Part shown: positions 1-64,000 of the stretch, piece after piece
How the letters are laid out: each line of letters starts with the position of its first letter
Position numbering within the stretch: the stretch's first letter is position 1
DNA from: Rhodothermales bacterium
Lineage (GTDB): Bacteria; Bacteroidota; Rhodothermia; Rhodothermales; DATKEJ01
Assembly: GCA_965222505.1 (NCBI GenBank)
Contig: OZ244956.1
Coordinates: 788,581 to 852,580 of the forward strand
Direction of reading: 5' to 3'
Length of the DNA: 64,000 nucleotides
The notes under the pieces: model-generated
Seen by the model: the letters and a program-made list of their open reading frames with translations, nothing else
Databases searched by the model: none
What the model was told of the DNA's origin: nothing
Translations under genes and position numbers: made by a program

Positions 1-1686
1 GAGGGGGAGGCTTTTGCCTTCAGCCTCTATGAATTTAGCATAGGAAAAGCCCTCATCAACCACCAGGGTCTCAACGACTGCTCCATGCAGGAATATTTCT
101 TCGAGTTCAGAAAAGCTCAGTCCAAACAGAAGCCGGCCACGAAGGTGTTGGGAGAGTTCTTTGCCCTTCGGCCCCGATTGCCCCAACTGGAACACCTCCT
201 CCCGCCCGAACACTTCAGCAAATTGCAAGGCGGCCAGTGCATTGACCTCATCATTCGGTGTCAAGGCCAGCAGCCGGCCAATGCCGCCGAGGTTAATGTC
301 ATCTGCGATGCCTTCTTCGAGCACATTGCCCTGTTCCGCCGGAAGTCCGGCGGCTCGGGCCTTCTTAATATGGTTACGGTTAGTATCCAGGAGCAAGACA
401 TCCACCTTGTTCGCTTTAAGCACCTGCCCCATCTCGATCACCCAGTCGGTTGCCCCCACCAGCAATAAGCCCTGCGGTTTTGCCTGTGCAATCCCCATGC
501 GCCGTGCCAATGGCCCCAGGGAGAGCCCGTATATCATCACCGTACCCACAATGACGAAAAAGATCACAGGGGCCAGGGCCGCAGCCTCTTGTGGAAAAAG
601 CTCTTCCAACCGAAAACCAAACAGGGATGCCACAGCAGCCGCAACGATTCCGCGAGGAGCCAACCAGGACAAAAATAGTTTTTCCTTCCGCGTTACGTTG
701 GTTCCTCGGGCCGAGATCCATACGGCAATGGGCCGCACCACCAGCATCAAGGAAACCAAAAAGAGTACCGTCCGAAAGTTGATGTATCGAATATCGGCCA
801 GGTCCAGCCGGGCACTGAGCAGGATAAACAGGATGCCAATTAGAAGTACCCCAATGTCTTCCTTAAACTTGGTGAGCCGGTGTACATCAATAATGTTCTG
901 GTTGGCCATGCCAATGCCCATCAGGGTCGTAGCCAGAAGACCGGTTTCATGCTGAAGCATATCGGCTACGGCAAACACCAGGACCACAATCATAAGGGCC
1001 ATTGCATTTTGCAAATACTCTGGAATGAGCCGGTACCGCAGCATGAGGATGAGCATGGCCCCCCCGGCCACCGCCGTTCCTACTCCAATCACAATCACCC
1101 GCAGCAACCCCTCCAGTTCATAACCAATGGTGGTGCCCACACTCCCTGAGGGTTCACTGAGCAGAATAACCCCTTCCAGCACCAGCACCGCCAACACGGC
1201 CCCAATGGGGTCAATGGTAATGCCTTCCCACCGGGCAATAGTACTGACCCGTCCGCGGGGCCGAATGTCCCGCAACAAGGGGATAACCACTGTTGGCCCC
1301 GTGACCGTCAAAATGGCCCCAATGACGGTGGCTACCTCCCACCCGAAGCCAATGATGTAATGCGCGGCCAACGTGGCCAGTACCCACGTTACCAAAACCC
1401 CGAGGGTAATCAGGTTGATGACGATTTTGCCCACTTCCCGAAAATCGTCCATACGCAGACTCAAGCCTCCCTCAAACAGAATGATACCGACCGAGAGCGA
1501 CACAATCGGAAACAGCACCGGCCCCAGAATCTGGTCTGGGTCCAGTAACCCCATCAATGGACCGGCCAAAAAGCCGAAACCGAGCAGGAGCAGAATGGAG
1601 GGAATGTTGAAGCGCCAGGCCAACCACTGTGCGCTCACGCCCAGGATCAGGATGCTGGCAATGCCAAAGAGTAACGATTCAGACAA
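1..1686 (-). CDS. nhaP: NhaP-type (CPA1) Na+/H+ antiporter with a C-terminal cytoplasmic regulatory region; 3' end runs off the window; probable TTG start near 1686
   Basis: Manual minus-strand translation gives an uninterrupted frame: ...IASILILGVSAQWLAWRFNIPSILLLLGFGFLAGPLMGLLDPDQILGPVLFPIVSLSVGIILFEGGLSL...TLMGIGMANQ...LLLDTNRNHIKKARAAGLPAEQGNVLEE... This is typical CPA1/NhaP transmembrane topology followed by a TrkA-like tail. It is absent from the ORF track because no stop falls inside the window. Confidence 0.75.
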   Translation of the reverse strand, partial: MSESLLFGIASILILGVSAQWLAWRFNIPSILLLLGFGFLAGPLMGLLDPDQILGPVLFPIVSLSVGIILFEGGLSLRMDDFREVGKIVINLITLGVLVTWVLATLAAHYIIGFGWEVATVIGAILTVTGPTVVIPLLRDIRPRGRVSTIARWEGITIDPIGAVLAVLVLEGVILLSEPSGSVGTTIGYELEGLLRVIVIGVGTAVAGGAMLILMLRYRLIPEYLQNAMALMIVVLVFAVADMLQHETGLLATTLMGIGMANQNIIDVHRLTKFKEDIGVLLIGILFILLSARLDLADIRYINFRTVLFLVSLMLVVRPIAVWISARGTNVTRKEKLFLSWLAPRGIVAAAVASLFGFRLEELFPQEAAALAPVIFFVIVGTVMIYGLSLGPLARRMGIAQAKPQGLLLVGATDWVIEMGQVLKANKVDVLLLDTNRNHIKKARAAGLPAEQGNVLEEGIADDINLGGIGRLLALTPNDEVNALAALQFAEVFGREEVFQLGQSGPKGKELSQHLRGRLLFGLSFSELEEIFLHGAVVETLVVDEGFSYAKFIEAEGKSLPL

Positions 1687-2327
1687 TGGAGATTAGGGTT
1701 TAGAGCGTAGTGACATAAATATTGAAGGATGGGATCGCTCGAAATGGGATTGCCGTGTCAGGGCCGTTGGCCCTTCCTCGCAATGACCACGTGTTTTGAA
1801 TGTCATTGTACTTAGGATGTAATGCAGAAGGGAATTAACATACTACAACCTTCTGGTATAGACAACCCTTGAAGGGAACAAGGGCCACCTCATCTTAAAG
1901 CTGGAACACTTTTTCCAAGTAGCTATTGCCCCATCGCCAATCAAAACCCCACATTCACCCCGGCCAACCGGGTCCGCCCTGGGGCTGGCATCACGCATCT
2001 GTGTTGCCGGTAAAATCCCCCGGCCCCGCGAAAGAGGGGCTGTCCTTTTCGATGTTTGGGCGCGGGTCCACCCCTTCAACCCCTGATTCGCATTTTAAGG
2101 AAACGTCTGTCAGATGGAGCCGCCAACTTGTCAACGCGAGCGTATGCAAGGTACGTCATTCCTTCAGACCATCTGCGCCAGGTTTTCAGCGGATACGCCA
2201 TCTTTTCGGAGACCGTACGCAAGCCTGGCAGAGTGCACGCCTTGGCATACCCCTTGATACCTAAGGGGTCAAAACACAACCGAATTTTTTCACCCTACCC
2301 TATCACAAACCTATTATTAACAGAGCC

Positions 2328-2762
2328 ATGACGAAATTAGCCCGTTATAACCCAAGCCGTGCCCTCTTCCACAGCGACTTTGACCGCTTCATCGAAAACT
2401 TCTTCCCCAATGTGGCCCATGCGGCCGGCGAAGCCACCCCGTGGCAACCCCGCGTTGAGTTGTCCGAAAACAAATCGGCCTACGTGGTTTCTGCCGACCT
2501 GCCGGGCATCGCCAAAGAAGACGTCACGATTAACTTTGAAAACAACGTCCTGACGATCAGCGGCGAGCGGGTGGAAGCGAAGGAAGATGAAGGTACCACC
2601 TACTTCCGTAGCGAGCGCGTCTACGGCAGCTTCTCGCGGTCATTCACCTTCCCCAAAGGCATTGATGTCAACAACATCCATGCGGCCTTTGAAAACGGTG
2701 TCCTGACGATTTCCATCCCAAAATCCAAAGAAGTCATGCCGCGCAAAATTGAAATCGCCTGA
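2328..2762 (+). CDS. Hsp20/alpha-crystallin small heat-shock protein
   Basis: 144 aa. Alpha-crystallin domain signature: ...TINFENNVLTISGER...AAFENGVLTISIPK. Confidence 0.9.
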   Translation: MTKLARYNPSRALFHSDFDRFIENFFPNVAHAAGEATPWQPRVELSENKSAYVVSADLPGIAKEDVTINFENNVLTISGERVEAKEDEGTTYFRSERVYGSFSRSFTFPKGIDVNNIHAAFENGVLTISIPKSKEVMPRKIEIA

Positions 2763-2823
2763 CGCAGCAGCAGGCAAACAGGGTGTAACCGCACCCTTTA
2801 TTGAGGCATCTCAACCTCTGCAG

Positions 2824-2866
2824 AACCAGGCGTGTGTGCTCCGGCGCACACGCCTGGTTTATTTAA
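2824..2866. terminator. Intrinsic terminator hairpin between convergent hsp20 and the esterase gene
   Basis: aaccaggcgtgtgtgc-tccg-gcgcacacgcctggtt (13-16 bp stem, one mismatch) followed by ttatttaaat. A/T-rich on both sides, so possibly bidirectional. Confidence 0.7.
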
Positions 2867-2875
2867 ATACACGCC

Positions 2876-3724
2876 CTAACGCCCATTTCTCAGGAAGAAT
2901 GCGCCTATGGTTTCGTTGGCATGCATGGGCCAGGTGTGGGTGCCCCCCTGGATGGCGTAGAGGTTAACCTCGGCAGCACAGTTGTTGAAAACCGAACGCT
3001 GAACGGAAAGATCGTCCTCCGGCTCGGCTACTTCGCGTGTGGGTGCGGCATCGCATCCATTCAGGTTGGCCCAGACGGCGACTGTTGAATCAATGGGCAG
3101 TCGTCCCCCCGCATTGGTACCAGCTCCGACCCAGGGAAAAGCCGGATCTTCCGTGCCGATCATTTGAATGAAAGCAACGGGTTGCTCCGGCGCGCACGTT
3201 TCGACCAACGCTGGCGTCATGGATGAGGCAACGGCTGCGATCCCCGCAAAGGTATTGGACAGGCTACATCCCATACGGTAGGCCATCCAGCCCCCCGCCG
3301 AAAACCCGAGCGCATACACCCGATTCGGGTCAATGTTAAAATCGGCGGAGACCTTGTTGACGGCTTTTCGCATAAAGTCTACATCATCGACACCCCGAAA
3401 ATCATCCTGGGTACAGGCACACCCCGGTGCCCAATCGTCCAGGCTGTTGGGATAGGCAATGAGTATGCCTTCCTGTTCTGCCAAATCATCCAACTTGGTT
3501 GACACCCGCATGCCGAGGCTGCTGCCTGGACTGCCATGAAAGGCCACCATCAACGGCGCAGGCGCAGCGGCCTGATAAGAGGCCGGGACGTACAACTCAA
3601 AGTTGCGTAACCTTCCATCAATGGAAAGCGTGATGTATAGCTCCTGCGGTTCCAGCTCAGGCGTAGCACTACATCCCAAACCCAATACCAAAAGTCCGGC
3701 AAGCATGTATCGGTGATACATCAT
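2876..3724 (-). CDS. Secreted esterase, PHB-depolymerase/feruloyl-esterase (alpha/beta hydrolase) family
   Basis: 282 aa; signal peptide plus a Cys close to the N-terminus (AGLLVLGLGCSATP); ...AFHGSPGSS..., ...LGFSAGGWMAY... (GxSxG nucleophile elbow), C-terminal His region. Confidence 0.65.
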   Translation of the reverse strand: MMYHRYMLAGLLVLGLGCSATPELEPQELYITLSIDGRLRNFELYVPASYQAAAPAPLMVAFHGSPGSSLGMRVSTKLDDLAEQEGILIAYPNSLDDWAPGCACTQDDFRGVDDVDFMRKAVNKVSADFNIDPNRVYALGFSAGGWMAYRMGCSLSNTFAGIAAVASSMTPALVETCAPEQPVAFIQMIGTEDPAFPWVGAGTNAGGRLPIDSTVAVWANLNGCDAAPTREVAEPEDDLSVQRSVFNNCAAEVNLYAIQGGTHTWPMHANETIGAFFLRNGR

Positions 3725-4089
3725 TCAAAAATACGTAAGGCATAGATCAACATAGACCTCCATAGTATCAACTCATTTCCTGAAATGAAAGGCATAGATC
3801 ATAGCCTTTTCATATTTCACCTCAGGCGCAAAGTCGACAGGTTTCGCGGGTTGCCACATTCCCATTCCGCTTGTATGAATCACATAGAACACTTGTCGGC
3901 TTTCCTGCCTGCACTTGTTATGTTTCTTTGAAGGATACCGCCACCAGATGTATGCGCTCCTCTACGTACTTGCTATACATCCTTGATTCACTTGTTCTTT
4001 CCCGAGCATTGGCCATTACTGCAATTCAGACTAATTATAAATTTAAGTCGATAAAAAACAAATGACTATCGAAACAGTTAAATAGACCA

Positions 4090-5574
4090 TTGAACTTCAC
4101 ACTTTTGCTTCCCGGTTCCTTTATGATGGCACCTGTTCCGGCCTACTGCCTGCCGCATTTTTCGGCCCTCCTTTTGTTCTTGCTGGCTTTAACACCCATT
4201 GCCTGTACGGACGCTCCAGCGCCTGATGCCGATGCCGCCAGCGAAACCCTTCCGCCATCAATTGCACCGTCTGCCTCTGCCGATGTGGTGTATGTTTCAT
4301 TAACCTCACAGCAAGCCGACGATCTGCGCATTGCAACCCGGACCGTGGAGACGCAACCCATTGCCTATCCAGTCGAGATTCCGGGTGAGGTGCACCCGGA
4401 CCCGGACCACTTTGCACGGGTCAGCGCGCCGATTGGGGGGCGCGTAACCCGGATTTATGCCCATGAAGGCGAGGCCGTCCGGCGCGGAGCGCCCCTGCTC
4501 ACGCTTGAAAGCCTGGAATATGCCAGTCTGGTGGCGGACTATCTACAGGCCCACGCGGAAACCCGTTTTCAACAACGCGATGTAGAACGGCTCCAGGTCC
4601 TCACCGAAAAGCGCATCGCACCCCAGAGTAAATTTGAACGCGCCCTCGCCGACCGGGATCGGGCGAAGGCCGCCGAGCAAGCCGCCCTGGCCCGCTTGCA
4701 AGCCCTTGGACTCCCGACCCAAACCATCGCTGCGTGGCAGTCTGATTCTACCGCCAACCAACGGCCTTTCCTGACGGTCTATGCCCCCATTTCCGGCAAA
4801 ATCGATGCCCACCTGATTGATCTCGGCCAGGCAGTATCCACCTACGAAGAACTTCTTACGCTGATAAACCCCGTCAAAGTCTTGATCAAAGGGTTTGCGG
4901 CACCGCAAGATGCGGGCCTGCTAAGCGTCGGTAGCCCGGTTACCGTCACCGGTGGCCCCGCCGGGGCCCAACTTGAAGCCCGAATCACCTCCATCAATCC
5001 GGCTATAGATGTTGAAAACCGGGCCGTTCCCCTGAATATCGAGACCACAACTGTGCAAAATTGGCCCGACCTCCAGCGGTTTAATCACACCCTGGATGCC
5101 GCCCAATTCGGCATTCGCGCGGCCCGCAGTTCCTTGATCCCCGGCTTGCAAGTAGAGGTCTTCCGTCAGGATTTTGGGACCGGCTATGACTTCTCCGGTT
5201 TTCAGGTTGGATTGAAGGTTCCGCTCTGGTGGCAAAACTACCGGGGCCGCCTCCGGTTGGCCCAGGCCGAATTTAACGCCGAACAGGCCCGGCGTGCTGC
5301 CGTACGGCTCACCGTCAACCAGGCGTTTGAAGAGGCCTGGCAACAGTACAAGACGAGCCACGCCAACATCGAACGGTATCAACAAATGGTGCAGGCCCAC
5401 TCGGACACCCTGCTCGCCCTTACACAGGAAGGCTATACCGCAGGCGAAGTGGATCTGATTACCCTGCTCGATACCCAGCGGACCTACCTTGCCAGCCGTC
5501 GGCGCTACGTCCGAACCTTACGGGATTACCTCAAGAGCCTGGCCACCCTGGAGCGTTTCAGACAAGTGCGTTGA
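4090..5574 (+). CDS. Chimeric efflux protein: N-terminal RND/HlyD-type periplasmic adaptor (MFP) fused to the C-terminal half of a TolC-like outer-membrane factor; possible deletion-fusion remnant (pseudogene)
   Basis: Lipoprotein-like N-terminus (LLALTPIAC). MFP lipoyl/beta-barrel segments (RVSAPIGGRVTRIYAHEGEAVRRGAPLLTLES; VYAPISGKIDAHLIDLGQAV). C-terminal 170 aa resemble the OMF second repeat (...VNQAFEEAWQQY...LLDTQRTYLASRRRYVRTLRDYLKSLATLE). Confidence 0.6.
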   Translation: MNFTLLLPGSFMMAPVPAYCLPHFSALLLFLLALTPIACTDAPAPDADAASETLPPSIAPSASADVVYVSLTSQQADDLRIATRTVETQPIAYPVEIPGEVHPDPDHFARVSAPIGGRVTRIYAHEGEAVRRGAPLLTLESLEYASLVADYLQAHAETRFQQRDVERLQVLTEKRIAPQSKFERALADRDRAKAAEQAALARLQALGLPTQTIAAWQSDSTANQRPFLTVYAPISGKIDAHLIDLGQAVSTYEELLTLINPVKVLIKGFAAPQDAGLLSVGSPVTVTGGPAGAQLEARITSINPAIDVENRAVPLNIETTTVQNWPDLQRFNHTLDAAQFGIRAARSSLIPGLQVEVFRQDFGTGYDFSGFQVGLKVPLWWQNYRGRLRLAQAEFNAEQARRAAVRLTVNQAFEEAWQQYKTSHANIERYQQMVQAHSDTLLALTQEGYTAGEVDLITLLDTQRTYLASRRRYVRTLRDYLKSLATLERFRQVR

Positions 5575-5586
5575 TCGAACCCCTTA

Positions 5587-5672
5587 GAGCCTATCCGAAG
5601 ACCTGCTTCGTAGGCCAGAGTACAACGGCACGATTAGTGCAGCCGTGCGAAGCCCGGATTGAGGTTCGGATA
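5587..5672. repeat. Long inverted repeat (16-bp perfect arms ttagagcctatccgaa / ttcggataggctctaa around a roughly 52-nt GC-rich spacer with an internal gcttcg...cgaagc repeat) between convergent genes
   Basis: Read directly from sequence. Candidate bidirectional terminator or REP-like element. Confidence 0.6.
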
Positions 5673-5676
5673 GGCT

Positions 5677-7797
5677 CTAAATGCCGAGCGTGCGTCCCCG
5701 TTTGAACCGACGGCGGATCTCGCCCAACACGGAAGGTTCACCGATGATGGTGACCCGATCATCCTGCTGAAGCATCGTATTGCCGCGCGGTACGATCATC
5801 TGATCTTCCCTTCGGATGATCGCGACGAGGCAATTTTCAGGCAGGGCAATGTCTTTCAGGGATTTGCCGATGAGTTCGGCCGTGGGGTCGTTGGGATTCA
5901 AGAAAAGCGTCAGGTAGCGGGCTCCACCCAGCAGCAACTCCTTGAGGTGTGCCGTATTCCCGGCCCGGAGCCAGCGTTCGAGGAAACGTTCTTCGTCCAT
6001 CCGATTGGCAAGCTGCGCCAACATCCTGAGGTGCTGCCTGTGATCGGCTTCAGGACTGACCAGCAAAAAGACCGCGTGGACGGACTCTTCGGTTTCTGGT
6101 GCCAGATCCGAAACAACATCCAGTCCTTCCCGTGATCGGATCAAGACCAGCCGGGGTTGCTTGATGCCACTGATATGAAAATGCGGCAGGGCTGCGCCGT
6201 GTGAGACCGGTGTGGTGCCTCTGCGGGTGCCCAGACGTTCCTTCACTTCTTCGGCAGTGATGGGAAGTTGCTCGGACACGGCATGGGCCGCACGATGCAA
6301 CACCTGTTCATAGGTCTCATTGGCCTCAGCCTCGATCACATGGGCCTTGGCAACCACTTCATCGAAAGGATCTTCTTGCCGTAAACCCTTTTCTTTCAGA
6401 ATGGTCCGAAACTCCCGGTCCAGACCTTCATATTGCGATTGCCCCAGCCGCTGGAACCAGTGGTAGATGGCCCCATCCCGGACCACATGCGCACGGGCAT
6501 AGCGGTAGTACCAGATCAGACAGAACAAGACCACGCCGATCGTAAACAGAATCGCCAGCCATCCCATATAGAATATCAGGACCAGAGAGATCAGAATACC
6601 GGCGATTTGCATCCACGGATACAAGGGCGAGCGATAGCCGGGGTCATAGGAGCCGATATGACTCTCCCGCATCACGATTACGGCCAGGTTGACCAGCATA
6701 AAGATGAACAACTGAAACGCACTGGCCAGTTTTGCAATGCCTTCTTCGTCCAGAATCAGGATAAACACGATCATCAGCGCCCCGGTGGCGAAGATCGACA
6801 GGGTCGGGGTGCGGAAACGCCCCAGGTTACTGAACGCTGCCGGCAGAAGCCGGTCCCGAGCCATAGCCAACGGATACCGTGATGCGGAAAGCACCCCGGC
6901 ATTGCCGGTGGATGCGAAGGCCGCCAGCGCAGCAACGACAATCAGCAGCAAACCCAGGGAATCGGGGAGCCAGTTGAAAAAGACCTGGGCTGCCGAAGCG
7001 ACCGGCGTAAGGTCTCCATGAAACGAGTCCGGATCAAGCACAGCCACCAGGATGAACACCCCGACGACGTAAATGATCGACGTGGAAACCAGAGAGAGGA
7101 TCATCCCGAGCGGGATGTTACGCTCCGGGTTTTCAACCTCCTCGGCCACGCTGGCTACTTTCGTCAACCCGGCATAGGAGACAAAGACAAAGCCGATGGT
7201 TGAAAGCAACCCTTCAAACCCCATTGGCATGAACGGGCTAAAACGAAAGCGGGTCAGGGCACGGGGTTGCTCGAAAACGATGGTGAACAGACCTTGCGCA
7301 ATGAAAAACGTCAGCACCGTAAGCAAGATGATGACCAGCCAGCGCTGCAAGCCACTCGTTTCCTTGGCCCCGACGACGTTGATGGCGACGAATGCCACCG
7401 TTAAGGCAATGGCCACCGGCTTGACGGGCAGTTCGATAAAAAACGAGGCATAGGCTCCGATGCCAATGAGGGCAAATGCTGTTTTGAGGGTAAGCGCCAG
7501 GTAGGTGCCAAGTCCGCCGATGGTCCCGAACATCGGGCCGAGACTCCGGTCGAGAAAATAGTACGTCCCTCCTGCCCGGGGCAGCGCCGTGCTCAATTCG
7601 GCCTTGCTAAACATGGCAGGCAGAATGAGAATCCCCGCAAACAGATAGGCCAACACCACGGCAGGCCCTGCTTTGGCTGCTGCCAGCCCCGGCAATAGAA
7701 AAAAGCCCGAACTGAACATCGCGCCAGTGCAAATGGCATAGACGTCGAAGAGATGTAATTCTTTCCTGAGGCGCTTGGCCTCCTTCAATTCAGGCAT
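5677..7797 (-). CDS. APC-family amino-acid permease fused to a PTS EIIA-2 (fructose/mannitol-type) domain and a TrkA_C/RCK_C domain
   Basis: 706 aa. 12-TM permease N-terminus. C-terminus has ...GAALPHFHISGIKQPRLVLIRS... (EIIA-2 phosphorylatable His region) and ...LKDIALPENCLVAIIRREDQMIVPRGNTMLQQDDRVTIIG... (RCK_C). Confidence 0.75.
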   Translation of the reverse strand: MPELKEAKRLRKELHLFDVYAICTGAMFSSGFFLLPGLAAAKAGPAVVLAYLFAGILILPAMFSKAELSTALPRAGGTYYFLDRSLGPMFGTIGGLGTYLALTLKTAFALIGIGAYASFFIELPVKPVAIALTVAFVAINVVGAKETSGLQRWLVIILLTVLTFFIAQGLFTIVFEQPRALTRFRFSPFMPMGFEGLLSTIGFVFVSYAGLTKVASVAEEVENPERNIPLGMILSLVSTSIIYVVGVFILVAVLDPDSFHGDLTPVASAAQVFFNWLPDSLGLLLIVVAALAAFASTGNAGVLSASRYPLAMARDRLLPAAFSNLGRFRTPTLSIFATGALMIVFILILDEEGIAKLASAFQLFIFMLVNLAVIVMRESHIGSYDPGYRSPLYPWMQIAGILISLVLIFYMGWLAILFTIGVVLFCLIWYYRYARAHVVRDGAIYHWFQRLGQSQYEGLDREFRTILKEKGLRQEDPFDEVVAKAHVIEAEANETYEQVLHRAAHAVSEQLPITAEEVKERLGTRRGTTPVSHGAALPHFHISGIKQPRLVLIRSREGLDVVSDLAPETEESVHAVFLLVSPEADHRQHLRMLAQLANRMDEERFLERWLRAGNTAHLKELLLGGARYLTLFLNPNDPTAELIGKSLKDIALPENCLVAIIRREDQMIVPRGNTMLQQDDRVTIIGEPSVLGEIRRRFKRGRTLGI

Positions 7798-7856
7798 GGC
7801 AACGAATGGGTCTGGAAAGCAGGATAACTTAAAACGAAAGCGCTGGTATGCCCCTG

Positions 7857-8813
7857 TTATGCCATCTTCCGAAGGGTTTCAAGCACACGGCGGACGGTAT
7901 CGGCGCGTTGCATGATATAGAAATGCAGGCAGGGTATGTTTGCGCTGAGCAATTCTTCACTCTGCTTGATGGCCCACTCGACACCAATGTCCCGTACGTA
8001 CTCTGGTTTGGCGGCTTCGACTTCGGCGGCGAGGGCTTCGGGAATGTCGATGTGGAACAAACGGGGCAGGGTTTCGAGTTGCCGCTTGGACGTCAAGATT
8101 TTGACCCCTGGAAGAATCGGGACCTCGATGCCGACAGACCGGCACTGATCGACAAACTCAAAGTAGTGGGTGTTGTCGAAGAGCATCTGGGTGACGATGT
8201 AGTGCGCGCCTGCATCAACCTTGCGCTTGACGTTCAGGATGTCCCAGGTCAGGTTTGGTGCTGCGAAGTGCTTTTCTGGATATCCGGCCACCCCGATGCA
8301 AAAATCCGTTGGCACAGCATCAATGAGTTCTTCGAGGAAGGTGCCCTGGTTCATGTCGTCGATTTGCTTGACGAGGTCCATGGCATAGGCATTGACACTC
8401 CGGTCCGGCCGCACGGGTTTTTCGAACCCGTGGTCATCCCCTTGCAGGGCCATCACGTTGTGGATGCCGAGGTAGTGCAACTCGATCAGGGCATCTTCGG
8501 TCTCTTCTCGCGTGAACCCTTTGCACAGCAGATGGGGCACGGCCTCAACGCCGAACCGGCTTTGAATGGCTGCGCAAAGGCCCAGGGTGCCGGGGCGTTT
8601 GCGTTTGACACGCCGGCGGATGCTGCCGTCCGGCATTTCCTCATACTGAACCTGGGCAGAATGACTGGTGACGTCGATGAACGGCGGTTCATACGGCATC
8701 AGGGCCTCAACCACATCCAGCACTTGTTGTACAGATCCCCCCCGTTTGGGCGGGATGATTTCATAGGAGATCAGGGGCTCAGTCGCCTTTGCAATACGCT
8801 CTACAACCTTCAA
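7857..8813 (-). CDS. metF: 5,10-methylenetetrahydrofolate reductase
   Basis: 318 aa; MetF family similarity throughout (e.g. ...SYEIIPPKRGG..., ...CIGVAGYPEKH...). Confidence 0.85.
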   Translation of the reverse strand: MKVVERIAKATEPLISYEIIPPKRGGSVQQVLDVVEALMPYEPPFIDVTSHSAQVQYEEMPDGSIRRRVKRKRPGTLGLCAAIQSRFGVEAVPHLLCKGFTREETEDALIELHYLGIHNVMALQGDDHGFEKPVRPDRSVNAYAMDLVKQIDDMNQGTFLEELIDAVPTDFCIGVAGYPEKHFAAPNLTWDILNVKRKVDAGAHYIVTQMLFDNTHYFEFVDQCRSVGIEVPILPGVKILTSKRQLETLPRLFHIDIPEALAAEVEAAKPEYVRDIGVEWAIKQSEELLSANIPCLHFYIMQRADTVRRVLETLRKMA

Positions 8814-8951
8814 AATCGCAAGGGTTTAGATTGGTTAACCATACCGTAAAAGGCACGTTTCTTTAATGAAACGGCTGAAGATACGACTTTCTTCTCAGAA
8901 GATTTCGGCGTATTCTCCGAACCGATATTCATCCAGCATATAACCAGGGGT

Positions 8952-9551
8952 ATGACAGGAATCTTTTTTAGTACAGCAAACGAGGCCGGCCCGTTCCTGA
9001 CCGGCTATTACCGGGGCCGGTTCGACGGCCTCTCTGAAGGGGAAAGCGCACAGGACGATCAGGTCTTGATTGCCCTGACGGGTGTGGGCAAAATCAAAGC
9101 CACCCTTCGTACGGAGCGGTTACTTCGGTCCAATACACTCACCCGGTTGATCCACATCGGCACCTGCACGGCGCTGGATTCGGAAACGGAAACCGGCACC
9201 CTCTTTGCTATTGAAAAAATCCTGGAAGGCGACCGCATCGAACTGGCTGCACCGGCCTACCCACGCATGCCATTGGCGACCCCATTTGATGGCCTTCCTA
9301 AAGCCACCCTCGTTACGCAGGATCATACCCTCAACACCGAAGAGCAAAGCTACTGGCAGCGTATTGCCACGGTTTCAGATACCGTTGGGTACCCCATTGC
9401 GTTTGTCGCAGCCACGTACGGCATCCCTTGCATCCAATTGAAAGTGGTAGCGGGCCATGCCGGAAAACAAGATACTAACCTTCGCCGCACCCTTGCCAGT
9501 GCGTATGAGAAAATGGCCGCATTTTTATTGGAGGAAGTTGTTAGTGGTTAG
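8952..9551 (+). CDS. PNP_UDP_1 (nucleoside phosphorylase) family protein, MTA/SAH nucleosidase-like or futalosine hydrolase-like
   Basis: 199 aa; ...VLIALTGVGKIKA... resembles the Pfs/MqnB glycine-rich motif. The length fits futalosine hydrolase better than Pfs. Confidence 0.45.
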   Translation: MTGIFFSTANEAGPFLTGYYRGRFDGLSEGESAQDDQVLIALTGVGKIKATLRTERLLRSNTLTRLIHIGTCTALDSETETGTLFAIEKILEGDRIELAAPAYPRMPLATPFDGLPKATLVTQDHTLNTEEQSYWQRIATVSDTVGYPIAFVAATYGIPCIQLKVVAGHAGKQDTNLRRTLASAYEKMAAFLLEEVVSG

Positions 9552-9583
9552 CCTGTCGTCCGCCGCTTCGCAGCGGTGCGGCT

Positions 9584-11101
9584 TTAAGGTATCTGAGAGG
9601 CTTGCCCATTTGCCGGCAACCATACATTGAGGTAGTCGAATGCCGTCACCCCTCCCGACAGGTTAAAATCGCCTTGGTGATAACCTGGAGAACTGCCGTT
9701 TTGTTGAAGCCAAACGCTGAGAAAATCAAATGCCGTAATCGCGCCATCGCTGGTGCCGTCACCGCCCCACAGCACAAAATCCCCGTCTATATTCCTCATG
9801 GGCTGTGTGCCATAGGCTTGACCTAAGCTAACCGTAAAATCGTATGCGGCAGTCGTACTTTCAGTCAGAGGCACCGGTGCAACCGTCATTACACCCGCAT
9901 GATTGCGATGTTCGACCACGATGTAGTACTCCCCTGCAGGTACGGCTTCAAATACAAGCGAACTACTTCCATCAAGATCTCGAATGAACCCGTTTGAAAG
10001 AAGAAACCCGGCCCGACCGGCTACCGTTGACGCGGCATTCGGTGCACTTCGCAGATGAACCAATACCCAGTCGACAACATTCTCCGGGACGGCTTGAACT
10101 GTTTCAGTGCCTTCATAATTCCAGGGTGCTCCGGCAAAGGGATGGGAAAGCGGAATATGCATTCCACTTTGCAAATCGGTATGCATGGTGCCAGCGTCAA
10201 ATGGCCCTGCAAGAAAGACCTTAATATCCGTCGGTAAGTTCACGTCGGCCGCCAACAGAAATTCTCCCATCCCTGCAACTCCCGTCAAGACGAGTTCATT
10301 TTCCGAAACATCATAACTGGTAGCTACAGGAATAAATGTACCAAACCCCGGCTCGGACCGTCTATAGGCCACCACACCTGACGGATCGGTAAAGCCCGGA
10401 TTGGATAGTTCATCCAGCGCAATTCGAATTTCAGTAGCAGGATCGAATGTGAGACCCTCTCGTATATGCACCTCCCATCGGTGCTCAAATACAGTATTAT
10501 GGGTAACGCCGGTCGTAGCACTGGGCGGCTGGTCGTAGTAACTAACGGAAACCATAGTGGTATCAACAAATTGAACCGTATTGACACCCACAAAGTCAAT
10601 GGTATAAGCCGTACTTTGAAAATCAAATGTGCCATCTCCTCCCACAATGACCGTAGCTACACCGGCTGGTAGGACTCCGGTTACACAAAAAGCCAGCCAT
10701 TGATTCGGAGGAAAATTGGTCTCATCAAATGTGGTGCCGGGATTGATCCAACTCTGCCCACTCCACCAAATTCCATCCCCATTGGAAACCGTGTATTGTT
10801 TTACATAGTGCGCAGTAAAAAACTTCCAGCGGTACGGAAGTGGTGTGGCTCGAAACTCCAACCCGATAAAATTCTCCAATACATCACCGGCATTCTGTTG
10901 AAGCGATGATGACTGATAGGGAGACGATCCCAACCATCCAATGCTTTCAGTAGAACGACAGGCTCCTTCGGTAGGAATGGTTTGCGCCCAAACAGGAATA
11001 GTGAGACAGCAGGATACAACCAAACCAATGCTAAACAGAATACCAGCGTTGTAACTCATTGGTACATGCGGTTTGATGAGGGAAAGAATATGGCGAAACA
11101 A
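9584..11101 (-). CDS. Secreted hypothetical protein with a C-terminal pair of dockerin-like (Ca-binding-loop-like) repeats
   Basis: 505 aa. Signal peptide (probable start around 11059, MSYNAGILFSIGLVVSCCLTIPVWAQT). C-terminal repeats DGDFVLWGGDGTSDGAITAFDFLSVWL / QGDFNLSGGVTAFDYLNVWL. Confidence 0.4.
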   Translation of the reverse strand: MFRHILSLIKPHVPMSYNAGILFSIGLVVSCCLTIPVWAQTIPTEGACRSTESIGWLGSSPYQSSSLQQNAGDVLENFIGLEFRATPLPYRWKFFTAHYVKQYTVSNGDGIWWSGQSWINPGTTFDETNFPPNQWLAFCVTGVLPAGVATVIVGGDGTFDFQSTAYTIDFVGVNTVQFVDTTMVSVSYYDQPPSATTGVTHNTVFEHRWEVHIREGLTFDPATEIRIALDELSNPGFTDPSGVVAYRRSEPGFGTFIPVATSYDVSENELVLTGVAGMGEFLLAADVNLPTDIKVFLAGPFDAGTMHTDLQSGMHIPLSHPFAGAPWNYEGTETVQAVPENVVDWVLVHLRSAPNAASTVAGRAGFLLSNGFIRDLDGSSSLVFEAVPAGEYYIVVEHRNHAGVMTVAPVPLTESTTAAYDFTVSLGQAYGTQPMRNIDGDFVLWGGDGTSDGAITAFDFLSVWLQQNGSSPGYHQGDFNLSGGVTAFDYLNVWLPANGQASQIP

Positions 11102-11105
11102 CTGA

Positions 11106-12599
11106 TCATGAACGAATTTGAACTGTTCTGATCAGTTGTCGCGTCACCTCGCGGATAAGTTCACGTCTATGCCTGAGGAGTCGTTTTTCACCAGCGGCAC
11201 TTTGCTGACCTTCAAGCAGCAAATTGGGAACAACAACCGCTGGACTTACGACGTATGTATATTCCCAGGGGATGCTGGATACGGAAGGAGGGCTATTCAT
11301 CATACGGCGTAAGCGTACCCTATTTCTTTCATGCGCCTTTTCAAGGTCCGCGATAGTGTCGGTCAGTTCGTTTCTGTATTGAACAAGCTCGATTTCTTTT
11401 TTGAACTTCTTTTCTTGCGATGCTCGCGTATAGGCCAGCGTCAAGGTATTTCTGCTGGCTTTTGATTCATTAATCAACGTCCGAAGTTCAGCATTGTATT
11501 TTTGAATTACACCGTTGATGACTGCGGCATTCTTCACTTTCCTTTGCACATCAAAAGTGATACGTATCGGCTCTGCAGCCCATGATTCCAATTCATGAGA
11601 CCCAAGCCAAACTATACTGCCGGATACAACACTAATAAGTTTGGCATTAAACTCGACACGTAGCCATTTGGAAGGCACCCGTGCCGGTAAGGCATCGGGT
11701 AACGAACCAAATTTTAACCCAGGATTTGCTTGTAGAAATGACTTGACTTCAGGCAACTCCTGGATATTGAGCATACGATTTTCTGCATCGTTTACGGCTA
11801 AACCATTGATCTGAAGCACATAGTCGGCTTGGTCACTTCCCGTCTGTGCTGCCCGAATCACTTCTGCGATGTCGATCATTTCATCTTCCGTACGCTTGTG
11901 TCCGGGTAACCCGATTTGGCTGATTTCGTCAACTTCGCTGATTCTTTTTATGTAGTCTTTTTGCGTCAATACGCCACTTTTCAGTTGTTCTGCCAATAGT
12001 GATTTGAGGGCATCATATTCCTTGTTTTCAATCAGTCGTTCGTAGTTAGTCCACCAGTATCGGGTATCATTTGCCCGGTCGCGCAAATCCCGAAGCTTGG
12101 CTTCAAATTTTGAACGATCCAATACATTAAAACCCTGCCGCAAGAGGGCAGCTTCAATGGCCTGTTCAGCCTCATTGTAATAGCCGTCGGTCCTGAAGAC
12201 CTCATGAAGGCCCCGTCCTACCGCTTCACTTTCCTGTCGTCCCTCGGTACTGCTCAACGATTGCGATGTGGCCTTATCAGGAACAGCGATGATTACCGAA
12301 GGAGCAGTATCCGGCTTGTTACGGCTTGCCCCTGGATTGTTATAATAGGCATCCGTATTTGGCGCAACGGTTTGTGCTAATGAAATCACGAGCCGGCTCC
12401 GTTCCTCCTCGGGAACGGGCCGTTCGGCAATATATTTCACTTCCAATACGGCCGATACGTCAGGGGGTGTAGTATACAAAGGCTTGAATACCTTTGGCCC
12501 ACAGCCGGCACCAATAATAGCAAAAAGAATCACAAATAATTGCAGCCTAATCATATCATGGCTTCTCTTTAGTTCCGAGACTCGTGTGTTAAAGCACAT
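11106..12599 (-). CDS. Hypothetical lipoprotein with an extended coiled-coil region; co-operonic with the 9584-11101 gene (4-nt gap)
   Basis: Probable start MIRLQLFVILFAIIGAGCG (lipobox AGC); K/E/R-rich coiled-coil-like stretches. Confidence 0.4.
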   Translation of the reverse strand: MCFNTRVSELKRSHDMIRLQLFVILFAIIGAGCGPKVFKPLYTTPPDVSAVLEVKYIAERPVPEEERSRLVISLAQTVAPNTDAYYNNPGASRNKPDTAPSVIIAVPDKATSQSLSSTEGRQESEAVGRGLHEVFRTDGYYNEAEQAIEAALLRQGFNVLDRSKFEAKLRDLRDRANDTRYWWTNYERLIENKEYDALKSLLAEQLKSGVLTQKDYIKRISEVDEISQIGLPGHKRTEDEMIDIAEVIRAAQTGSDQADYVLQINGLAVNDAENRMLNIQELPEVKSFLQANPGLKFGSLPDALPARVPSKWLRVEFNAKLISVVSGSIVWLGSHELESWAAEPIRITFDVQRKVKNAAVINGVIQKYNAELRTLINESKASRNTLTLAYTRASQEKKFKKEIELVQYRNELTDTIADLEKAHERNRVRLRRMMNSPPSVSSIPWEYTYVVSPAVVVPNLLLEGQQSAAGEKRLLRHRRELIREVTRQLIRTVQIRS

Positions 12600-12689
12600 G
12601 GTTTTCTATATCTATTAAATACGATGTTTTTTCTCCCCTGTAGACACCCGTGGTTCCTTTTTTTCGACATACCACCGGCTCAACCTTGA

Positions 12690-13307
12690 GTGCCAACCAT
12701 ATTTAGGCTATTTTGGGAGCACGCACCTACTCTAGATCCTTGTCTCACAACCCGTATGGCTTCTATTACCGGACTTCTTGTACAGTGGAAGGATGGCGAT
12801 ACCGAAGCTGGTAACCAACTGTTCAACCTCATCTACCAAGACCTCCACCTCCTCGCACAGCGGCAACGAAAGGGGTGGGAGCACCTCGAAACATTTAATA
12901 CAACGGCACTCGTACACGAGCTCTTTCTGAAATGGGACAAAGCAGCCCATATAACGGCAGAAGACCGACGGCAGCTTTATTTTTTCGCTGCACACGCCCT
13001 TCGCAATATTTTAGTTGATTACGCCCGTTCCAAAAAACGAAAGAAGCGAGGAGGCAGCCGACGCAACACTACACTACACGATATACATGATAACTCGGTA
13101 GCATTAGAAATAGAGGACATCCTGGCCCTTAATTCCGCTATCGATACGCTACGAACCCAAAGTACAAGATTGGCAGATGTTGTAGAATTGCATTTCTTCG
13201 GTGGGTTTTCATATACCGAAATTGCGGACACTTTAGGAGTAACCAAACGTACCGTCGCCCGCGATTGGCTAAAGGCCAAAACCCTACTTTATCGTACATT
13301 ACGGTAA
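12690..13307 (+). CDS. ECF-type RNA polymerase sigma factor of the kinase-associated (Sig70_X6/ECF43-like) type
   Basis: Region-2-like ...ALVHELFLKW... and region-4 HTH ...DVVELHFFGGFSYTEIADTLGVTKRTVARDW... The true start is probably the internal Met near 12756. A Ser/Thr kinase gene lies immediately downstream. Confidence 0.75.
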   Translation: MPTIFRLFWEHAPTLDPCLTTRMASITGLLVQWKDGDTEAGNQLFNLIYQDLHLLAQRQRKGWEHLETFNTTALVHELFLKWDKAAHITAEDRRQLYFFAAHALRNILVDYARSKKRKKRGGSRRNTTLHDIHDNSVALEIEDILALNSAIDTLRTQSTRLADVVELHFFGGFSYTEIADTLGVTKRTVARDWLKAKTLLYRTLR

Positions 13308-13341
13308 CGGTTTCCCTATCCGACACCAAACCTGTACCCTC

Positions 13342-16056
13342 ATGCATGCACCCAAATGGTCACGCATCGAAGCAATACTAGACCATGCCCTCACCTTGTC
13401 TGGCCCCAAAAGAACAGCGTACATCGACAAAGCCTGTGCACACGATCCAACACTCAAGGATGAAGTTTACCGTCTGCTGGAAGATATGGCTAAAGCAGAG
13501 GCAAGTTCTTTCCTCAAGCAACCAGCCGGTTATGAACTTCAGAATTTAGCACGTCAGGCTTTCGCTTCGGACGCAGACGAATGGATCGGACAAACCCTGG
13601 GGGGATATCGGGTGCTAGAACATATTGGAAGCGGGGGTATGGGATCCGTTTACCTTGCCAAACGAGTCGATGAATCATTTCATCAGCAAGTAGCCATCAA
13701 ACTCATAAAACGGGGCATGAATACCGATAGAGTGATCCGGCGCTTTGTCCGTGAGCGACAAATCCTTGCCCAGCTACGTCATCCCCATATTGCACGCCTG
13801 ATTGATGGCGGCGTAACCGAAGATGGCCTCCCCTATTTTGTGATGGACCATATCGAAGGGCTACCCCTCATATCCTATTGTGATACATATACTTTGACAG
13901 TTGGTGAGCGCATTGATTTGTTTCAGCAAATTTGCGAGGCTGTACGATATGCCCATCAAAATCTGATCGTACACCGTGACCTAAAACCTAGCAATATCCT
14001 CGTTACACCAGCCGGACAAGTCAAGTTATTGGACTTCGGTATTGCCAAAATGCTGGACTATGGTCAACCCGATCAAACCCGTACGGACACTCAAATCCTC
14101 ACCCCTGCCTATGCAGCCCCTGAGCAAATTAAGCGTGAACCGATTACCACAGCTACCGATGTATATGCTTTAGGTATTTTGCTCTATGAGTTGCTCACCG
14201 GCCATCGACCATACCGAGTCGCAAACAAAACGTATGAAGACTTGATCCATGCCATTTGCAATACCATACCGATACGACCCAGTATGGCGATATCACAAGT
14301 ATCGGAGAATAAAGACGGTAGTCGCATATCCCCTGATTCACTTAGTGCAAAACGTCGAACGACTCCGGCGCAACTCAAACGCCGGCTACGCGGAGACCTC
14401 GATACCATCACTCTAATGGCGCTTCGCAAGGAACCCTCTCGTCGGTATCCTTCAGCAGACGCAATGTTGGTCGATCTCAATTCACATGTGGCAGGAATGC
14501 CGATTACAGCCCAAAAAGACACTTTTGGATATCGAGCCGGTAAATTCGTCCGAAGGCACAAGTGGGGCGTCACTGTGACCCTTGTTGGTGTGCTTGCGGG
14601 GTTGGGATTTACATGGCAGTTGGTTCAGGAGCGTAACCGCGCCGAAACCAAGGCCGCTGAAGCGGAGGCCGTATCCAACTACCTCGTATCGCTTTTTGCA
14701 GCACCCGATCCCTTTTCCTATCGAAGTGGCGATTATGAGGATGTAGATGCCGACACCCTCCGCGTTGCTGATTTCCTGAGACTGAGCGCCAAGCGCGTGG
14801 AGTTAGACTTGAATGACCAGCCTGCCGTCAAAGCATTACTGTTAAGCACGATGGGCACGGCTTTTCAAAACTTATCCGATCTGGAGACGGCTGAGCACTT
14901 AATCTCTACCAGCATTGGATTACGCAGTGAGCTGGGCAAAACAGAACAGGAGAACGTGGTAAAATCATTAGCAACCCTCGCAGATATTAATCTTGATCAA
15001 GGGCAATATCAGACAGCTGATTCTTTGTATAAACACGCATTAGAACTTAGCCAAACACTAGATGACACTCCCAATGTACAAACAGCAGTAATTTACAATG
15101 GAATGGGGATCGTCGAACTCAGGAAGGGCAATTATGTAGAGACAGAGGCTTTGTTCAGAGAAGCACTCTCCATTAGACTTGAGCGCCTTCCCCCTGAACA
15201 CAATGACATCTTTCAATCATACAATAACCTAGGGGCTGTGCAAATGAGACAGGGGAAATATGACGAAGCTGAGCAAAATTATAACCGTTGTCTTGAATTC
15301 GATAAGGTACACCTGGGCTTAGATCACCCTGGTACAGCCATTACCCTTGGAAATTTAGCAACGGTTGCATACCAAAAAGGCGATTATGATAAATCTGAAC
15401 GCCTGAACCGTGAAGCATTAGCCATTCGGCGGCAACGACTGGCTCCAGAAAATTCATACATCTCCCAGAACCTTAACAATCTAGCGACAACTTTAAGGGC
15501 AAAAGGCAATTATGACGAAGCGCTAGCCCTTTTTAAGGAAGCCCGCAGCCTTTTCCATTTGATCCAAGGCAGTGAGAGTTCTGGTGTAGCGATCTCTCTG
15601 CTGAATATTGGCACCACCTTAGGTTTACAGGACAAGAATGAAGAAGCCCTGGAGATGCTCTATGACGCACTGGAAATGTGGAAGCGTCTGTTCGGCCCAG
15701 CGCATCCTCGAATTGCGCAAACGATGATGCAAATTGGCATTGTCCTCATGGAAGAAGGCCAACTAGATGAGGCTGAGGCCTTTCACCGGCAAGCACTCGC
15801 AATGAGACAAGAACTCATTGGTACCGATCATCCAGACATTGCCGCTTCAAAAAGCAATTTAGGTGTTGTACTTACGGCCCAAGGTGCACTTGAAGAAGCT
15901 GAACCATACCATTTGCAAGCGGTTGACCTAGCTATAAAATCACTCGGTCAAACCCACCCCTACACCCAGACATACGTACGTAACACTGTTGCCCTCTATG
16001 AGACTTGGAACCGGCCGGAACAGGCCGCAACCTATCGAGAACGGCTGACGGAGTAG
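13342..16056 (+). CDS. Ser/Thr protein kinase with a C-terminal TPR-repeat domain
   Basis: 904 aa; GxGxxG ...LEHIGSGGMGSVYLA..., VAIK, HRDLKPSNILV, DFGIAK, APE motifs; one TM segment; multiple TPR repeats (...YNNLGAVQMRQGKYDEAE...). Confidence 0.9.
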   Translation: MHAPKWSRIEAILDHALTLSGPKRTAYIDKACAHDPTLKDEVYRLLEDMAKAEASSFLKQPAGYELQNLARQAFASDADEWIGQTLGGYRVLEHIGSGGMGSVYLAKRVDESFHQQVAIKLIKRGMNTDRVIRRFVRERQILAQLRHPHIARLIDGGVTEDGLPYFVMDHIEGLPLISYCDTYTLTVGERIDLFQQICEAVRYAHQNLIVHRDLKPSNILVTPAGQVKLLDFGIAKMLDYGQPDQTRTDTQILTPAYAAPEQIKREPITTATDVYALGILLYELLTGHRPYRVANKTYEDLIHAICNTIPIRPSMAISQVSENKDGSRISPDSLSAKRRTTPAQLKRRLRGDLDTITLMALRKEPSRRYPSADAMLVDLNSHVAGMPITAQKDTFGYRAGKFVRRHKWGVTVTLVGVLAGLGFTWQLVQERNRAETKAAEAEAVSNYLVSLFAAPDPFSYRSGDYEDVDADTLRVADFLRLSAKRVELDLNDQPAVKALLLSTMGTAFQNLSDLETAEHLISTSIGLRSELGKTEQENVVKSLATLADINLDQGQYQTADSLYKHALELSQTLDDTPNVQTAVIYNGMGIVELRKGNYVETEALFREALSIRLERLPPEHNDIFQSYNNLGAVQMRQGKYDEAEQNYNRCLEFDKVHLGLDHPGTAITLGNLATVAYQKGDYDKSERLNREALAIRRQRLAPENSYISQNLNNLATTLRAKGNYDEALALFKEARSLFHLIQGSESSGVAISLLNIGTTLGLQDKNEEALEMLYDALEMWKRLFGPAHPRIAQTMMQIGIVLMEEGQLDEAEAFHRQALAMRQELIGTDHPDIAASKSNLGVVLTAQGALEEAEPYHLQAVDLAIKSLGQTHPYTQTYVRNTVALYETWNRPEQAATYRERLTE

Positions 16057-16114
16057 GAGCCTTTTCCCTAATGAGTACGCAGATGCATTACTGGGACAGG
16101 GGGGGTACGATGGG

Positions 16115-16426
16115 CTAGTTGCAGCGCTCCTGTAGGTCCTTGATCCAGGCAAGGGGTAGGCCACCACCGGCCATGCCTCGGATGTATTGGTAGTCGGTAT
16201 CGCTGTTGCGCATGAAGCGCTGTTGGTCCTCACGGATCTCCTTGAACCCTACAGATACCGGTTCGCCCACGCGGCGGGCTTGTTCCCGGATGTAGACGGG
16301 TTCACGTTCAAAGGGCCGAGCCTGCTCCGGTACACAAATCCGATAGGCCATCGTCGCACCCCACACGATCAGAAAGAAAATGATCGGGATAATCACCATC
16401 ACGAAGAGGAGCGCAATCGGATGCAT
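16115..16426 (-). CDS. Small single-TM hypothetical protein at the distal end of the cox operon
   Basis: 103 aa; one hydrophobic helix; overlaps the subunit-IV gene stop by a few nt, consistent with co-transcription. Confidence 0.3.
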   Translation of the reverse strand: MHPIALLFVMVIIPIIFFLIVWGATMAYRICVPEQARPFEREPVYIREQARRVGEPVSVGFKEIREDQQRFMRNSDTDYQYIRGMAGGGLPLAWIKDLQERCN

Positions 16427-16437
16427 GGATATTCAAA

Positions 16438-16911
16438 CTATTGTGTCGGTCCCTTCGGATTGGGGAAGCGGGTAGAATCCGGGGTATTGACCAACGGCTG
16501 TGCCTCGAACTGAGGGCGTACGATTTCATCGCGTTCGCCGAGGACTTGTTCCTCAGCCTCGCGGTCTTTTACGGTAATCGCCTTGTCGGCCTCAAAAAAG
16601 CCGCGGAAATTGGTATCAAGCAGCGTGATACCGATGAAGACCAGCACAAACAGGGACCCCACGACGAACACCATCATGTTTACCCGAGTGTCATACCAGA
16701 GGGCCATAAAAAACATCACCACCAGTGCGGCCTTCGCTACTGCGATGGCCAGAGCCAGCGGCACGTTAAACATGCCGAGGTCTACATATTCGGCGGTCAG
16801 GTACGTCACAATCGTCAGGATGATGAGTGCGGCAAAGACGCCGTAGAGGATTTTCCACGGTGTCTTGTGGTGCCCGTGGTTTTCGTCGTGTGCAGTGTGT
16901 TCGGTTGCCAT
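16438..16911 (-). CDS. Cytochrome c oxidase subunit IV (prokaryotic caa3-type, CtaF/CoxD-like)
   Basis: 157 aa; three TM helices; His-rich N-terminus; positioned after subunit III. Confidence 0.55.
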   Translation of the reverse strand: MATEHTAHDENHGHHKTPWKILYGVFAALIILTIVTYLTAEYVDLGMFNVPLALAIAVAKAALVVMFFMALWYDTRVNMMVFVVGSLFVLVFIGITLLDTNFRGFFEADKAITVKDREAEEQVLGERDEIVRPQFEAQPLVNTPDSTRFPNPKGPTQ

Positions 16912-16958
16912 TCTTATGTGTGTTTAACCCATCTTTTTATGGGATGTACCTTCGGCGA

Positions 16959-17657
16959 TTAAATGAGGTACAACAGGGGAAAGAGGAAAATCCAGATGAT
17001 ATCAACCAGATGCCAGTACAGGCCGGTCAATTCTACCGGGGTGTAGTAGGCGCTGGAAAAGCGCCCTTTGATGGCTTTAACCAGGACCCAGATAAACACG
17101 CCGATGCCAACGAGCACGTGGAACCCGTGGATGCCGGTCATGACGAAGTAGATGCTAAAAAACTGTGGTGCATATGGGATGTTATAGTCGCCGTAGTTAA
17201 CGCCGTGGCTTTCCCCAAACGGTGCAAAACTGGCCCCTGGAAATACCCCATGCGAGAATTTTCCGGAGTATTCCACGTACTTGACGGCCATAAAGCAGAA
17301 GGCAAAAAAGATCGTCAGCAGGATACACACGATCAGGCCACGCTGGTTGTCATCCTGAATAAACCGAATGGCCATGGCCACCGTCAGGGATGAGGCCAGC
17401 AGCACGACGGTGTTCACCCCGCCCCAGAAGGGGTCCAGGAGTTCACTGGCTACGGTAAAGACTTCCGGGTACCACACCCGGTACACCACGTAGGCCACGA
17501 ACATCCCGCTGAAGAGCAGGATCTCCGTGATGAGGAAGAGCCACATGCCCATCTTGGACGCATCGAACTGCTGTTCCGAGGACACAAAGTGGTGATGCAG
17601 GTGGGCAGGATGATCGTGTTCGTGCACGTCCCCTGCATGAGCTACCGTTGTTGACAT
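16959..17657 (-). CDS. coxC: Cytochrome c oxidase subunit III
   Basis: 232 aa; conserved COX3 helices (...FFMAVKYVEY..., ...IYFVMTGIHGFHVLVG..., ...YWHLVDIIWIFLFPLLY). Confidence 0.9.
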   Translation of the reverse strand: MSTTVAHAGDVHEHDHPAHLHHHFVSSEQQFDASKMGMWLFLITEILLFSGMFVAYVVYRVWYPEVFTVASELLDPFWGGVNTVVLLASSLTVAMAIRFIQDDNQRGLIVCILLTIFFAFCFMAVKYVEYSGKFSHGVFPGASFAPFGESHGVNYGDYNIPYAPQFFSIYFVMTGIHGFHVLVGIGVFIWVLVKAIKGRFSSAYYTPVELTGLYWHLVDIIWIFLFPLLYLI

Positions 17658-17679
17658 CTACTTATTTGGGATAGTTAAT

Positions 17680-17775
17680 AAATGAAAACGTAGTTCGTAT
17701 TACGTATTGCGTAAGAGAAATCGCACTCATGTTTGAGGGCACCTTTACGCAATACGCGATACGCATTACAGAAAT
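17680..17775 (-). repeat. Structured intercistronic repeat element, copy A (coxA stop to coxC start)
   Basis: + strand: ...cgtattacgtattgcgtaagagaaatcgcactcatgtttgagggcacctttacgcaatacgcgatacgcattac... Arms cgtattgcgtaag / cttacgcaatacg, plus an extra tandem arm copy next to the upstream stop. Confidence 0.6.
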
Positions 17776-19508
17776 TATGCGTCGGTCTGTTCGGTCGGGG
17801 AGATCACCGGTTCATCGGCCCCACCATCGCCATAGAGTTCATCGACGTACTTGTATTCATACGGCCCACGTGTCACGATGGGCATTTTGGTAAAGTTGTG
17901 CGGATCCGGCGGGGTCGTGGTGGCCATCCATTCCAGCGTGGCCGCGCCCCAGGGGTTGGCTCCGGCCAGGGGTGCCTTCTTGCGCAAGGAGGCCAGGAGT
18001 GTAATCGCGGCGATCAACAGTCCCAGGGTCAGGACCAGGGAGCCGACCGTCGACATCTGGTGAAACTGCTGGAACAGGTCGATCAATTCCTGTTTGATCG
18101 GCTCGCCGGTTGCCATTTGCGAATAGTCGTGGTAACGGCGCGGCATGCCCTGGCTACCCAGGATGAACTGCGGGAAAAAGGTCAGGTTGAACCCGATGAA
18201 CACAAGCCCCGCGCCGATGGATGACCACAGCTGGTTGTACATCTTGCCGAACATCTTGGGCCACCAGTAGTGTACCCCGCCCAGGAAGGCGATCACGTTA
18301 CCGCCCATCATCGTATAGTGGAAGTGGGCCACCACGTAGTAGGTATCGTGCAGGTGGACATCGACGGCCAACACACCCAGCATCACACCGGTTACCCCAC
18401 CGATGGTAAACAGAAACAGGAAGGCCAGCGCATAAAGCATGGGTGTGCGTAACCACACCGAGCCCTTGTACATCGTAGCCACCCAGTTAAAGACCTTGAT
18501 CCCCGAAGGAATCCCGATCAGGTAGGTGATGAGTGAGAAGACAATCGAGGAGACTTCCGACTGGCCAGCCACGAACATGTGATGCCCCCAGACCAGGAAG
18601 CCGAGGAAGGCAATCGCCACCGAGGAAAGCGCGATGGGTTTGTATCCGAAGATGTTCTGGCGGGAGAAAGTGGTGACCAACTCCGAAATAATCCCAAAAG
18701 CCGGCAGAATCATGACGTAGACCGCCGGGTGCGAGTAGAACCAGAAAAAGTGCTGAAACAGCACCGCATCGCCCCCCAGGGCAGGGTCGAAGATACCGAT
18801 GCCCAGATAATGCTCCAGGAACAACAGCACCACCGTAATCCCGAGTACGGGCGTGGCAAGCACCTGAACGATAGCCGTCGAATACAGCCCCCAGATCATC
18901 AACGGGAGCCGGTTCCACGTCATACCCGGTGTACGCATCTTGTGGATGGTCACAATAAAGTTCAGACCCGTCAGGATGGACGAAAAGCCTGCCACAAACA
19001 CCGCCATGGTCATCCACCGGACCGCGTTACTTGCTTGCGAGGAATAGGGTGTATAAAAGGTCCATCCGGTATCCACCTCGCCGGCCAGAATGGCCGAGAC
19101 CGCCAGAATGGCCCCGGTAATGTAGAGGTAGAAGCTCGCCAGGTTCAGCCGGGGAAATGCGACATCCTTGGCCCCGATCATGATGGGCAACACAAAATTG
19201 CCCAGCGAGGCCGGGATCGCAACGAGGATGAAGAGAAAAATCATGATCGCTCCGTGGAGCGTATACACCTGGTTGTACGTATTGCTGTCCAGGAATTGTG
19301 TCCCCGGCGAAAACAACTCCAGCCGGATGATAACAGCCAAAAGCCCTGCAACAAAAAAGAACGTAACCACCGAGAACAAGTACATCAAACCGATGCGTTT
19401 GTGGTCTACGGTGAGCAACCAGGACATGATGCCCTTGGGATGTTTCAAGTAGTTGTGTTCGCCTTCATACCCCTTCGGGACGTTGGCTTGTACTGTGGTT
19501 GCACTCAT
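17775..19508 (-). CDS. coxA: Cytochrome c oxidase subunit I
   Basis: 577 aa; heme-copper oxidase signature (...[17 protein letters not shown]..., ...HHMFVAG...). Confidence 0.95.
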
Positions 19509-19581
19509 AGTCGGTCAGGTGAGGGTTTCTGGGTACCCGGGGGGGTAGCCCTATGCCTTCGAAAATCGCTAAACGCTAATA

Positions 19582-20601
19582 TTATTGAACGGACTTGATG
19601 TATTCAACCAAGGCCTGGACTTCGGTATCATCGAGTGTCATCATCGGCATCACATTCTGGTAGCCGTTGACGATTTTGGCGCCGGGTTCTACGATAGACT
19701 CGCGGAGGTATTCTTCGTCCACCTGCACGCTGGACCCATCGCTGAGTTGTTCCTGCCGCCCAAAAAGGCCCTGGAACGTTGGGCCGACTGTCGCCGAGCC
19801 GTCCAGGCTGTGGCAGGTGACGCATGCTTTCGTGGCGTAGAGGCCTTCGCCATATTCAGCGGTCGGCTCGGCATTCTCGACGGTATTGACCCATTCGGTA
19901 AACACATCTTCGGGAAGCACGTGGAGCCGGGTGGCCATCCGGGAGTGGGCATCCCCACAGTATTCGGTGCAGAACACCTGCACGAAGTCTGCCCCTTCTA
20001 CATCGGCCGTATTGCTGGTCAGTTCATTGGCGATGAACCAGATCGATGTATAGCGGTTGGGAATGACGTCGTGCTTCACCCGGAAATCAGGGATAAAGAA
20101 ACTGTGGAGGACGTCGTCGCTGGTCATGATGAGCTTGACCGGGCGGTCGATGGGCACCAGTAGTTCGTTGGTGACTTTGCCCGAGGGGTACTGAAATTCC
20201 CAGGCCCACTTGCGGCCCTTGACGTAGATTTCATACGCATCCGGCGGGGCCACTGTGACCTTTACAAAGGCACTGAACCCCCATACAAAAACGACCATCA
20301 CCAAAATAGTGGGCAGTACAGCCCAAGCCGTTTCAGTAATCTTGCTCGGATGCACGTCTTCCGCACGTTCATGAGCGTCTTTGCGGATGTACTTCCACAT
20401 CAGGTACAACATCCACGTCACCACACCCACCATGAGCGCAGCACTGGCCCAGTTGACGAAATAAAAGACTTCATCAATCACAGGAGCCAGGTTCGACTTC
20501 TGCGGGGGCATCCAGCCATACACGGCCCAGAGTACCGCCATCCCGACCAGGGAAAGCATTGAGATGATGAGGACCATGACACCGATATTACGATTTTTCA
20601 T
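19582..20601 (-). CDS. coxB: Cytochrome c oxidase subunit II with a fused C-terminal cytochrome c domain (caa3-type)
   Basis: 339 aa; CuA site ...FCTEYCGDAHSRM...; C-terminal CVTCHSLDG heme c motif. Confidence 0.9.
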   Translation of the reverse strand: MKNRNIGVMVLIISMLSLVGMAVLWAVYGWMPPQKSNLAPVIDEVFYFVNWASAALMVGVVTWMLYLMWKYIRKDAHERAEDVHPSKITETAWAVLPTILVMVVFVWGFSAFVKVTVAPPDAYEIYVKGRKWAWEFQYPSGKVTNELLVPIDRPVKLIMTSDDVLHSFFIPDFRVKHDVIPNRYTSIWFIANELTSNTADVEGADFVQVFCTEYCGDAHSRMATRLHVLPEDVFTEWVNTVENAEPTAEYGEGLYATKACVTCHSLDGSATVGPTFQGLFGRQEQLSDGSSVQVDEEYLRESIVEPGAKIVNGYQNVMPMMTLDDTEVQALVEYIKSVQ

Positions 20602-20673
20602 CGTATGCTTTATACGTCTAAGAAGTTAAAAGAGCGGCTGACGGCACAGCACCGGTCAGCCTTACACGTTTCC

Positions 20674-21483
20674 TTAAATACCAGCACGTTGACGTTGCCC
20701 TTCGCGCCGCCAAAACCAAATCAGCAACCCACCAAGCAACACCACCGTCAGCAGACCAGCCAAACGCATCACATTCAGGGCAATCGGCACGTACGAGCCG
20801 GCTTCCGGGTCATACTGAAAACAATATAAAATCAAACGGTCAATGGTAGAACCGATTTGTCCCTGCGAGGCTTCAATCAGCGAATTTCGCACATCGAAGG
20901 GTTCAAACGCGATGCCGTACATATACCGGGTAATCAGGCCCTCTCCGCTTAAAAAGACCAGCACCGCCGGGTGGGCGTACTGTTCGCCTGCTTCATCCCA
21001 AGCGTAGCCAAAACCCACCGCATCAGTAAGGCGACGAATATTGGCCTCATCACCCACGAGGAAGTGCCATCCATCGGCGGCTTCGGGTTTCCCCAGCCGC
21101 TCCACATACCGTGTTTTCTGGGTGGCAGCCTGTTGTGGTGTTTCCTCGTGCGAGAAGCTGACCGTCAAGATATCAAATTTTTCGCCAGGGACCCAATCCA
21201 TTTCTCGCAAAGAGGCTGTTAAGCCGTCCAGCAACAAACTACACAACATCGGGCACTCGTGGTAGGCCAGATTGAGCAACACCGGCCGTTTGCCGCCCAG
21301 GTAGTCTCCGAGGGTAACCGACTTTCCTTCGGCATCGGTGAAGACCAGATCCGTGGGAATCGTTTCGCCCAGGTGCTCTGTGACGTCAGCCTCTTTAAGC
21401 GAAGGCGGCAGCTCGTCCATGGCCTGAGCCCAGGCCCCTGTCGCTACGAACATCAAACAATATGTCAACAGCCACCTTATCAT
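20674..21483 (-). CDS. SCO1/SenC family copper chaperone
   Basis: 269 aa; CxxxC ...HECPMLC... plus conserved His region; location between the ACIII and cox operons. Confidence 0.8.
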   Translation of the reverse strand: MIRWLLTYCLMFVATGAWAQAMDELPPSLKEADVTEHLGETIPTDLVFTDAEGKSVTLGDYLGGKRPVLLNLAYHECPMLCSLLLDGLTASLREMDWVPGEKFDILTVSFSHEETPQQAATQKTRYVERLGKPEAADGWHFLVGDEANIRRLTDAVGFGYAWDEAGEQYAHPAVLVFLSGEGLITRYMYGIAFEPFDVRNSLIEASQGQIGSTIDRLILYCFQYDPEAGSYVPIALNVMRLAGLLTVVLLGGLLIWFWRREGQRQRAGI

Positions 21484-21534
21484 TCTTCAACTATATAACA
21501 GGACTACGCACATGGTCTCGGTCTTGCCCGAGCC

Positions 21535-21882
21535 TTACTCGGTGCCTGCATCCTGAATCACAAGTTCCATAGCCCGTTCAATCGGGATGCGGTAGATGCC
21601 CTGTTCGGCATCGACGACACCGTACTGGGTCAGCAAACGCTGGGCATCGGCATTGGCCTGACGCAGCATGACGGGTTGGGTCATACCGGTCACCTCTTGC
21701 TCCTGTGCATGTTCGGTTACGTTGATCCAGGCGACGACAGCCGTAATGGCAAACACCAAAAAGAGGAAGGTGCCAACAGCTATTTTCATGATGGCATGTG
21801 CAGAGATGCCTTCCGGCTCTACACCGGCGGCAACAATCGCTTCTTCTTCCGGCGTCAGGGGCAATGCGGGATCAGGAATCAT
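21535..21882 (-). CDS. Small single-TM protein at the distal end of the ACIII operon (possible ActG-like accessory subunit); the listed ORF 21535..22062 is N-terminally over-extended
   Basis: The real start is probably MIPDPALPLTPEEE..., followed by the TM helix KIAVGTFLFLVFAITAVVAWI. The first 60 codons of the tool ORF overlap repeat element C. Confidence 0.4.
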   Translation of the reverse strand: MIPDPALPLTPEEEAIVAAGVEPEGISAHAIMKIAVGTFLFLVFAITAVVAWINVTEHAQEQEVTGMTQPVMLRQANADAQRLLTQYGVVDAEQGIYRIPIERAMELVIQDAGTE

Positions 21883-21924
21883 GGATCGTTCAGGTTGTGC
21901 TATACAAAAAATGGGGTGCCATGA

Positions 21925-22042
21925 TGCGTGTTGCGTGAACTCAGGTTGGCATGTTCTGATAGGTGAACAAGCGTCGGTCCCTCCCGTGTATACGGTCGGT
22001 AATGTATGGACCGTATTCACGCAACACGTATCACGCAACACT
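21925..22042 (-). repeat. Structured intercistronic repeat element, copy C (actF stop to small ORF)
   Basis: + strand arms cgtgttgcgtgaa (21927) / ttcacgcaacacg (22016) plus a tandem tatcacgcaacac next to the actF stop. Shares aaaaatggggtgc...gcgtgttgcgtgaact with copy D. Confidence 0.6.
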
Positions 22043-23296
22043 TTAAGCATTTTCAAAGGCAATGGACCGGTTGTAATACCGATCTCCGTAGGCTACCAGA
22101 GCATGGCGATTGAAGCGCCAGACGGCCAGGCCAGCCAACAGAGCGACCAGCCCCAACCACAAGGCAAGATCAATCAGGGCTGGGTGAAATCCGTGGTCAT
22201 GCACCGGCATCGCGATCCAGTACAGATCCACATAATGCGCCAGGAAGAACCACACGGTAAAGAACCACAGCACCGGCTTCATGCGCTTGACAGCCCGGAA
22301 CATCAGCGCAAGGAACGGGAACAGGAAGTGCCCGAAAATGAGGAACGTGGCGAGGGTTTCCCAGCCATTTTCCAGCCGATGACGGAACCACAACGTTTCT
22401 TCAGGCAGGTTGCCATACCAGTAGAGCATGTACTGGCTGAAAGCGATGTACGTCCAGAACACCGTGAAGGCAAACATGTACTTGCCGAGGTCATGGTAAT
22501 GCTCGGGCGTGATCACATGGCTCAGCTTGCCTGCACGCTGGATGAACAGGACGGCCATCGTAATCGCTGCCAACGTCACAAACCATGAGCCCGCAAAGTA
22601 ATACACGCCGAACATCGTCGAGAACCAGTGCGGGTCCAGCGTCATCAGCAGGTCGATACCCACGAAGGCCGTTGTGAGGGCAAACGCCAGTAGGCCCCAG
22701 CCGCTGGTAAAGCGCAACTGCTTGGAGCGGTCCTCGCCCGTCAAATCCTGATGGATTGAGTTGGAAAAAAGTTTATAGGACGAGTAGATCCAGATGGCAA
22801 AGTAAATCACGTACCGGGCGATGAAGAACGGCGTATTCAAATAGCCCTGTTTGCCGGCCAGGATTGGGTCGTAATGTGCACCGCCTACTTCGTAGAGGTC
22901 TTCATGCGTCCAGTGGTAGAGGTCGTGCATCCCGAGCAGGATGGGGATCCCCAACACAAACAGCACCGGAAAGCTCATCATCAGGATTTCGGGAATACGC
23001 CGAACGGTGGCACTCCAGTAGGCCTGTGTGATATGGTGGATCATCACAAAAAACCAGCTTCCCAGCGCAATCGACAGACAGAAGGTGTAGCCGATCAGGT
23101 AGGAGAAGTAGAAGCGGGAGGAAAACAGGTGCCCGTCTTCACCCCCCAGGCCCAGGATAACGCCCAGCACCAGCAGGACTGCACCGACGCCAACGAGCAG
23201 TTGCCACGTGCGGCTTTGCGCACCTAGGCGAAACTCGGGGGGGGCCGCCTCATCCGAGCGGCGTACCGGGTCAAAAAGTCTAAGCAACGGATTCAT
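22043..23296 (-). CDS. actF: Alternative Complex III subunit ActF (NrfD-like membrane subunit)
   Basis: 417 aa polytopic membrane protein, homologous to ActC; position in the cluster. Confidence 0.8.
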   Translation of the reverse strand: MNPLLRLFDPVRRSDEAAPPEFRLGAQSRTWQLLVGVGAVLLVLGVILGLGGEDGHLFSSRFYFSYLIGYTFCLSIALGSWFFVMIHHITQAYWSATVRRIPEILMMSFPVLFVLGIPILLGMHDLYHWTHEDLYEVGGAHYDPILAGKQGYLNTPFFIARYVIYFAIWIYSSYKLFSNSIHQDLTGEDRSKQLRFTSGWGLLAFALTTAFVGIDLLMTLDPHWFSTMFGVYYFAGSWFVTLAAITMAVLFIQRAGKLSHVITPEHYHDLGKYMFAFTVFWTYIAFSQYMLYWYGNLPEETLWFRHRLENGWETLATFLIFGHFLFPFLALMFRAVKRMKPVLWFFTVWFFLAHYVDLYWIAMPVHDHGFHPALIDLALWLGLVALLAGLAVWRFNRHALVAYGDRYYNRSIAFENA

Positions 23297-23328
23297 AGAT
23301 CTCGTCGGTATTCAAATGAGGAAGAAGC

Positions 23329-23991
23329 CTACTGGCCGAGGCCCACGTTGGGGCTTTCGTTCTGAATGTTTTGCATCCGGTCTGCGGGTACATCGCCTGC
23401 ACCGGCATACTGGCTGCGCTGCAAGGCCCGAATGTAGGCCACAATGGCCCAGCGGTCCTCGACGGGAATGTGATACCCGTACGCCGGCATGTTGCGAACG
23501 CCGTTGGAAATCACGTCGAAGAGGTGGCCGTCCTCAACGCCCCGCAGGAAGTCGCTGTGGTACGTCGGCGCCGGTACATAGCCGTAGTTGCCCCGCATAA
23601 TCACGCCCAGGCCGTCGCCGGCTTGCCCGTGGCATGGGGCACAATAGATATTGTAACGTTTCTGACCGCGCTCCATTACAGCACGCGTGAGGGGAACAGG
23701 ATTGGTCTGAACCAGGGAGCCGTCGGCCTCTCGACCGAAATACAGGCGGGTGTCTTCCCGGAGGAAGCCCCGGGCAATCGTTCCCGGTACGGGCTGGCGC
23801 ATGGCCCGGCCGTCCGCGAAGAACGCGTTCGGTTCCTGGGCTTCAAACCGTTCCTGATAGTCCATGTTCAGGTTGGGGTGCACCGGCGGCTTGGAAGACG
23901 TCATGCCCCGGCAACCGGCCATAAACAGCAGCCCGAGGCAGAGGGCCGGGAGGAAGGTGAGGTGTTTCATGGATACCTTTTGGCTTGACAT
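23329..23991 (-). CDS. actE: Alternative Complex III subunit ActE (monoheme cytochrome c lipoprotein)
   Basis: 220 aa; signal/lipobox ...LFMAGC...; single CAPCH heme motif. Confidence 0.8.
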   Translation of the reverse strand: MSSQKVSMKHLTFLPALCLGLLFMAGCRGMTSSKPPVHPNLNMDYQERFEAQEPNAFFADGRAMRQPVPGTIARGFLREDTRLYFGREADGSLVQTNPVPLTRAVMERGQKRYNIYCAPCHGQAGDGLGVIMRGNYGYVPAPTYHSDFLRGVEDGHLFDVISNGVRNMPAYGYHIPVEDRWAIVAYIRALQRSQYAGAGDVPADRMQNIQNESPNVGLGQ

Positions 23992-24003
23992 ACAGGAGTG
24001 GGG

Positions 24004-24597
24004 TTAGGTGGAGGCGTCGGCATCCACCACACCGTGATCCTCAATCACTTCAATGTGGGTCGCGCCCAGTTGCTTGAGCAGATCGCCCGCCTGGGTGATG
24101 TCGAATTGGGGATCTTTGGCCTCAATGTGGAGGAAGAACCCGTCGTCCGTGGCTCGGGCAAAGCGCTCGGAGTAAAACAGGGGATTGTACGGTTTGGGCA
24201 GTCCGTTCAGGGCCAGCATGCCGCCCACAGCGGTCAGGGCCGAAAACAGGATGGTCAGTTCGAACATGATGGGCACGGAAGGCTCCAGTGCAAAAAACGG
24301 CTTGCCGCTGATGTTGAGTGGATAATCCACCCCTCCCATCCAGTACTGCATGTAGAACCCGGTGAAGCAACCCGTAATTGCCCCGATGAAGATGATAAAG
24401 CCGAGCTTGGAATCCCCCAGTCCCATTGCCCGGTCCATGCCGTGGATGGGGAATGGACTGTAGGTATCGAACCGTTTAAAGCCGGCCTCGCGCACCCCGT
24501 GGGCCGCGTGGTAGAGCGCGCCGGGGTTGGCAAATTCGCCGAGGACCCCGTAAGTCGTGCCCGTCTCCGGCTTGGAACCAAACAATGAACTTAGCAT
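24004..24597 (-). CDS. actD: Alternative Complex III subunit ActD
   Basis: 197 aa; DUF3341-like; one TM segment; position between actC and actE. Confidence 0.75.
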   Translation of the reverse strand: MLSSLFGSKPETGTTYGVLGEFANPGALYHAAHGVREAGFKRFDTYSPFPIHGMDRAMGLGDSKLGFIIFIGAITGCFTGFYMQYWMGGVDYPLNISGKPFFALEPSVPIMFELTILFSALTAVGGMLALNGLPKPYNPLFYSERFARATDDGFFLHIEAKDPQFDITQAGDLLKQLGATHIEVIEDHGVVDADAST

Positions 24598-24599
24598 GG

Positions 24600-24714
24600 T
24601 TTAATGTGGGTTATGCAAGTAATAAATCGTATGCTCGTATAGTATTTCGTAGTGCGTAAGGGAAGTTGCCCTGATGTGAGAGGGCACCCTTACGCAATAC
24701 GCATTACGCACTAC
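24600..24714 (-). repeat. Structured intercistronic repeat element, copy B (actC stop to actD start)
   Basis: + strand: ...cgtagtgcgtaagggaagttgccctgatgtgagagggcacccttacgcaatacgcattacgcactacg... Around 80% identical to copy A over the core. Confidence 0.6.
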
Positions 24715-26168
24715 GTTTCTGTTTCTGTTTCCGGTGAAGCCAATTCGGCATCGGCACTGTGGCCGTCTCCGTGCTCGTCATAAAAATGCGGGTTGGCTTC
24801 GGGCATCACACCCTTGACCTCGGCGATGGCAACCATCGGCACAAACCGCAGGAAGAGCAGGAACAGGGTCAAAAACAGGCCGAAACTCCCGACGAGCGTC
24901 AGCACGTCCACAATCGTGGGCGAAAAGTAGTCCCAACTCGACGGCAGGTAATCGCGGTGAAGCGATGTTACCGTAATCACGAACCGTTCGAACCACATCC
25001 CGATGTTGACCAAGATCGAGATCACAAACATAAGCGGGATGTTGCGCCGGAACTTCTTGAACCAGAAAAGCTGCGGGGCAAACACGTTGCAGCTAAACAT
25101 CGTCCAGTAGGCCCAGGCATACGGCCCGGTGGCGCGGTTAATGAAGGCATATTGTTCGTAGGTCACGCCGGAGTACCACGCGATGAAAAATTCCGTGATA
25201 TAGGCAAATCCGACGATTGACCCCGTCAGGAGCATGATGATGTTCATCTTCTCCAAATGGTTCAACGTAATCAGGTCCTCAATTTCGTACACCTTCCGGG
25301 CCGTGATCATAAGCGTTTGCACCATGGCAAACCCGGAGAAGATGGCCCCGGCCACAAAGTAGGGTGGGAAAATCGTCGTGTGCCATCCCGGGACGATAGA
25401 CACGGCAAAGTCGAACGACACGACCGAGTGTACAGAAAGCACCAGCGGTGTAGCCAAACCGGCCAGGATGAGATAGGCACGTTCGTAATGCCGCCAGTGC
25501 CGATTGGCACCCGTCCAGCCCAATGCAAGGGCACCCATCACTTTCTGCCGAATTTTGCCTTTGGCGCGGTCACGCAGCGTGGCCCAGTCCGGGATCAAGC
25601 CAACATACCAGAACAGCACCGATACGGTACCGTAGATCGTGACTGCAAACACATCCCACAACAGCGGACTCTTGAACTGCGGCCACATCAGCATCTGGTT
25701 CGGAATGGGCAGCGTCCAGTAGATCACCCAGATCCGTCCGACGTGAATGGTCGGGAACAAGAGCGCACAAACAACGGCAAAGATCGTCATGGCTTCGGCA
25801 GCCCGGTTAATCCCCGTGCGCCACTTCTGCCGGAACAGAAAGAGCACCGCCGAAATCAGCGTGCCCGCGTGGCCGATCCCGACCCAGAACACGAAGTTGA
25901 CGATGGCCCATCCCCAACCGACCGGGTTGTTCAGGCCCCAAACGCCGGTGCCGTTCCAAAACAACCAGGCGATCATGACAATCAGCGTCAGCAACCCGAC
26001 AACGGCCACCCCAAACAACGGGTACCAGAGCTTCGGCGGTTTCTTCTCAGCGTGTTTCGCCACCAGTTCGGTTACATCGTGGAAGGTATGCCCCCCTTCC
26101 ACCAGGGGTGGATCGGAAGCATGTCCGTCGCCGGAGATGCCGAGGTGTTGATCGTGTGTCGTACTCAT
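24711..26168 (-). CDS. actC: Alternative Complex III subunit ActC (NrfD/PsrC-like quinol-interacting membrane subunit)
   Basis: 485 aa polytopic membrane protein; NrfD-family topology. Confidence 0.85.
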
Positions 26169-26205
26169 TCGAAATTCTGAGTTTACGATTTACGTTGAAA
26201 ACGTA

Positions 26206-29200
26206 TTAAGAGACGTTTTCGAGGCTTGGGTTGGGATTGCGGAGCCGGGCCAGGTACGAGACCCGTGGTTTGACGGACAGTTCTTCGAGCAACTCATAGT
26301 TGCGCTCGTTCTGTTTCATCCGTACCACCTGGCTATTGGCATCGGTAAGGTCACCGAAGGTAATAGACTGCGAGGGGCATGCCTGCTGACATGCCGTCAG
26401 CACTTCGCCCTCGGCAATGCCCCGGCCCTCACGGCGGGCATCCTGGCCGGTCTTGCGAATGCGATGGATACAGAAGGAACACTTCTCCATCACCCCGCGG
26501 AACCGGACCGTCACGTTCGGATTCTGGACCATATGCACGGTGTCCGGCAGCGTCTTGGTCCAGTTGTAGAAATTGAACCGGCGCACTTTGTACGGGCAGT
26601 TGTTGGCGCAGTAGCGCGTCCCGATACACCGGTTGTAGGCCATCACGTTGATGCCGTCCGGGGAGTGCACCGTCGCGGCCACCGGGCAAACCGACTCGCA
26701 CGGGGCATTTTCGCAGTGCATACACATCACCGGCATGGTAACCATACCCGGTACATGCGTATCGTCCCCGGTATAGTACCGGTCCAGGCGAATCCAGCTC
26801 ATGTCCCGGCCCCGGCTGATCTGGTCTTTTCCGACGACCTGTATGTTGTTTTCGCTCTGGCAAGCTGCGACACAGGCATTACAGCCGGTACAGGTATTCA
26901 GATCGATGACCATCCCCCACTGCTGATCGGCGTACCGTGCGTCTGCATATCTTGGGTCTTTGGTCGGATGATCGTCCTCCCAAAGGGCGGGATATTCATC
27001 CCAGGGTTCAAGTTGCTGCCCTTCGCTTTCCAGCCGTTTAATTACATCACCGGCAAAGGTGGGCGTGGCCTTATATTCTTCAAGCGTTGCCATCCGGAAG
27101 ATGGGGCGGCCTTCCATGGAGCCGTGGTCCTGCGTGGTTGCCACCATGTACCCACCACCCGCTCTGCTCACCTGGGCACCGGATACAAAGGATGCCCCAG
27201 CCGAGCGCAGCGGCGCTACATTTTGGCCCACACCGTTTGCCAATGGACCCGCACTGTAGATATCGGCATCGATATCGTAAATCGGCACATCCGGGGGGAC
27301 CCGTGTGCTGTTGATGGCGCGGCCATAGCCGAGGTTCAGCGTCACGACGTCATCGGCATGGCCGGGGGCCACCCAGACGGGCAACTCAACCGACTGTCCG
27401 TTGGCGGAAATGGTAACGGTGTCTACGTAGTGTTTACCTGCATCGATTTCGTAACCGACGCCGAGGGCACTGGCCGTTGCCGGACTCATCATGGCGGCGT
27501 TGTCCCATGTGATCTTCGTCACGGCATCCGGGGTTTCCTGCATCCAGGCATTGTTCGAGAAACGCCCATCGTAGAGTTTGCCATCAGCGCGGAAGGACAA
27601 TTCAATGCCATCGGCTGTGGTGGGCAGGGCAGCCACAGCGGCACCAATCGAAGCGGCGCCGGGGCTGGCGGCTGCAAAGGCCGAATCGGCCAGGAAACCG
27701 TCATGGACCACTTTCCGCCAGGCGGCCTCATAATCGCCCGTCAGGACGCCGCGCCATCCGTTGCGGATAAGTTCAAAGCTGGAATCGGTGCCCCCAGCCA
27801 GGGCATTGACCACATCCAACGCAGAATGGGCATCCGGGTAAAGCGGGGCAACCAAGGGTTGTACCACAGAGCGGGTACCATCAAAGGCACGGCCGTCGCT
27901 CCAGGCTTCCAGATAATGGGCCTGCGGCAGGTGCCAGGCCGAAGCCTGTGCGGTTTCGTCTACCCAGAGGCCCAGGTGAATCGTGTTGGGCACCTGCCCG
28001 AGGGCCTGGGCAAAATTCAATCCGGCCGGCGCGTTATAGACCGGGTTCACGCCGATCATCAACAGGGTATCCACTTGCCCGGCACTCATGGACTGGGCCA
28101 GTGCAGCCAGGGCTTCGTCTTGCGGTTGCCGCTGGGCTTCACCGGTATTCAGCAACTGAACGGTTGTGCCAATGTTGCCAAGGGTCTGGTTGATGGCGGC
28201 ACACAAGGCATGCACAGCCGCAGGCTGGCCCGAACCGGACAACACAATCCCCTGCCCTTGATGGGCTCGCAGGTCATCCGCCAAGGCGGCAATCCAGGGG
28301 TGATCGGCGAAGGCGCTGCCAGCAGAAGCCGCTTCCGAGAGGCCGAGGCGGGCAGCCAGGGCCGCAGCAAATGCACCGATCTGGCTCGGCTTGAGCCGCA
28401 GGCGATGGTCGGCCATGCCGCCCGTGCCACTGAAGGCACTTTCAACCACGTAAAGCCGACTCATGGTGTCGCTGGTGGACATCACGCGGCGGCCATCGGC
28501 GTAGGTGCGAGCGTCGTGGGTATTATTGGGGTTGAGCGGCCCCAGAAAATCGGCATCCAGGCTCAGAATGACCTGGGCCTGATCAAATTGGTGAACGGTG
28601 CGGTAGGGCTGACCAAAGGCCATTTGTGTGCCTAGTGCAGCGTTATCGTCCCCGGTAGCTTCCCAGGTTACCCAGTTCAAATTCGGGTAGCGGGTGGCAA
28701 GCTGGGTGCGGAGTGCAGCCATCGTCGGCGAACTGCTGGCTTCGGCCAAAACGGCCACCTGGCCGCTCGGCTGATGGGTCCGGGCAAAGTCCGTAAAGTC
28801 ATCCCATGAAGCCGCCGTGTTACCGTGCAGTACGCGCTTGGAACGGTCTGGGTCGTACAGGTTCAGGATGGAAGCCTGCTGGAAGATGTTGGATGCGCCC
28901 TGGCTAACGGGGTGTTCGGTATTGCCTTCGACCTTCGTTGGTCGCCCTTCATGGCTTTCGACGAGCATCGGGTGCAGGACCCCGGCCATCGGCATGGCGG
29001 TGGCATAAAACAACGGCAACCCAGGAATCACTTCCTCGGGTTTGCGGCTGTAGGGTAGAATTTGTTCCACCGGACGGCGGCAAGCGGTCAGGCCGGCCAT
29101 CGCCATAGAGGCCCCCATCAGCTTGATAAAATCACGCCGGGAAGATGCCGTAGGGGCTTCAAGGGCATCCGGCGCAAATTCTTGCGCCTGTTGGGCCCGG

Positions 29201-29364
29201 AACGCCGGGGTCTGGTTATAATCCTCAAGGCTTCGCCAGGTCCGGGTGGTTTCGGATGCGCTGGCTTCAGCTTCGGCCGGACTCAGTACAGGAAGGTCGA
29301 GTAACATAGTCGAGGTATGCGTTCGCGGTGAACGTGGCAGGACATTAGTAGTGGCACGCGCCAC
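26206..29364 (-). CDS. actB: Alternative Complex III subunit ActB (fused molybdopterin-oxidoreductase-like domain plus 4Fe-4S ferredoxin domain), Tat-secreted
   Basis: 1052 aa; twin-arginine motif SRRDFIKLMGASMAMAGLTA; C-terminal Cys clusters (CTGCNACVAACQSEN, CMHCENAPCESVCPV, CIGTRYCANNCPY). Confidence 0.9.
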   Translation of the reverse strand: MARATTNVLPRSPRTHTSTMLLDLPVLSPAEAEASASETTRTWRSLEDYNQTPAFRAQQAQEFAPDALEAPTASSRRDFIKLMGASMAMAGLTACRRPVEQILPYSRKPEEVIPGLPLFYATAMPMAGVLHPMLVESHEGRPTKVEGNTEHPVSQGASNIFQQASILNLYDPDRSKRVLHGNTAASWDDFTDFARTHQPSGQVAVLAEASSSPTMAALRTQLATRYPNLNWVTWEATGDDNAALGTQMAFGQPYRTVHQFDQAQVILSLDADFLGPLNPNNTHDARTYADGRRVMSTSDTMSRLYVVESAFSGTGGMADHRLRLKPSQIGAFAAALAARLGLSEAASAGSAFADHPWIAALADDLRAHQGQGIVLSGSGQPAAVHALCAAINQTLGNIGTTVQLLNTGEAQRQPQDEALAALAQSMSAGQVDTLLMIGVNPVYNAPAGLNFAQALGQVPNTIHLGLWVDETAQASAWHLPQAHYLEAWSDGRAFDGTRSVVQPLVAPLYPDAHSALDVVNALAGGTDSSFELIRNGWRGVLTGDYEAAWRKVVHDGFLADSAFAAASPGAASIGAAVAALPTTADGIELSFRADGKLYDGRFSNNAWMQETPDAVTKITWDNAAMMSPATASALGVGYEIDAGKHYVDTVTISANGQSVELPVWVAPGHADDVVTLNLGYGRAINSTRVPPDVPIYDIDADIYSAGPLANGVGQNVAPLRSAGASFVSGAQVSRAGGGYMVATTQDHGSMEGRPIFRMATLEEYKATPTFAGDVIKRLESEGQQLEPWDEYPALWEDDHPTKDPRYADARYADQQWGMVIDLNTCTGCNACVAACQSENNIQVVGKDQISRGRDMSWIRLDRYYTGDDTHVPGMVTMPVMCMHCENAPCESVCPVAATVHSPDGINVMAYNRCIGTRYCANNCPYKVRRFNFYNWTKTLPDTVHMVQNPNVTVRFRGVMEKCSFCIHRIRKTGQDARREGRGIAEGEVLTACQQACPSQSITFGDLTDANSQVVRMKQNERNYELLEELSVKPRVSYLARLRNPNPSLENVS

Positions 29365-29992
29365 AGGTCTGCGGCGGTCGGATATTTTCCTGACGAATCC
29401 GCTCCAGGTTCAATTCGATATAGTTCGCCGGGCGTTGGTAACCCATCGTGGTCACTTCCGAGGGTGGGCGCAGATGTTCTTCCGGATTGCGATGGCACTC
29501 CAGGCACCAGCCCATCGACAAGGGTTGCGTTTGCTCCACGACAACCATCTGGTCGACGCGGCCATGACAAGACTCACACCCCACGCCCACATTCACATGC
29601 ACGGAATGGCTAAAGACCGCGTAGTCAGGCAGTTGGTGGACTTTCAACCACGGCACGGGATCGCCAGTAGCCCAGCTTTCCCGAACGGGAAGCAACTTAA
29701 GCGACTCGGTGCGAACCTGGCTATGGCAGTTCATACAGGTCTGCGTCGCCGGAATATTGGAGTGGGCGGCCTGCTGCACATAGCTATGGCAATACTGGCA
29801 ATCCAAACCCAACTGCCCCACGTGGAGCTCGTGACTGTACGGCACCGGTTGTTCCGGGGCATAGCCGACATCCGTAAACTTGGGAGAGAAGTAATACCAG
29901 ATAAGAAAGGTCAGAACGCCGCCGCCGACGATAACACCCAGCAGGGTAGCCATGGGCAGGCGGTTGGTCTTACGAGGAAATAGTTGTGGCAT
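29345..29992 (-). CDS. actA: Alternative Complex III subunit ActA (pentaheme cytochrome c)
   Basis: 215 aa; N-terminal TM anchor; five CxxCH motifs (CQYCH, CMNCH, CESCH, CLECH, CGACH). Confidence 0.9.
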   Translation of the reverse strand: MPQLFPRKTNRLPMATLLGVIVGGGVLTFLIWYYFSPKFTDVGYAPEQPVPYSHELHVGQLGLDCQYCHSYVQQAAHSNIPATQTCMNCHSQVRTESLKLLPVRESWATGDPVPWLKVHQLPDYAVFSHSVHVNVGVGCESCHGRVDQMVVVEQTQPLSMGWCLECHRNPEEHLRPPSEVTTMGYQRPANYIELNLERIRQENIRPPQTCGACHY

Positions 29993-30572
29993 ACGGCTTT
30001 GGTAAAGGATAAACCTCCGAAGCGGGATCTAGGTGTGGTGCTTCACCCATGGCGAAAATGTAGAATATGGGGCACCTTACGTGCTTTGAATTTAGGTTGA
30101 ATACAAACCTTTCAATATTTACAAAACCGGTTTTTGGGGCCCATTTTTGGGTGATGGTGAAAAACTACGAAATCCATCTTCCAGATGTGCAGAACCTGAC
30201 TTGCGGTTTTGTGAAGGTCTGTTGGCGTTGTAGCGAATTTGCGTCGAAGGACTTGCCAGGAAATACGACCGCCGGGCTTGTTGAAGGTGCGCGTTTTGTT
30301 TAAATTCCTGCAATTACATCAGATGTGACACCCCACTCCCCTGCGATGTCGACAACGTTCCACCCTCCGACATCAGAGTCTTTGGATTCGCATACTAAGC
30401 CTCAGGGCGGCTGGGCGAAAATGCACGCTTTGGGCCGAAACGAGTAGCCAACCCATAGGAAGCGGACCTCATCTAAAACATGCGAACCGGAAGTGAAGGT
30501 GTGTACATCTTTGCATTGGAAGGGCTGGTTCATCTGCAATGTGTGGCCCCTTTATGTGGGTGGATACTCCCG

Positions 30573-30609
30573 AACGCTCGGTCGAATTTGACCGAGCGTT
30601 ATTTTTTTG
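30573..30609 (+). terminator. Intrinsic terminator in the 5' leader about 100 nt upstream of nfeD
   Basis: aacgctcggtc-gaattt-gaccgagcgtt followed by atttttttg (11-bp stem plus T7). Confidence 0.7.
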
Positions 30610-30709
30610 AGACCAGGGGTCTGCAGCATCCCTTGATATTTTCTGCCACTTTCCAAAACTACCGTTCCTATCTTGGCGTATACACCGCTCATACTAAACA
30701 GAAACCGTC

Positions 30710-31327
30710 ATGGACACGATTTATCTGGTGTGCCTCGTTGTCGGCGGGTTCTTCGTGGCCCTGTCCATTTTTGGCGGTGGCGACTCGGAGACCGACGTGG
30801 ATGCCGATTTTGATGTGGATGTAGACGCCGATGCTGATTTTGATCTCGATGTAGATACGGACGCTGAGATCGAGCTGGAAGTCGATCACGCTGGTGGAGG
30901 GATCGGAGGCAGCGGGGTGGATTTTATTGATCTGTTCAGCCTACGCTTCATCTTTCTATTTGCGGCCTTCTTCGGCCTGACCGGTGTGCTGCTCCAGACC
31001 TTTGGTGCGCAAGAGCCCTTCACGTTCATCACTTCCCTGCTCATGGGCCTGGGCATCGGCCTGGGTGGCAATTACATCATCAAACGCTTTGGCTATCAGT
31101 CAGTATCCAGCGAAGTGACCCAGCGCGAGCTAGTCGGCCGCACGGCCAAGGTGATGCTCCCGTTTGACGGTGACGAGAAAGGCAAAATCCGCCTGCTTGC
31201 CCGCGAGCAGCAACTCAACTTAATTGCCCGTGGCGTCCCAGGGGCCGAAGAAACCTATGCGCCGGGAGATGAGGTCGTAATTGTCCGGCTCGACGGAAAT
31301 GTGGCAGAGGTGATCAAACCGACCTAG
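30710..31327 (+). CDS. nfeD: NfeD-family membrane protein (partner of flotillin/SPFH) with an acidic DxD repeat insert
   Basis: 205 aa; N-terminal TM, acidic repeat DVDADFDVDVDADADFDLDVDTDAEIELEVD, further TM helices, C-terminal OB-fold-like beta domain (...GRTAKVMLPFDGDEKGKIRL...VVIVRLDGNVAEV). Confidence 0.7.
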   Translation: MDTIYLVCLVVGGFFVALSIFGGGDSETDVDADFDVDVDADADFDLDVDTDAEIELEVDHAGGGIGGSGVDFIDLFSLRFIFLFAAFFGLTGVLLQTFGAQEPFTFITSLLMGLGIGLGGNYIIKRFGYQSVSSEVTQRELVGRTAKVMLPFDGDEKGKIRLLAREQQLNLIARGVPGAEETYAPGDEVVIVRLDGNVAEVIKPT

Positions 31328-31375
31328 TAGACCCCTGATTCGTTATCCTTGTATTGAAAAATTGAGGCTACCCCT

Positions 31376-32626
31376 ATGGAATTTGCTTTTATCATCGCCG
31401 GTGTTTTGATCGTTGCCTTTTTGGCTATCATTGGCATCGTCCAGGCGAACCTTAAAATTTGCCAGCCCAATGAGGTGCTGGTCTTTAGCGGCAAGCAACG
31501 CAAGATCAGCGACGGTTCCAGCGTGGGCTACCGGGTCATCAAGGGTGGACGCGGGTTTCGCATGCCGATCATTGAGAAAGTGGACCGGCTGGACCTGACC
31601 GTGATCCCTATCGATCTGCGGATCGAAAACGCCTATTCCAAAGGCGGTATCCCGCTGACAGTGCGTGGGGTAGCCAACGTTAAAGTGGCATCTGGTGAAC
31701 CAGAACTCAGTAACGCCGTCGAGCGCCTGCTCGGTAAACCGCGAGACGAAATCCAACTGATCGCCAAAGAAACCCTGGAAGGTAACTTGCGTGGTGTGCT
31801 GGCCCTGCTGACTCCGGAAGAGGTAAATGAGGACCGGCTCAAGTTCGCCAAAAGCCTCATCGAAGAAGCCGACATCGATATGAACGCCCTCGGTCTGCAA
31901 CTCGACACCCTCAAAATCCAAAGTGTCGAAGACGACCGGGGCTACCTTGATGCCATCGGGCGGCAACAAACAGCCATGATTATCTCCGCCGCCGAAATTG
32001 TTGAAGCCGAGCGCAAAGAACAAGCCCGGCTGGTGGAAGCCAAAGCCGACAAGTCCATTATCCAGGCCGAAAATGAAGTACGGCTTGAAAAGGCCCGGCT
32101 GGATGCCCTCGCAGAGGCCGAAGAAGCCAAGGTCAATGTAGCCGCAGATGTGGCCCGCGCCCGCGCCGAACAGGAACTGGCCGAACAGGAAATCCTGCTG
32201 GCCGAAAAACGGCAGCGCAGTGAAGTCATTATTGCCGCCGAAGCCCAGCGCCAGGCCAAGGAAGAACTCGCCAAAGGGAACGCCGCCCGTATCTTTGAAG
32301 ATGGCAAGGCCGAGGTAGAAGTCCTTCGCGAAAAAATGGCCCTCTGGCAAGAAGCTGGCCCTGATGCCGAAAAACTCTTCCTGATCCAGATGCTGCCGGA
32401 TATCATGCGCGAACTGGTCAGCACCGTGCGGGACCTGAAGATTGATAAGATCACCGTCGTCGACAGCGGCCAAAGCCAGGGTGGTGGCGTACCCGCCGTC
32501 TTCAACCAGATTGCCGGGTCTACCCCTGCCCTGCTGGAAAGCCTCAAGGCATCGACGGGCATCGACATCGCTGGCCTCCTCCAGGGAACCGCCTCCGATA
32601 CCCAGGGCACCGAACCTCCAGCATAG
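31376..32626 (+). CDS. Flotillin-like SPFH/band-7 protein (FloA/YqiK family)
   Basis: 416 aa; N-terminal TM, SPFH domain, long EA-rich coiled coil (...AEAEEAKVNVAADVARARAEQELAEQEILLAEKRQ...). Confidence 0.85.
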   Translation: MEFAFIIAGVLIVAFLAIIGIVQANLKICQPNEVLVFSGKQRKISDGSSVGYRVIKGGRGFRMPIIEKVDRLDLTVIPIDLRIENAYSKGGIPLTVRGVANVKVASGEPELSNAVERLLGKPRDEIQLIAKETLEGNLRGVLALLTPEEVNEDRLKFAKSLIEEADIDMNALGLQLDTLKIQSVEDDRGYLDAIGRQQTAMIISAAEIVEAERKEQARLVEAKADKSIIQAENEVRLEKARLDALAEAEEAKVNVAADVARARAEQELAEQEILLAEKRQRSEVIIAAEAQRQAKEELAKGNAARIFEDGKAEVEVLREKMALWQEAGPDAEKLFLIQMLPDIMRELVSTVRDLKIDKITVVDSGQSQGGGVPAVFNQIAGSTPALLESLKASTGIDIAGLLQGTASDTQGTEPPA

Positions 32627-32667
32627 GAAAACCGGGATAGACGACTGTCGTCAAAGACCTTCGGGCA

Positions 32668-32708
32668 CAAAAAAACGGCAGGCTGCTTTGAGCTTAAGCA
32701 GCCTGCCG
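32668..32708 (-). terminator. Intrinsic terminator for the BON-LysM gene (minus strand)
   Basis: + strand: aaaaaaa cggcaggctgctt-tgagctt-aagcagcctgccg; on the minus strand this reads as a hairpin followed by a U-run. Confidence 0.65.
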
Positions 32709-32732
32709 TACATGCTAGCGCATTCGAGCCTG

Positions 32733-33137
32733 TTACGGGTTCGGAATCACCAGTTCCTGACCAACCTGGATCAGGTCCGGGTTATTGAGTTGGTCCGTAT
32801 TGGCATTGAAGATGGCCATGTACTTCATGGCATCGCCGTAGTAATGCTTGGCAATCTTGCTCAGGGACTCACCGGAGGTAACCGTGTGCTTGTGGTAATA
32901 GTCGGTGTTTTTTACACGGATATCGGCGCCGATATCCGTGGGGCTATTACCGCCAATTTCCTTGATCTTGTCCCAGAGGAGGTTTTTCTCATACGGGGTA
33001 TTCACGTGACCACCAATTTTCAGCTTCCCTTCTACTTCCTTCACGTATCCATCGGTAACGCCAAGTTCTTCGCCCAGGTTGAGCACGGGCTGATATTTTG
33101 CTTGCAGCGACATAGTGTGTTGTTGGTTTTGGTACAA
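32733..33137 (-). CDS. BON-domain plus LysM-domain protein (Kbp/YgaU-like)
   Basis: 134 aa; N-terminal BON-like region (...VKEVEGKLKIGGHV...); C-terminal LysM (HTVTSGESLSKIAKHYYGDAMKYMAIFNANTDQLNNPDLIQVGQELVIP). Confidence 0.7.
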   Translation of the reverse strand: MYQNQQHTMSLQAKYQPVLNLGEELGVTDGYVKEVEGKLKIGGHVNTPYEKNLLWDKIKEIGGNSPTDIGADIRVKNTDYYHKHTVTSGESLSKIAKHYYGDAMKYMAIFNANTDQLNNPDLIQVGQELVIPNP

Positions 33138-33321
33138 TAAATGGGGGTTGCTTCGAACCCTTTGTTCAGCTCAAGCGATAAGCCTATCTCTCACGGTTAA
33201 CCAAAACGTATTCCGTAATTCGAAACGAGCGTAGCGACTAACGAAGTAATTGCGTAAGGATGTTGTACGCAATACTTTCCTGGCGCTACACGTGAGGTCT
33301 CACACAACTTGAGTTACATGT

Positions 33322-35553
33322 TTACAAGTCCCAGGGTGTTTCGGTTTCTTCGAGGGCCACTTTACATAACATGTCGTGGAAGTTGCGCACCGGTTCATCC
33401 GGTCCTGGTTGCCGTTGAACGTACTGTCCGTCCGGTTGCAGATCCCATGACAGGCGGTTGTCCATCAGGGCCAGATCAAGGATTTGCTTGAACCGTGTCT
33501 GCAACATGGGATCTTCCAGCGGCGCAATGACTTCGACCCGGTCGTCCAGGTTGCGGCGCTGCCAATCGGCACTGCCATAATAATACCGGGGGGCTCCATT
33601 GTTGTGGAAGTAGTAAATCCGCGTGTGTTCCAGGAACCGCCCAATCATGCTGCTGACGCGAATGTTTTCGCTGTAGCGCGGCAGGCCGGGCCGCAAGCGG
33701 CAATGCCCCCGAATCAACAGGTCAATCTGCACGCCAGCGGAAGAAGCCCGGTACAACTCCTGAATGATTTTGATGTCATCCAGGGCATTCATCTTGGCGA
33801 TGATCTGCCCGTTGCCAAACTTTTTTTGATGCGTAATTTCCTTGCGGATGTGCTCGATGAAGCGCCGCCGCATGTCCCGCGGGGCCACCAGCAACTTCCG
33901 GTAGCGTTGTTCCGGCGAATACCCCGTGAGGTAATGGAAGAGGTTGATGAGGTCGAACCCCATGTCTTCTCCGCAAGACAGGTACCCGACGTCCGTATAC
34001 AACCGGGCCGTTTGGTGGTTATAGTTGCCGGTTCCGATGTGGTAGTAGGCCCGGATGCCGTCGTCGTCTTCCCGGATGACCAGGGCTGTTTTGGTATGGG
34101 TTTTCAGGCCCACCAGGCCGTAGGTCACATGCACGCCGGCATTTTCCAGTACCTGACCCCATTCCATGTTGTTGGCCTCATCGAACCGGGCTTTCACTTC
34201 TACCAAGACGGCCACCTGTTTGCCGCGCTCAGCCGCACGGACCAGGGCCTTGATGATGGGAGATTCGTCTGAGGTTCGGTAGAGGGTTTGTTTGATAGCC
34301 AGCACCTTGGGGTCGAGGGCTGCTTCTTCGATAAACCGGGCCACACTGGCCGAGAAGGATTCGTACGGATGATGGACCAGGAGATTGCCTTTTCGGATGA
34401 TCGAAAAGATGTCTCCGGCATCCCCGGAAGAGAGCTCTTCCCGAATGAGCCGGTTCGGCACCACAGGTTGCCAGGGGGTATACAGATGCTCCGGGAAGTT
34501 GTAGTTGGCCAGCTTCATGCAGTCTCGCACTTCGAGCAAGCCTTCGACTTCATACAAGTCGTCTTCGCCAAGATCGAGTTCATCCATGAGCAGGTGGCGA
34601 ACGTGCTCCGGCATGGTTTTCTCAACCTGAATGCGCACCACCCGGGCAAACCGGCGTTCCCGCAACTCTTCCGAAATCAAATCCCGCAGATCGGCCGCTT
34701 CTTCTTCGTTCCGGCTCAGGTCTGCGTTTCGGGTTACGCGGAAGGCGCTTACGCTCACCAATTCCATCCCCCGAAACAGCTCGCTGATGTTGTGGGCAAT
34801 GACCTGTTCGATGGGTACCAGGTGTATAGGGTTATCCCCCACTGGAATCCACCGCCCGCGTTGCCGAGGAACTTTCAGACGGGCAAAGTGCTCGGTCCCC
34901 CGCGTCGGATGACGGAGCAAAACGGCGAGCGACAGGCTCAGGTTTGAGATAAACGGGAACGGGTGGCTCGGATCAACGGCCAGCGGCGTCAGGATGGGAT
35001 AGATGTTGCGCATGAAATACCCATGCAACGCTTTCTTTTGGGCATTGCTCAGGTTGGCGTAATCATCTACGTTTAGTCCGACTTTGTCGCGCAGGGCCGG
35101 GCGAAGCAGGTACATCCACGTCTCCTGCATGGTTTGCTGCATTTGCAGCACAGCCGGCCGAATCAAGGTCAACTGTTGCGAGGGCGTACGTCCATCTGGA
35201 GACAAAATGCGGGCATCAGCGGCTTTCAGGCGCTTCAGGCCCCCCACCCGTTTCAGGAAAAACTCGTCCAGGTTATTGGCGGCAATCCCCAGAAAACGTA
35301 CCCGTTCGAGCAAGGGGATACGCTCATCCAGCGCCTGGTACAGGACGCGCCAGTTGAAGTCCAGCCAGCTCAATTCCCGATTAAAAATCAACTCGGGATG
35401 GCTATAGGACTTCAGCCCTTTGGGGGGCGGTACAGCCGTACCGGGCACGGAGAAGACGTGATGGGGAAGGGTCCCGTTGGAAGCAGGAGACGTTATCGTG
35501 GGTGCCGCTTCGTGTACATCGGCACCGTTGGTTTTATGTGTTTGCTTGGACAT
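33322..35553 (-). CDS. ppk: Polyphosphate kinase 1; the listed 807-aa ORF is over-extended, and the start is probably Met65 (MSKQTHK...)
   Basis: PPK1 N, H (phosphohistidine region ...HTKTALV...) and two C-terminal PLD-like domains. Confidence 0.9.
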   Translation of the reverse strand: MSKQTHKTNGADVHEAAPTITSPASNGTLPHHVFSVPGTAVPPPKGLKSYSHPELIFNRELSWLDFNWRVLYQALDERIPLLERVRFLGIAANNLDEFFLKRVGGLKRLKAADARILSPDGRTPSQQLTLIRPAVLQMQQTMQETWMYLLRPALRDKVGLNVDDYANLSNAQKKALHGYFMRNIYPILTPLAVDPSHPFPFISNLSLSLAVLLRHPTRGTEHFARLKVPRQRGRWIPVGDNPIHLVPIEQVIAHNISELFRGMELVSVSAFRVTRNADLSRNEEEAADLRDLISEELRERRFARVVRIQVEKTMPEHVRHLLMDELDLGEDDLYEVEGLLEVRDCMKLANYNFPEHLYTPWQPVVPNRLIREELSSGDAGDIFSIIRKGNLLVHHPYESFSASVARFIEEAALDPKVLAIKQTLYRTSDESPIIKALVRAAERGKQVAVLVEVKARFDEANNMEWGQVLENAGVHVTYGLVGLKTHTKTALVIREDDDGIRAYYHIGTGNYNHQTARLYTDVGYLSCGEDMGFDLINLFHYLTGYSPEQRYRKLLVAPRDMRRRFIEHIRKEITHQKKFGNGQIIAKMNALDDIKIIQELYRASSAGVQIDLLIRGHCRLRPGLPRYSENIRVSSMIGRFLEHTRIYYFHNNGAPRYYYGSADWQRRNLDDRVEVIAPLEDPMLQTRFKQILDLALMDNRLSWDLQPDGQYVQRQPGPDEPVRNFHDMLCKVALEETETPWDL

Positions 35554-35596
35554 GGGGGTGCGGTTTTTCCTCGGTGAGCCGCTTCCTCGTTCGGCA

Positions 35597-36719
35597 TTAA
35601 TTCGCCATGAGATAGGCCTTGATGAAAGGCTCAAGTTGCCCGTCCATGACGCTATTGAGGTCGGTGACTTTGAGATCTGTTCGGTGATCGTTGACCATCG
35701 TATAAGGATGAAAGACATAGGAGCGGATTTGGCTGCCCCATTCAATTTTTTTCTTGGACTTGGCGCGTTCCTCCTTGGCAGCTTCCCGAATTTCCCGCTC
35801 CAGCAGGTAAATTCGGCTCTTGAGCAGCACCATCGCCTTTTCCCGGTTCTGCAACTGGCTCCGTTCCTCGGTACATTCGGCCACGACGCGGGCTTCTTCG
35901 CCGTTGGACAGGTTGCCGGTCCAGATCAACCGAACGCCGGTTTCAACCTTGTTGACGTTTTGCCCCCCCTTGCCGCCGGAGTGAAAACGCTGGAGTTCGA
36001 CGTCGTCCGTGTTGACCTCCACCTCAATCGTGTTGTCGATTTCGGGATAGACAAAAACGCTGGCAAATGAGGTGTGCCGCCGCCCACTGGAATCAAACGG
36101 CGAAATGCGCACCAGCCGGTGTACGCCGGACTCGGCCTGGAGGTAGCCGAAGGCATAATCGCCCTCGAAACGCAAAGTGACACTTTTGATGCCCGCCACA
36201 TCGCCTTCCCTGCGTCCCAGCAACGTAACCTTATAGCCGCTGGACTCTCCGTATCGGGTGTACATCCGGAGCAACATTTCGGCCCAGTCCTGGCTCTCGG
36301 TACCCCCGGCACCGGGGTTGATGGTCATGATGGCGTTACGTATGTCATCTTCATCCTGCAACATGTTGCGCAGTTCGAGGACTTCGAGCCCATCCTGCAA
36401 CTTGGCTGCTTCATCCTGGATTTCTTCAAGGCCCGCATCAGGATCTTCGCTGACCAGTTCGATGAGGGTTTCCAGGTCGTCTCCGAGGGTTTTCAGGTGT
36501 TCGAAGGATTTGATCCAGTTTTTTTCCATGGCCAGTTCCTTCTCCACCACCTGCGCCGCTTGCGGATCATTCCAAAATGTAGGATCAAGCCGTTGGGCTT
36601 CCAGGCCAGCCACCTTTTTCCGGCGTCCGGCAATGTCAAAGGTATCCTCCGAGTGCGTCCACACGCACCCTCATTGCCTTGATGTCCTCCCGCGAGAACG
36701 TTGAAATCATTTCAGCCAT
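35597..36719 (-). CDS. prfB: Peptide chain release factor 2 with a programmed +1 ribosomal frameshift (frame-0 ORF MAEMISTFSREDIKAMRVRVDALGGYL-stop, then +1 frame continues DIAGRR...)
   Basis: Two overlapping ORFs in the track (36636..36824 and 35597..36664). Shift site reads GGAGGA TAC CTT TGA C (SD-like sequence plus CUU UGA C). Downstream GGQ motif (SGGKGGQNVNKVETGVRL) and SPF motif (ISPFDSSGRRHTSF). Confidence 0.9.
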
Positions 36720-36732
36720 AAGAAGCGGATAC

Positions 36733-37101
36733 CTAGCCGGTCGTTTTTCTGAATACAGCATTGTCCGACTGGGGCCGGACGAGTAGGCGAAGCTGGGTGC
36801 CAATGACGCCACCGAGTGCCCCAATCAAGAGACCAATACAGAGGCTCAGACCAATTACAAAGAAGGAAGACCCCTGGAAGAGGTCGCCCATAATGCCGAG
36901 CAGGCGGCCTGTTTCGGCGGGGGTTTCCAGAAGACGCTGCATCAGCAACATTCCCCAACTCAGCCCCACACCGAGGGCGCCATGCAGCCCTCCCCACCGC
37001 CCTTTAAGTACCCCGGCCACAATGCCGGCAAGGACCACCCAGGGCCACCCCAAGAGGAGGTGAAGGATGAGGGCAAGCGCCGCCGTTAATAAGATGATCA
37101 T
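36733..37101 (-). CDS. Small hydrophobic membrane protein (hypothetical)
   Basis: 122 aa, 3-4 predicted TM helices; no recognisable family. Confidence 0.35.
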   Translation of the reverse strand: MIILLTAALALILHLLLGWPWVVLAGIVAGVLKGRWGGLHGALGVGLSWGMLLMQRLLETPAETGRLLGIMGDLFQGSSFFVIGLSLCIGLLIGALGGVIGTQLRLLVRPQSDNAVFRKTTG

Positions 37102-37220
37102 CAGGTTGTGACAACATAATGGTCAATGGTCAAACGAGCGTAGCGACTAACGTAGTCATTGTCAACGGATGCCGCCCATTGACGCTTGTCGATTGCCCCT
37201 TTTCAATTGACCCTATTCGA

Positions 37221-38426
37221 CTATTCAATTTTGCAGCGTTCCACGAATCGGGTGATCCGGGTCACGGCTTCTTCGATTTGTTCGAGGGCCGTTGCGTAGG
37301 AGCACCGGAGGTAACCGGCTCCACTTGGGCCGAAGGCATCGCCGGGGACGCACGCCACGTGTTCTTCCTGTAGCAGGCGCTGGGCAAAATCTTCGGAGTT
37401 AAGGCCCGTCGAGCGGATGTCCGGGAAGCAGTAAAACGCGCCTTCCGGCTCAAAGGTGGGCAACCCGGCAGCCCGGAAGCCGTCAACGATGGTCCGGCGG
37501 CGGCGGTCGTAGGCTTGCCGCATACGCTCTACATCTTCCTGGCATTCTTCAATGCCGGCCAGGGCACCATTCTGGCTCATGGTGGGTGCACTCATGATGA
37601 TGTACTGGTGCAGCTTGTACATCGCGTCCCGAATCGCTGGGGGCGCACAAGCATAGCCTACGCGCCACCCGGTCATGGCATAGTTTTTCGAGAAACCGCC
37701 GAGGAGTACGGTTCGGTCCCGCAGGCTTTCGATGGCCGGGACGCACACGTGGCCGCGTGCGTAGGCTTCGCCGTAGACCAACCGGTCGTAAATTTCGTCC
37801 GAGATCACCAGCAAGTCATGCTTCAGCACCAATTCGGCAATCTCCTCCATATTCTCCTGACGCAACACGGCCCCTGTGGGGTTGTTCGGATAGGCCAGGA
37901 ACAGCACCTTGGTCCGGGGGGTGATGTACCGTTCGAGGTCGGCAGCGGTCACCTGAAAATCGGTTTCAACCGAGGTCGGCACATAGACCACTTTGCCGCC
38001 TGCAAAAACGGCAGTGGGGCCGTAAGAGACAAAGCACGGCTCGGGGATCAGAATCTCATCGCCGGGGTCGAGCAAGGCCAGCATGGTGAGTTGCAAGGCC
38101 TCGCTCACGCCGACGGTCACGATGATCTCACTGCCGGGGTCATAATGGACGTTGTAGAGGCGGCTCAACTCAGCCGAAATGGCATCGCGCAGTTCGCTGA
38201 TCCCGGCATTGGAGGTATAGCCCGTTTTCCCGGCTTCGAGCGAGGCAATGGCCCGGTCGATGATGGGGCGTGGCGAAACGAAATCCGGTTCACCGATCCC
38301 GAGGGAAATCACCTCATCCATGGTGGCTGCGATTTCGAAAAAGCGCCGGATGCCGCTTGGCGGTACAGTACGAACGCGTTCTGAAAGCCGCGTGTTCAGG
38401 TCCGGAAGCAGGGTCGTGGTAGCCAT
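37221..38426 (-). CDS. Class I/II PLP-dependent aminotransferase (aspartate/aromatic/2-aminoadipate aminotransferase-like)
   Basis: 401 aa; ...LGGFSKNYAMTGWRVGYACAP... (PLP-binding Lys region). Confidence 0.8.
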   Translation of the reverse strand: MATTTLLPDLNTRLSERVRTVPPSGIRRFFEIAATMDEVISLGIGEPDFVSPRPIIDRAIASLEAGKTGYTSNAGISELRDAISAELSRLYNVHYDPGSEIIVTVGVSEALQLTMLALLDPGDEILIPEPCFVSYGPTAVFAGGKVVYVPTSVETDFQVTAADLERYITPRTKVLFLAYPNNPTGAVLRQENMEEIAELVLKHDLLVISDEIYDRLVYGEAYARGHVCVPAIESLRDRTVLLGGFSKNYAMTGWRVGYACAPPAIRDAMYKLHQYIIMSAPTMSQNGALAGIEECQEDVERMRQAYDRRRRTIVDGFRAAGLPTFEPEGAFYCFPDIRSTGLNSEDFAQRLLQEEHVACVPGDAFGPSGAGYLRCSYATALEQIEEAVTRITRFVERCKIE

Positions 38427-38730
38427 AAAGCGTCTAATCAGTCATTGAAGGGCCGTAAAGACGAGTGTGGATGCCAAAGGTACCACTTTTGGGGTCATAT
38501 CAACAACCAATTTTCTATTGAGTTGTACCCAATTCTCGCACCCAAACTCAATAATTATTCGCAACCCTTTACTGATCCCCGGCGTTACTTTTGCTTTTAT
38601 CTATTTTTTGTACGCTGCACGTTGGGTTTTACAGACATGTCCCCACAGGGCCCCGCGCTGACCTGACGTGTACCGTAGAACGTCGCACCCTTCGCTTGCA
38701 CTCAGGGCAGGCTCCGAACATCGTACATAA

Positions 38731-40281
38731 ATGTCAACCTTGACCTCGGCTGAATCCATCCTGGACCAACTTGGAATCCTCGATCAAAACCCTTGCATCT
38801 TCACCGGCACCAGAAGCGCTTATGCTACCGATGGGCCGTACCACGCCATTCACTCCCCCACCGACGGTAGTTTGCTCGGCCAGGTACAGTATGCCGGCCC
38901 TGCCGAATATGATGCTGTGATCAAACAGGCCAGCCAGGCCTTTGCCGAATGGCGGGAATGGCCCGCGCCCAAGCGTGGTGAAATCGTCCGGCAAATCGGC
39001 GATGCCCTTCGGCAATACAAACAACCCCTGGGCGAACTGGTCTCGCTGGAAATGGGAAAGATCCTACAGGAAGGACTCGGCGAAGTTCAGGAGATGATCG
39101 ATATTTGCGATTTTGCCGTTGGCCTCTCACGTCAGTTGTATGGCCTGTCGATGCATTCGGAGCGCCCCCGCCACCGGATGTACGAGCAGTGGCATCCGCT
39201 GGGCATCGTGGGCATCATCTCGGCCTTCAACTTCCCGGTGGCCGTGTGGTCCTGGAATGCGATGATTGCTGCGGTCTGTGGTGACGTCACCGTCTGGAAG
39301 CCCAGTGAAAAAACCCCGCTCACGGCCATCGCCTGCATGCACATCATCAAAGACGTCCTCAAACGTAACGAAGTACCGGAAGGCGTCTTCAACGTGGTCG
39401 TTGGAGACCGGGAAATCGGGCAGCGCATGGCCAGCGACCGCCGCGTCCCGCTCATTTCGGCGACGGGTTCGACCCGCATGGGACAGGCCGTTGGCCAGAC
39501 GGTAGCGCAACGCATGGGCCGATCCTTGCTGGAACTCGGCGGCAACAATGCCCTCATCGTCACGCGCCACGCCGACCTCAAACTGGCCCTCAGCGCCACC
39601 ATCTTTGGGGCCGTCGGCACGGCCGGGCAACGGTGTACCACCACGCGCCGTCTGATCATCGAAGACGACATCTTCGACGAGGTCAAGGAAAAACTCATCG
39701 GGGCCTATCAAACCGTCACCCAACGCATCGGCCATCCTCTTGATGCCGATACCTTGATTGGTCCGCTGATCGACAAGGATGCGGTAAACCAAATGCAGGC
39801 CACGTTGAAAGAAGTGCAGGCCGAAGGCGGCACCCTGCTCTTCGGCGGCGAGGTATTGGACACGTTTGAATCCGGCACGTATGTGGTCCCGGCCCTGGTG
39901 GAAGCCCGGAATGAGTTCAAATCGGTCCAGCGCGAGACCTTTGCCCCCATCCTCTACCTGATCAAATACTCCACGCTTCAGGAAGCCATCGACATCAACA
40001 ATGCCGTGCCGCAGGGCTTGTCTTCGGCGATCTTCACGGCCAACATGAAGGAGTCGGAATTTTTCCTGAGTCAGATTGGGTCCGATTGCGGCATTGCCAA
40101 CGTCAACATCGGCACCTCAGGCGCTGAGATTGGCGGGGCCTTCGGGGGCGAAAAGGAAACCGGCGGTGGCCGGGAATCCGGTTCGGATGCCTGGAAAGCC
40201 TACATGCGGCGGCAAACGAATACCCTGAATTGGTCTGACGATCTGCCGTTGGCCCAGGGGATTCAATTCGATTTCTTGTAG
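38731..40281 (+). CDS. ALDH7-family aldehyde dehydrogenase (piperideine-6-carboxylate / alpha-aminoadipic-semialdehyde dehydrogenase-like)
   Basis: 516 aa; ...ISAFNFPVAVWSWNAMIAAVCGDVTVWKPSEKTP..., catalytic ...LELGGNNALIV... and ...GTAGQRCTTTRRL... Confidence 0.75.
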   Translation: MSTLTSAESILDQLGILDQNPCIFTGTRSAYATDGPYHAIHSPTDGSLLGQVQYAGPAEYDAVIKQASQAFAEWREWPAPKRGEIVRQIGDALRQYKQPLGELVSLEMGKILQEGLGEVQEMIDICDFAVGLSRQLYGLSMHSERPRHRMYEQWHPLGIVGIISAFNFPVAVWSWNAMIAAVCGDVTVWKPSEKTPLTAIACMHIIKDVLKRNEVPEGVFNVVVGDREIGQRMASDRRVPLISATGSTRMGQAVGQTVAQRMGRSLLELGGNNALIVTRHADLKLALSATIFGAVGTAGQRCTTTRRLIIEDDIFDEVKEKLIGAYQTVTQRIGHPLDADTLIGPLIDKDAVNQMQATLKEVQAEGGTLLFGGEVLDTFESGTYVVPALVEARNEFKSVQRETFAPILYLIKYSTLQEAIDINNAVPQGLSSAIFTANMKESEFFLSQIGSDCGIANVNIGTSGAEIGGAFGGEKETGGGRESGSDAWKAYMRRQTNTLNWSDDLPLAQGIQFDFL

Positions 40282-40307
40282 GGACATGGCGTGCCATGTC
40301 CCTACAA
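40276..40307. terminator. Perfect palindrome ttgtagggacatggc-g-tgccatgtccctacaa between convergent ALDH and rlmD genes
   Basis: 15-bp arms read from sequence; no T-run, so it may act as a bidirectional hairpin or protein-binding site. Confidence 0.5.
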
Positions 40308-40316
40308 CGTCGTACG

Positions 40317-41717
40317 TTAATTCCGCAGGCGCAGTTTGATGACGTTTTCGACGTGATGGGTGTGCGGGAACAGGTCCACCGGCTGGACGGCCTCGATCTG
40401 GTAGACGTCGTTGAGCACGGCCAGGTCGCGGGCCTGGCTGTGGGGGTTGCAACTCACATACACGAACCGCTCTGGCCGGAGGTTGGCGATTTGTTTGACC
40501 ACCTTCAGGTGCATCCCGGCGCGGGGCGGGTCTACGATGAGTACATCCGGGCGACCATGCTTGCGTACAAAATCCGGTGTAAACATCCGCATCAAGTCAC
40601 CACTCGTGAAGGTGCAATTCGTGACCCCGTTGGCTTCCGCATTCTGCCGGGCATTGACGACGGCCGCTTCGATGAGTTCGACCCCCACGACCTGCTTCAC
40701 GTGACCTGACATAAACAATGAGATCGTCCCGGCCCCACAGTAGAGGTCGTAGAGCAGGTCGTCAGGTTGGGGGTCTGCGAAGTCACGGGTAATGCGATAC
40801 AGGTGCTCGGCTTGCCGGGTGTTGGTCTGAAAGAAGGCATTGGCAGCCATTTCGAAGGTATAGTCTCCAATCCGGTCATGCACCACGCCGGGTCCGAACA
40901 GGATGTGCTCGTCTTCCCCATAGGCCGTTTGTGCCGGGCCCGTGTTGATGGTATTGGCGAACGTGGTGATTTCAGGAATAACCTCCTGATAAAACTCGGC
41001 CAGGGGTTCGATGCGTTCCGGCACGTACCCATTCGTGACCAGGTTCACCATTAACTCGCCGGTGTGAACCGGCATACGCAGCACCATATGCCGCAAATAT
41101 CCTTCCTGTTGATGGACATGCCAGGGTTTCCAGCCCCGCGCCTTGGCAAATGTGCGGGTCTTATCCAGAATCCGCATACCGACCTCCGGCAGCAGGTGGC
41201 ACTCGTTCAGGTCCAGCACCTTGTCATACCGGCCCGGCACATGTAAACCGGCAGCGAAGCTTTTGTCCAGTGGAATCCCCGATGCGATTTCCCAATCGGC
41301 CAGCCACCGCAGGGCGCTGAAGGAAAACTCCATTTTGTTGCGGTATCCGTAGATGGGATCCGAAGCCAGTGGCAGCGGAACCTCCAACCCTTCGAATCCC
41401 CCCTGATAGCGCAGTGCTTCGGCTACGCTTTGCCGTTTGGCTTCAAGTTGGGCCTCATAGCTGACATGCTGCCACCTACAGCCGCCACAGGTCCCGAAGT
41501 ATTGACAGCGCGGATCGGTGCGAAGCGGGCTGGGCGTCAACAACTCAAGCAGGCGTGCCTCGGCATATTTTTTCTTGCGTTTGAAAACCCGCGCCTTCAC
41601 AACGTCGCCCGGTACGGCACCCGCTACAAAAACCACATAGCCGTTGATCCGGCTAAGCGACTTGCCTCGGTCTGCAAATTTTTCGATCTGAAACTCGATT
41701 TCCTGCCCTTTTTTCAC
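40317..41717 (-). CDS. rlmD: 23S rRNA (uracil-5-)-methyltransferase RlmD/RumA (TRAM domain plus Fe-S cluster plus SAM methyltransferase)
   Basis: 466 aa; TRAM N-terminus, ...CQYFGTCGGCRWQH... cluster, SAM-binding ...LYCGAGTISLF..., C-terminal ...SCNPHSQARDL... Confidence 0.85.
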   Translation of the reverse strand: MKKGQEIEFQIEKFADRGKSLSRINGYVVFVAGAVPGDVVKARVFKRKKKYAEARLLELLTPSPLRTDPRCQYFGTCGGCRWQHVSYEAQLEAKRQSVAEALRYQGGFEGLEVPLPLASDPIYGYRNKMEFSFSALRWLADWEIASGIPLDKSFAAGLHVPGRYDKVLDLNECHLLPEVGMRILDKTRTFAKARGWKPWHVHQQEGYLRHMVLRMPVHTGELMVNLVTNGYVPERIEPLAEFYQEVIPEITTFANTINTGPAQTAYGEDEHILFGPGVVHDRIGDYTFEMAANAFFQTNTRQAEHLYRITRDFADPQPDDLLYDLYCGAGTISLFMSGHVKQVVGVELIEAAVVNARQNAEANGVTNCTFTSGDLMRMFTPDFVRKHGRPDVLIVDPPRAGMHLKVVKQIANLRPERFVYVSCNPHSQARDLAVLNDVYQIEAVQPVDLFPHTHHVENVIKLRLRN

Positions 41718-42301
41718 GAGGTTGGGGGTTCATAGGTGTGATGGAGTGCCACAACTTTGCCTTCCTGTGCGACGATGGAGCGCCGCAAATTCTCATGTTG
41801 TGTGGTCAGATACCGGGCCAGGGCCAACCCTACCGCCATTCCGAGGCGTGGGTGCCGCTGCTCCAGCGTTTTGAGGTCGGGTCGGAAAAAACCCAGCAGA
41901 CGAGTCGGGACCAAAACCTGTGCCGTTTCGGTGCGGCGGAACTCACCGGCCAGGGAAGCGGCCCCAAAGACGCCGAAGCGTTCAACGTCATGTACTCGAT
42001 GCAGTTCACCATATTCATCTTCTGTCAGCAAAGCCACTTCGCCCTGCTGCACAATATAGAGGCCCAACCCCGGATCATGCTCATGGTAGATGTACTCGTC
42101 CGGTTTGTAATCCCGGTAGTGCATCACATGGGCCAGGTCTCGCAGATTGGCGGGGGTCATATCTGCAAAGAGCAGGGTATGCCGTAAGGTTTCAAGCGTA
42201 CCCTTCACCAATCCAGCCTCCTGTTTCTGAAACAGGTTCTTCAACGCAGGCGGTAACCAGTCGGTGAGTGAAGACATTTTTATTGGTGATTTGCTTCGCA
42301 C
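41714..42301 (-). CDS. Cyclic-nucleotide-binding domain protein
   Basis: 195 aa; cNMP-binding fold (...YIYHEHDPGLGLYIVQQGEVAL...FGAASLAGEFRRTETAQVLVPTRLL...). Confidence 0.6.
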   Translation of the reverse strand: MRSKSPIKMSSLTDWLPPALKNLFQKQEAGLVKGTLETLRHTLLFADMTPANLRDLAHVMHYRDYKPDEYIYHEHDPGLGLYIVQQGEVALLTEDEYGELHRVHDVERFGVFGAASLAGEFRRTETAQVLVPTRLLGFFRPDLKTLEQRHPRLGMAVGLALARYLTTQHENLRRSIVAQEGKVVALHHTYEPPTS

Positions 42302-42375
42302 AGTCGGCTTCGCCTCGTGTGGTAATTTGTGATTGATAATTTCTGATTGGGCGTTCTAAATCAAAAACCACCAAT

Positions 42376-44793
42376 TTAAAAGGCTTGGCCGATGCCGAAG
42401 TGTAATTTAGGACTAAATGCCCCTTCTGCAAAGAATCCTTCGGCGGGGTCCCGGATGCGGAAGGCCAGGTCCAACCGTACAATCAGGTATTGCCATGCAA
42501 TCCGCACCCCTACCCCACTGCCAATACCCAGTTCCTGGGCAAGGTCCTGCACCTGAAACACGCCCCGGTCATCCCCTGGATGGCGTGGACCATACCAGGT
42601 ATTTCCGGCGTCTGCGAAAAACGCCATGATCCAATCGGCCTTGAACACATTGCGCAAGATGGTGTTGCGAGATTCCATGCTGAGTTCCAGTTTCACATCT
42701 CCCCCCTGAATCAGGGATTCCCGATTGCCGGCTGGAATGCGCCCCGGTCCCAGGGTCCGCAGGTTCCATCCACGCACACTCGAAGCCCCTCCGCTATAGA
42801 ACCGTCGGTCGAAGGGTACCACCCGGGCCCGCCCCGTAGGATGCGCCCACCCGCCGATGGCCTTCCACGCAAACACCGTGCGCGAGGTGATTGGCTTGTA
42901 CCGCCGGAGGTCTACCAGAAAACGGATGTACTGCCGGTACACCAGCCGACGTACCCCAAAACCGGGCAAGGAGCCCTCTACAATATCGGGTGTAAAGACA
43001 TAGCGGTCCAGCCAATAGGGCAGGTTGCCTCCCACTTCAAAAGAAGCTTCCCGGATATGCCCCCGGTCCCGCCGAAACAGGTTGGTGTTCGTCGAGCGCA
43101 GGGCGTAGCGCAAGGCGTTGTTCACCTGGGGCCGACTGTAATCTTCCAGAATCCGTTCGCGTTCAACGACGTCCTGAATACCGGTCAGGAAGCGTTGCGA
43201 AAATCCACGAAGGGTATCCGGGTCACTGAGGTCAAAATCGAGCAAACTGACCAGCGAGGAAAGCGTTGGCGAGTGGCGCATTTCGAGCCCGGCCTGGAGT
43301 GAGCCTCGCCCCCGAATGGTCAGTAGCAGTGAGGCCCGGCGGGCCTGGAGCACACTAAGCGACAGGCGAGATCGGGCATCATACAAATTCAGCTTGCGGC
43401 CCAGGCTCCGAAACGGCCAGATCAGATAGGGAAACAAGACGGAGGTTTCGATCTCGGTTTGGGCCGTGTTGAACAACCCTCCTTCGAGGTCGGCGGCAAA
43501 AGATGTTGAGCCTCGAATCTGAAACCGTTCGCCGCTACCCAACAGGTTGGCGTTTTTGTAAGCCACCCCACCACCGAGGCCCAATTCACCGCTGCCGGTT
43601 TCATCCCCCAACACAGCGGTCCGTTGCAGCATAAAGCTCTCGAAGCGAACCTGATGCCGGGGCCGGGTACGCAGTTCGATGCGGTAGGGCACCCGTGGGG
43701 TGGTGGTATCCCGTGCGGCAACAGGCCACGCCGGGACGAAGTCGGTAAACGTAAACAGGCCGATGTTTTCCAGGCGTTGTTTGGTTTCGATCAATCGGGC
43801 CTGGTTGAACCATTGGCCGGGCCAGAACTGTAGCGCTGAAGCCAGAGCACGCGGCTTGAGCCGGCTTTCATTTTCAATGTTGGACAGGGCAAACCCGGTG
43901 GTGGCGGTACTTGTGGGCCGTAGCGTGTCTACCCGCGCTGGGGTTTCTTCAGGCCCTTGCACCGTAAAGCTGATGTCTCCAAACCGCATCCGCGGCCCTG
44001 TGCCGATGCGAAATACCACATCGAAAGAATCCGGGTGTGGGGTATGGACCCTGGCGCGAACGGAATCACGGGAAACCCGGGCATACCCTTCGTTGCGCAA
44101 GAACGTCAGGATGTGGCGGCGTTCTTCCAGCAGGCGGCTTTCCGAGTAGCGCTGGTTTTGTGCGGTGAACACGACTGGTGTGCGGTCTGTCCACGGCCCT
44201 GGATTCAAGGAAGAGGCTTGTAGCAACACCTCACGCTGTTCCGGCGTAAGGCTCTCCAGCCCTTCATACCGAATGGTGCGCAGGTACGTGGCCGGGCCTG
44301 CGGCTACGTCAAAGACCACCCGAACATGGGAAGCCGCATCGTTCAGGGTGTCAATGCGGGTGGTTACGACGGTCTGGCGGTACCCTTCGCTTTGATAATA
44401 TTGTTGCAGGCGCTCCTGATCATCTGCGACGACGGATAAATCCAGCAGGGCGGGAGGTTCGCCGCTCCCGATCAGTGCGCGCCGGAAGCGATCGCTAAAA
44501 CAGCAGCCGCCGTCTCCCATGTTATACAGCCACAACCAGAGACGTGCACCGGGGATGCCCAGAAAACGACGGTTGGGCCGGGTCCGCAGTTGCAGTTGAA
44601 TGACCTCAATGGGGAAGTGCAGATCACCCGTGAGCCGAACCTGGGTTACCAGCGGGGGTACTGCGGGGGATTGTGCACGTAGTGGGGCGGCTCCGGTCAA
44701 TAATACCAGAACCGTCCAGCACAGAAGGGTGTTGCGCAAGGATGAGACCTCTACCTTATGCCGCCTCCCACAGCACAAAGATACGTAACCGAG
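42376..44793 (-). CDS. Omp85-family outer-membrane protein (BamA/TamA-like: POTRA repeats plus C-terminal surface-antigen beta-barrel); the listed ORF start at 44946 is probably over-extended
   Basis: Signal peptide ...LLCWTVLVLLTGAAPLRAQS, POTRA-like segments, C-terminal barrel ending ...LHFGIGQAF. Confidence 0.7.
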   Translation of the reverse strand, partial: LGYVSLCCGRRHKVEVSSLRNTLLCWTVLVLLTGAAPLRAQSPAVPPLVTQVRLTGDLHFPIEVIQLQLRTRPNRRFLGIPGARLWLWLYNMGDGGCCFSDRFRRALIGSGEPPALLDLSVVADDQERLQQYYQSEGYRQTVVTTRIDTLNDAASHVRVVFDVAAGPATYLRTIRYEGLESLTPEQREVLLQASSLNPGPWTDRTPVVFTAQNQRYSESRLLEERRHILTFLRNEGYARVSRDSVRARVHTPHPDSFDVVFRIGTGPRMRFGDISFTVQGPEETPARVDTLRPTSTATTGFALSNIENESRLKPRALASALQFWPGQWFNQARLIETKQRLENIGLFTFTDFVPAWPVAARDTTTPRVPYRIELRTRPRHQVRFESFMLQRTAVLGDETGSGELGLGGGVAYKNANLLGSGERFQIRGSTSFAADLEGGLFNTAQTEIETSVLFPYLIWPFRSLGRKLNLYDARSRLSLSVLQARRASLLLTIRGRGSLQAGLEMRHSPTLSSLVSLLDFDLSDPDTLRGFSQRFLTGIQDVVERERILEDYSRPQVNNALRYALRSTNTNLFRRDRGHIREASFEVGGNLPYWLDRYVFTPDIVEGSLPGFGVRRLVYRQYIRFLVDLRRYKPITSRTVFAWKAIGGWAHPTGRARVVPFDRRFYSGGASSVRGWNLRTLGPGRIPAGNRESLIQGGDVKLELSMESRNTILRNVFKADWIMAFFADAGNTWYGPRHPGDDRGVFQVQDLAQELGIGSGVGVRIAWQYLIVRLDLAFRIRDPAEGFFAEGAFSPKLHFGIGQAF

Positions 44794-44845
44794 CATTTCA
44801 GATCGTGAGGGTACCCAAAGGTGTCCTTTCGGTGTGGGATACCCG

Positions 44846-45064
44846 CTACTCGTCTTCGAAGTAGAAGTCGTCGTTACGGGTCGGGAATTCCGGCCACATT
44901 TCCTCAATGCTCTCGTACGGTTCTCCGTCGTCTTCCATCTCCTCAAGGTTTTGAATCACCTCAATCGGCGCGCCGGTTCGGTCTGCATAATCGATCAACT
45001 CATCGGTTGTTGCAGGCCAGGGCGCGTCTTCCAGGTAAGACGCGAGTTCTAACGTCCAGTACAT
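44846..45064 (-). CDS. Small acidic DUF2795-like protein
   Basis: 72 aa, strongly acidic C-terminus; the family assignment is from memory only. Confidence 0.35.
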   Translation of the reverse strand: MYWTLELASYLEDAPWPATTDELIDYADRTGAPIEVIQNLEEMEDDGEPYESIEEMWPEFPTRNDDFYFEDE

Positions 45065-45210
45065 GCCAGCCTTTCGGTACCAGAATAGGTTTTGGGGGTA
45101 TCAGTAAGACCGGACGGCGATGTTGCCGTCACCGGGGGACTATAGCACCTCATGTGCATAAATGCAAGTCGAAACGGATACCGCATCAAAAAAACATGCG
45201 CGAATCATCC

Positions 45211-45242
45211 AAAAAAAAGCGGAAACACGAACCGTGTTTCCG
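45211..45242 (-). terminator. Intrinsic terminator downstream of the M23 peptidase gene
   Basis: + strand aaaaaaaa gcggaaacacg-aacc-gtgtttccgc; on the minus strand this is a hairpin followed by U8. Confidence 0.75.
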
Positions 45243-45270
45243 CTGAAATAGGGGTATGGAGCCCAACTGC

Positions 45271-46371
45271 TTAGTCGATCCAGTCGAATGAAGTCTCCAT
45301 TTTTTCGGACGCATCCCGAATCTTTTGGAACTCCTGCGGCTTCATGCTGAGCGCGAAGAAGTCGACCGGATTGAGGGTTTTATCTTTCAGGTCGCGCACT
45401 TCATAGTGCAGGTGTGGCCCTGTGGACCGGCCGGTGTTGCCACTCAGGGCGACGACATCGCCGCGCTTGACGCGTTGCCCGTGCTTGACATTAATCTTTG
45501 AAAGGTGCGCGTAGCGCGTCATATGGCCGGATTTCGGGTGCTTAATTTCGAGGGTCATGCCGTATCCGGCTTTGCGACCGGTGAAGGACACGATGCCATC
45601 TCCGGCGGCAAAAATGTCGGTACCGACATCGGCGGCAATATCCAGGCCGTGGTGCATCCGCTTGTTGCCGTAGATCGGGTGCGTCCGCATGCCAACGCCA
45701 CTGCCAATGCGCTTGCCGTTGATGGGCAGGATGGCCGGAATTTCTTTCAGACGATCCGCACGGGCCTTGGCCATCTCGATGAGTTCCTTGTAGCTGGAGG
45801 TCTGAATCGTCATCTGGCGTTCGAGATTGTCCAGCGACTCGGCTGAGCGGCGCAGCACCGTGCGCGTTTCCGGGCTAAACTGTTGAAATTCGCCGTAGGT
45901 GTCCGTCCCTCCTACACCGGCCTTCCGGACATCCTCCGAAATCGGGCTGGCCTGAAGGATGGTACGGTAGAGTTCCTGGTCTTGCTCAGAGAAAGAGGAG
46001 AGTTGCTCGCCGAACTTCATCATGCGCTCTTCAGTCAGAGACAACTGGGAGCGAAGGGCATCGTTTTCGGAGCGAAGGGCAATGGCTTCCGGAGAGCCAA
46101 CCACGGTCCGCAAGCTCCAGTACATGACCATGGCCAGAACCAGCGATATGCCAAAGATGAGACCAGCCTGCTTGTACCACTTACTGCGATCAGGCTCCAC
46201 TTCCACAAAGGTGCATTGATCCTGATCGTAGTAATAATACCGATTCTTCATAGTGCTGCGCGTGTGTATAGACAGTACAACTTTTGGCTCCGGCTGTGCA
46301 CCGAAGCCCTTTGAGAACCGATTTGAGCGATTACTACCGACGCCTCCTCGCATAGTGGCATCACTAAGCAA
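45271..46371 (-). CDS. M23/LytM-family metallopeptidase with an N-terminal TM and coiled-coil region
   Basis: 366 aa; ...HHGLDIAADVGTDIFAAGDGIV..., ...GNTGRSTGPHLHYEV... Confidence 0.85.
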   Translation of the reverse strand: MLSDATMRGGVGSNRSNRFSKGFGAQPEPKVVLSIHTRSTMKNRYYYYDQDQCTFVEVEPDRSKWYKQAGLIFGISLVLAMVMYWSLRTVVGSPEAIALRSENDALRSQLSLTEERMMKFGEQLSSFSEQDQELYRTILQASPISEDVRKAGVGGTDTYGEFQQFSPETRTVLRRSAESLDNLERQMTIQTSSYKELIEMAKARADRLKEIPAILPINGKRIGSGVGMRTHPIYGNKRMHHGLDIAADVGTDIFAAGDGIVSFTGRKAGYGMTLEIKHPKSGHMTRYAHLSKINVKHGQRVKRGDVVALSGNTGRSTGPHLHYEVRDLKDKTLNPVDFFALSMKPQEFQKIRDASEKMETSFDWID

Positions 46372-46603
46372 ATTCGAACCCTATCGAATGTTCTCTGGCA
46401 GTATTAGTTGGACAGTTGATGCTAACCATTCGGTGCCGGTCAGGTCAGGCCCTATCGTGGTGACAGCACGGAATAGCCGACATCAAGCGTCCAAAACAGT
46501 GTGGGAAACCGCTTTCTCGGCTACCCGGAATATAGTTTTCGTGTTGAATTAGTGCAAATCCATTATCGGATTCTCCACGAAAAACCTGACGAAAAGCAGG
46601 CCG

Positions 46604-47629
46604 CTACTCAAAGTCGTGTTCAAAATATTCAATGCCACGCTGTGGCGACTTGCGATTTCCGGCGCTTTTTTCCTGAATTCGCTTCTGTAACCGCTCAGTA
46701 AACACCTGGGATGCGTTATACCCGTAATGATCAAGCAAGTAGTTCATCGCGATGACTTCACAGATCACCGTGATGTTCTTCCCAGGTACGATGGGCAGCT
46801 TTACACGGGGCAGTTTTACATCCAGAATGGTGTGGGTTCCCTCGACCATCCCAAGGCGGGTATACTCTTCCTCCGGGTTCCAAAGCTGCAAGTCGATCAC
46901 CACCTCAATGCGTTTTTGAAAGCGGATGGCCCGAATGCCAAACATCGCCCGGATGTCTACCAGGCCCAGGCCCCGAACCTCCATAAAATGGGCAGCCAAT
47001 TCGGTGCCGGAACCAATGATGACGTTGGCACTCTTTCGGGAGGCCACCACGACATCGTCTGCGACCAGGCGATGCCCCCGTTCAACGAGGTCCAGGGCTA
47101 CTTCACTCTTGCCGATCCCGGCCTTGCCCTTGAGCAACATCCCCACGCCATATACATCCACCAACGAGGCGTGTACGACCTGTTGGGGTGCAAATTGGTC
47201 TTCCAGAAAATCCCGAAGGAAATAGGCAAATTCGGTCGAGGGCACCGGCGTACGATAGACGGGTACCTTGGCCGCTTCGGCCATGGCAACCAGGGCCGGA
47301 TCAAGTACGTTGTTTTCAGTCAGGAACAGGCAGGGGATGGCATGCCGAATGAGGTTCTCAAAGGCCTGCTTCCGTGCTTCCGGGTCGAGGTGACCCAGGT
47401 ATTGGTTTTCCGTGTTGCCCAGAATCTGCACCCGCTGATGGGTGAACAGGTCCACATAACCGGCCAATGCCAGGCCGGGCCGGTGCAGGTTGCTTTCCTT
47501 CACCAGCCGCACTTCGGCCTCACCAATACAAATAGGTTCGATGGGTACATGAACCGCACTGTCCAATTGGTCCACCATAAAGGCGACCGTGATGGATTCT
47601 TTCTTAAAGGCCTTGGCAGACGGCGGCAT
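46604..47629 (-). CDS. hprK: HPr kinase/phosphorylase
   Basis: 341 aa; Walker A ...LLKGKAGIGKSEVALDLVERGHRLVADD... Confidence 0.85.
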   Translation of the reverse strand: MPPSAKAFKKESITVAFMVDQLDSAVHVPIEPICIGEAEVRLVKESNLHRPGLALAGYVDLFTHQRVQILGNTENQYLGHLDPEARKQAFENLIRHAIPCLFLTENNVLDPALVAMAEAAKVPVYRTPVPSTEFAYFLRDFLEDQFAPQQVVHASLVDVYGVGMLLKGKAGIGKSEVALDLVERGHRLVADDVVVASRKSANVIIGSGTELAAHFMEVRGLGLVDIRAMFGIRAIRFQKRIEVVIDLQLWNPEEEYTRLGMVEGTHTILDVKLPRVKLPIVPGKNITVICEVIAMNYLLDHYGYNASQVFTERLQKRIQEKSAGNRKSPQRGIEYFEHDFE

Positions 47630-47632
47630 GGA

Positions 47633-47944
47633 TTACCCCTGGATTTCGGTGATTAACTGAATTTCACGCAAGACGCCCTGCACGCGAAAACATGCTTCAA
47701 ACTCGCCCTCATAGACGTTGGCCTTGCCACGGGTGTGTACCGTCCAGGCATGTTTTTCGGCCTGGGCCGTTGAGCAACCGATCGCTTTCACCAGTTGGAG
47801 GATCACTTCCTCAAAGGTATGAATCTCATCGTTGAAGAGGATGACCCGCCACGGCAGGGCCACTTTTTCCTCGTCTTCGACATCGACCAATACGTCCTGG
47901 TCCGGTTTGGCCGGGGTTTGTAAGCGCGGCCGGTCATCAGCCAT
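47633..47944 (-). CDS. clpS: ATP-dependent Clp protease adaptor ClpS
   Basis: ...[49 protein letters not shown]...; probable start MADDRP. Confidence 0.8.
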
Positions 47945-47983
47945 ACCATATGGATGCGAAGCGGTCCACATAGAAGTATTCAC

Positions 47984-48235
47984 TCAGGCCACCGATTCCA
48001 ATGCGATGGCATAGTCTTCCATGACCGGGTTGGCCAACAGCTTTGCACAGGCCTGCTCGGCAACCTGTTGAGCGGCTTCGCGGCTATCAGCCTCAATCCA
48101 GAGTTCGGCATATTTGCCCATCCGAACCCGTTCCACAGCTCCCATACCCAGGGCATCGAGGGCATGGTGTGTAGCCTTGCCCTGCGGATCCAGAATCGAG
48201 GGCCGCAGGGTAATACAAATGTTCGCTTTGTACAC
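47984..48235 (-). CDS. purS: Phosphoribosylformylglycinamidine synthase subunit PurS; the listed 146-aa ORF is N-terminally over-extended, probable GTG start (VYKANICITLRPSILDPQG...)
   Basis: The C-terminal 83 aa match the PurS fold (...ITLRPSILDPQGKATHHALDALGMGAVERVRMGKYAELWIEAD...). Confidence 0.7.
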   Translation of the reverse strand: MYKANICITLRPSILDPQGKATHHALDALGMGAVERVRMGKYAELWIEADSREAAQQVAEQACAKLLANPVMEDYAIALESVA

Positions 48236-48289
48236 GTTGTATTTGGTGTTTGTTGGTGTGATGATTAAAAATGGGGTGCTGGTATTTAT

Positions 48290-48440
48290 GCAGAGCGTAT
48301 TGCGTGAACTTAGTCCATTATGTTTTACCAAAACAAGTCCCTTTCTGCATTTCCCGAGTATTCGGCTACTGTATCCCGGGCCGAAATTACGCAATACGTT
48401 TCCCGCACAAAAGGGGTCTGACACACACTTGAGTTATTAT
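48290..48440 (-). repeat. Structured intergenic repeat element, copy D (pssA stop to purS start)
   Basis: + strand arms gcgtattgcgtgaact (48295) / aattacgcaatacg (48386). 5' flank aaaaatggggtgc shared with copy C; 3' flank ggtctgacacacacttgagtta shared with the ppk-downstream site near 33280-33300. Confidence 0.55.
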
Positions 48441-48464
48441 AGAAATCAGAGGCTACGTCTCTCC

Positions 48465-49316
48465 TCACTCCACCTCAGCATTCCAAACGGCCTGTCCAAA
48501 CCGCAACACGGCCCGCCCGATGCTGAACAGAATGTAACACATGGCCGAAATAAAGAGGCCAACTTCCTGCAAAAAGACGGTAAGCGTAGCACCAATGAAG
48601 AAAAAAATCACGACCCAGCGATGGGATTTCAAGGCAACCGGCGTCAGTTTGGGAAAGGAATCAAACTGTACATCGGTCAACATCAAGGCCGAGAGGATCA
48701 CCACAAACGGAATCAACACAGACAACCGTCCCAATGCTAGGCCATCAAACCATGAAGGATCCTCAAAGGTTAGAATAAACGCCACCAGCGTACCGGCGGC
48801 AGCCGGAATGGGAAGTCCTTCGAAGTATGGCTTTTTCTCGCCTTCCGACTCTACATTAAACCGGGCCAACCGAACCGCCCCGCAAATGGCCGGTAACGCT
48901 GCAATGAGTATACCCACCGTCCCAAACTGCTCAAAACCGTACTGAAAAATCAAAAACGACGGGGCTACCCCAAAGCTGACCAGGTCACTCAGCGAGTCCA
49001 GTTCAATGCCAAACGCGCTATCGCCCTGCGCCAGACGGGCCATCAAACCATCCAACAGGTCGAAGAATGCGGCCAACACAATTAACCAGGCCGCCCGCGT
49101 GAGGTGCCCCTCGCTGGCCTGAATGATGGAAACGAACCCACTGAGCAGGTTCATCAAGGTAAAAAACGACGGGACGGCAACCCGGCTCCGGCTCGGAACC
49201 TGAGGCGGACGCACCGGGCGCGAATCTCGATAGGCCGCCAGCCGTCGCCGCAGCTTGGGTTTGGACACCCGATGTACGCGGGGTCTCTTTTGATCAGCAG
49301 AATCCGGGACGGACAC
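48465..49316 (-). CDS. pssA: CDP-alcohol phosphatidyltransferase (CDP-diacylglycerol--serine O-phosphatidyltransferase-like)
   Basis: 283 aa; CDP-OH_P_transf motif ...DLLDGLMARLAQGDSAFGIELDSLSDLVSFGVAP... Confidence 0.75.
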   Translation of the reverse strand: MSVPDSADQKRPRVHRVSKPKLRRRLAAYRDSRPVRPPQVPSRSRVAVPSFFTLMNLLSGFVSIIQASEGHLTRAAWLIVLAAFFDLLDGLMARLAQGDSAFGIELDSLSDLVSFGVAPSFLIFQYGFEQFGTVGILIAALPAICGAVRLARFNVESEGEKKPYFEGLPIPAAAGTLVAFILTFEDPSWFDGLALGRLSVLIPFVVILSALMLTDVQFDSFPKLTPVALKSHRWVVIFFFIGATLTVFLQEVGLFISAMCYILFSIGRAVLRFGQAVWNAEVE

Positions 49317-49328
49317 AAGCGTTGGGGT

Positions 49329-50036
49329 TTATCGTTTGGCGGCGGCTTGTTCGGAGGATGGCGCGTGGTGCGGAGCTATGGGCGGCAACGTACCGAGTAT
49401 CGTCAACCCACCCTTGACCACATCGCCGACGGCCACCTGAATATCAACATCCAGCGGGACCAATACATCCATGCGCGAGCCAAACTTCACGATGCCGAAC
49501 CGATCGCCGGCCTTGACTACATCGCCCAGATTGACGTGGTATACCACCCGGCGGGCCAGAAAACCGGCAATCTGTTTGAACAACACCGGCGTCCCACTCG
49601 GATGCCGCAGCCCCAGCACCGATCGTTCATTTTTCTCGCTGGCCTTGGGATGCCACGCCACCAGATAATCACCAGAAATGTAATCTACATACTCCATCAC
49701 CCCATCAGCCGGAATGCGATTGACATGTACGTTCAACGGCGACAAAAAAATCGAAACCTGCCACGCCCGCCCCTTCAAATAAAGCGGCTCATCCACTTCC
49801 TCAACCAAGACCACCTTTCCGTCAGCGGGGGCCAACAACAACTGCCCGTTAGCCGCTTCGGCAGGGGGTGTGCGCTGGGGATCTCTGAAAAAGTACAGGG
49901 TAAAGGCCACCGTCAACAGCCCCAATATCCAGCACAACACGGACCACGGCGAAGACACCCCGTATCCGATGAGGCCCAATACTGCTGCAACCAGTATGGC
50001 GCCGCCGACAAGTCCGTATCCTTCAGGTGCAATCAC
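49329..50036 (-). CDS. psd: Phosphatidylserine decarboxylase (short/archaeal-type proenzyme)
   Basis: 235 aa; ...IVKFGSRMDVLVP... GS(R/T) self-cleavage-type motif; located directly upstream of pssA. Confidence 0.75.
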   Translation of the reverse strand: MIAPEGYGLVGGAILVAAVLGLIGYGVSSPWSVLCWILGLLTVAFTLYFFRDPQRTPPAEAANGQLLLAPADGKVVLVEEVDEPLYLKGRAWQVSIFLSPLNVHVNRIPADGVMEYVDYISGDYLVAWHPKASEKNERSVLGLRHPSGTPVLFKQIAGFLARRVVYHVNLGDVVKAGDRFGIVKFGSRMDVLVPLDVDIQVAVGDVVKGGLTILGTLPPIAPHHAPSSEQAAAKR

Positions 50037-50130
50037 ATTATTGGTAATTGGTGATTGGGTACTCTTAAATCATAAATGACAAATCACAAATAAAATAGCG
50101 TTTTCCCATGTTTGCCGATGGGGTCTTGCA

Positions 50131-51495
50131 ATGAAAAATCACGGAACGCCGCCTTTGGACCTTCGTTCAAGCCGCGTTTCTTACCTCCCTGCTATGCCGC
50201 GCGTTTCCTTTCATACCCTGGGCTGTAAACTCAACTACGCCGAGACCTGCACCCTGGCCCATCAGTTTGAAGAACAGGGCTACACGACGGTCGGCTTCGG
50301 CGATCCTGCCGAGATTACGCTCATCAACACCTGCTCGGTTACCGAACAGGCCGAGCAAAAGTGCCGCAATACCATCCGCCGTGCCCTGCGGGCCAACCCG
50401 GAGGCCTTCGTCATTGTGACGGGTTGCTATGCCCAACTGCATCCGGAAACCCTGGCCGCTCTCCCCGGTGTCGATGCCGTGCTGGGCGCATCCGAAAAAT
50501 TCCGGCTGTTCCATCTGATCGATTCCTTTTCGAAAACCGAAAACACACAGGTGGCCGTCTCTTGTATCGATGAGGCCACCGACTTTGGCCCAGCCTTCTC
50601 GGCAGGGAGCCGGACCCGTGCTTTTCTGAAAGTTCAGGATGGGTGCGATTATACCTGTTCCTTCTGTACCATTCCCCTTGCCCGTGGGGCCAGCCGCTCC
50701 CATCCCATCGACCAGACCCTTGCCCAGGCCCAGCGCCTGGCAGAGCAAGGCTACCGCGAGGTGGTCCTGAGCGGCATCAACATCGGCCTGTATGGACAAG
50801 AACACGGGGCAAGTTTTTATGACCTGATCCGGTGCATGGATCGGGTGGACGGCATCGAGCGGTTTCGGATTTCGTCGATTGAGCCGAACCTGCTCTCGGA
50901 TGAGATCATTGATTTTGTAGCGGACTCGGACAAATTCCAGCCCCACTTCCACATCCCGTTGCAAAGCGGGGATGATGAGGTGCTGGGCAAAATGCGGCGG
51001 CGTTACCGGCGCGGCCTGTACACGGAACGCATCACCCGCATCAAACGGCTGATGCCGCAGGCCTGCATCGGCGTGGATGTAATCGTGGGCTTTCCGGCTG
51101 AGACCAATACCGCGTTTATGAACACCTGGGCATACCTCGCTGACCTCCCGGCCTCGTACCTGCATGTGTTCACCTACTCCGAACGCCCGGACACCGCCGC
51201 CGTCAACCAGTTGGAGCACATGGGCGGTCCGTCCGTCCCCAAGGCCGAGCGCAGTCGACGCAGCAAACGGCTGCGCCTGCTCTCCGAGCAAAAACGGCTG
51301 GCGTTCTACGCCGAACACCTCGGCCAAACCCGCCCCGTCCTGTGGGAGCACACCGCCCGTACCAATGGCGCCATGACCGGCTTTACGGACAACTATATCA
51401 AGGTCGAAACCAACTATGACCCGGAACGTGCTGGATGCATCGAACCCGTTCCCCTTTGTAAACTGACCGAAGCCGGTACGGTGCGTGCTGCCTAG
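50131..51495 (+). CDS. mtaB: Radical-SAM methylthiotransferase, MtaB-like (tRNA t6A37 methylthiotransferase); MiaB/RimO family
   Basis: ...VSFHTLGCKLNYAETC... (N-terminal UPF0004 Cys triad), radical-SAM CDYTCSFC, C-terminal TRAM-like region. Confidence 0.7.
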   Translation: MKNHGTPPLDLRSSRVSYLPAMPRVSFHTLGCKLNYAETCTLAHQFEEQGYTTVGFGDPAEITLINTCSVTEQAEQKCRNTIRRALRANPEAFVIVTGCYAQLHPETLAALPGVDAVLGASEKFRLFHLIDSFSKTENTQVAVSCIDEATDFGPAFSAGSRTRAFLKVQDGCDYTCSFCTIPLARGASRSHPIDQTLAQAQRLAEQGYREVVLSGINIGLYGQEHGASFYDLIRCMDRVDGIERFRISSIEPNLLSDEIIDFVADSDKFQPHFHIPLQSGDDEVLGKMRRRYRRGLYTERITRIKRLMPQACIGVDVIVGFPAETNTAFMNTWAYLADLPASYLHVFTYSERPDTAAVNQLEHMGGPSVPKAERSRRSKRLRLLSEQKRLAFYAEHLGQTRPVLWEHTARTNGAMTGFTDNYIKVETNYDPERAGCIEPVPLCKLTEAGTVRAA

Positions 51496-51711
51496 GCCGT
51501 GTTGACAATTAAGCGTAAACGTCGTTTTTGGCCCGTTTCGGGCCGATAACCGGCCCTCTTGGCCCACTCTGCGTTGCATTTCTCCTGAAATGCGATCCCC
51601 GATGATGGATCGGGGGCATTGCAGTCAAAATGCGCCTTGATTGGGCCTGGGCCGATCCACGGCCCTAACGACCTCAAAACCGCCTGTTGATCTAATGGTC
51701 AACACGGCCTA

Positions 51712-53931
51712 GTGTTTAACTTTTCTTTTAACTTTTCTTCCGCGGTGTTCAACCAGCGTCTTTTTTTCACCCTTGTCTTTGGTGCAACCCTGGTTGCACC
51801 GGTGCTTGCACAAGATGCTCCAGACCGTCCTCGTGTGGGCCTCGCCCTGAGCGGCGGAGGCGTACGGGGGTTTGCCCACGTCGGGGTCCTCAAGGTCCTG
51901 GAAGAGATCAACATGCCCATCGATTACATCGCCGGGACCAGCATGGGCGGCATCATCGGGGCACTCTACGCCTCCGGCTACCGGGCCGATGCGCTGGAAG
52001 AACTGGTATTGACCACCGACTGGTCCCGCTTCTTCGCCGATGCCCCCGCCCGACGCTACCTCGATATGGATGCCAAACGCCGCGACGGTCGGTTCATCGG
52101 CTCCCTTCCCATTTACAACCGAACCCGCCTCGTCCTGCCCTCTGGCCTGATTGCCGGGCAACGCATTGCCGAGTTTATGGCCCGGCTCACGTGGCAGGTC
52201 CATCACATCGAGGATTTCACCCAGCTCCCCATTCCATTCGTCTGTGTAGCAACTGACATTGAAACCGGCAAAGCCGTGCCCTTACGGGGGGGCTACCTGC
52301 CCCAGGCCCTTCGCGCCAGCATGGCTGTGCCGTCTGTGTTCACGCCGGTCAAACTGGGCAATCAACTGCTGGTAGACGGCGGCGTTGCCCGAAATCTGCC
52401 CGCACAGGATGCCCACGACCTTGGGGCCGATATCGTGATCGGGGTGGATGTTTCTGCCCCACTTCGTACCGACGCGGAAATCCGCTCCTTTCTGGACATC
52501 CTGGACCAGACCGTCGGCTTTTACATGCAACTTTCCACTGAAGCCCAGCAGCGTTTGGTGGATCACCTGATCCTGCCCGAAGTGGCCGGGTATGGCCTGT
52601 TTGACCTGGATCAAACCCAGGAGATGATCCAACAGGGCGAAGCTGCTGCCCGCCGCATCCTCCCTGAACTGAAAGCCCTGGCCGATTCCCTCAACAGGGA
52701 CGCTGGACCGGCACCGGTCTACATTGCGGCCCCACTGGATTCCGTGTACGTCACCGATCTGCGCATCGAGGGTCTTCGGAATACGCCACGCCGCCTGGTC
52801 GAATCCCAATTAGACCTGACCCTCCCGATGTGGCTCACTGCCGATGCCCTCAAAGACGAAATGGACCGGGTGTACAGCACCCAATTCTTCGAGCGCGTGA
52901 CGTACCAACTCGAACCCATGACAAACGGCACCCGGTTGGTGATTCATGCGCTGGAACGCCAGGATGACCTGCTCCGCTTCGGGTTTCGTTACGACCCTGA
53001 GGAAGGCCCTGCCCTTCTCTTGAATGCCACCTACAGTAACCTGCTTGCCCGGGGGTCGCTGCTACTCAATGAAGTGCGTTTGGGCGAACACATCACGGCT
53101 TCATCCGAGTACCTGGTCGGGCTGGGCCGGCGAGACCGACTGGGGTGGAGTACCCGTGCAGGGATACACATCCAGAACTACAAAACCCCTGCTACGTCAG
53201 TCTTGCCATTTGTTGAATTTCGGACATCTGTCTATTCGCTGGAATCAAGCGTGGCTACCTATTTCTCGACCACCGGCCTATACGGCATCGGTATTCGAGA
53301 AGAGTTGAGTACCATCAAGCCGAAAGTGGCCCCACCGGACGTCGAAGTGGAGCACACGCACCTGCAAATGTTGCACAACACGTTCTGGGTGGATTCCATT
53401 GACCGGGCAGTGTATCCACGCCGGGGTCATTTTTTGTACTGGCGCAACGAAGGCACCACAGCAGCTTTGGGGAGCGACCTGACGTTCTCGCAGCATCGGC
53501 TCCTCTGGCGCGGCGCATTTCCCTCGTCCATCGACCCCAACCTGAGTGTACATACCGGCTTACAATGGGGGGCGACCTTCGGAGACCCCGTGCCAGTGCA
53601 TTACCGCTTCCGACTTGGCGGCATGAATACCTCAGATTTTACGCTGGGTCAGTTTGTTGGCCTGGAAGTGGGTGATCGCACAGGCCGGTTCATGAAAGTG
53701 CTATCGCTGGCCCTGCAGGCCGAGGTGATCAAAGACCGGTTTTTGCTGCTTCACGCGAACGTCGGCAACACCACCGAAACCTGGAACTGGGCATTGTCCG
53801 AAGAGGAATTTGAATGGGGATTTGGCCTCACGCTCGGGGCGCTGACGCGCATCGGCCCACTCGAAGCCACCTTCGCCACCAGCTCCCGCAAAGAATCCCT
53901 CCTGAACATCAACGTAGGCTTCCGGTTCTAG
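51712..53931 (+). CDS. Patatin-like phospholipase fused to a C-terminal Omp85/surface-antigen beta-barrel (PlpD-like, type Vd secretion architecture)
   Basis: 739 aa; signal peptide; GLALSGGGVRGFAHVGVL plus GTSMGG (patatin G-x-S-x-G) and a DGG region; C-terminal barrel ending ...NVGFRF. Confidence 0.8.
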   Translation: MFNFSFNFSSAVFNQRLFFTLVFGATLVAPVLAQDAPDRPRVGLALSGGGVRGFAHVGVLKVLEEINMPIDYIAGTSMGGIIGALYASGYRADALEELVLTTDWSRFFADAPARRYLDMDAKRRDGRFIGSLPIYNRTRLVLPSGLIAGQRIAEFMARLTWQVHHIEDFTQLPIPFVCVATDIETGKAVPLRGGYLPQALRASMAVPSVFTPVKLGNQLLVDGGVARNLPAQDAHDLGADIVIGVDVSAPLRTDAEIRSFLDILDQTVGFYMQLSTEAQQRLVDHLILPEVAGYGLFDLDQTQEMIQQGEAAARRILPELKALADSLNRDAGPAPVYIAAPLDSVYVTDLRIEGLRNTPRRLVESQLDLTLPMWLTADALKDEMDRVYSTQFFERVTYQLEPMTNGTRLVIHALERQDDLLRFGFRYDPEEGPALLLNATYSNLLARGSLLLNEVRLGEHITASSEYLVGLGRRDRLGWSTRAGIHIQNYKTPATSVLPFVEFRTSVYSLESSVATYFSTTGLYGIGIREELSTIKPKVAPPDVEVEHTHLQMLHNTFWVDSIDRAVYPRRGHFLYWRNEGTTAALGSDLTFSQHRLLWRGAFPSSIDPNLSVHTGLQWGATFGDPVPVHYRFRLGGMNTSDFTLGQFVGLEVGDRTGRFMKVLSLALQAEVIKDRFLLLHANVGNTTETWNWALSEEEFEWGFGLTLGALTRIGPLEATFATSSRKESLLNINVGFRF

Positions 53932-53932
53932 T

Positions 53933-55414
53933 CATTAGTTTAGCGGTTTCAGGCAGCTCTTGTCTTGTTAGAGGCCGCAGAACCGCGATGTTGTCTATGT
54001 TTTTCTGCCAAAGTGGACCAAAAACCCACTTTGGGTAAAATTCCACACTGGTACAGATGCTCTCTGGTGATCCAGGTCACATCATGAAGGCTCGGCCCCT
54101 GTTTACTCAGGTACCAAGGCCGATAACGCGTCAAGCTCACCTCGGCTTCGGTCTGCTCAAGCCGACGGGCCAGAAACAGCACCTGGGCTGCGGTGACGAT
54201 CAAGCGAAAGGCATTGATTGAGACAATGCGACGATACCGCCGACACCGATCCTGGCCCAAGCCCAGGCTCTGACGCGCCTGCCAGATCGTGATCTCAATC
54301 GACCACCGGGCCTTGTATTCATCCAACACCTGTTCAGCATCCAGATTCAGCGCCGTTGTGAAGTAAGCCTGGATCCAGCGATCGCGTTTCCATTTACGGC
54401 TAGCTTGCCGCCAGGCGAGACGGCGTACCAAGACCACTTGCAGATCCACTTCCGGCATCACACTGTGCCAGCGACACCGAAGCAGATACACCTCAACGCC
54501 GGGTTGATGCTCACGCCAGTCGTCTTCGGCCAGCGCCAACTGTTCAGGCGTTCCCAAACGAGGCCCTTTCTTGGCCTTGCGACCCCGACCACGACGCGGC
54601 ACAGGCCGTGCGTACAACGGACTGTTCTTCGACAAACGACCGATCACATCGACTTGACCGGGCAGATCACGCAAAAACTGCTTCGTGGCATAATTGCCGT
54701 CTTGAACTGATAAAACGGCTCTATCGGTGCCCACGACGCCGACAACGCGGTCGAGCATGGCCCGTGCCAACGCACTCGGGCTCTGATAGACCACATCAAG
54801 GGCCTGGTCCGAACGCACATACAACGCCAGACCGATGGGCACCGAGATGTACTGGTCAGGCCAGGGCTTGAGTCGAATCAACATTTCAGCTATGATGAAC
54901 TGCAAGCCCCACAGCGTACGATATTCCTGGCGCGCCGTGCCGGCCCCGTTGCGAAAAGCGGCACAGCCGTCAATCGATCGGCCGGTTTTCTTACATGTAG
55001 TCTCGTCAAAGCGGACACGTACCGGTTCATGTTCGGGCACAAAACGGGCCGCGATGGTGATCACGGTGATCCAGAGCCAGTCGAGTTTGTCATAGAGTGG
55101 ACCACCGATGAAGACATAGAAACGGGTAAAGTGCTTCACGGCCGTGGCCCCACTACGCCAGAGGTAGTTGGCAATGGTGTGTCGACTCGGCGACAGACAG
55201 AATCCGAGTGCGAGTATCAGAAAGCTTTGCCGCGCACGTTGGTTGAACAGGTCGGCAAACTCGGTGTCAAGGAACGAACCAAAGTCAGTACGTATAAACG
55301 AATCCACGGCGGTGCTCTGAAGGTGAGGTTGAAGGATGACAACTCCCTCACTTCTCAAGTGCCGTCGTGTTTCTTTTTTACATCAAAGCAGCGCCATTTT
55401 TCGCTAAACTAATG
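53933..55414 (-). mobile_element. IS4/IS701-like insertion sequence (about 1.48 kb) with 13-bp perfect terminal inverted repeats CATTAGTTTAGCG and a 6-bp target-site duplication TCTAGT
   Basis: Left end tctagt|cattagtttagcg (53927-53945). Right end cgctaaactaatg|tctagt (55402-55420). Single DDE transposase ORF inside. Confidence 0.85.
53949..55358 (-). CDS. DDE transposase (IS4/IS701 family)
   Basis: 469 aa; typical IS4-superfamily length and composition, with motifs such as ...VLSVQDGNYATKQF... and a C-terminal ...YKARWSIE... region. Confidence 0.8.
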   Translation of the reverse strand: MRSEGVVILQPHLQSTAVDSFIRTDFGSFLDTEFADLFNQRARQSFLILALGFCLSPSRHTIANYLWRSGATAVKHFTRFYVFIGGPLYDKLDWLWITVITIAARFVPEHEPVRVRFDETTCKKTGRSIDGCAAFRNGAGTARQEYRTLWGLQFIIAEMLIRLKPWPDQYISVPIGLALYVRSDQALDVVYQSPSALARAMLDRVVGVVGTDRAVLSVQDGNYATKQFLRDLPGQVDVIGRLSKNSPLYARPVPRRGRGRKAKKGPRLGTPEQLALAEDDWREHQPGVEVYLLRCRWHSVMPEVDLQVVLVRRLAWRQASRKWKRDRWIQAYFTTALNLDAEQVLDEYKARWSIEITIWQARQSLGLGQDRCRRYRRIVSINAFRLIVTAAQVLFLARRLEQTEAEVSLTRYRPWYLSKQGPSLHDVTWITREHLYQCGILPKVGFWSTLAEKHRQHRGSAASNKTRAA

Positions 55415-55605
55415 TCTAGTGCACCGGCTAGCTTATTCTGCCGGGTTTCGCTCGGCCCTGTAGGCTGTGTTTGCTCTCTTGCTGGTCGGCAAGGTGAGTA
55501 CGGCAAAACCATCCTTGCACCACAAACACAAAGCTGTCCCCTCTTCGGTTGAGGAGGGGACAGCGCTATCACGTTAACCGAAAGGCCATGATGGATCAAA
55601 GGTGG

Positions 55606-55915
55606 TCAGTTGATCACAACCGTGTAACTGAGTTCAACCTTGCAACTCGCCGCTTTGCTGACCGGTACACTAATGGGCGTATTGCTATCCTCAGGGAGGT
55701 TGCTCCACCCGGTCGGCCCGAAGGTATGGGTGGCCGTATTGCTCCGGTTCAGGTCATTGTAGTTGGGGGGGCCGAAAGGCGGATCGTCCCGCTCCCGGGC
55801 CGCGAGCTTGACGGAAAACTTTTCCCCCTCCCGCCGCTCGGCAGTGAAGGAAACCTGCTGGTTTTCGATTAACGCAACAGATCGAACCGAATTTAATATT
55901 CCTTCATCAAACCTT
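55606..55915 (-). CDS. Hypothetical small protein immediately downstream of vanZ-like gene (possible TTG start)
   Basis: The open frame continues from the VanZ stop overlap to 55606; no recognisable family. Confidence 0.25.
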
Positions 55916-55921
55916 AACAAA

Positions 55922-56473
55922 TCATTTGCTGCCGCGCCGCCGCGCCCAGGCCAGTGCCACACTTGCCAGAATCGCCATCCCTCCTGCCACAACGTTGAAC
56001 AGAATGTCACGGGGGTCAAACACGCGGCTCGGCAGAAACATCTGGATGCATTCATCAACCACTCCGAAAAACGCGGTGGCCAGGGCAGCAAGCAACGCAG
56101 GCACGGGAACGTTTTTACCTTGGCCCTTGCGCTCCAGTAGGGCCTGATGTATGAAAACGGCGACCACGCCATACTCGATGAGGTGGGTGCGTTCCTCGGG
56201 GATCGTCATCCGGACGAACACCATGAGGTAAGCCGCCGCGATGCCCAGCACTACGGCAATCTCGGCACCCCCCGGCTTCGTCTTGAGCCCATGCACCACG
56301 ATGGTCGCCCCCACCAGAAGCATGCCGAGGACGAAAGCGGCAACCAGCAAGCCACTTTCGCGCAAGGCCCCGGCTAGGGATCGCGTCAAACCAAGCGTCC
56401 CGTAGATCGCCACCAGGACGGCAGCGGTCCAGAGCCAGAGGTGTCGTTCCCGTTTGGAGGTAAATAAAGCCAT
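55922..56473 (-). CDS. VanZ-like family membrane protein
   Basis: 183 aa, 4-5 TM helices, ...FFGVVDECIQMFLPSRVFDPRDILFNVVAGGMAIL... typical VanZ C-terminus. Confidence 0.6.
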   Translation of the reverse strand: MALFTSKRERHLWLWTAAVLVAIYGTLGLTRSLAGALRESGLLVAAFVLGMLLVGATIVVHGLKTKPGGAEIAVVLGIAAAYLMVFVRMTIPEERTHLIEYGVVAVFIHQALLERKGQGKNVPVPALLAALATAFFGVVDECIQMFLPSRVFDPRDILFNVVAGGMAILASVALAWARRRGSK

Positions 56474-56510
56474 AGCGTACGCCCTTCCTGCCCCATTGAC
56501 CTTGAACGCG

Positions 56511-58082
56511 TCAGGACTGCGGGTTGCTCATCCGCTTCACGATCCAGCGGTTGCCCGCGATCAGCAGGAGCAGGATGCCTGCCCATTGGACAAGTACCGT
56601 CATCAGACTGGCCGGTTGAAATGGGTCATACCAGTTTTCATCGACGGAATCGGCCAGCCACCACACCAACAGCGTCACAGCTGCAACAGGGATGAAGTAT
56701 TTGACAACATAGACCCACATCTTACTGACCGCCCAATCCTCACCCTTGCCCAACAGGTATTCTTCCCGCATGTTGCTGACCCCGTTTTGTATGACGATGA
56801 AGGCGACGAAGGCCCCTGAGATCATCAACGCAACGCCCCATACAAAATCCTGATTGCTCAGAATTTTGAGGTTGATGGCAGAAGGAATGCCAAACAGATA
56901 GCTGACGCCCACAACCATGCCAATGGCCTGGGGTCGGCTGAGGCCCGCATCGATACAGACCCGCGTGGGCAATTCCAACTGGGCAATGAGTGAAGAGAAC
57001 CCGGCAAAGGTCAGGCCGAGGAAGAACAGGATGGCAAGCGGGCTTCCCAGAAACATCCTTTCAAAAAGCTGGGGCATCCAGATGAAGGTCAGCCCCGTTG
57101 AGGCCGGGCCGCTGGTCTTCATGACCTCTAGAATTTCGGCCTTGTTCATGCCCAATTCCACTTGCAGGATGGAAAAGACCGTTGCGAAGATCATCAGCGC
57201 AGCCAGCAAAGAGACCGTGTTGTTGCCCACGGCTGTAGCAATGGCATTTTTGACGATGCCCTGTTTGGTGCTCATGTAGGCGGCGTAGGTAAGAAACAGC
57301 CCCCATCCAGCACCGGTATCCCAGGCGTTCTGCGTCAAGGCTTCAATCCAGATCTTGGGTGCCCCGAGTTGACTCCATTCCGGCGTAAAGAGATACGCGA
57401 CGCCCTCCATGGCCCCCGGCAACATAAGCGCACGCACAACCGAAACGATGACGATCACAAGAAGCGTTGGCACGAGTACTTTGTTGACGCGCTCGATAGA
57501 GCGGACCCCTTTCCAGATGGCAAGCGCGCCAAACCCCATCGCGATCCCGTGAAACAAGAGCGGCCAGCCACTGCTCTGGTAATCATTCCATACAGACATG
57601 GCATCCGCAGTCGTCATCGGCAGCGGCTGTGTGACCATCTGGATGAGATAGAAGATGCACCATCCCACAACGACAGAATAGAAGAAGGTAATGGCCGTTG
57701 CCACGAAGGCCACAAAAGCCCCCATCCAGGCAAACCGTTCCCCGCCGGCCTTGATAAAGGTGCTGACCACACCAACGCGATGCTTTCTCCCCCACACGTA
57801 TTCGATCATGATCAGGGGGATGCTCCAGGCAAAGAGAAACACGAGCCAGGCTACCAAAAACGCACCGGCCCCCGCCTCCCCACCGTTCTGGGCGGCAATG
57901 CGCGGAAAGCGCCAGATGTTACCGGTACCAACCGCGATGCCCAGTACACTCAGGAAAAATCCCCAGCGGGAGGAAAAGCGCTGTGTGGTATGTTCTAATC
58001 GTTCCGACATAGAATCTGATGGCGTTGATGAGGAGGAGCCAGAGCGGGTAGAACATACAAAGACCGGCTGTAAGTCGCACAT
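56511..58082 (-). CDS. Neurotransmitter:sodium symporter (SNF/NSS) family transporter
   Basis: 523 aa; ...GTGNIWRFPRIAAQNGG... signature; 11-12 TM helices. Confidence 0.9.
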   Translation of the reverse strand: MCDLQPVFVCSTRSGSSSSTPSDSMSERLEHTTQRFSSRWGFFLSVLGIAVGTGNIWRFPRIAAQNGGEAGAGAFLVAWLVFLFAWSIPLIMIEYVWGRKHRVGVVSTFIKAGGERFAWMGAFVAFVATAITFFYSVVVGWCIFYLIQMVTQPLPMTTADAMSVWNDYQSSGWPLLFHGIAMGFGALAIWKGVRSIERVNKVLVPTLLVIVIVSVVRALMLPGAMEGVAYLFTPEWSQLGAPKIWIEALTQNAWDTGAGWGLFLTYAAYMSTKQGIVKNAIATAVGNNTVSLLAALMIFATVFSILQVELGMNKAEILEVMKTSGPASTGLTFIWMPQLFERMFLGSPLAILFFLGLTFAGFSSLIAQLELPTRVCIDAGLSRPQAIGMVVGVSYLFGIPSAINLKILSNQDFVWGVALMISGAFVAFIVIQNGVSNMREEYLLGKGEDWAVSKMWVYVVKYFIPVAAVTLLVWWLADSVDENWYDPFQPASLMTVLVQWAGILLLLIAGNRWIVKRMSNPQS

Positions 58083-58119
58083 GCGGCGTCAATCAGGTCA
58101 GCCCTTCTGCTCCAGACGC

Positions 58120-58863
58120 TCAAACGCGCTCAGCCCCCCAGACCACCACATCAATGCGCCGTGCGAAATGCAGTAACGGGGGTGCATCTGCAACCTGAAG
58201 CCCATGCAGGGCGAGCATGGAGTTCTCAAGCCACTCGGCTTCTGCGGGTTGCAATGACCAGGGCAGGTGATGAACCTCATTGCGTAGCAGCGATCCATCA
58301 GGGGCCTGGGCATACAAACAATACCGTTCCGTGAGCCAATGCTCAAGCGCCCCCGGCACGGATCTGTATGGGGCACCCGTGGGACGATACCGACATCGGA
58401 GCCACGCCGCTTCTTCATGACGAGATGAAGTAAAGTCGATGGCATCGCCCGCTTGCGTCAGGGACATTGCCGCATGGTAATACGGGAGGTAAAAAAACCG
58501 GCGGGCGGCCCAAACCGCGAGCGGATTCGCGGCATCCAAACTCAGAAACCAAACCCCCGGCTTGCCTTCGGCTTCGACGTAGAGCCGAACGTTGAGTTCG
58601 GGAAACGCCGAAATCCAGGGCAGGTCAGGCAAAGGTCGCCGCATTACTCCGGCCATTCTGAACGGCACCAGCCCGATCCATGACGTGCCGTCGTATTCCT
58701 GTATTTTCAAGTCCGGCGGGACAAGATGACGCAGGCTCGCCGCAGGAATCGGCCAGTGAGCAAAAAGCAAATCACACCATGATTGTCGCCAGGTCCAGGG
58801 CTTCGACGGCAAGGCCCAGGGGCGATGATCGGTTTGAGAAAAGGCAACGTGCATGGTGTTCAT
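58120..58863 (-). CDS. DUF2071 (YqjF-like) family protein
   Basis: 247 aa; family assignment from overall recall of YqjF-like proteins; forms an operon-like pair with the SNF transporter. Confidence 0.45.
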   Translation of the reverse strand: MNTMHVAFSQTDHRPWALPSKPWTWRQSWCDLLFAHWPIPAASLRHLVPPDLKIQEYDGTSWIGLVPFRMAGVMRRPLPDLPWISAFPELNVRLYVEAEGKPGVWFLSLDAANPLAVWAARRFFYLPYYHAAMSLTQAGDAIDFTSSRHEEAAWLRCRYRPTGAPYRSVPGALEHWLTERYCLYAQAPDGSLLRNEVHHLPWSLQPAEAEWLENSMLALHGLQVADAPPLLHFARRIDVVVWGAERV

Positions 58864-59060
58864 AGGGGTTCAACAGCAGATCAAAAACATTGCTAAAAGG
58901 TAACACGCCCAACTGAAAATCACGATCTTTTCGCGCTCGCCCGCTGCCCTTTCCCTTCAGCCGACAAACGGCGGTCAGGTCTTGCCATGTTCAATTCCTG
59001 TGTCTATGTTGCTTTGCCTGAAACCTAAACATATCCATCCACCGGGAAGGACTGACAGCC

Positions 59061-60092
59061 ATGAGAACATCCAAGGTCATTCATGTGGTGAGTTGCCATG
59101 CAGAAGGGGAAGTTGGAGATGTGATTGTCGGGGGCGTGGCCCCACCGCCGGGAGACACCATTTGGGAGCAGCGTTGTTTCATCGAAAAAGACGACCGTTT
59201 GCGGCGCTTCGTGCTGAACGAACCGCGCGGTGGGGTATTTCGGCATGTGAATCTGTTGGTTCCTCCCAAAGACCCCCGCGCACAGATCGGCTGGATCATC
59301 ATGGAGCCGGCCGATACCCCACCCATGTCGGGTTCAAATTCGATCTGCGTGGCAACGGTGGTTCTTGACACAGGCATCATTCCGATGACTGAGCCGGAAA
59401 CGGAGCTTTTGATCGAAGCCCCAGGGGGGGTGGTGAAAGCACGTGCGCGGTGCCGAAATGGCAAGGCGGAACGTATCACCATCACCAACGTGCCCTCGTT
59501 TGTCGATAAACTGGCATGTTCGCTGGAAGTGGAAGGCCTCGGCACCCTCACCGTCGATACGGCCTACGGCGGCGACAGCTTCGTGATTGTCGATGCGGTT
59601 GAGTTGGGTTTTGAAATCGTTCCGGAAGAAGCCTGTGATCTGGTCGAGACGGGCATGAAGATCACCCATGCGGCCAACGAACAGTTAGGGTTCAGGCACC
59701 CCTTGAATGCCGAGTGGAATCACTTGTCGTTCTGTCAATTTGCAGGGTCGCTGGCTGAAGAAGACGACGTACTGGTTGGGCCGAACGCGGTGGTCGTCCG
59801 CCCGGGCAAGATTGATCGATCACCTACAGGTACGGGATGTTCCGCACGCATGGCCCTCCTGCACGCGCAGGGGCGTATGAAAGTCGGGGATCGGTATCGG
59901 GCGCGGTCGATCATTGGGTCCGAGTTCACGTGTGGGATTGAAGCAGTGACTTCTGTTGGAGAAACCCGTGCAATCGTGCCGACGGTTTCAGGCCGTGCGT
60001 GGATTACGGGCACCCATCAGCTCATGCTTGATCCAGACGACCCCTGGCCCGAAGGGTATCGGCTGGCCGATACGTGGCGCATTGAAGTGTGA
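59061..60092 (+). CDS. Proline racemase-family enzyme lacking both catalytic Cys (Ser/Thr type), likely a trans-3-hydroxy-L-proline dehydratase-like dehydratase rather than a racemase/epimerase
   Basis: 343 aa; ...[16 protein letters not shown]...; first catalytic motif MSGSNS (Ser instead of Cys); second motif [11 protein letters not shown] (Thr at the canonical Cys position). Confidence 0.65.
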
Positions 60093-60146
60093 GGGATTGC
60101 TCTACATTTTGGGGTTATGCGCTACCCCCCCGGTACCGGCTTTGGG

Positions 60147-60184
60147 AAATAAAAACGGGACCTGCATCATTGGTGCAGGTCCCG
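60147..60184 (-). terminator. Intrinsic terminator downstream of the T9SS cargo gene
   Basis: + strand aaataaaaa cgggacctgca-tcattgg-tgcaggtcccg; on the minus strand this is a hairpin followed by a U-run. Confidence 0.7.
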
Positions 60185-60206
60185 CATCTATGGGTAGCGC
60201 CGGAGG

Positions 60207-61529
60207 TTACTTGACCAGCATGATTTTCTGGGTACTTGTAAATGACGCACCTTGTACCCGGATGAGGTACGTCCCGCTGGGCAGATCGCTGCCCGCATCA
60301 AATGTAAAGGTGTAGCTTTCCTGGCCGGTCAGCAGGCCGTTGTGGAGTACATCAATCAGTTGGCCCATCACGTTGTAGACGCCAATCTGGACCTGTTGAT
60401 CGCGGGCCACCATGAGCGTAAACTGGCCTTGCGGATTGAACGGATTCGGGTAGAATTCGCCCAGCGCGTACCCTTCGACCAGTTCGCGAGTGGCTTCGAC
60501 AACCTCGCTATACTCAAACGCTCCGTCGAAGTCGATTTGCTTGAGGCGGAAGTGGTGCAGGCCATAGTCGAGCCCTTCAATGCGGAAGGTGTAGGCTTGC
60601 GGCTCGGTAGTGGTGCCGTGGCCGTCGACCCAGGCGAGGGTTTCAAAGACGTCTTCGGCGATTTCACGCTGCACCTCGAACCCGGCATTGTCCGTCTCGC
60701 TGGCCGTTTGCCAGTTGAGCACGGCGGTATCGTCTTCCAGGATCACATCGAAGCTGGAAAGTTCGACGGGCAGTAGGTCGCTGTTGATGGCCAGTTGGGC
60801 ACTGATGATCACATCGGCCAGGGATTTGCCATGGGCGGCCCCGCTGGGCACCGTGGTGCTGGTTTGAAGCACCCCTGTAAAATCCCCAGGGCCGAAGGGC
60901 AGGCCGGTGTTGGTGAAGTCATTGGTCAGCGCATCATTGAGCACATCTCTTATCAACGGAAAGCCATCTACGCCGAACGAGGTGGCATCGGGCATGAAGA
61001 AATCTGCCAGGTTGGTGTCCATGATCTGGATATGGTTGTTGGCATTCGCCAACGTGGCACTGTCACCACCGGCCGAAGCGTCCACGTCAAAATCGGCATA
61101 TTTGAACAGGGTGATTTCCAGCGAGGGTACCCCGGCGGGGTTTGAGATGGTTAGCTCTTCCAACAATATGCCAGAGTTGCCGCCGTTGGAACCCATCAAG
61201 GTCAAGACGAGCTGCGCACCGAAACCCCGGCCATCCACATCGTTCCAGGTCAGGGTCGCGGTATTCCCGACGTAGTTCTGGGCATCCGGTGGCGGAAAAA
61301 CGGTCTCCTGCTGATCGCCCTGAATACGGTACCACCACCAGGTAGCAAACAGGTGATCGGTGCCGGTCGGCACTTCAAAGTCTGCACTCATGCCGCTGCT
61401 GCTTGTGAAATTATTAATATCGAAATTGGTCCCGCCGTCTGTGATGGTGCCCTGAGCAAGCAGGGTCAGGGGCAAACAGCAGAGTACAAAAGCGATTACG
61501 AACAAGCGTATGGTAGGATGTGATTTCAT
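60207..61529 (-). CDS. Secreted protein with a C-terminal type IX secretion system (Por) sorting domain
   Basis: 440 aa; signal peptide; C-terminal ...YPNPFNPQGQFTLMVARDQQVQIGVYNVMGQLIDVLHNG...GTYLIRVQGASFTSTQKIMLVK matches the T9SS CTD pattern. Confidence 0.8.
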   Translation of the reverse strand: MKSHPTIRLFVIAFVLCCLPLTLLAQGTITDGGTNFDINNFTSSSGMSADFEVPTGTDHLFATWWWYRIQGDQQETVFPPPDAQNYVGNTATLTWNDVDGRGFGAQLVLTLMGSNGGNSGILLEELTISNPAGVPSLEITLFKYADFDVDASAGGDSATLANANNHIQIMDTNLADFFMPDATSFGVDGFPLIRDVLNDALTNDFTNTGLPFGPGDFTGVLQTSTTVPSGAAHGKSLADVIISAQLAINSDLLPVELSSFDVILEDDTAVLNWQTASETDNAGFEVQREIAEDVFETLAWVDGHGTTTEPQAYTFRIEGLDYGLHHFRLKQIDFDGAFEYSEVVEATRELVEGYALGEFYPNPFNPQGQFTLMVARDQQVQIGVYNVMGQLIDVLHNGLLTGQESYTFTFDAGSDLPSGTYLIRVQGASFTSTQKIMLVK

Positions 61530-61689
61530 GATGCGAAGCGGTTAAATGAGAAAGACTGCACGCGTCGGTGCAGGACAAACAGCGCCTCCGGATTCATCTC
61601 CTCCTAATGTTAATAGTAATAAACAAATGGAAAAAAGTAAACCGTGCCGTAAAATTAGCACCGGATACCTCTGCACGAAAGGGGATGGC

Positions 61690-62967
61690 CTAAATGCCGG
61701 AGGCGATGAGCAGTTCGATGTCGCGGTGGGCCATGCCGAAGAGGCCGGCGAGGCTTTTCTGGGTGAGGTGGCGGCGGTAGACGTAGGTGCCGTTGCGCAG
61801 GCCTGCATTGCTCCACAGGGCCTCATTGATGCTCCCGGCCTCACCGATGTTGAGCAGGTACGGCACCAGTACATTGGTTAACGCATCGGTGGCGGTGCGG
61901 GCGGCGTTCGAGGGCATGTTCGGGACGCAGTAATGCACCACGCCGTGGCGCACAAACGTCGGGTTGGACGGTGTGGTGGGCTGGCTCGTTTCGATACATC
62001 CACCCTGGTCGATCACCACATCTACAATCACCGAGCCCTGCCGCATGGAAGTGACCATATCTTCCGAGACCAAAATGGGCGAACGTACCCCGTTGCGCAT
62101 CATCGCTCCGATGACCACATCGGCGGTACGGACGTTGTGACGCACGTACTGCTCGTTTGCCATGGCCGTCACGATGCGGCGGTCCAGGTAGTGCTCCAGC
62201 ACACGTAGGGCGCGCAGGTCGGTATCGAGCACCACAACGTGTGCCCCAAACCCCAGGGCGGTACGTGCGGCCCATTCTCCGACCACCCCGGCCCCGAGGA
62301 TAACCACTTTGGCCGGGGGTACGCCTGAGATCCCGCCGAGCATCCGACCGCTCCCCCCTTCGTTGCTTTCCAGGTACCGGGCAGCCACCTGAATGGCCAG
62401 CGACCCCATGATTTCGTGCATCATCCGGACGATGGGGTACGTCCCATCCGCATCCCGGATAAATTCAAACCCGATACCCGTCACGCACAGATCCATGAGC
62501 CGCCGGAGATAATCCGGTTTCATGTTGCCGAGGTGCAGGGCCGAAAACAGGATTTGTTTCTCCTGCAACAGGTCCAGTTCCTCTTCGCACGGGGGTCCTA
62601 CCTTAACGACGAGGTTACACTTGCTGTAGAGGTCCTCGCGGGTCAGCGCGATGCCGGCCCCTTGTTCGGTGTATTCGACATCCGAGAAATGCGCCATGGT
62701 GCCGGCCCCGGCTTCCACAAACACCTCGTGTCCATTCACCACCAGCACGCTGGCCCCGGCCGGGCTCAACGCCACCCGCCGCTCCTCATTGATCGTCTCG
62801 CGCGGCACACCGATCCGTAAAGAGGTGCGCTGCTGCCCGACCTTGGCCTGCTTTTCCAACGTCAACAGTGAGGTTTGCCCGATGCCTGTCAGTTCAGGGA
62901 CTTCCACTATAGGTACAACGTGATGTATGATGTGTGATTTCGGCTCAGGCCGAGCAAACACGTGCAA
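61690..62967 (-). CDS. ald: Alanine dehydrogenase family enzyme (start probably downstream of the listed Met; N-terminus about 50 aa over-extended)
   Basis: ...LRIGVPRETINEERRVALSPAG..., Rossmann ...VVILGAGVVGEWAARTALGFGAHVVVLD... Confidence 0.8.
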   Translation of the reverse strand: MHVFARPEPKSHIIHHVVPIVEVPELTGIGQTSLLTLEKQAKVGQQRTSLRIGVPRETINEERRVALSPAGASVLVVNGHEVFVEAGAGTMAHFSDVEYTEQGAGIALTREDLYSKCNLVVKVGPPCEEELDLLQEKQILFSALHLGNMKPDYLRRLMDLCVTGIGFEFIRDADGTYPIVRMMHEIMGSLAIQVAARYLESNEGGSGRMLGGISGVPPAKVVILGAGVVGEWAARTALGFGAHVVVLDTDLRALRVLEHYLDRRIVTAMANEQYVRHNVRTADVVIGAMMRNGVRSPILVSEDMVTSMRQGSVIVDVVIDQGGCIETSQPTTPSNPTFVRHGVVHYCVPNMPSNAARTATDALTNVLVPYLLNIGEAGSINEALWSNAGLRNGTYVYRRHLTQKSLAGLFGMAHRDIELLIASGI

Positions 62968-63045
62968 CCTGGGTAAGATACGGGTTATCGGCCACCTAAA
63001 CTACAGGTCTGTTTTACACTTCGGGGTTCGATCACACAACGTGTA

Positions 63046-63840
63046 TCACGCATCACGCCCCATCCATTGGCGCATCAAGATGCCTCCCGCTACCGAAACA
63101 TTAAGGGACTCTACCCCTTGCTGTGCCCCATCTCCCATTCCGATGCATACCCGACGATCCAGTACCGCCGCCACCTCCGGCGAGAGGCCGTGGGCTTCGC
63201 TACCCAACACCAGCACCGACGGTTTCACAGGGTTCCAGTACCGCGCCTCCTGACCAGACAAATCAGCCCCGTAGCACGTAAACCCGGCCACACACAATGT
63301 GCGTAGCGCCTCGTCCAGCGCGCCGACCGGCACCAGCGCGAGGTCCCACAGCCCTCCCATCGTGGCCCGAACCACCTTCGGACTGTACCCATCCACGGTC
63401 CCTGCCCCCAGCAACACCGCATCCACCCCAAACCAGGCTGCCGTTCGGATAAGGGTACCCACATTACCGGGGTCCTGTACGGCATCCAGGGCCAAAACCG
63501 TCAACCGGTCTGCAATGCCTTCCACGGTGTGTTTCGGCATACGCGCCACGGCCAAAATGCCCTGATGCGTCTGGACGTCCGTTAACTGTGCCATAACAGT
63601 TGCTTCGGCCTGATACACCGGTACAGCCGTATCAGAAAGCAACCGGGCCCAGCCGGGGTCTGTCAATCGGTCAGCGGAGACCACGATCATTTCCAGAGGG
63701 GCCCCGGCCTGAAGCGCCGAGGCTACAGCCCGAACCCCCTCCACGAGAAAGGCCCGCTGCCGATACCGGTACTTTTTCTGGGCCAGTGCCGCAACCTCTT
63801 TTTGACGGCGACGGGTGAGTGCAAGGACAGGATTGGACAT
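63046..63840 (-). CDS. SpoU/TrmH-family RNA 2'-O-methyltransferase
   Basis: 264 aa; SPOUT motifs ...LVLGSEAHGLS... and ...LNVSVAGGILM... Confidence 0.75.
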   Translation of the reverse strand: MSNPVLALTRRRQKEVAALAQKKYRYRQRAFLVEGVRAVASALQAGAPLEMIVVSADRLTDPGWARLLSDTAVPVYQAEATVMAQLTDVQTHQGILAVARMPKHTVEGIADRLTVLALDAVQDPGNVGTLIRTAAWFGVDAVLLGAGTVDGYSPKVVRATMGGLWDLALVPVGALDEALRTLCVAGFTCYGADLSGQEARYWNPVKPSVLVLGSEAHGLSPEVAAVLDRRVCIGMGDGAQQGVESLNVSVAGGILMRQWMGRDA

Positions 63841-64000
63841 CGAGATTCAAGGGGGTTAGCAAAAGCCTATAACAAATTCATATTGACCACCCGAAAGCGC
63901 TTCCAAACGTTGGTGCAACCGATGTATCTTTGCCCTGTTTGTACCCGATATTCGGTTTTGCATTCTTTACTGATGTTCCGCCGCTTGTCATTGATGTTGT

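Follow-up and report, generated by a model that had tools for sequence, protein, structure and literature searches.

A probable deletion remnant that joins an efflux adaptor to half of an outer-membrane factor in one open reading frame

The heavy-metal-efflux RND systems CzcCBA, CusCBA and ZneCAB are the described systems closest to the locus reported here, and they combine an adaptor, or membrane fusion protein (MFP), with an RND pump and an outer-membrane factor (OMF). In such assemblies the OMF protomers are internal duplications with pseudo-symmetry, and the adaptors act as hexamers (PMC8277102; PMC4446572). Our literature search found no description of an MFP-OMF fusion or of a comparable czc deletion chimera. 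Within the window, the 64-kb stretch of DNA that was analysed as a whole, we characterized an open reading frame (ORF) in which an adaptor gives way, with no residue in between, to the second half of an OMF. We consider this chimera to be a young in-frame deletion remnant of a CzcB/RND/CzcC-type operon, with a probability of roughly 75%. Domain content, position of the junction, operon order in relatives, uniqueness of the architecture and lack of a pump are direct observations; the event, its recency and the loss of function are what we infer from them.

A sequence-only reading of this DNA had reported a single 494-aa ORF with a lipoprotein-like N-terminal signal, followed by an adaptor and then an OMF repeat. 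The 494-aa version is indeed present at 4090..5574 on the forward strand when an in-frame TTG at 4090 is taken as the start. A database protein of 483 aa (P0001), 100% identical to the ORF, begins at the ATG at 4123, downstream of the TTG, and this ATG is probably the start codon of the chimera. P0001 is recorded on one 5,335,778-bp contig only, its 90% cluster has one member, and it has no assigned protein name. Residue numbers refer to the 483-aa protein unless stated otherwise, and adding 11 converts them to the 494-aa numbering. The ORF and its parts are as follows:

4123..5574, forward strand: chimeric MFP::OMF ORF, 483 aa plus stop, with Pfam HlyD_D23 and OEP matches
4123..4206, forward strand: signal peptide with lipoprotein-type Cys28 (codon 4204-4206), from alignment and structure model
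4123..5067, forward strand: CzcB/ZneB-like adaptor part, residues 1-315, from alignments, Pfam/NCBIfam and structure model
5065..5067, forward strand: junction codon CCC (Pro315), where both parental alignments overlap
5068..5571, forward strand: C-terminal structural repeat of a CzcC/TolC-type OMF (one OEP), from alignments, Pfam and NCBIfam

The Pfam search that had been proposed as a check returned two families, both above cut-off and one directly after the other: HlyD_D23 at residues 94-318 (494-aa numbering; 89.9 bits against a cut-off of 30) and OEP at residues 320-489 (same numbering; 84.9 bits against 22). In NCBIfam, the N-terminal part matches the RND_mfp and CzcB/NccB adaptor models, with TIGR01730 covered over positions 4-226 of 322 at 76.1 bits, below its cut-off of 94.9. 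The C-terminal part matches the second repeat only of the TolC model TIGR01844 (positions 204-388 of 414; 47.5 bits against 225.15) and of the NodT model TIGR01845 (positions 267-453 of 460; 34.6 bits against 210.05), which agrees with the predicted change from adaptor to C-terminal OMF repeat. No model reached its curated NCBIfam cut-off on the chimera, and by these scores the protein would not be classed as a TolC- or NodT-type OMF. The two halves thus belong to two different families, and no single Pfam or NCBIfam family covers the full length; one coherent family along the whole protein, named in advance as the outcome that would speak against a chimera, was not what these searches gave.

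The adaptor half contains an N-terminal strand, a lipoyl domain, an alpha-hairpin and most of a beta-barrel. Cys28 is invariant in all 13 aligned adaptor homologues, which bears out the lipoprotein-like signal, and the AlphaFold2 model places a hydrophobic helix at residues 10-27 before it; alignment and model together point to the N-terminal lipoprotein Cys or membrane anchor that is expected of an MFP. The AlphaFold2 monomer model, whose input alignment spanned the adaptor part only, is confident at residues 80-310, where it shows the lipoyl domain, the alpha-hairpin (131-194) and barrel strands. Among solved structures, ZneB (3LNN) is the best match both in fold and in sequence, and together with the HlyD_D23 match this shows that the lipoyl, alpha-hairpin and beta-barrel core of an MFP is in place. 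The closest adaptor homologues (40-53% identity) each cover only the N-terminal 52-74% of the chimera, and the adaptor alignments all stop at residue 315-317. What is missing, about 90 aa in all, is the last barrel strand and the C-terminal membrane-proximal part. No CzcB_C domain (PF25975) is recorded for P0001, while 28 of the 30 adaptor matches nearest to it have one on record; the two others are proteins of 321-330 aa, of which one was examined and proved to be interrupted by a frameshift. The segment that completes the beta-barrel and membrane-proximal domains in CzcB-type adaptors is therefore absent. Adaptor domains draw on both N- and C-terminal stretches of a chain that is folded like a hairpin (PMC4446572), so that without the C-terminal 90 residues neither the membrane-proximal domain nor the whole of the barrel is complete. 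The adaptor is thus cut inside a domain, unlike the OMF side.

The OMF half comprises 168 residues and corresponds to the C-terminal half of OMFs of about 415 aa, at positions ~235-410. It consists of a short helix, a beta-hairpin region and a long helical hairpin, and its breakpoint lies at the boundary of the second OEP repeat, so that a complete structural repeat is kept. Where the intact relatives L005, from a Rhodothermales metagenome-assembled genome, and L001, from Fodinibius saliphilus, carry two OEP stretches, the chimera carries only the second, and so lacks the two tandem OEP repeats of an OMF protomer. In the AlphaFold2 monomer model, the long helical hairpin spans residues 368-482 (helices 368-440 and 445-482, pLDDT 70-84), as expected of a TolC-type repeat, and the strand region at residues 320-368 has a pLDDT below 50; a complete OMF forms a trimer with a 12-stranded barrel and a long helical tunnel. 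The OMF half alone gave no match in a search of 5.8 billion clusters, and as P0001 itself was not returned either, this empty result carries no weight.

The switch between the families lies at residue 326/327 of the 494-aa ORF, which is 315/316 of the 483-aa protein and nucleotides 5065-5070. The sequence-only reading had the switch itself right and placed it at about residue 315, or nucleotides 5030-5060, some 10 residues too early. In the sharpest case by tblastn, residues 51-322 of the L005 MFP match window positions 4249-5067 and residues 245-412 of the L005 OMF match positions 5065-5565, so the parental alignments share exactly one codon, the CCC of Pro315, with no foreign residues between them. 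Pairwise and tblastn comparisons with four relatives agree, in that the adaptor alignment ends at residue 315 in ...T.xxWP and the OMF alignment begins between 315 and 335. Around this proline, adaptors read WP|xPGQ and OMFs read xP|(E/D)L. Intact adaptors continue as WP-x-PGQ-V-R..., the last beta-barrel strand, and then for about 90 residues, and intact OMFs carry ...(Q/H)-P-(E/Q)-L... where the second repeat opens. The chimera reads NWP-DLQRFNHTLDAAQ, with no inserted residues. Such a meeting point would fit illegitimate recombination at, or beside, a shared Pro codon, and a repeat search at the junction found nothing that would explain either recombination or assembly collapse.

The nearest relatives of both halves are the same operons, from uncultured Rhodothermales-like relatives. 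L002, on an ENA metagenome contig, has 51% identity to the MFP half and 55% to the OMF half, and L005 has 46% and 45%, respectively; in both, the gene order is MFP-RND-OMF. A further locus, L003, shows MFP-RND as far as its contig reaches and has no upstream OMF, which is consistent with the same order. Since both halves match the same operons at similar identity, they belong to one operon lineage. MFP-RND-OMF, the order in these nearest representatives, is also the order from which one deletion gives the chimera. In Fodinibius saliphilus (L001; 44% identity to the MFP half, 38% to the OMF half) the genes are ordered OMF-MFP-RND, and no simple deletion could turn that arrangement into the chimera.

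On this basis, the chimera would have arisen by one illegitimate in-frame deletion of about 4.2 kb within a heavy-metal-type MFP-RND-OMF operon, with both ends and the size taken from the L005 operon. The left end would lie just past the conserved Trp-Pro near the end of the beta-barrel, at MFP codon ~322 of 413, and the right end at the Pro that opens the second OMF structural repeat, at OMF codon ~245 of 419. Lost in the deletion would be the final strand of the adaptor barrel, the adaptor's membrane-proximal C-terminus, the pump in its entirety and repeat one of the OMF; the promoter-side end of the operon, the lipoprotein signal and the original stop would have been spared. If expressed, the product would presumably be a lipoprotein in which an incomplete adaptor is joined without a linker to half a channel protomer. 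With no pump, an incomplete pump-docking domain and two of the four barrel strands per chain, the chimera is in our view unable to act as an efflux system; it is probably a recently formed, non-functional remnant. An in-frame deletion in an MFP-RND-OMF operon had been proposed from the sequence, and the two families, the gene order of the parents, the one-codon meeting and the singleton status of the architecture all support it. The relatives from which the deletion is reconstructed are only 45-55% identical.

Against 1.84 billion representative proteins, an exhaustive phmmer search returned 8,878 matches, and among the best 150 of them, a set outside which very distant fusions below ~90 bits would fall, only P0001 spans both halves. 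Within the same 150, adaptor matches stop at residues 305-327, and OMF matches start at 279-331 and represent the C-terminal half. A true homologue of the fusion would sum the scores of both halves and therefore rank near the top. Proteins of about 700 aa that matched in two stretches might have been natural MFP-OMF fusions; this was ruled out for the ten examined, which are all MFP-MFP tandems, an architecture already described (PMC4446572). JGI metagenomes, scanned with the junction peptide VQNWPDLQ among the queries, yielded no relative, and no second MFP::OMF fusion was found in 5.8 billion clusters, where the cluster of P0001 has one member. The MFP::OMF architecture is a singleton in current data, so a conserved, bona fide fusion family, which the sequence-only reading had offered as its alternative, finds no support among these representatives and clusters.

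The neighbours of the chimera are as had been described, with an esterase-like gene upstream and a convergent permease downstream:

2876-3724, reverse strand: alpha/beta-hydrolase (esterase-like) gene, divergent, the upstream neighbour of the chimera
3725..4122, no strand: AT-rich spacer (43-45% GC) between the divergent esterase-like gene and the chimera
5584..5680, no strand: inverted repeat with perfect 16-nt arms set 65 nt apart, between the chimera and the convergent permease gene
5677..7797, reverse strand: convergent permease of the amino-acid-permease family, with AA_permease, PTS_EIIA_2 and TrkA_C
3725..7856, no strand: segment of about 4.1 kb present here and absent in the relative L087, from comparison of L087 with the window by blastn and tblastx

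The absence of a pump and of a separate OMF nearby, also noted before, extends to the whole window: tblastn with three RND pumps and with full-length adaptors and OMFs detected, at E<1, neither an RND pump nor a further MFP or OMF in the 64 kb. The chimera is thus without the adjacent RND transporter gene that would be expected beside an MFP. The AT-rich spacer is presumably the promoter region; AAGGCATAGATCA occurs in it twice, at 3737 and 3789, and a promoter scan found no sigma-70 consensus there. The inverted repeat (-48.2 kcal/mol, z = -4.7) has its sole copy in the window at this place, its right arm overlaps the permease stop codon, and it may form a bidirectional terminator-like hairpin; an Rfam scan and a terminator scan gave no match. 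The permease lies outside the efflux remnant, but within the segment that L087 is without.

L087, a 2.5-kb Logan contig from SRR30410474, is the only close relative that was found. Its MTHFR is 91% identical to that of the window in protein and 80.6% in DNA, and it carries a PNP-like gene, MTHFR and the esterase-like gene contiguously, with MTHFR directly adjoining the esterase-like gene. In coordinates, L087 1-357 corresponds to window 9280-8923, 503-1556 to 8917-7859, and 1705-2466 to 3652-2891, and tblastx carries the esterase match to its start codon. This contiguity makes window positions 3725-7856 an indel of about 4.1 kb between the two lineages, and the indel comprises the AT-rich spacer, the chimera, the inverted-repeat hairpin and the permease. 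When the intergenic DNA of L087 and the window was aligned for the indel ends or target duplications, no meaningful similarity was found. At each of three more distant loci (L088-L090), other genes lie downstream of MTHFR. Permease homologues were located at 80 loci in 185,579 species genomes, a set that does not include the source genome; the best is 72% identical, and none of the 80 has an MFP, OMF, esterase or MTHFR homologue beside it. Homologues of MTHFR and of the permease place the source organism approximately, within Rhodothermales. GC3 and codon usage are host-like in both halves of the chimera and in the permease, and neither mobile-element genes nor flanking repeats are present at the locus. 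A close relative with an intact operon at this position was not found, L087 being without the whole segment. The locus is accessory and rearrangement-prone, which suits a decaying operon and is silent on where the deletion happened.

The reading frame has stayed open, and this bears on both age and function. In a simulation with substitutions only, the probability that the ORF stays open was 0.39 at 2% neutral divergence, 0.09 at 5% and 0.01 at 10%. Two readings fit these figures: the deletion happened long after the split from L087, or the frame is kept open by selection. The second possibility would correspond to a functional new fusion, such as a self-assembling adaptor-channel hexamer or a decoy or accessory protein that binds components of other pumps, and we regard it as unlikely. 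In its favour, the 483-codon ORF is intact, with its own upstream spacer and downstream hairpin and host-like codon usage, and the OMF breakpoint coincides exactly with a repeat (domain) boundary, as it might in an evolved fusion. The adaptor half keeps 48 of 49 family-conserved columns (those at least 85% conserved) and the OMF half 34 of 40, which is within the 34-40 kept by intact members, though at the lower limit. The adaptor half also shows no excess of lineage-specific changes in Tajima-type counts against clear outgroups, for example 27 versus 28 with L001; an open ORF with retained conserved columns is also what purifying selection would show. It is at least conceivable that six adaptors would bring six half-channels together into a 12-stranded barrel. 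However, the OMF half has ~1.6-2.5 times the lineage-specific changes of its sister, a figure that is no more than suggestive, as several of the "outgroups" are as near to the sister as the chimera is. The adaptor is cut within its beta-barrel domain and is without the membrane-proximal C-terminus, no pump gene is nearby, and a single chain supplies just two of the four barrel strands. The junction has no linker, and in assembled pumps the contact with the OMF would be made by the hairpin tip, far from the cut (as we read PMC4446572 and PMC8277102). No second example was found among the 1.84 billion representatives, the 5.8 billion clusters or the JGI metagenomes, and L087, the only close relative, is without the gene. 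These structural arguments, together with the singleton status, make a recent deletion the more likely explanation of the open frame than a frame kept by selection.

Two other explanations concern how the chimera came to be seen or formed. It is improbable that the chimera is an assembly or consensus artefact, in which a real, intact MFP-RND-OMF operon lost some 4.2 kb or a minority variant with the deletion was picked. The protein is on record from one contig only, and frameshifts in both the MFP and the OMF of L002 show that long-read metagenome assemblies can damage such genes. However, typical long-read errors are small indels rather than clean 4-kb deletions; here, the junction is clean and in frame with one shared codon, the breakpoints have no common repeat for an assembler to collapse, and the flanks are ordinary unique sequence of host-like composition. 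A different history is very improbable in our estimate. The MFP and OMF would then come from separate operons that recombined, for instance by a deletion running from the first MFP to the second OMF of two tandem OMF-MFP-RND operons, or an already deleted fragment would have been transferred horizontally with the permease. The OMF-MFP-RND order does exist in the family, as in L001; the chimera lies within the 4.1-kb segment that is absent from its closest relative L087, and its neighbourhood is unmatched in the 80 permease-homologue loci and the three more distant MTHFR loci. Against this, a tandem-operon deletion would be expected to leave an OMF upstream and MFP-RND genes downstream, neither of which is present, and the simple order MFP-RND-OMF is what the nearest relatives of both halves show. 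The host-like composition and the lack of mobile-element genes and flanking repeats also speak against such a history. Transfer is compatible with an origin by deletion, and would only shift where the deletion happened.

A recent deletion within one operon is most likely a case of ordinary genome decay and not a new machine, and would add a new instance to a well-known type of event. If this reading is true, the locus is a clean and datable case of an operon decaying through one illegitimate in-frame deletion. It also carries a warning for annotation, as pipelines may label the chimera "efflux RND transporter periplasmic adaptor subunit" or "TolC family protein" where no efflux system is present. 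There is a very slim chance that the protein works as a minimal adaptor-channel, in which a lipoprotein hexamer formed through the adaptor core would bring six TolC-type repeats together into a complete 12-stranded outer-membrane duct. One gene would then recreate the presumed pre-duplication, half-size OMF ancestor, tethered to its adaptor. A functional chimera would be informative about the assembly of half-size OMF repeats and about the 6:3 ratio of adaptors to channels. The evidence at hand, namely a singleton with a truncated domain, no linker and no pump, speaks against a functional protein.

In summary, the chimera is best placed by comparison with three kinds of known system. With CzcCBA, CusCBA and ZneCAB it shares the character of its parts, the N-terminal 315 residues being CzcB/ZneB-like and the C-terminal 168 a CzcC/TolC-type OEP repeat. 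It differs from them in that two components form one polypeptide and the RND pump gene is absent, and in that the adaptor is without its membrane-proximal C-terminus and the OMF without its first repeat and its own signal peptide. With the fused dimeric adaptors (PAP-PAP, for example DSY0927; PMC4446572) it has in common that one polypeptide joins two modules of a tripartite pump; those fusions, however, consist of two complete adaptors and are recurrent and conserved, whereas the chimera combines a truncated adaptor with half an OMF and is unique. The third comparison is with the uncharacterised operons of L002 and L005, and in part L003, which contain the nearest relatives of both halves in the gene order that a one-deletion origin requires. 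Apart from the assembly frameshifts of L002, the L002 and L005 loci are intact three-gene operons, of which the window keeps the outer ends only.

The 102-bp gap separating the convergent genes for the chimera, in which an adaptor (MFP) part is joined to the second repeat of an outer-membrane factor (OMF), and the permease is filled by a perfect inverted repeat, and the AT-rich spacer separating the chimera from the divergent esterase-like gene carries a short direct repeat. The features of these two intergenic regions are as follows.

3737-3749 and 3789-3801: two exact copies of the 13-mer AAGGCATAGATCA
5584-5599 and 5665-5680: perfect inverted repeat, 16-nt arms TTAGAGCCTATCCGAA, 65-nt spacer

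The inverted repeat has a folding energy of -48.2 kcal/mol (z = -4.7), occurs as a single copy within the 64-kb window, and overlaps the permease stop codon with its right arm; no T-run is found at the repeat. It could act as a terminator in both directions, or it could be a small palindromic element. The copies of AAGGCATAGATCA, 52 nt apart where chance would give 0.03 matches, may form a regulator binding site.

The permease itself (5677-7797, minus strand) combines three parts, AA_permease + PTS_EIIA_2 + TrkA_C, in an unusual architecture. Homologues that match over the full length, at 48-72% identity, are found in Rhodothermales, Balneolales, Gemmatimonadota, Planctomycetota, Chloroflexota and others, and their gene neighbourhood is different in every case.

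Elsewhere in the window, we noted three further regions.

1-1692, minus strand: long open frame, continuing past the left window end
9584-16056: 505-aa ORF, 497-aa ORF and 904-aa Ser/Thr kinase with TPR repeats
24711-29364, minus strand: 1052-aa protein with 4Fe-4S dicluster domains, then an NrfD-type membrane subunit

The frame at the left end resembles a cation/proton antiporter that carries a regulatory domain at its C-terminus; as the window edge truncates it, it is absent from the ORF listing, and the plus-strand ORFs that the listing gives at 85-955, overlapping this frame, are probably spurious. The three consecutive genes at 9584-16056 have a GC content of 0.47-0.50 and a GC3 of 0.45, both clearly below the values of the surrounding genes (GC3 0.60-0.75), and this block may have been horizontally acquired. 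A Pfam scan, which covered the 505-aa one of the two ORFs, gave no match for it. The gene content at 24711-29364, inspected with a possible RND pump in mind, suggests a respiratory module, alternative-complex-III-like or polysulfide-reductase-like.

In L002, the metagenome contig (labelled 1.61x coverage) whose MFP-RND-OMF operon is the nearest relative of both chimera halves, frameshifts interrupt both the MFP and the OMF gene (110-1320 and 4552-5878). Errors of assembly are the probable cause, which cautions against taking gene fragments in contigs of this kind for biology. Among relatives of the chimera's adaptor family, natural fused-dimer adaptors are fairly common, as exemplified by the database proteins P0128, P0132, P0149 and P0160 (~670-750 aa), which comprise two complete CzcB-type adaptors in tandem.

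What the first reader, a model, noticed from the sequence alone, without database searches (positions are those of the whole stretch)
9584..16056. ECF sigma factor plus TPR-containing Ser/Thr kinase module divergent from a lipoprotein and dockerin-like secreted-protein operon
A kinase-associated type ECF sigma (12690-13307) is followed 35 nt later by a 904-aa eukaryotic-like Ser/Thr kinase (TM segment plus TPR repeats). No classical anti-sigma gene is present. The sigma factor is transcribed divergently from a two-gene operon (11106-12599 coiled-coil lipoprotein; 9584-11101 secreted protein whose C-terminus carries two dockerin/EF-hand-like DGD...DG...AFDFL repeats). These may be the regulon targets. 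Sigma regulation by phosphorylation rather than by an anti-sigma factor has been proposed for this ECF class but remains poorly characterised, and neither target protein has a recognisable family.
Basis: partly seen in the sequence, partly recalled or inferred. Interest (0 to 1): 0.65.

Follow-up and report, generated by a model that had tools for sequence, protein, structure and literature searches.

The report
Kinase-switched ECF sigma factor gene block
This is an ordinary new example of an already characterised bacterial switch, in which a membrane Ser/Thr kinase activates an ECF43-type sigma factor by phosphorylation; the two neighbouring envelope-protein genes have not been shown to be its targets.

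Summary
All four ORFs exist at the stated coordinates, with slightly shorter likely starts. The sigma (12756-13307) is a PF07638/TIGR02999 (ECF43-type) factor. It has N-T-T-A where canonical ECF sigmas carry the acidic DAED patch, and Thr50 is invariant in 40/40 relatives. The 904-aa kinase has the same architecture as Xanthomonas PknS, and the PknS crystal construct is its best PDB match, including the N-terminal extension. This mechanism was demonstrated for EcfP/PknT (2020) and EcfK/PknS (2026), so it is no longer poorly characterised. The sigma-kinase pair is conserved: 45/54 relatives have the kinase directly downstream.

The proposed regulon link is not conserved. None of 38 lipoprotein-family loci has such a sigma or kinase, and none of 84 sigma-family loci has the lipoprotein or secreted protein. 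No shared promoter motif was found.

Both "unknown" proteins can now be described. The lipoprotein has a PelC/LpoB/CsgG-like fold with coiled coils and belongs to a widespread unnamed family. The secreted protein ends in an X-module-dockerin (XDoc) dyad.

Two hints keep a link open. All four genes share an atypical GC3 (0.45 versus 0.60-0.76 in the flanks), and in a near relative a second ECF43/kinase pair lies next to another XDoc paralog.

Verdict: new member of a known kind, with modest interest.

The parts
9584..16056 (.). Compositionally distinct four-gene block (GC 0.47-0.50, GC3 0.449-0.455)
   Evidence: the four genes have GC3 of 0.449, 0.449, 0.451 and 0.455. All 19 other window genes tested have GC3 of 0.60-0.76. 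The borders are sharp, at about 9.55 kb and 16.06 kb. No flanking direct repeats were found, and none of the four genes is an integrase.
12756..13307 (+). ECF43-type sigma factor, 183 aa (the long ORF starts with GTG at 12690)
   Evidence: PF07638 E 1e-39; TIGR02999 167 bits against a cut-off of 126. Identical to the 183-aa database protein P0119, with more than 1700 family members.
12897..12908 (+). N48-T49-T50-A51 in sigma region 2.2; T50 (12903-12905) is the predicted phospho-acceptor
   Evidence: T50 is invariant in 40/40 relatives. The profile alignment to M. tuberculosis SigL places NTTA opposite Q-A-E-D. The literature gives the ECF43 consensus as QTTA and EcfP as STTA, with the second Thr phosphorylated (PMC13147305, PMC8999054).
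13068..13073 (+). T105-T106 in the sigma2-sigma4 linker, just after KKRGG; a candidate second phosphosite
   Evidence: Column 106 is S, T, D or E in 26/40 relatives. EcfK T106 is a functional linker phosphosite (PMC13147305). The equivalence is inferred from position only; no EcfK sequence was available to align.
13342..16056 (+). PknS-like transmembrane Hanks Ser/Thr kinase, 904 aa
   Evidence: Pkinase E 5e-50 and TPR_12 E 1e-87. The best PDB hit for residues 3-380 is 9eed_A (PknS 1-364), E 8.8e-49. Relatives' kinases align over the full length at 35-37 % identity.
13342..13590 (+). Kinase N-terminal helical extension (residues 1-83)
   Evidence: Conserved in sigma-adjacent kinases (W6, L12, AL16-17, R24, D35, L38, EV41-42, LL45-46, FL57-58). 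The profile hits PknS residues 6-66 at E 8e-9 and hits no anti-sigma domain. No Pfam match.
14560..14625 (+). Single transmembrane segment of the kinase (residues about 407-428)
   Evidence: This is the only strongly hydrophobic 19-residue window (Kyte-Doolittle 1.74). It places the TPR domain outside the cytoplasm; the topology is inferred.
14809..16053 (+). Extracytoplasmic TPR domain of the kinase (residues about 490-904)
   Evidence: Seven TPR_12 and seven TPR_10 stretches. Only 9 of 25 relatives' kinases share a TPR ectodomain.
12555..12755 (.). 201-nt divergent intergenic region (GC 0.44)
   Evidence: No sigma-70-like site above chance. No motif is shared with the upstream regions of 74 related sigma genes.
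11106..12554 (-). Lipoprotein, 482 aa, with a PelC/LpoB/CsgG-like alpha/beta fold and long coiled-coil hairpins
11091..11146 (-). Stable RNA hairpin spanning the lipoprotein stop codon, between the two genes
   Evidence: Inverted repeat I6. Folds at -28.4 kcal/mol, z -4.2, with 0/200 shuffles folding as well. It is followed by a U-rich but non-canonical tail. Its function was not tested.
9584..11059 (-). Sec-secreted modular protein, 491 aa (the long ORF starts with TTG at 11101)
   Evidence: Identical to P0083. Only the C-terminal ~45 % has close relatives, including at least six paralogs in the same 5.3-Mb genome.
10250..10672 (-). ~140-aa domain (P0083 residues 130-270) shared with large surface proteins
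   Evidence: An exhaustive phmmer scan finds 194 cluster representatives. In 6 of the 7 hits scanned with Pfam, the domain lies just upstream of a T9SS Por_Secre_tail sorting domain. Mature residues of about 25-128 have no relatives.
9764..10249 (-). X-module-like beta-sandwich (P0083 residues 271-432)
9587..9763 (-). Dockerin-like module with two F-hand repeats (P0083 residues 433-491)
   Evidence: Sequence GDGTSDGAITAFDFL...GDFNLSGGVTAFDYL. Dockerin_1 E 0.0056, below threshold. It is part of the XDoc structural match. DNA repeat D10 corresponds to the two repeats.

Best explanation
The right half of the block is a two-gene signalling unit of the ECF43 / EcfK-PknS type.

**Proposed mechanism.**
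- The sigma factor lacks the acidic DAED patch in region 2.2 that normally contacts the RNA polymerase beta-prime clamp. It is therefore expected to be inactive on its own.
- The adjacent membrane kinase has an N-terminal helical extension, a Hanks kinase domain, one TM helix and a TPR domain outside the cytoplasm. It senses an unknown envelope signal and phosphorylates the sigma.
- The target is the invariant Thr50, and possibly also Thr105/106 in the linker. Phosphorylation supplies the missing negative charge.
- The sigma can then bind core polymerase and transcribe its regulon.

**The left half.** This is a two-gene unit for envelope proteins. One is an outer-membrane-type lipoprotein with a PelC/LpoB/CsgG-like fold and coiled coils. 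The other is a Sec-exported modular protein whose C-terminus is an X-module-dockerin dyad, probably a surface-anchoring module.

**History.** The four genes share an atypical codon composition, so they probably arrived or evolved together. That these envelope genes are the sigma's targets is possible but not shown, and the adjacency is specific to this lineage.

**What is shown and what is inferred.** Shown here: family membership, motif and architecture, conservation of the pair, the folds of the two envelope proteins, and non-conservation of the four-gene arrangement. Inferred from the published systems: phosphorylation itself, its site, its effect and the topology.
For: - The sigma scores above the curated cut-offs for PF07638 and TIGR02999.
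- NTTA aligns to SigL's QAED, and T50 is invariant in 40/40 relatives.
- A kinase lies directly downstream in 45/54 related loci, and in 4/4 of the closest long contigs with a gap of 3-43 nt.
- The kinases co-align over the full length.
- The best PDB hit for the kinase cytoplasmic portion is PknS 1-364, including the N-terminal extension.
- The catalytic motifs are intact and there is a single TM segment.
- The published mechanism comes from EcfP/PknT and EcfK/PknS (PMC8999054, PMC13147305).
- Lipoprotein fold. XDoc fold.
- Uniform GC3 of the four genes.
Against: - There is no experimental evidence for this organism.
- The sigma is only 45-47 % identical to its nearest non-self relative, and I could not align it directly to EcfP or EcfK.
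- Formal ECF Hub classification was not possible. The identification of PF07638/TIGR02999 with ECF43 rests on the motif, the genomic context and my own knowledge.
- For EcfK, T51A is still functional in vivo (PMC13147305), so the single-site model may be too simple.
- No target promoter was identified.
Confidence: 0.8

Rival explanations
1. The divergent lipoprotein/XDoc-protein operon is the direct regulon of this sigma. The four genes would form one functional module in which an envelope signal switches on production of a surface-display or secretion device.
For: - The operon is divergent from the sigma across a shared 201-nt intergenic region.
- All four genes share the same atypical GC3, which suggests a shared history.
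- Both products are envelope proteins, which fits typical ECF regulons.
- In a near relative, a second ECF43/kinase pair lies divergent from a secreted beta-helix protein and 2 kb from another XDoc paralog.
- A third XDoc gene is directly divergent from a canonical ECF/anti-sigma operon.
- Precedent: EcfK/PknS is encoded within the T6SS cluster that it controls (PMC8999054).
Against: - 0/38 lipoprotein-family loci have an ECF43 sigma, a TPR kinase or an XDoc protein within 10 kb, and the family has no conserved neighbour at all.
- The closest lipoprotein relatives (55-56 % identity) sit next to an amidase gene instead.
- 0/84 sigma-family loci contain either protein.
- The upstream genes of the closest sigma relatives are unrelated: SMC in two loci and a four-gene operon with a VWD protein in two others.
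- No shared bipartite motif was found.
- A strong hairpin separates the two genes, so they may not be expressed equally.
- The XDoc/ECF co-occurrence is 2 of 4 independent loci, a small and post-hoc sample.
Confidence: 0.3
2. The four genes are neighbours only because they were acquired together on one horizontally transferred fragment, or because they lie in a variable genomic region. The sigma's real targets would be elsewhere in the genome.
For: - There is a sharp compositional island with uniform GC3 between housekeeping genes (MetF, a PNP-like gene and the cox operon).
- The neighbourhood is not conserved on either side.
- Both the lipoprotein family and the sigma-kinase pair occur as stand-alone units in many phyla.
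Against: - No mobility gene, tRNA-like border or flanking repeats were found.
- The XDoc module is most similar to paralogs in the same genome and lineage, so a distant donor is unlikely for that gene.
- The recurrence of ECF modules beside XDoc genes argues weakly for function.
Confidence: 0.45
3. The sigma is controlled mainly by something other than the adjacent kinase, such as an unlinked anti-sigma factor or transcriptional control. The kinase would have other substrates.
For: - Only 45/54 relatives have a kinase directly downstream.
- The rest of the genome could not be inspected.
Against: - The acidic sigma2.2 patch is replaced by NTTA with an invariant Thr.
- The tight 34-nt spacing and the co-conservation of sigma and kinase across relatives argue for a functional pair.
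- The kinase carries the PknS-type N-terminal extension that is found in sigma-adjacent kinases.
Confidence: 0.05

Closest known systems
EcfK / PknS of Xanthomonas citri (ECF43 sigma with its Hanks receptor kinase; PMC13147305)
   Same: - The gene order is sigma followed by kinase.
- The kinase architecture matches: an ~83-aa N-terminal helical extension, a Hanks domain, one TM segment and periplasmic TPRs.
- The PknS(1-364) structure is the best PDB match over residues 3-380, and the extension is homologous.
- The sigma has a Thr at the sigma2.2 position (T50 here, T51 in EcfK) and S/T residues in the linker (T105/T106 here, T104/T106 in EcfK).
   Different: - The sigma motif is NTTA here and QATE in EcfK, so there is no residual acidic residue here.
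- The TPR region is much longer: at least seven TPR_12 stretches over about 415 residues, against three TPRs in PknS.
- The genomic context is a lipoprotein/XDoc operon rather than a T6SS cluster.
- The host is different and unidentified.
- Sequence identity to characterised members could not be measured directly.
EcfP / PknT of Vibrio parahaemolyticus (Iyer et al. 2020, as summarised in PMC8999054)
   Same: - The sigma2.2 motif has no acidic residue at all (STTA in EcfP, NTTA here).
- The second Thr is the phospho-acceptor in EcfP and is invariant here.
- There is no anti-sigma factor.
   Different: - EcfP responds to polymyxin and controls resistance genes. The signal and regulon here are unknown.
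- The kinase ectodomains differ across the group; only 9/25 sampled relatives have TPR.
- The primary paper was not available, so its promoter motif could not be compared.
Type II X-module-dockerin (XDoc) dyads of cellulosomal scaffoldins (C. thermocellum CipA, A. cellulolyticus ScaA)
   Same: - The module is C-terminal on a secreted modular protein.
- Relatives carrying 2-3 cohesin domains plus the same module exist.
   Different: - Identity is only 14-16 %, and the Pfam Dockerin_1 hit is below threshold.
- No carbohydrate-active domain is present.
- The homologs that carry a taxon name come from Bacteroidales and Chitinophagaceae, and the paralogs are in the window's own genome. The window's host is unidentified but has a lipobox lipoprotein with a PelC-like fold.
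- No cohesin partner was identified in the window.
PelC / LpoB / CsgG-type outer-membrane lipoproteins
   Same: - There is an N-terminal lipobox Cys.
- The location is envelope-associated.
   Different: - The protein is about three times larger than PelC, with helical inserts and a ~75-residue coiled-coil hairpin.
- There is no sequence-level family match.
- There are no pel or curli genes nearby, and no conserved neighbours anywhere.
- The oligomeric state is unknown.

Membership tests
ECF43 (kinase-regulated ECF sigma factors) | Sequence membership in the sigma family (PF07638 Sigma70_ECF / TIGR02999) | tested here: met
   PF07638 scores 136.8 bits against a cut-off of 21.1. TIGR02999 scores 167 bits against 126.15. 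Both matches are full length. That these models correspond to ECF43 rests on my own knowledge together with the features in the rows below.
ECF43 (kinase-regulated ECF sigma factors) | Acidic DAED/DxxD patch of sigma2.2 replaced by uncharged residues, with a conserved Thr (consensus QTTA) | tested here: met
   N48-T49-T50-A51 is present. T50 is conserved in 40/40 relatives. The motif aligns to Q-A-E-D of M. tuberculosis SigL. The consensus and the phosphosite come from PMC13147305 and PMC8999054.
ECF43 (kinase-regulated ECF sigma factors) | A Hanks-type Ser/Thr kinase encoded next to the sigma | tested here: met
   The kinase starts 34 nt downstream. The same arrangement is seen in 45/54 related loci and in L043-L046.
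ECF43 (kinase-regulated ECF sigma factors) | No co-encoded anti-sigma factor | tested here: met
   There is no anti-sigma domain in the four products or in the kinase N-terminal extension. The rest of the genome is outside the window and could not be checked.
ECF43 (kinase-regulated ECF sigma factors) | Assignment by the ECF Hub / ECF Finder group HMMs | not testable with these tools
   Those models are not available here, and the supplements of PMC7826278 are not held.
ECF43 (kinase-regulated ECF sigma factors) | Group-specific target promoter motif upstream of sigma or neighbouring genes | tested here: inconclusive
   No published motif was accessible. De novo dyad and k-mer searches on 75 upstream regions gave nothing above shuffled controls.
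ECF43 (kinase-regulated ECF sigma factors) | Phosphorylation of the sigma by the kinase, and phosphorylation-dependent binding to RNA polymerase | not testable with these tools
   This requires biochemistry.
PknS-type receptor kinase | Intact Hanks catalytic motifs | tested here: met
   GSGGMG 96, VAIK 117, HRDLKP 211, DFG 231 and APE 259 are all present.
PknS-type receptor kinase | Conserved N-terminal helical extension preceding the kinase domain | tested here: met
   A profile of 23 extensions hits PknS (9eed_A) residues 6-66 at E 8e-9. The full cytoplasmic alignment covers residues 3-380 against 6-360, E 8.8e-49.
PknS-type receptor kinase | Single TM helix followed by periplasmic TPR repeats | tested here: met
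   There is one hydrophobic segment at 407-428, and the TPR_12/TPR_10 repeats lie at 490-904. The periplasmic location is inferred from this topology.
Dockerin (Pfam PF00404) / type II XDoc dyad | Sequence match to the Dockerin_1 model above the gathering threshold | tested here: not met
   The score is 17.3 bits (E 0.0056) against a cut-off of 22.9. I therefore describe the module as dockerin-like and do not claim it as a Pfam member.
Dockerin (Pfam PF00404) / type II XDoc dyad | Two tandem F-hand calcium-binding loops, each followed by a helix | tested here: met
   The loops are D-G-T-S-D-G-A-I-T-A-F-D and D-F-N-L-S-G-G-V-T-A-F-D, followed by helices 443-453 and 473-483 in the model. D445, D464 and D475 are nearly invariant in the family.
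Dockerin (Pfam PF00404) / type II XDoc dyad | Fold match to X-module plus dockerin | tested here: met
   [not shown]
Dockerin (Pfam PF00404) / type II XDoc dyad | A cognate cohesin partner in the same organism | not tested
   Only the 64-kb window was available. Relatives from other samples combine 2-3 cohesin domains with the same C-terminal module.
PelC / LpoB / CsgG-fold lipoproteins | Lipoprotein signal peptide with a lipobox Cys | tested here: met
   The N-terminus reads MIRLQLFVILFAIIGAG-C18, and C18 is invariant in 44 homologs.
PelC / LpoB / CsgG-fold lipoproteins | Structural similarity of the alpha/beta domain | tested here: met
   [not shown]
PelC / LpoB / CsgG-fold lipoproteins | Sequence membership in a named family | tested here: not met
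   There is no Pfam or NCBIfam hit at E <= 0.1. I describe the fold resemblance only.
PelC / LpoB / CsgG-fold lipoproteins | Ring-shaped oligomer at the outer membrane | not testable with these tools
   This would need multimer modelling or experiment.

The most novel reading that the evidence does not exclude
In this lineage, genes for surface proteins that end in an X-module-dockerin dyad would be recurrently placed under ECF sigma control. The ECF modules are either kinase-switched ECF43 pairs (the window and L129) or a classical sigma/anti-sigma pair (L130).

In these proteins the XDoc module sits where related proteins carry the T9SS sorting domain. The window block would then be a self-contained, horizontally mobile cassette with three parts:
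- a sensor, formed by the kinase and sigma;
- a PelC-like outer-membrane lipoprotein;
- a dockerin-tagged cargo protein.

Together these would amount to a signal-induced, cohesin-dockerin-type surface-display system that has nothing to do with cellulosomes.
Probability: 0.12. Interest if true: 0.6.

Novelty: new member of a known kind. Interest (0 to 1): 0.3.

Why it matters
The sigma-kinase pair adds one more divergent, TPR-rich member to a class whose mechanism is already established, so it does not open a new question by itself.

Its practical value is as annotation:
- The sigma should be labelled ECF43-type and phosphorylation-dependent.
- The kinase should be labelled PknS-like.
- The two "hypothetical" neighbours should be labelled as a PelC/LpoB-fold lipoprotein and an X-dockerin-tailed secreted protein.

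Three side observations are of more general use:
- The kinase's N-terminal extension was described as conserved in Xanthomonadaceae. It is in fact shared by sigma-adjacent kinases from very different bacteria, which makes it a good candidate for the sigma-docking element.
- A widespread ~480-aa PelC-like lipoprotein family has no name and no function.
- A family of secreted proteins carries an XDoc module in the position of a T9SS sorting domain. If the link to ECF control held up, it would point to regulated cohesin-dockerin surface display outside the cellulosome world.

Tried and rejected
- **Generic promoter and terminator scan of 9300-16500.** Counts were at or below the shuffle expectation, so the scan was uninformative.
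- **De novo motif search for an autoregulatory ECF promoter.** I tested 5+4 and 4+4 dyads with 15-19 nt spacers and 6-8-mers, on both strands, in 75 upstream regions and in a low-GC subset. Nothing exceeded the shuffled controls.
- **Published ECF43 promoter motif.** Iyer et al. 2020 is not held. The supplements of the ECF reclassification paper are not held. The PknS paper gives no motif.
- **Island borders.** No flanking direct repeats or att-like sites were found, and there is no integrase among the four genes.
- **Lead that P0062 and P0091 share a 10,463-nt contig.** This was a coincidence: L127 has no lipoprotein homolog.
- **Empty-site test using a close relative.** L128 is syntenic (permease, MetF and the 8952-9551 gene), but the contig ends before the block.
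- **Organism identity.** Exact-sequence look-ups gave singleton clusters without names, even for CoxI and MetF, so the host remains unidentified.
- **Anti-sigma-like nature of the kinase N-terminal extension.** No PDB or Pfam match to anti-sigma domains was found; the only significant hit is PknS itself.
- **phmmer of the sigma against PDB.** No hit; a family profile was needed.
- **AFDB fold search for the lipoprotein.** The library was unavailable.
- **Paralogs within the window.** There are no other copies of any of the four genes and no other ECF sigma in the 64 kb.

Full report
**1. What is in the sequence**

Three starts are probably a little further in.
- Sigma: the family models begin at residue 23 of the long ORF, and the database holds exactly the 183-aa form that starts with ATG at 12756.
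- Lipoprotein: the database form is 482 aa, starting at 12554. It reads MIRLQLFVILFAIIGAG-C18, and Cys18 is invariant in 44 homologs.
- Secreted protein: the database form is 491 aa, starting at 11059, with a signal peptide ending VWA-Q.

The true divergent intergenic region is therefore 12555-12755 (201 nt, GC 0.44). The sigma-kinase gap is 34 nt.

**2. The sigma-kinase pair**

The sigma scores above the curated cut-offs for PF07638 and TIGR02999 over its full length.

According to the literature, ECF43 is defined by three things: a co-encoded Hanks kinase, the absence of an anti-sigma factor, and replacement of the acidic DAED/DxxD patch of region 2.2 by uncharged residues with a conserved Thr. 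The consensus is QTTA. EcfP has STTA, and its second Thr is phosphorylated by PknT (PMC8999054, PMC13147305, PMC7826278).

The window's sigma has N48-T49-T50-A51 at this position.
- In an alignment with 39 relatives, T50 is invariant.
- A family-profile alignment to M. tuberculosis SigL puts NTTA opposite Q-A-E-D.
- The linker carries T105-T106 after the KKRGG motif. Column 106 is S, T, D or E in 26/40 relatives. This recalls EcfK's second functional phosphosite, T106 (PMC13147305), but the equivalence is positional inference only.

The kinase has all the Hanks motifs, one hydrophobic segment (about 407-428) and a long TPR_12/TPR_10 region after it. Its first 83 residues form a conserved extension.
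- The extension is shared by the kinases that follow related sigma genes.
- A profile of the extension hits residues 6-66 of PDB 9eed_A at E 8e-9 and hits no anti-sigma domain.
- 9eed_A is the 364-residue PknS construct. It is also the best PDB match for the whole cytoplasmic portion (residues 3-380 against 6-360, E 8.8e-49), ahead of StkP and PknB.
- PknS is described as an 83-aa N-terminal extension, a kinase domain, a TM helix and periplasmic TPRs (PMC13147305), which is the same layout.

The pairing is conserved.
- In the four closest relatives on long contigs, the sigma is followed after 3-43 nt by an ~880-900-aa Pkinase+TPR protein, which in L046 is called as two ORFs.
- These proteins align with ours over the full length.
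- In a sample of 84 related loci, 45 of the 54 with enough downstream sequence have a kinase domain directly downstream.

The right half of the finding is therefore a clear member of the EcfK/PknS-EcfP/PknT class.

**3. Are the divergent genes the regulon?**

I tested this from both sides.

*From the lipoprotein side.*
- The lipoprotein belongs to a conserved ~480-aa family. It has 82 homologs, and the named sources and loci include Bacteroidota, Gemmatimonadota, Verrucomicrobiota, Planctomycetota, Campylobacterota and Gammaproteobacteria.
- In 38 genomic loci with up to 10 kb on each side, none has an ECF43 sigma, a TPR kinase or a relative of the secreted protein.
- Clustering of all flanking ORFs finds no conserved neighbour of any kind.
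- The closest relatives (55-56 % identity) sit between an amidase gene and an unrelated gene.

*From the sigma side.*
- None of the 84 loci contains either protein.
- The genes upstream of the closest sigma relatives are SMC in two loci and an unrelated four-gene operon in two others.

*Promoter motif.* No bipartite motif or k-mer is shared by the 75 upstream regions above shuffled controls. No published ECF43 motif was accessible.

**4. Two observations that keep a link open**

*Shared composition.* The four genes have GC3 of 0.449, 0.449, 0.451 and 0.455, whereas all 19 other window genes tested have 0.60-0.76. The borders are sharp. No border repeats or mobility genes were found. The four genes therefore share a history, most simply a joint horizontal acquisition.

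*A paralogous locus.* The secreted protein has at least six paralogs in the same 5.3-Mb genome that share only its C-terminal module. A contig from a very close relative (L129) carries a 96 %-identical copy of one paralog. About 2 kb from it lies a second PF07638 sigma plus kinase, 38-46 % identical to ours. That pair is divergent from a secreted beta-helix protein, and all these genes have native GC3.

*Other loci of the family.* Another family member (L130) is directly divergent from a classical ECF sigma/zf-HC2 anti-sigma operon. Two others (L131, L127) have no sigma nearby.

*How strong is this?* Leaving out the ascertained window, 2 of 4 loci have an ECF sigma within about 3 kb, while the window itself shows one ECF sigma per 64 kb. 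This is suggestive, but the sample is small and post hoc. I put the probability that the lipoprotein operon is a direct target at about 0.3.

**5. What the two "unknown" proteins are**

*Secreted protein.* It is modular.
- The first ~100 mature residues have no relatives.
- Residues 130-270 are a domain found in 194 cluster representatives. In 6 of the 7 hits scanned with Pfam, it lies just upstream of the T9SS Por_Secre_tail domain.
- The two repeats fit F-hand calcium loops, and Dockerin_1 scores just below threshold.
- Relatives that combine 2-3 cohesin domains with the same C-terminal module exist in other samples.

A stable hairpin (-28.4 kcal/mol, z -4.2) spans the lipoprotein stop codon. 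It may modulate read-through into the secreted-protein gene.

**6. Verdict**

The classification of the sigma and kinase is right, but the system is a new member of a known and mechanistically characterised kind.

The regulon proposal is unsupported by conservation or motif evidence and remains a minority possibility.

The most novel reading still allowed is that ECF modules recurrently control X-dockerin-tailed surface proteins in this lineage, with this block acting as a mobile sensor-plus-cargo cassette. I give this a probability of about 0.12.

The host organism could not be identified.

Noticed in passing
window 9584-16056: The four genes form a sharply bounded low-GC3 block (0.449-0.455, against 0.60-0.76 for 19 other genes). 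It lies between a PNP-like gene and the cytochrome oxidase operon. No integrase or border repeats were found. It is likely a horizontally acquired island.
   Followed up: partly
window 11106-12554 (-); loci L001-L042: The lipoprotein belongs to a widespread, unnamed ~480-aa family. Its named sources include Bacteroidota, Gemmatimonadota, Verrucomicrobiota, Planctomycetota, Campylobacterota and Gammaproteobacteria. It has a PelC/LpoB/CsgG-like core with coiled-coil inserts, an invariant lipobox Cys and no conserved gene neighbours. Shorter (~385-400 aa) variants also occur.
   Followed up: partly
L129 10001-14135: A contig from a very close relative carries an XDoc paralog (96 % identical to P0084 of the window's genome), a 605-aa beta-helix protein with a weak Peptidase_G2/IMC hit, and divergently a second ECF43-type sigma with a kinase. 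The sigma is split by a frameshift in this 3x assembly. All these genes have native GC3 (0.67-0.71).
   Followed up: partly
L130 7524-11905: Another XDoc-family gene is directly divergent (148-nt gap) from a classical ECF sigma, a zf-HC2 anti-sigma and two DUF4252 genes. This is a second type of ECF module beside this protein family.
   Followed up: no
window 10250-10672 (-); proteins P0244-P0392: Residues 130-270 of the secreted protein form a ~140-aa domain without a Pfam model. In other bacteria it sits immediately upstream of the T9SS C-terminal sorting domain in large surface proteins. Here an X-dockerin module takes the place of that sorting domain.
   Followed up: partly
window 13342-13590 (+); kinases in L043-L126: The ~60-80-aa N-terminal extension of the kinase (W..R.E.L.D.AL.L....R..YL...C..D..L..EV..LL....FL) is conserved in sigma-adjacent kinases from very diverse metagenomes and is homologous to PknS residues 6-66. 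The PknS paper described it only as conserved in Xanthomonadaceae. It is a candidate sigma-docking element.
   Followed up: partly
window 11091-11146 (-): A strong RNA hairpin (-28.4 kcal/mol, z -4.2) covers the stop codon of the lipoprotein gene, just before the secreted-protein gene. It may be an attenuator or an mRNA-processing or stabilising element.
   Followed up: partly
L045 1859-6792 and L046 1946-6847: Two related sigma-kinase loci share a divergent four-gene operon of unknown proteins (about 212, 418, 304 and 675 aa, the last with a VWD domain) and a downstream M64 peptidase. This is a different conserved neighbourhood for this sigma subfamily.
   Followed up: no
window 9552-9583: A GC-rich stem-loop (CCGCACCGCTGCGAAGCGGCGG) lies between the convergent 8952-9551 gene and the secreted-protein gene. 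It is probably a bidirectional terminator without a T-run.
   Followed up: no
The source genome (a 5.3-Mb contig) therefore has no close named relative in the collections. Only low-coverage metagenome contigs (ERZ25072999, SRR30410474) come from near relatives.
   Followed up: partly

Follow-up and report, generated by a model that had tools for sequence, protein, structure and literature searches.

The three longest intercistronic gaps of an ACIII-caa3 operon are each filled by one related, hairpin-forming element (A, B and C), and these elements probably represent miniature copies, devoid of an ORF, of a selfish and dispersed palindromic element of the intervening sequence (IVS) type, whose arms are composed of 7-nt units. 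The operon is located within a 64,000-nt stretch of DNA (hereafter the window) of Rhodothermales bacterium GCA_965222505.1 (contig OZ244956.1, positions 788,581-852,580, forward strand). ORF and Pfam annotation placed all genes of the operon on the minus strand: actC (24711-26168), actD (24004-24597), actE (23329-23991), actF (22043-23296), a SCO-like gene (20674-21483), coxB (19582-20601), coxA (17775-19508), coxC (16959-17657) and coxD (16438-16911).

Element A occupies the coxA/coxC gap (17658-17774; 117 nt), element B the actC/actD gap (24598-24710; 113 nt) and element C the gap between actF and a small ORF (21883-22042; 160 nt). A preliminary description had placed three related elements at these same junctions, which was confirmed. 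It had delimited the last gap as 21925-22042 (118 nt), but the true start of the small ORF is ATG 21882, in agreement with the gene called in the related locus L001 (83% amino acid identity), and the gap is therefore 160 nt long. The remaining junctions, described as tight or overlapping, are 12-73 nt long or overlap; "tight" is only roughly true of them, because the SCO|coxB and coxB|coxA junctions measure 72 and 73 nt, respectively.

Element A (17680..17779, transcribed on the minus strand) has two arms (17690-17714 and 17745-17769), revealed by an inverted-repeat search of the window, which are 25 nt long, 84% complementary and separated by a 30-nt spacer that includes GAGGGCACC. Its predicted fold has a free energy of -33.6 kcal/mol (z = -4.95 vs. 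shuffles). Element B (24627..24724; arms 24642-24659 and 24690-24715, spacer 30 nt; z = -4.67 vs. shuffles) shares 82% identity with A over 73 nt, in line with the approximately 80% first estimated for the core. The elements had been thought to start after the upstream stop codon; in B, the actC stop codon TAG (24711-24713) lies within the outermost GTAG unit. Element C (21910..22049; arms 21925-21939 and 22016-22041; z = -4.16 vs. shuffles) is built of a unit variant, GTGTTGC/GCAACAC, and its spacer is 76 nt long (78 nt between the 12-mer cores 21927-21938 and 22017-22028). A covariance model (R1), whose training set included A and B, matched A on both strands (E = 1e-13 and 3e-12) and B (E = 1e-10), and also recovered C, which was outside the training set (E = 1e-3).

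Two further members were distinguished outside the operon, both on the minus strand. Element E (33191..33285; ppk|LysM-protein gap) is a long, decayed heptamer array and a weak or decayed member of the family (R1 E = 0.34), the interior of which (33223-33262) recurs at 37132-37171. Element F (48275..48414; gap between a CDP-alcohol phosphatidyltransferase (pgsA-like) gene and purS; arms 48296-48307 and 48387-48398, spacer 79 nt) is borderline (R1 E = 0.06), and has in common with C a 13-mer, AAAAATGGGGTGC, found in the flank of the latter (21907-21919). The actB|actC gap may hold a degenerate mini-member (26169..26205; TTTACGATTTACGTTgaaAACGTA); its score was not significant (R1 E = 2.2). The loop-arm fragment noted earlier in the actA leader does exist (GGGGCACCTTACG; 30070..30083, 78-91 nt upstream of actA) and may be a solo remnant of an A/B-type spacer/arm junction, but it has no fold signal (z = -0.13) and is indistinguishable from chance. 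Across the window, the arm 12-mer occurs 17 times with up to two mismatches (3.1 expected), and convergent arm pairs are present at 5 loci (0.003 expected), all of them in co-directional gaps.

Instead of the pair of 13-nt motifs and single reverse-complement arm originally proposed, tandem 7-nt units were found on both sides. The arms are inverted arrays of the unit GTAnTGC/GCAnTAC, the left one having the form (GTAnTGC)n and ending in ...GCGTAA, and the right one the form TTACGC...(GCAnTAC)n. An exact-pattern scan (GTATTGCGTAA-N25-55-TTACGCAMTAC) of 596 Gb of genomes yielded 57 loci, vs. approximately 4 by chance if equal base frequencies are assumed. Their hosts are mostly Chloroflexota and Rhodothermales/Salinibacteraceae, with some Calditrichota (Calditrichaceae), Planctomycetota, Omnitrophota, Zixibacteria, Saprospiraceae and Hymenobacter, and the host GC content of family members ranges from 37 to 73%. 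In the flanks of the matches the heptamers go on (unit TACGCAW), and about 16 additional copies (E < 0.01) were detected within the 368 kb surrounding the seed matches. For the 36 elements that could be classified, the gap is co-directional in 30 cases, convergent in 4 and divergent in 2, with housekeeping genes as neighbours (hisD, trxB, rpsS, atp genes and ABC transporters). Unit variants define sub-families (element C of the window, L079, L083 and L056), in which both arms stay matched to each other. The stems display no compensatory covariation (79.7% of cells paired vs. 80.9% in shuffles). The comparison with Rfam suggested in the preliminary description, together with the literature, revealed no family or paper describing heptamer-armed repeats.

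The orthologous operons of relatives, both closer and more distant ones, lack the elements at the A, B and C junctions: in L144, an 86%-identical relative, actC and actD are separated by 12 nt, in L148 all operon junctions are 2-25 nt long or overlapping, and the L146 operon contains no heptamers. In L001, the orthologue of element B (-41.4 kcal/mol, z = -7.4) has one heptamer fewer in one arm and one more in the other, and the C junction holds a different, shorter family member. We read this drift in unit number between close strains as putative slippage. In other lineages, family members are located at actA|actB (L083), at actD|actE (L088 and L098) and between coxC and the next gene (L079), giving six different, non-orthologous junctions in all. 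The comparison shows that the ACIII-caa3 copies were inserted in a lineage-specific manner, at junctions which are tight in the relatives.

The nature of the inserted element is indicated by longer relatives. In L009, an ORF of the PF05635/TIGR02436 family is located in the atp operon, between heptamer arrays. This family, the "23S rRNA intervening sequence protein", is a four-helix bundle homologous to the DGR protein Avd, and to our knowledge it is not a known transposase. Homologues were found at atpG|atpD (L149-L152), groEL|dnaJ (L153-L156 and L158), pabB-like|aminotransferase (L157), mcp|cheA (L159) and atpE|atpF (L161); the sampled proteins belong to a single subfamily and share at least 67% identity with that of L009, except for L056, whose arrays have a different unit (GGTCACC). 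All the cassettes in host operons are co-directional with them. A GCGTnnT-type array follows the host stop codon in every case, and an AnnACGC-type array directly follows the ORF stop in most. The 20-mer TTACGCAATACGCGATACGC of element A (17745-17764) is exactly the start of the right arm of the L158 cassette, 5 nt past the PF05635 stop. The right arms of the L009 cassette and of an ORF-less copy in L009 are identical over 33 nt, and the spacer of the latter (GAAAAAAA/TTTTAA) looks like the leader and the ORF end left by an internal deletion. Since tblastn detected no PF05635 gene or remnant in the window (best E 0.38), the link to the cassettes is one of arm identity with elements of other phyla, not of this genome. 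The A and B spacers (GGGTGCCC...) do not resemble any cassette sequence, and neither a target-site duplication nor a mobilising enzyme was identified for the family.

In the model that we favour, the full-length form, seen in other phyla, has the same arms around a gene for a TIGR02436/PF05635 four-helix-bundle protein of ~119 aa, inserts sense-wise into intercistronic spacers of transcribed operons and shares the architecture of ORF-bearing 23S rRNA IVSs. Each arm, on entry, presents stop codons in all three frames, and therefore a copy can lie directly against the stop codon of the upstream gene or even provide it; because an AU-rich leader of 30-45 nt is also left between a copy and the following start codon, such insertions are tolerable for the operon. 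Neisseria Correia/nemis elements are MITEs forming RNase III-cleaved hairpins in mRNA. By analogy with these and with IVS stems, a transcribed copy would fold into a 12-25-bp stem acting as an RNase III substrate and/or a 3' exonuclease barrier, and the polycistronic mRNA would be cut or differentially stabilised at actC|actD, actF|orf and coxA|coxC. If so, this effect would be a by-product and not a function dedicated to the ACIII-caa3 operon.

The interpretation given in the preliminary description is thus partly supported. Its mobile REP-like family agrees with the dispersed, intergenic, palindromic and multi-copy nature of the elements and with their lineage-specific positions, but the closest relatives found in this analysis are PF05635 IVS-type cassettes and not classical RAYT-associated REPs. 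It is unlikely that the elements are classical REPs/REPINs, mobilised or maintained by a RAYT (TnpA_REP, HUH-Y1) that recognises a GT[AG]G foot. Their outer units are often of the GTAG...CTAC type (B, L009, L025 and L044), the L083 units bear GTAG or GTGG, no target duplications are visible around these intergenic repeats, and there is a precedent in the "double-foot" REPs (5' GT[AG]G, 3' C[TC]AC) of RAYT subclass 2.4, known from Bacteroidetes, Cyanobacteria and scattered phyla (PMC6006769). However, a search of 1.18 Mb of loci for ORFs bearing an HUH...Y motif was negative, and the gene between the arms encodes PF05635, not a RAYT. Moreover, the arms are not individually palindromic, their ~43% GC stems and 7-nt units do not follow published REP rules, the heptamer motif is missing from the REP tables of PMC6006769, and REPs are species-specific, whereas the heptamer unit is constant across phyla.

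Also improbable is the proposal that the arms are arrays of protein-binding sites, one per 7-nt unit, serving a host DNA or RNA function (nucleoid organisation or translation control), with the hairpin being incidental. It would account for the conservation of unit sequence instead of pairing (the two arms vary independently of each other at the variable positions of the unit), for the constancy of the unit in hosts of 37-73% GC and for its varying number. Precedents are the heptads of the RHH omega protein and a ring protein such as the PF05635 pentamer, and protein binding was proposed for the intergenic TAACTGA heptamer repeats spanning phyla (MacGregor 2015; PMC4679880). Nevertheless, the binding protein is only hypothetical, the matched arms of sub-families C, L079, L083 and L056 fit whole-palindrome copying better than one conserved host factor, and presence or absence among close relatives disfavours an essential host role.

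A cis-regulatory RNA selected for the ACIII-caa3 operon (a processing or stabilisation hairpin, an internal attenuator or a regulator site), as put forward in the preliminary description, is highly improbable and has been largely refuted. The stable folds at exactly the three longest junctions, and the recurrence of members in the ACIII/caa3 operons of other lineages (L079, L083, L088 and L098), would be expected of such an RNA. Against it stand the tight, element-free junctions of the closest relatives, the non-orthologous sites of the recurrences, the lack of covariation, the two window copies outside the operon (ppk|LysM and pgsA-like|purS), the occurrence of the family in his, atp, S10, groEL-dnaJ and che operons and beside unrelated genes in many phyla, and junctions that, except for actF|orf, do not match module boundaries. 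Least credible are intrinsic (Rho-independent) terminators or attenuators tuning read-through in the operon: CGUUUUCAUUUAUU follows element A in mRNA sense and T-runs adjoin the arms of some members, but TTTT occurs in only 21 of 100 flanks (T fraction 0.31 vs. 0.22 for a whole-locus, not an AT-rich intergenic, background), the stems are AT-rich and the loops large, the elements occur inside essential operons (S10, atp, his), and a terminator scan, whose negative result is weak evidence because it was restricted to loops of 3-8 nt, called none of A, B and C.

Among known systems, 23S rRNA IVSs are the closest, especially the ORF-bearing ones of Coxiella and Leptospira, which encode S23p (PF05635). 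Shared features include (i) terminal inverted repeats forming a long stem round a loop, (ii) a loop that in some species holds a PF05635 four-helix-bundle ORF and in others has none (ORF-bearing relatives of the present family being L009 and L149-L161), (iii) sense insertion at a transcribed non-coding position, and (iv) tandem heptamers differing in copy number between strains. In the Coxiella IVS, RNase III cuts the stem formed by the terminal inverted repeats; the element, like such sequences in general regarded as selfish, also contains an S23p ORF and a strain-dependent number of tandem heptamers (PMC4990558). In contrast, the present copies are located in protein-operon spacers instead of 23S helix 9, 25 or 45, those of the window lack an ORF, the arms are arrays of a CGTR-core heptamer whereas the Coxiella heptamers (GACAGAT) are internal, upstream of the ORF, and RNase III cleavage, known for IVSs, is here predicted by analogy.

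REP/REPIN/BIME sequences with RAYTs are likewise short palindromes present in multiple intergenic copies, most of which lie downstream of genes and within operons. Many copies have GTAG...CTAC feet, target duplications are absent, positions vary between lineages, and the known effects of REPs on mRNA stability would be a plausible consequence here (PMC3733652, PMC6006769). They differ in that each REP is a GC-rich hairpin and not a tandem array of 7-nt units, in being species-specific where the present sequence is conserved across phyla, and in their partner gene, RAYT as opposed to PF05635.

The Neisseria Correia/nemis MITEs resemble the present elements in being non-autonomous, 70-160 nt long and bounded by terminal inverted repeats, in co-transcription with neighbouring genes (predicted here) and in being deletion derivatives of a longer, same-ended element; the present family differs in having no DDE transposase partner or target-site duplication seen, and ends built of heptamer arrays. 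Finally, the intergenic heptamer repeats (TAACTGA of Beggiatoaceae, Cyanobacteria and Bacteroidetes; cyanobacterial STRR) also have a 7-nt unit in variable copy number, often right before start codons and in ribosomal-protein operons too, and occur patchily in several phyla, for which no transfer mechanism is known (PMC4679880), but they are single-orientation direct repeats of another unit, whereas the elements described here are paired inverted arrays round a spacer, linked to a PF05635 cassette.

The ACIII-caa3 operon is encoded on the minus strand in the order actA-F, a small ORF, an SCO-like gene, coxB, coxA, coxC and coxD. Its three longest junctions, all on this strand, are coxA-coxC (117 nt), actC-actD (113 nt) and actF-small ORF (21883-22042; 160 nt), and each of them contains an inverted repeat, designated element A, B and C, respectively. 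The preliminary description had given 118 nt for the third gap; the longer value applies, since the orthologue in L001, a metagenome contig of a near-identical strain, places the start of the small ORF at ATG 21882. The remaining junctions, described as tight or overlapping, either overlap or measure 12-73 nt, and the actB-actC gap carries a degenerate mini-hairpin. The folding of A, B and C far exceeds that of shuffled sequences (z = -4.2 to -5.0), and A and B are 82% identical across 73 nt. The observation of three related hairpins in the long gaps of the operon is solid.

The arms of element A are 25 nt long, with 84% complementarity, while those of B and C comprise 12-18 bp. The anatomy proposed earlier, i.e., a pair of 13-nt motifs followed by a single reverse-complement arm, had to be revised: each arm repeats a 7-nt unit in tandem, as GTAnTGC in the 5' arm and as GCAnTAC in the 3' arm. 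These heptamer arms, of the TTACGCAATACG type, are not self-complementary, and the GC content of the matches is approximately 0.4-0.5. The 5' tetranucleotide GT[AG]G, which marks the foot of REP hairpins, occurs as GTAG on the outer unit of B, on one arm of A and on many family members; other arms open with GTAA, GTAT or GTGT. The stop codon of actC is the TAG within the outermost GTAG unit of B. All three reading frames that enter an arm meet a stop codon within it, and copies can therefore adjoin or replace a host stop codon; an AU-rich leader of 30-45 nt is left between the copy and the next gene.

Convergent arm pairs were found at five places in the window, compared with 0.003 expected. 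The arm motif of A, B and C recurs in two gaps outside the operon, ppk-LysM (element E) and phosphatidyltransferase-purS (element F), and every copy in the window sits in a co-directional gap. A covariance model (R1), for which A and B were among the 36 training sequences, scored these two at E = 1e-13 and 1e-10, respectively, and element C, which was outside the training set, at E = 1e-3; F and E reached E = 0.06 and E = 0.34. The scores were nearly equal on either strand. The fragment reported in the operon leader is present at 30070-30083, but it gives no structural signal (z = -0.13). Upstream of this leader, at 30573-30600 of the plus strand, there is a strong terminator-like hairpin (AACGCTCGGTCGAATTTGACCGAGCGTT followed by ATTTTTTT), which presumably ends a plus-strand transcript.

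Several further repeats were noted. An exact 13-mer, AAAAATGGGGTGC (GCACCCCAUUUUU in mRNA sense), lies just outside an arm of both C (21907-21919) and F (48267-48279), with the next start codon approximately 28-35 nt downstream, and the C junction of L001 retains GGCACCCCAT; the 13-mer may belong to a longer element of the C/F type or represent a common leader motif. The interior of element E (33223-33262) has an 85%-identical repeat at 37132-37171, in another co-directional gap, and E (33300-33316) and F (48430-48446) have a common flank, GGTCT.ACACA.CTTGAGTTA, near the upstream stop codons, which together suggests larger composite repeats. A solitary arm-like stretch at 63032-63056 (TCACACAACGTGTATCACGCATCAC), between the ORFs 61690-62967 and 63046-63840, is 84% identical to the right arm of C and received no R1 call. 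In a Rhodothermales chromosome (L027, 5820-5870), the right arm and part of the spacer (ccagtccagcatccttacgcactac) are tandemly duplicated.

The elements had been proposed to form a dedicated cis-regulatory system of this respiratory operon. Their presence in exactly the three longest gaps and their stable folding would favour such a role, but the copies outside the operon, the orthologous loci and the lack of covariation refute it. In the closest distinct relative (L144; ActD 86% identical) the actC-actD junction is only 12 nt long, in a 4.5-Mb relative (L148) all junctions are 2-25 nt or overlapping, and in a third relative (L146) the gaps are longer but devoid of heptamers. When R1 was run over 85 ACIII loci (710 kb), family members were detected in only six, at other junctions: among them actA-actB in L083 (unit GTCCGTR), actD-actE in L088 and L098, and coxC-next gene in L079 (unit ACGTRAA). 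Even in L001, element B has one unit fewer on one arm and one more on the other, and the C junction is occupied by a different, shorter family member. Absence from relatives, presence at other junctions elsewhere and the changes in L001 indicate lineage-specific insertions with fast turnover. The window and L001 share 97.4% identity from actC to actF and 86.6-89.5% downstream of the actF-small ORF junction, while the junction itself (2760-2846 in L001; the site of element C in the window) cannot be aligned; this pattern resembles a boundary of recombination or replacement at the element. The long junctions of the operon are colonized spacers rather than an ancestral regulatory design, and should not be annotated as evidence of ACIII-specific riboregulation.

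Covariation was assessed by three tests, all of which were negative. In the 36-sequence alignment, 79.7% of the stem cells pair, compared with 80.9% after shuffling the letters of the 3' side, and no compensatory covariation was found (score of 0.064 versus 0.076 in the shuffles, with 456 of 500 shuffles equal to or above the native value). The variable fourth position of the unit differs independently between the two arms, and the outer arms pair with their native partners no better than with arms swapped in from other elements. What is conserved is the sequence of the unit and its inverted arrangement. Sub-families built of other units (C, L079 and L083) carry the matching variant on both arms, which fits the copying of whole palindromic elements.

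An exact-pattern scan that covered a single genome for each GTDB species, and spacers of 25-55 nt (shorter than those of C and F), yielded 57 loci, compared with approximately 4 estimated by chance under equal base frequencies. More than half of them belong to Chloroflexota and most of the rest to Rhodothermales/Salinibacteraceae, with fewer loci in Calditrichaceae, Planctomycetota, Omnitrophota, Zixibacteria and Saprospiraceae; two contigs of one Deltaproteobacteria-labelled MAG and one cultured Hymenobacter were also found. The flanks of these loci run on as heptamers (most commonly TACGCAA, then TACGCAT and TACGCAC), and the unit is constant across hosts of 37-73% GC. With a looser pattern, viral contigs gave five matches, none with heptamer flanks, which were taken as chance and serve as a negative control. 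A BLAST search of plasmids with a consensus element gave no match, a result to which the low-complexity filter may have contributed. Around the seed matches, additional copies occur at approximately 1 per 23 kb, a density similar to that of the window. By crude gene calling, 30 copies lie in co-directional, 4 in convergent and 2 in divergent gaps; they often begin 0-10 nt past a stop codon and finish 2-35 nt ahead of the next start, e.g., on both sides of hisD, around rpsS and at five or six positions of an Omnitrophota atp operon. Neighbouring genes are unrelated housekeeping genes.

All-versus-all clustering of the ORFs of the 57 loci recovered only generic families as shared neighbours, with no common transposase. 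Target-site duplications were not visible at sharply bounded copies such as L019 and L024, most ends being blurred by arm decay, and the sole empty-site comparison, with L144, gave no alignment across the junction. An apparent GGCACCC duplication in L001 is a single case, better explained by the spacer motif that A/B-type elements carry. Rfam 15 gave no match at the gathering threshold in the window, rRNA included, or in 20 element-bearing loci, and at E values up to 5 nothing overlapped the elements within 16000-34000. Literal-sequence and keyword searches of the literature retrieved no description of the motif; a Caldithrix palindrome (AACCGTT..AACGGTT) is a different one.

The arms are also carried by larger, coding elements. 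In the Omnitrophota atp operon (L009), one gap holds a 119-aa ORF between heptamer arrays. Its product, a four-helix-bundle protein of PF05635/TIGR02436 (the "23S rRNA intervening sequence protein"), is related to Avd of DGRs and to PDB 2GSC. The contexts of six homologues of this ORF were examined. Such cassettes are inserted at atpG-atpD, atpE-atpF, pabB-like-aminotransferase, mcp-cheA and, in two Phycisphaerae MAGs, groEL-dnaJ, and in every case the ORF is co-directional with the host operon. All cassettes have a GCGTnnT array after the host stop codon and most have an AnnACGC array after the ORF stop, with matching left and right arrays in L153, L158, L157 and L149. The groEL-dnaJ cassette of L158 has the layout TAA-ACGTCGTCGTGCGTATTGCGTGATGCGTATTGCGTAG...ATG [ORF] TAA-cctgTTACGCAATACGCGATACGCGAGACGCAATAC...ATG(dnaJ), and the first 20 nt of its right arm are identical to positions 17745-17764 of element A. 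In L009, a 33-nt right arm is common to an ORF-less copy and the cassette, and the spacer of the ORF-less hairpin resembles the cassette leader fused to the last codons of the cassette. The window contains no PF05635 gene or remnant, and its copies are thus ORF-less; we infer that they are deletion derivatives of such cassettes.

In Omnitrophota-like contigs, PF05635 genes were noted at three junctions of F-type ATP synthase operons (atpE-atpF, atpH-atpA and atpG-atpD), always in sense orientation (L149-L152, L161-L164 and L009). Directly upstream of the PF05635 start in L009 (2440-2485) there is a second tandem heptamer, (AGCTnTC)x4 or, alternatively, GTCAGYT. It is reminiscent of the GACAGAT units that precede S23p in the IVS of Coxiella and, more loosely, of TAACTGA repeats in reverse complement. 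A more distant PF05635 homologue of Planctomycetales (L056, 2100-3230) lies between inverted arrays that are built of another heptamer (GGTCACC/GGTGACC). The same region includes a tRNA-like gene (recognized by eye) and a duplicated segment of approximately 180 nt, and a TACGCAA-type element is nested inside the GGTCACC arrays.

Being small, bounded by terminal inverted repeats and without coding capacity, the window elements resemble MITEs; a transposase-encoding parent was rejected, since the protein encoded by longer elements with identical ends, PF05635, is not a transposase. A weaker reading takes the hairpins for intrinsic terminators, but no consistent U-tract accompanies family members, a terminator scan for loops of 3-8 nt made no calls for A, B or C, and the combination of a GC-rich stem, a short loop and a U-tract is not found. 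A sigma-54 promoter reading of GGCACC-N-TTACGC appears unlikely, the spacing being one base short of the consensus.

The family is thus dispersed, intergenic, palindromic, built of heptamers and lineage-specific in position, with arms common to PF05635 cassettes. Slippage would shift the numbers of units. By analogy with IVSs, Correia repeats and REPs, the 12-25-bp stems in polycistronic mRNA may be RNase III substrates and/or decay barriers; Correia repeats and REPs provide precedents for RNase III-cleaved stems or decay barriers in mRNA.

We tentatively propose, as a serious possibility that still falls short of probable, that the heptamer-armed hairpins and the arm-sharing cassettes of the Avd-like PF05635 protein constitute one undescribed class of selfish elements. 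Such a class would span at least six phyla, keeping an AT-rich 7-nt unit in hosts of 37-73% GC, and would target transcribed non-coding spacers in general, i.e., core-operon junctions (atp, groEL-dnaJ, S10, his and ACIII-caa3) as well as rRNA helices, the classical rRNA IVS being just one insertion niche. Its ORF-less copies would fragment or differentially stabilize operon mRNAs via RNase III, as IVSs do 23S rRNA, and the sense-only orientation of the ORF-bearing ones would point to dependence on host transcription or to RNA-mediated spread involving the Avd-like protein. The apparent spread of IVS-type elements through transcribed spacers gives a handle on the function of TIGR02436/PF05635 proteins, homologues of DGR Avd, and may account for some processing of operon mRNAs in phyla that have received little study.

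The fallback suggestion of a mobile REP-like family was right in kind. REPs are short, species-specific sequences, each forming a hairpin with a GC-rich base (PMC6006769). The family differs from them in having arms of tandem heptamers and one unit across phyla; its motif is absent from the REP tables of that study, and no ORF with the HUH...Y motif of RAYT proteins was present in the 1.18 Mb of loci scanned. We class the family as selfish palindromic, IVS-like elements, a multi-phylum group linking intercistronic hairpins to IVS-type PF05635 cassettes. ORF-bearing IVSs of 23S rRNA consist of a terminal inverted-repeat stem cut by RNase III, with the S23p ORF in the loop, and contain tandem heptamers that vary between strains (PMC4990558). 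The architecture of the PF05635 cassettes is the same, and the window elements likewise have terminal inverted repeats forming a long stem around the element. The PF05635/TIGR02436 ORF, which known IVSs may or may not carry in the loop, is missing from the window copies and present in their arm-sharing relatives. IVSs occupy helices 9, 25 or 45 of 23S rRNA, whereas all copies studied here lie between protein-coding genes, in intercistronic or intergenic spacers. The occurrence of the arms from Rhodothermales to Chloroflexota and Planctomycetota, their presence in essential operons and their position flanking PF05635 suggest that IVS-type elements are a widespread family invading any transcribed spacer rather than a curiosity of rRNA.

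Follow-up and report, generated by a model that had tools for sequence, protein, structure and literature searches.

A terminator-bearing, lineage-specific insertion between the divergent actA-like and nfeD genes of a Rhodothermales bacterium

In a Rhodothermales bacterium, the actA-like and nfeD genes are transcribed divergently from a spacer that holds a Rho-independent terminator on the nfeD strand. The question raised by this locus is whether the terminator belongs to a regulatory leader of the NfeD-flotillin operon, ends an independent RNA, or is a remnant with no selected role. A sequence-only reading of the window (the whole 64-kb stretch of DNA analysed here) had described a divergent leader of about 700 nt, and it offered two explanations: an independent small RNA (sRNA), or an attenuator or riboswitch controlling the operon. 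By the open reading frame (ORF) calls in the window, the spacer between the two genes is 717 nt long (29993-30709), in agreement with that description.

The gene to the left of the spacer (29345-29992, minus strand) encodes an ActA-like pentahaem cytochrome c of 215 aa with five CxxCH motifs, which matches Pfam Cytochrome_C7 and a QrcA-like NCBIfam model. The neighbour of the ActA-like protein is a 1052-aa, QrcB/QrcC-like protein, consistent with ActB. The actA-like gene is the first gene of an ACIII/oxidase operon that extends on the minus strand to about 16115. From 16115 to 29992, a long run of same-strand genes separated by short gaps lies downstream of actA/actB, and this run presumably represents a super-operon for ACIII and a terminal oxidase; on that gene arrangement, the control region at 29993-30250 may govern about 14 kb of respiratory genes. 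In the record of the source genome (P0121), ActA has 202 aa and begins at an internal Met (29954-29992 region). The ActA homologues among the matches listed have 214-215 aa, nearly all of them 215 aa, suggesting that the annotated start is probably 13 codons short and that the true start is the ATG at 29992.

To the right of the spacer, nfeD (30710-31327, plus strand) was identified by its homologues, which are annotated as NfeD, and by its position before a Band_7/FloT flotillin gene (31376-32626, plus strand), with which it forms an operon (30710-32626). Its product scores 21 bits against PF01957, under the gathering score. Residues ~25-60 of NfeD (30782-30890), after the first hydrophobic segment, form an acidic low-complexity repeat (DSETDVDADFDVDVDADADFDLDVDTDAEIELEVD). 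Rhodothermales homologues contain similar D-rich peptides as well, and this acidic stretch supplied the peptide patterns for the search for nfeD loci.

The terminator occupies 30573-30609 on the plus strand. It consists of a 12-bp stem (30573-30584 / 30589-30600) with 11 Watson-Crick pairs and one G-U pair, seven of the 12 pairs being G-C, an AATT loop, and an A+T7+G tail (A30601, T30602-30608, G30609); the energy of the hairpin is -19.5 kcal/mol. From the end of the T-run to the nfeD ATG (30710) there are 101 nt. Perfect stems of 8 bp or longer with a T6 run behind them occur three times in the real 64 kb, compared with a mean of 0.01 per window in 100 dinucleotide-preserving shuffles. The canonical plus-strand terminator that had been reported about 100 nt before the nfeD start is therefore confirmed in structure and position, and it stands far above the shuffles. 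The other two strong terminators of the window lie at 32676-32708 and 45219-45243, both on the minus strand and about 25 nt past stop codons, with perfect stems of 13 bp and 11 bp and T7/T8 runs. The one at 32676-32708 comes after a LysM-domain gene, between this gene and the convergent flotillin gene, and the latter has no plus-strand terminator of its own; the one at 45219-45243 follows the gene at 45271-46371. Their location at gene ends shows that this genome uses canonical intrinsic terminators. The hairpin at 30573 is the sole one of the three without a gene ahead of it. On the minus strand no T-run follows the hairpin, so the terminator should act on the plus strand only. A GC-rich stem-loop, an adjacent U-tract, a frequency above chance and likeness to the genome's own type were all found, and from these sequence features the terminator probably ends some plus-strand transcript.

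The same divergent actA/nfeD layout is present in five relatives. The closest of them, L025, is a 2,093-bp Logan contig and the only relative alignable with the window at the DNA level; its NfeD, ActA and flotillin N-terminus are 80%, 87% and 95% identical to those of the window, respectively, and its spacer is 349 nt long. In this alignment, 29993-30252 and 30615-30709 match well, and the part from about 30253 to 30614, with the terminator, falls in a clean gap of about 360 nt. The remaining spacers measure about 297 nt in L031 (NfeD 67% identical), 221 nt in L027 (about 55%), 503 nt in L026 (about 50%) and about 335 nt in L029, where the nfeD-like ORF is truncated. Neither DNA similar to the insert nor a strong terminator on the nfeD strand was found in these five loci. 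The hairpin is therefore not conserved upstream of nfeD/floT, an outcome that the sequence-only reading had itself named as counting against its proposal. Since L031, which is more distant than L025, is also without the segment, a single gain in the lineage of the window is the most parsimonious explanation. As judged from these alignments, 30253-30614 (plus strand) is a lineage-specific non-coding insertion of ~357-362 nt and not a conserved leader. The pentanucleotide CCAGG is present at both of its junctions (30256-30260 and 30613-30617). In L026, an unrelated GC-rich expansion of about 280 nt (2600-2950 of that locus) occupies the equivalent spot, suggesting that the actA-nfeD spacer has gained DNA independently at least twice. 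The nfeD loci L001-L005 and L028, from distant Rhodothermales, do not have actA as the neighbour and were left out as spacer outgroups.

The divergent control region to the left of the insert (29993-30252) comprises the actA 5' UTR, a promoter/operator and further blocks, and is common to L025. The two sequences are 70% identical here, with long blocks at 100% that include GGTGTGGTGCTTC, GCGAAAATGTAGAA, AAACTACGAAATC and TTTTGTGAAgGTCTGT...GAATTTGCGTnGAAGG. Third codon positions are 57% identical in actA and 47% in nfeD, that is, synonymous sites are near saturation, and the higher identity of the spacer blocks therefore indicates that these non-coding blocks are under selection. Codon positions 1 and 2 of nfeD are 89-90% identical, and their contrast with position 3 points to purifying selection on this gene; the sequence comparison indicates that nfeD-floT and actA are still under purifying selection. 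The AT-rich region noticed previously is real as well, with a GC content of 0.38-0.39 at 30050-30199 versus 0.55-0.63 in the flanking genes.

About 70 nt upstream of the actA ATG, TACATTTT (30055-30062, minus strand) is a candidate for the -7 box, of the Bacteroidota type, in the actA promoter, and TA(n)nTTTG/T boxes are found at the same offset from actA in L025, L027, L030, L031 and L034. In Flavobacteria, the -7 consensus for sigma-A is TAnnTTTG (PMC9723704), and the promoter positions -33 TTG and -7 TTT have been reported (PMC8552683). In the window, strict TAnnTTTG has 25 matches versus 21.5 expected and is thus not enriched, so the promoter assignments remain weak. A direct repeat with an 11-bp period, TTGAAT-N5-TTGAAT (30086-30102, plus strand), is the actA-proximal candidate for an activator site. 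It occurs once in the window at zero mismatches. Six lineages have the repeat 92-126 nt ahead of actA, namely that of the window and L025 (937-953), L027 (2868-2884), L029 (513-529), L030 (2355-2371) and L031 (530-546), and it was absent from the other 26 loci compared. A sigma-70 gene takes the place of nfeD as the upstream neighbour in L030, which indicates that the repeat belongs to actA. On the actA strand, five lineages have the TTTG/TTTT core of a TA(n)nTTTG-like box 26-27 nt after the repeat core TAAATTCAA, and the more distant Rhodothermales L032-L037 retain CTAAATTCAA. The repeat has the look of an activator site of the response-regulator type, with its centre around -41/-52 of the ACIII operon promoter.

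Two more conserved blocks lie closer to the insert: AAACTACGAAATC at 30162-30174, and TTTTG-N22-(c)GAATTTG at 30207-30241 on the plus strand, which stops about 10 nt short of the insertion point. The latter is identical to L025 in both sequence and spacing, and GAGAATTTG is also present in L031. In these two relatives, which are without the insert, the block lies 85-99 nt upstream of nfeD, and T-rich ...TTTG boxes occur 50-112 nt ahead of nfeD in other Rhodothermales. Its spacing is slightly above canonical. From conservation and position, the block at 30207-30241 is a plausible ancestral plus-strand (nfeD) promoter; the blocks at 30162-30174 and 30207-30251 may serve as the nfeD promoter or, with TAGTTTTT on the minus strand (30160-30167), as a distal promoter for actA. 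The 8-mer CGAATTTG, shared by the terminator loop and a conserved block, was judged to be a chance match, with about four shared 8-mers expected in 717 nt.

The insert itself was searched for coding, structural and homologous content. The ORFs of the spacer (32-114 aa) score -0.36 to +0.04 bits/codon versus +0.18 to +0.59 in real genes, and are without the GC1/GC2/GC3 pattern typical of the latter. Exact look-up of these ORFs returned no protein on record, the six-frame peptides of the spacer had no Pfam match at E<=1, and the concatenated six-frame translation of 30250-30640 gave nothing at E<=10 against 5.8 billion proteins. The sequence-only reading had recognised no known riboswitch class upstream of the terminator, and the covariance-model scan came to the same result: no Rfam 15 family matched 28000-33000 at E<=1 or any part of the window at gathering score. 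ARAGORN found no tRNA or tmRNA. When sub-regions were folded on both strands, only the terminator stood out and nothing upstream was significantly better than shuffles; the z-scores were -1.7 for 30250-30612 (mostly due to the terminator), -1.8 for 30440-30572 and -0.5 for 30313-30440. Duplex searches and partial folds upstream of the terminator revealed no credible antiterminator: the best pairing to the 5' arm is a discontinuous duplex of -21.7 kcal/mol, an energy reached by 4% of shuffles (mean -17.4, sd 2.2). Therefore, the Rfam, coding, fold and pairing searches gave no indication that an aptamer, leader peptide or antiterminator is present. Meanwhile, BLASTN found no second copy of the insert in the 64-kb window, Smith-Waterman comparison with its own flanks found nothing significant relative to shuffles, direct and inverted repeat searches found no terminal inverted repeats at its ends, and no match was obtained among plasmids, phages and viral contigs. 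Among the usual marks of an sRNA gene, a terminator is present, coding potential is absent and promoter matches are weak; no homologue was found among the collections searched, and the fold z-scores range from -0.5 to -1.8. Duplexes with the translation-initiation regions of 51 window genes were also computed, and duplexfold on such long sequences gave unrealistic full-length duplexes.

With moderate confidence we read the feature as a fixed stop for transcription, or an insulator, that may also be a young locus of an orphan RNA; on this reading it is not a ligand-sensing switch. According to this model, a unique non-coding segment of ~357-362 bp was inserted in this lineage, with the actA/nfeD control region on its left and the ~95 nt that precede nfeD on its right, and it carries a strong constitutive Rho-independent terminator at its 3' end. 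Plus-strand transcription would start either at the TTTTG-N22-GAATTTG block, near 30248, or at a weak promoter within the insert, and would halt at ~30606-30609, the product being an orphan non-coding RNA of ~300-360 nt. A weak sigma-70-like candidate inside the insert, TTGTTG-N16/17-TGtTTAAAT/TAAATT (30278-30306, plus strand), was matched by a relaxed pattern only and fell below the threshold of a further scan. The nfeD-floT genes would be transcribed from within the ~100 nt that follow the terminator, or through residual read-through. The nfeD-proximal region (30615-30709, plus strand) is partly conserved with L025 (TTTCCAnAAC, TTCCTATCTT and TACTAAACnGAnACCGTC) and contains the window-specific TGATATTTT (30634-30642, plus strand), which resembles an extended -10 or a -7 box; this element, and the T7G tail of the terminator as a -7 mimic, are the candidates for a downstream nfeD promoter. 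If 30207-30241 were the only nfeD promoter, a strong terminator in the leader would be expected to shut off nearly all expression of an operon clearly under purifying selection. The fixed-stop model therefore needs a putative downstream promoter or putative read-through.

A further scenario, to which we assign a rather low probability, is promoter capture. Here the insertion would have occurred just downstream of the ancestral nfeD start, so that the old promoter would now drive a newborn, terminated non-coding RNA of ~360 nt, and nfeD-floT would have been re-promoted. The new promoter might derive from sequence brought by the insert or evolved beside it. The candidates would be again TGATATTTT and the terminator's T-tract with the G behind it, a sequence that resembles a TnnnTTTG -7 box and lies at the ancestral distance from nfeD.

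The insert might also be an inert relic, that is, leftover DNA such as the decayed 3' end of a gene or a mobile or recombination fragment, which carries a fossil terminator without a selected role while the nfeD-floT promoter lies downstream. This is a possibility to be taken seriously, though on the whole an unlikely one. It fits the confinement of the segment to the window lineage, the lack of significant structure apart from the hairpin, the absence of any homologue in plasmid, phage, viral and protein searches, and the fact that the other strong terminators of the window belong to protein genes; in addition, the unrelated ~280-nt expansion in L026 implies that the spacer tolerates insertions and deletions. 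However, no residual coding periodicity or protein similarity was detected in any frame, and a hairpin that is still intact, with 11 Watson-Crick pairs, one G-U pair and T7, argues for recent arrival or selection. The relic largely overlaps the fixed-stop model anyway, because a fossil terminator still terminates. A non-autonomous mobile element whose right end has a subterminal hairpin, for instance a MITE or a palindrome-associated element of the IS200/IS605 type, seems very unlikely. Compared with the orthologous sites the insertion is clean, its right end is ~12 nt away from the perfect hairpin, and 10 of the 11 nt that open the insert are complementary to 30579-30589; however, by estimate about one such 11-nt match is expected by chance per region of this size, and the true ends have no terminal inverted repeats. 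The 5-nt CCAGG at both junctions would suit such an element but is equally explained by microhomology. Moreover, the segment is single-copy within 64 kb, matches no plasmid, phage or viral contig, and has no ORF-level match among the 5.8 billion proteins.

The attenuator or riboswitch of the original proposal would place the insert in the nfeD 5' leader, with the terminator relieved by a ligand, a protein or a ribosome-dependent antiterminator. The geometry is suggestive, in that the terminator lies on the nfeD strand 101 nt before the gene and a promoter-like block ~10 nt before the insertion point may cause the insert to be transcribed as the nfeD leader, and purifying selection on nfeD-floT means that some read-through or bypass must exist. 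Nevertheless, there is no Rfam family at either threshold, the leader is missing from all five relatives with the same layout, the best 5'-arm pairing is discontinuous and equalled by 4% of shuffles, the upstream fold z-scores are -0.5 to -1.8, and no leader peptide has a coding signal. Thus neither family, fold, antiterminator nor conservation supports a riboswitch or attenuator that controls the NfeD-flotillin operon, and we give this reading little credence. Of the two explanations offered by the sequence-only reading, a terminated plus-strand RNA stands as a possibility, and the conserved cis-regulatory leader does not find support. A small protein gene ending at the terminator is extremely improbable. 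The two ORFs in question encode 32 aa (30493-30591) and 40 aa (30325-30447), and the first one has its stop codon within the hairpin loop, a common stop-to-terminator geometry; however, their codon-usage scores are negative, no gene is called there in the source genome or elsewhere, and neither a Pfam match nor conservation was found.

Compared with known systems, the hairpin resembles canonical intrinsic terminators in its GC-rich 12-bp stem, 4-nt loop and 7-U tract, and is built like the terminators at 32676-32708 and after the gene at 45271-46371. Unlike them, it has no recognisable gene or known RNA ahead and lies in a divergent promoter region. Young lineage-specific sRNA loci in intergenic regions may end in an intrinsic terminator, and the insert is similar to these in being non-coding, ~300-360 nt long, terminated at the 3' end, preceded by possible promoters and limited to one lineage; it differs in having no conserved seed or structure, no identifiable target and a weakly predicted promoter. 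With riboswitch and attenuator platforms it shares a sense-strand terminator upstream of the first gene of an operon, but not an aptamer, antiterminator pairing or conservation across orthologous operons. In Bacillus subtilis, the nfeD-floT operon (yuaF-floT-yuaI) is reported to be controlled by sigma-W, and it is not known to have a leader terminator. The NfeD gene directly precedes the flotillin gene in one operon in both organisms, whereas regulation in B. subtilis acts through an alternative sigma factor at the promoter. Among the titles and abstracts listed by a literature search, none describes RNA-based control of nfeD-flotillin operons.

As an intrinsic terminator, and possibly a young orphan RNA, the feature adds one more instance to known kinds and does not constitute a new class. 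For annotation, 30573-30609 should not be kept as a riboswitch candidate; it is better recorded as a one-lineage insertion with an ordinary terminator. Its value is modest, as a possible case of a terminator-bearing insertion tolerated before a conserved operon, or of the birth of a non-coding RNA. Promoter capture, if true, would mean that sRNA birth and operon rewiring have been caught in the act in Rhodothermales. A more general by-product is the TTGAAT-N5-TTGAAT / TAAATTCAA repeat upstream of actA, whose distance to a -7-like box is constant in several Rhodothermales lineages and which is a candidate operator for the regulation of alternative complex III.
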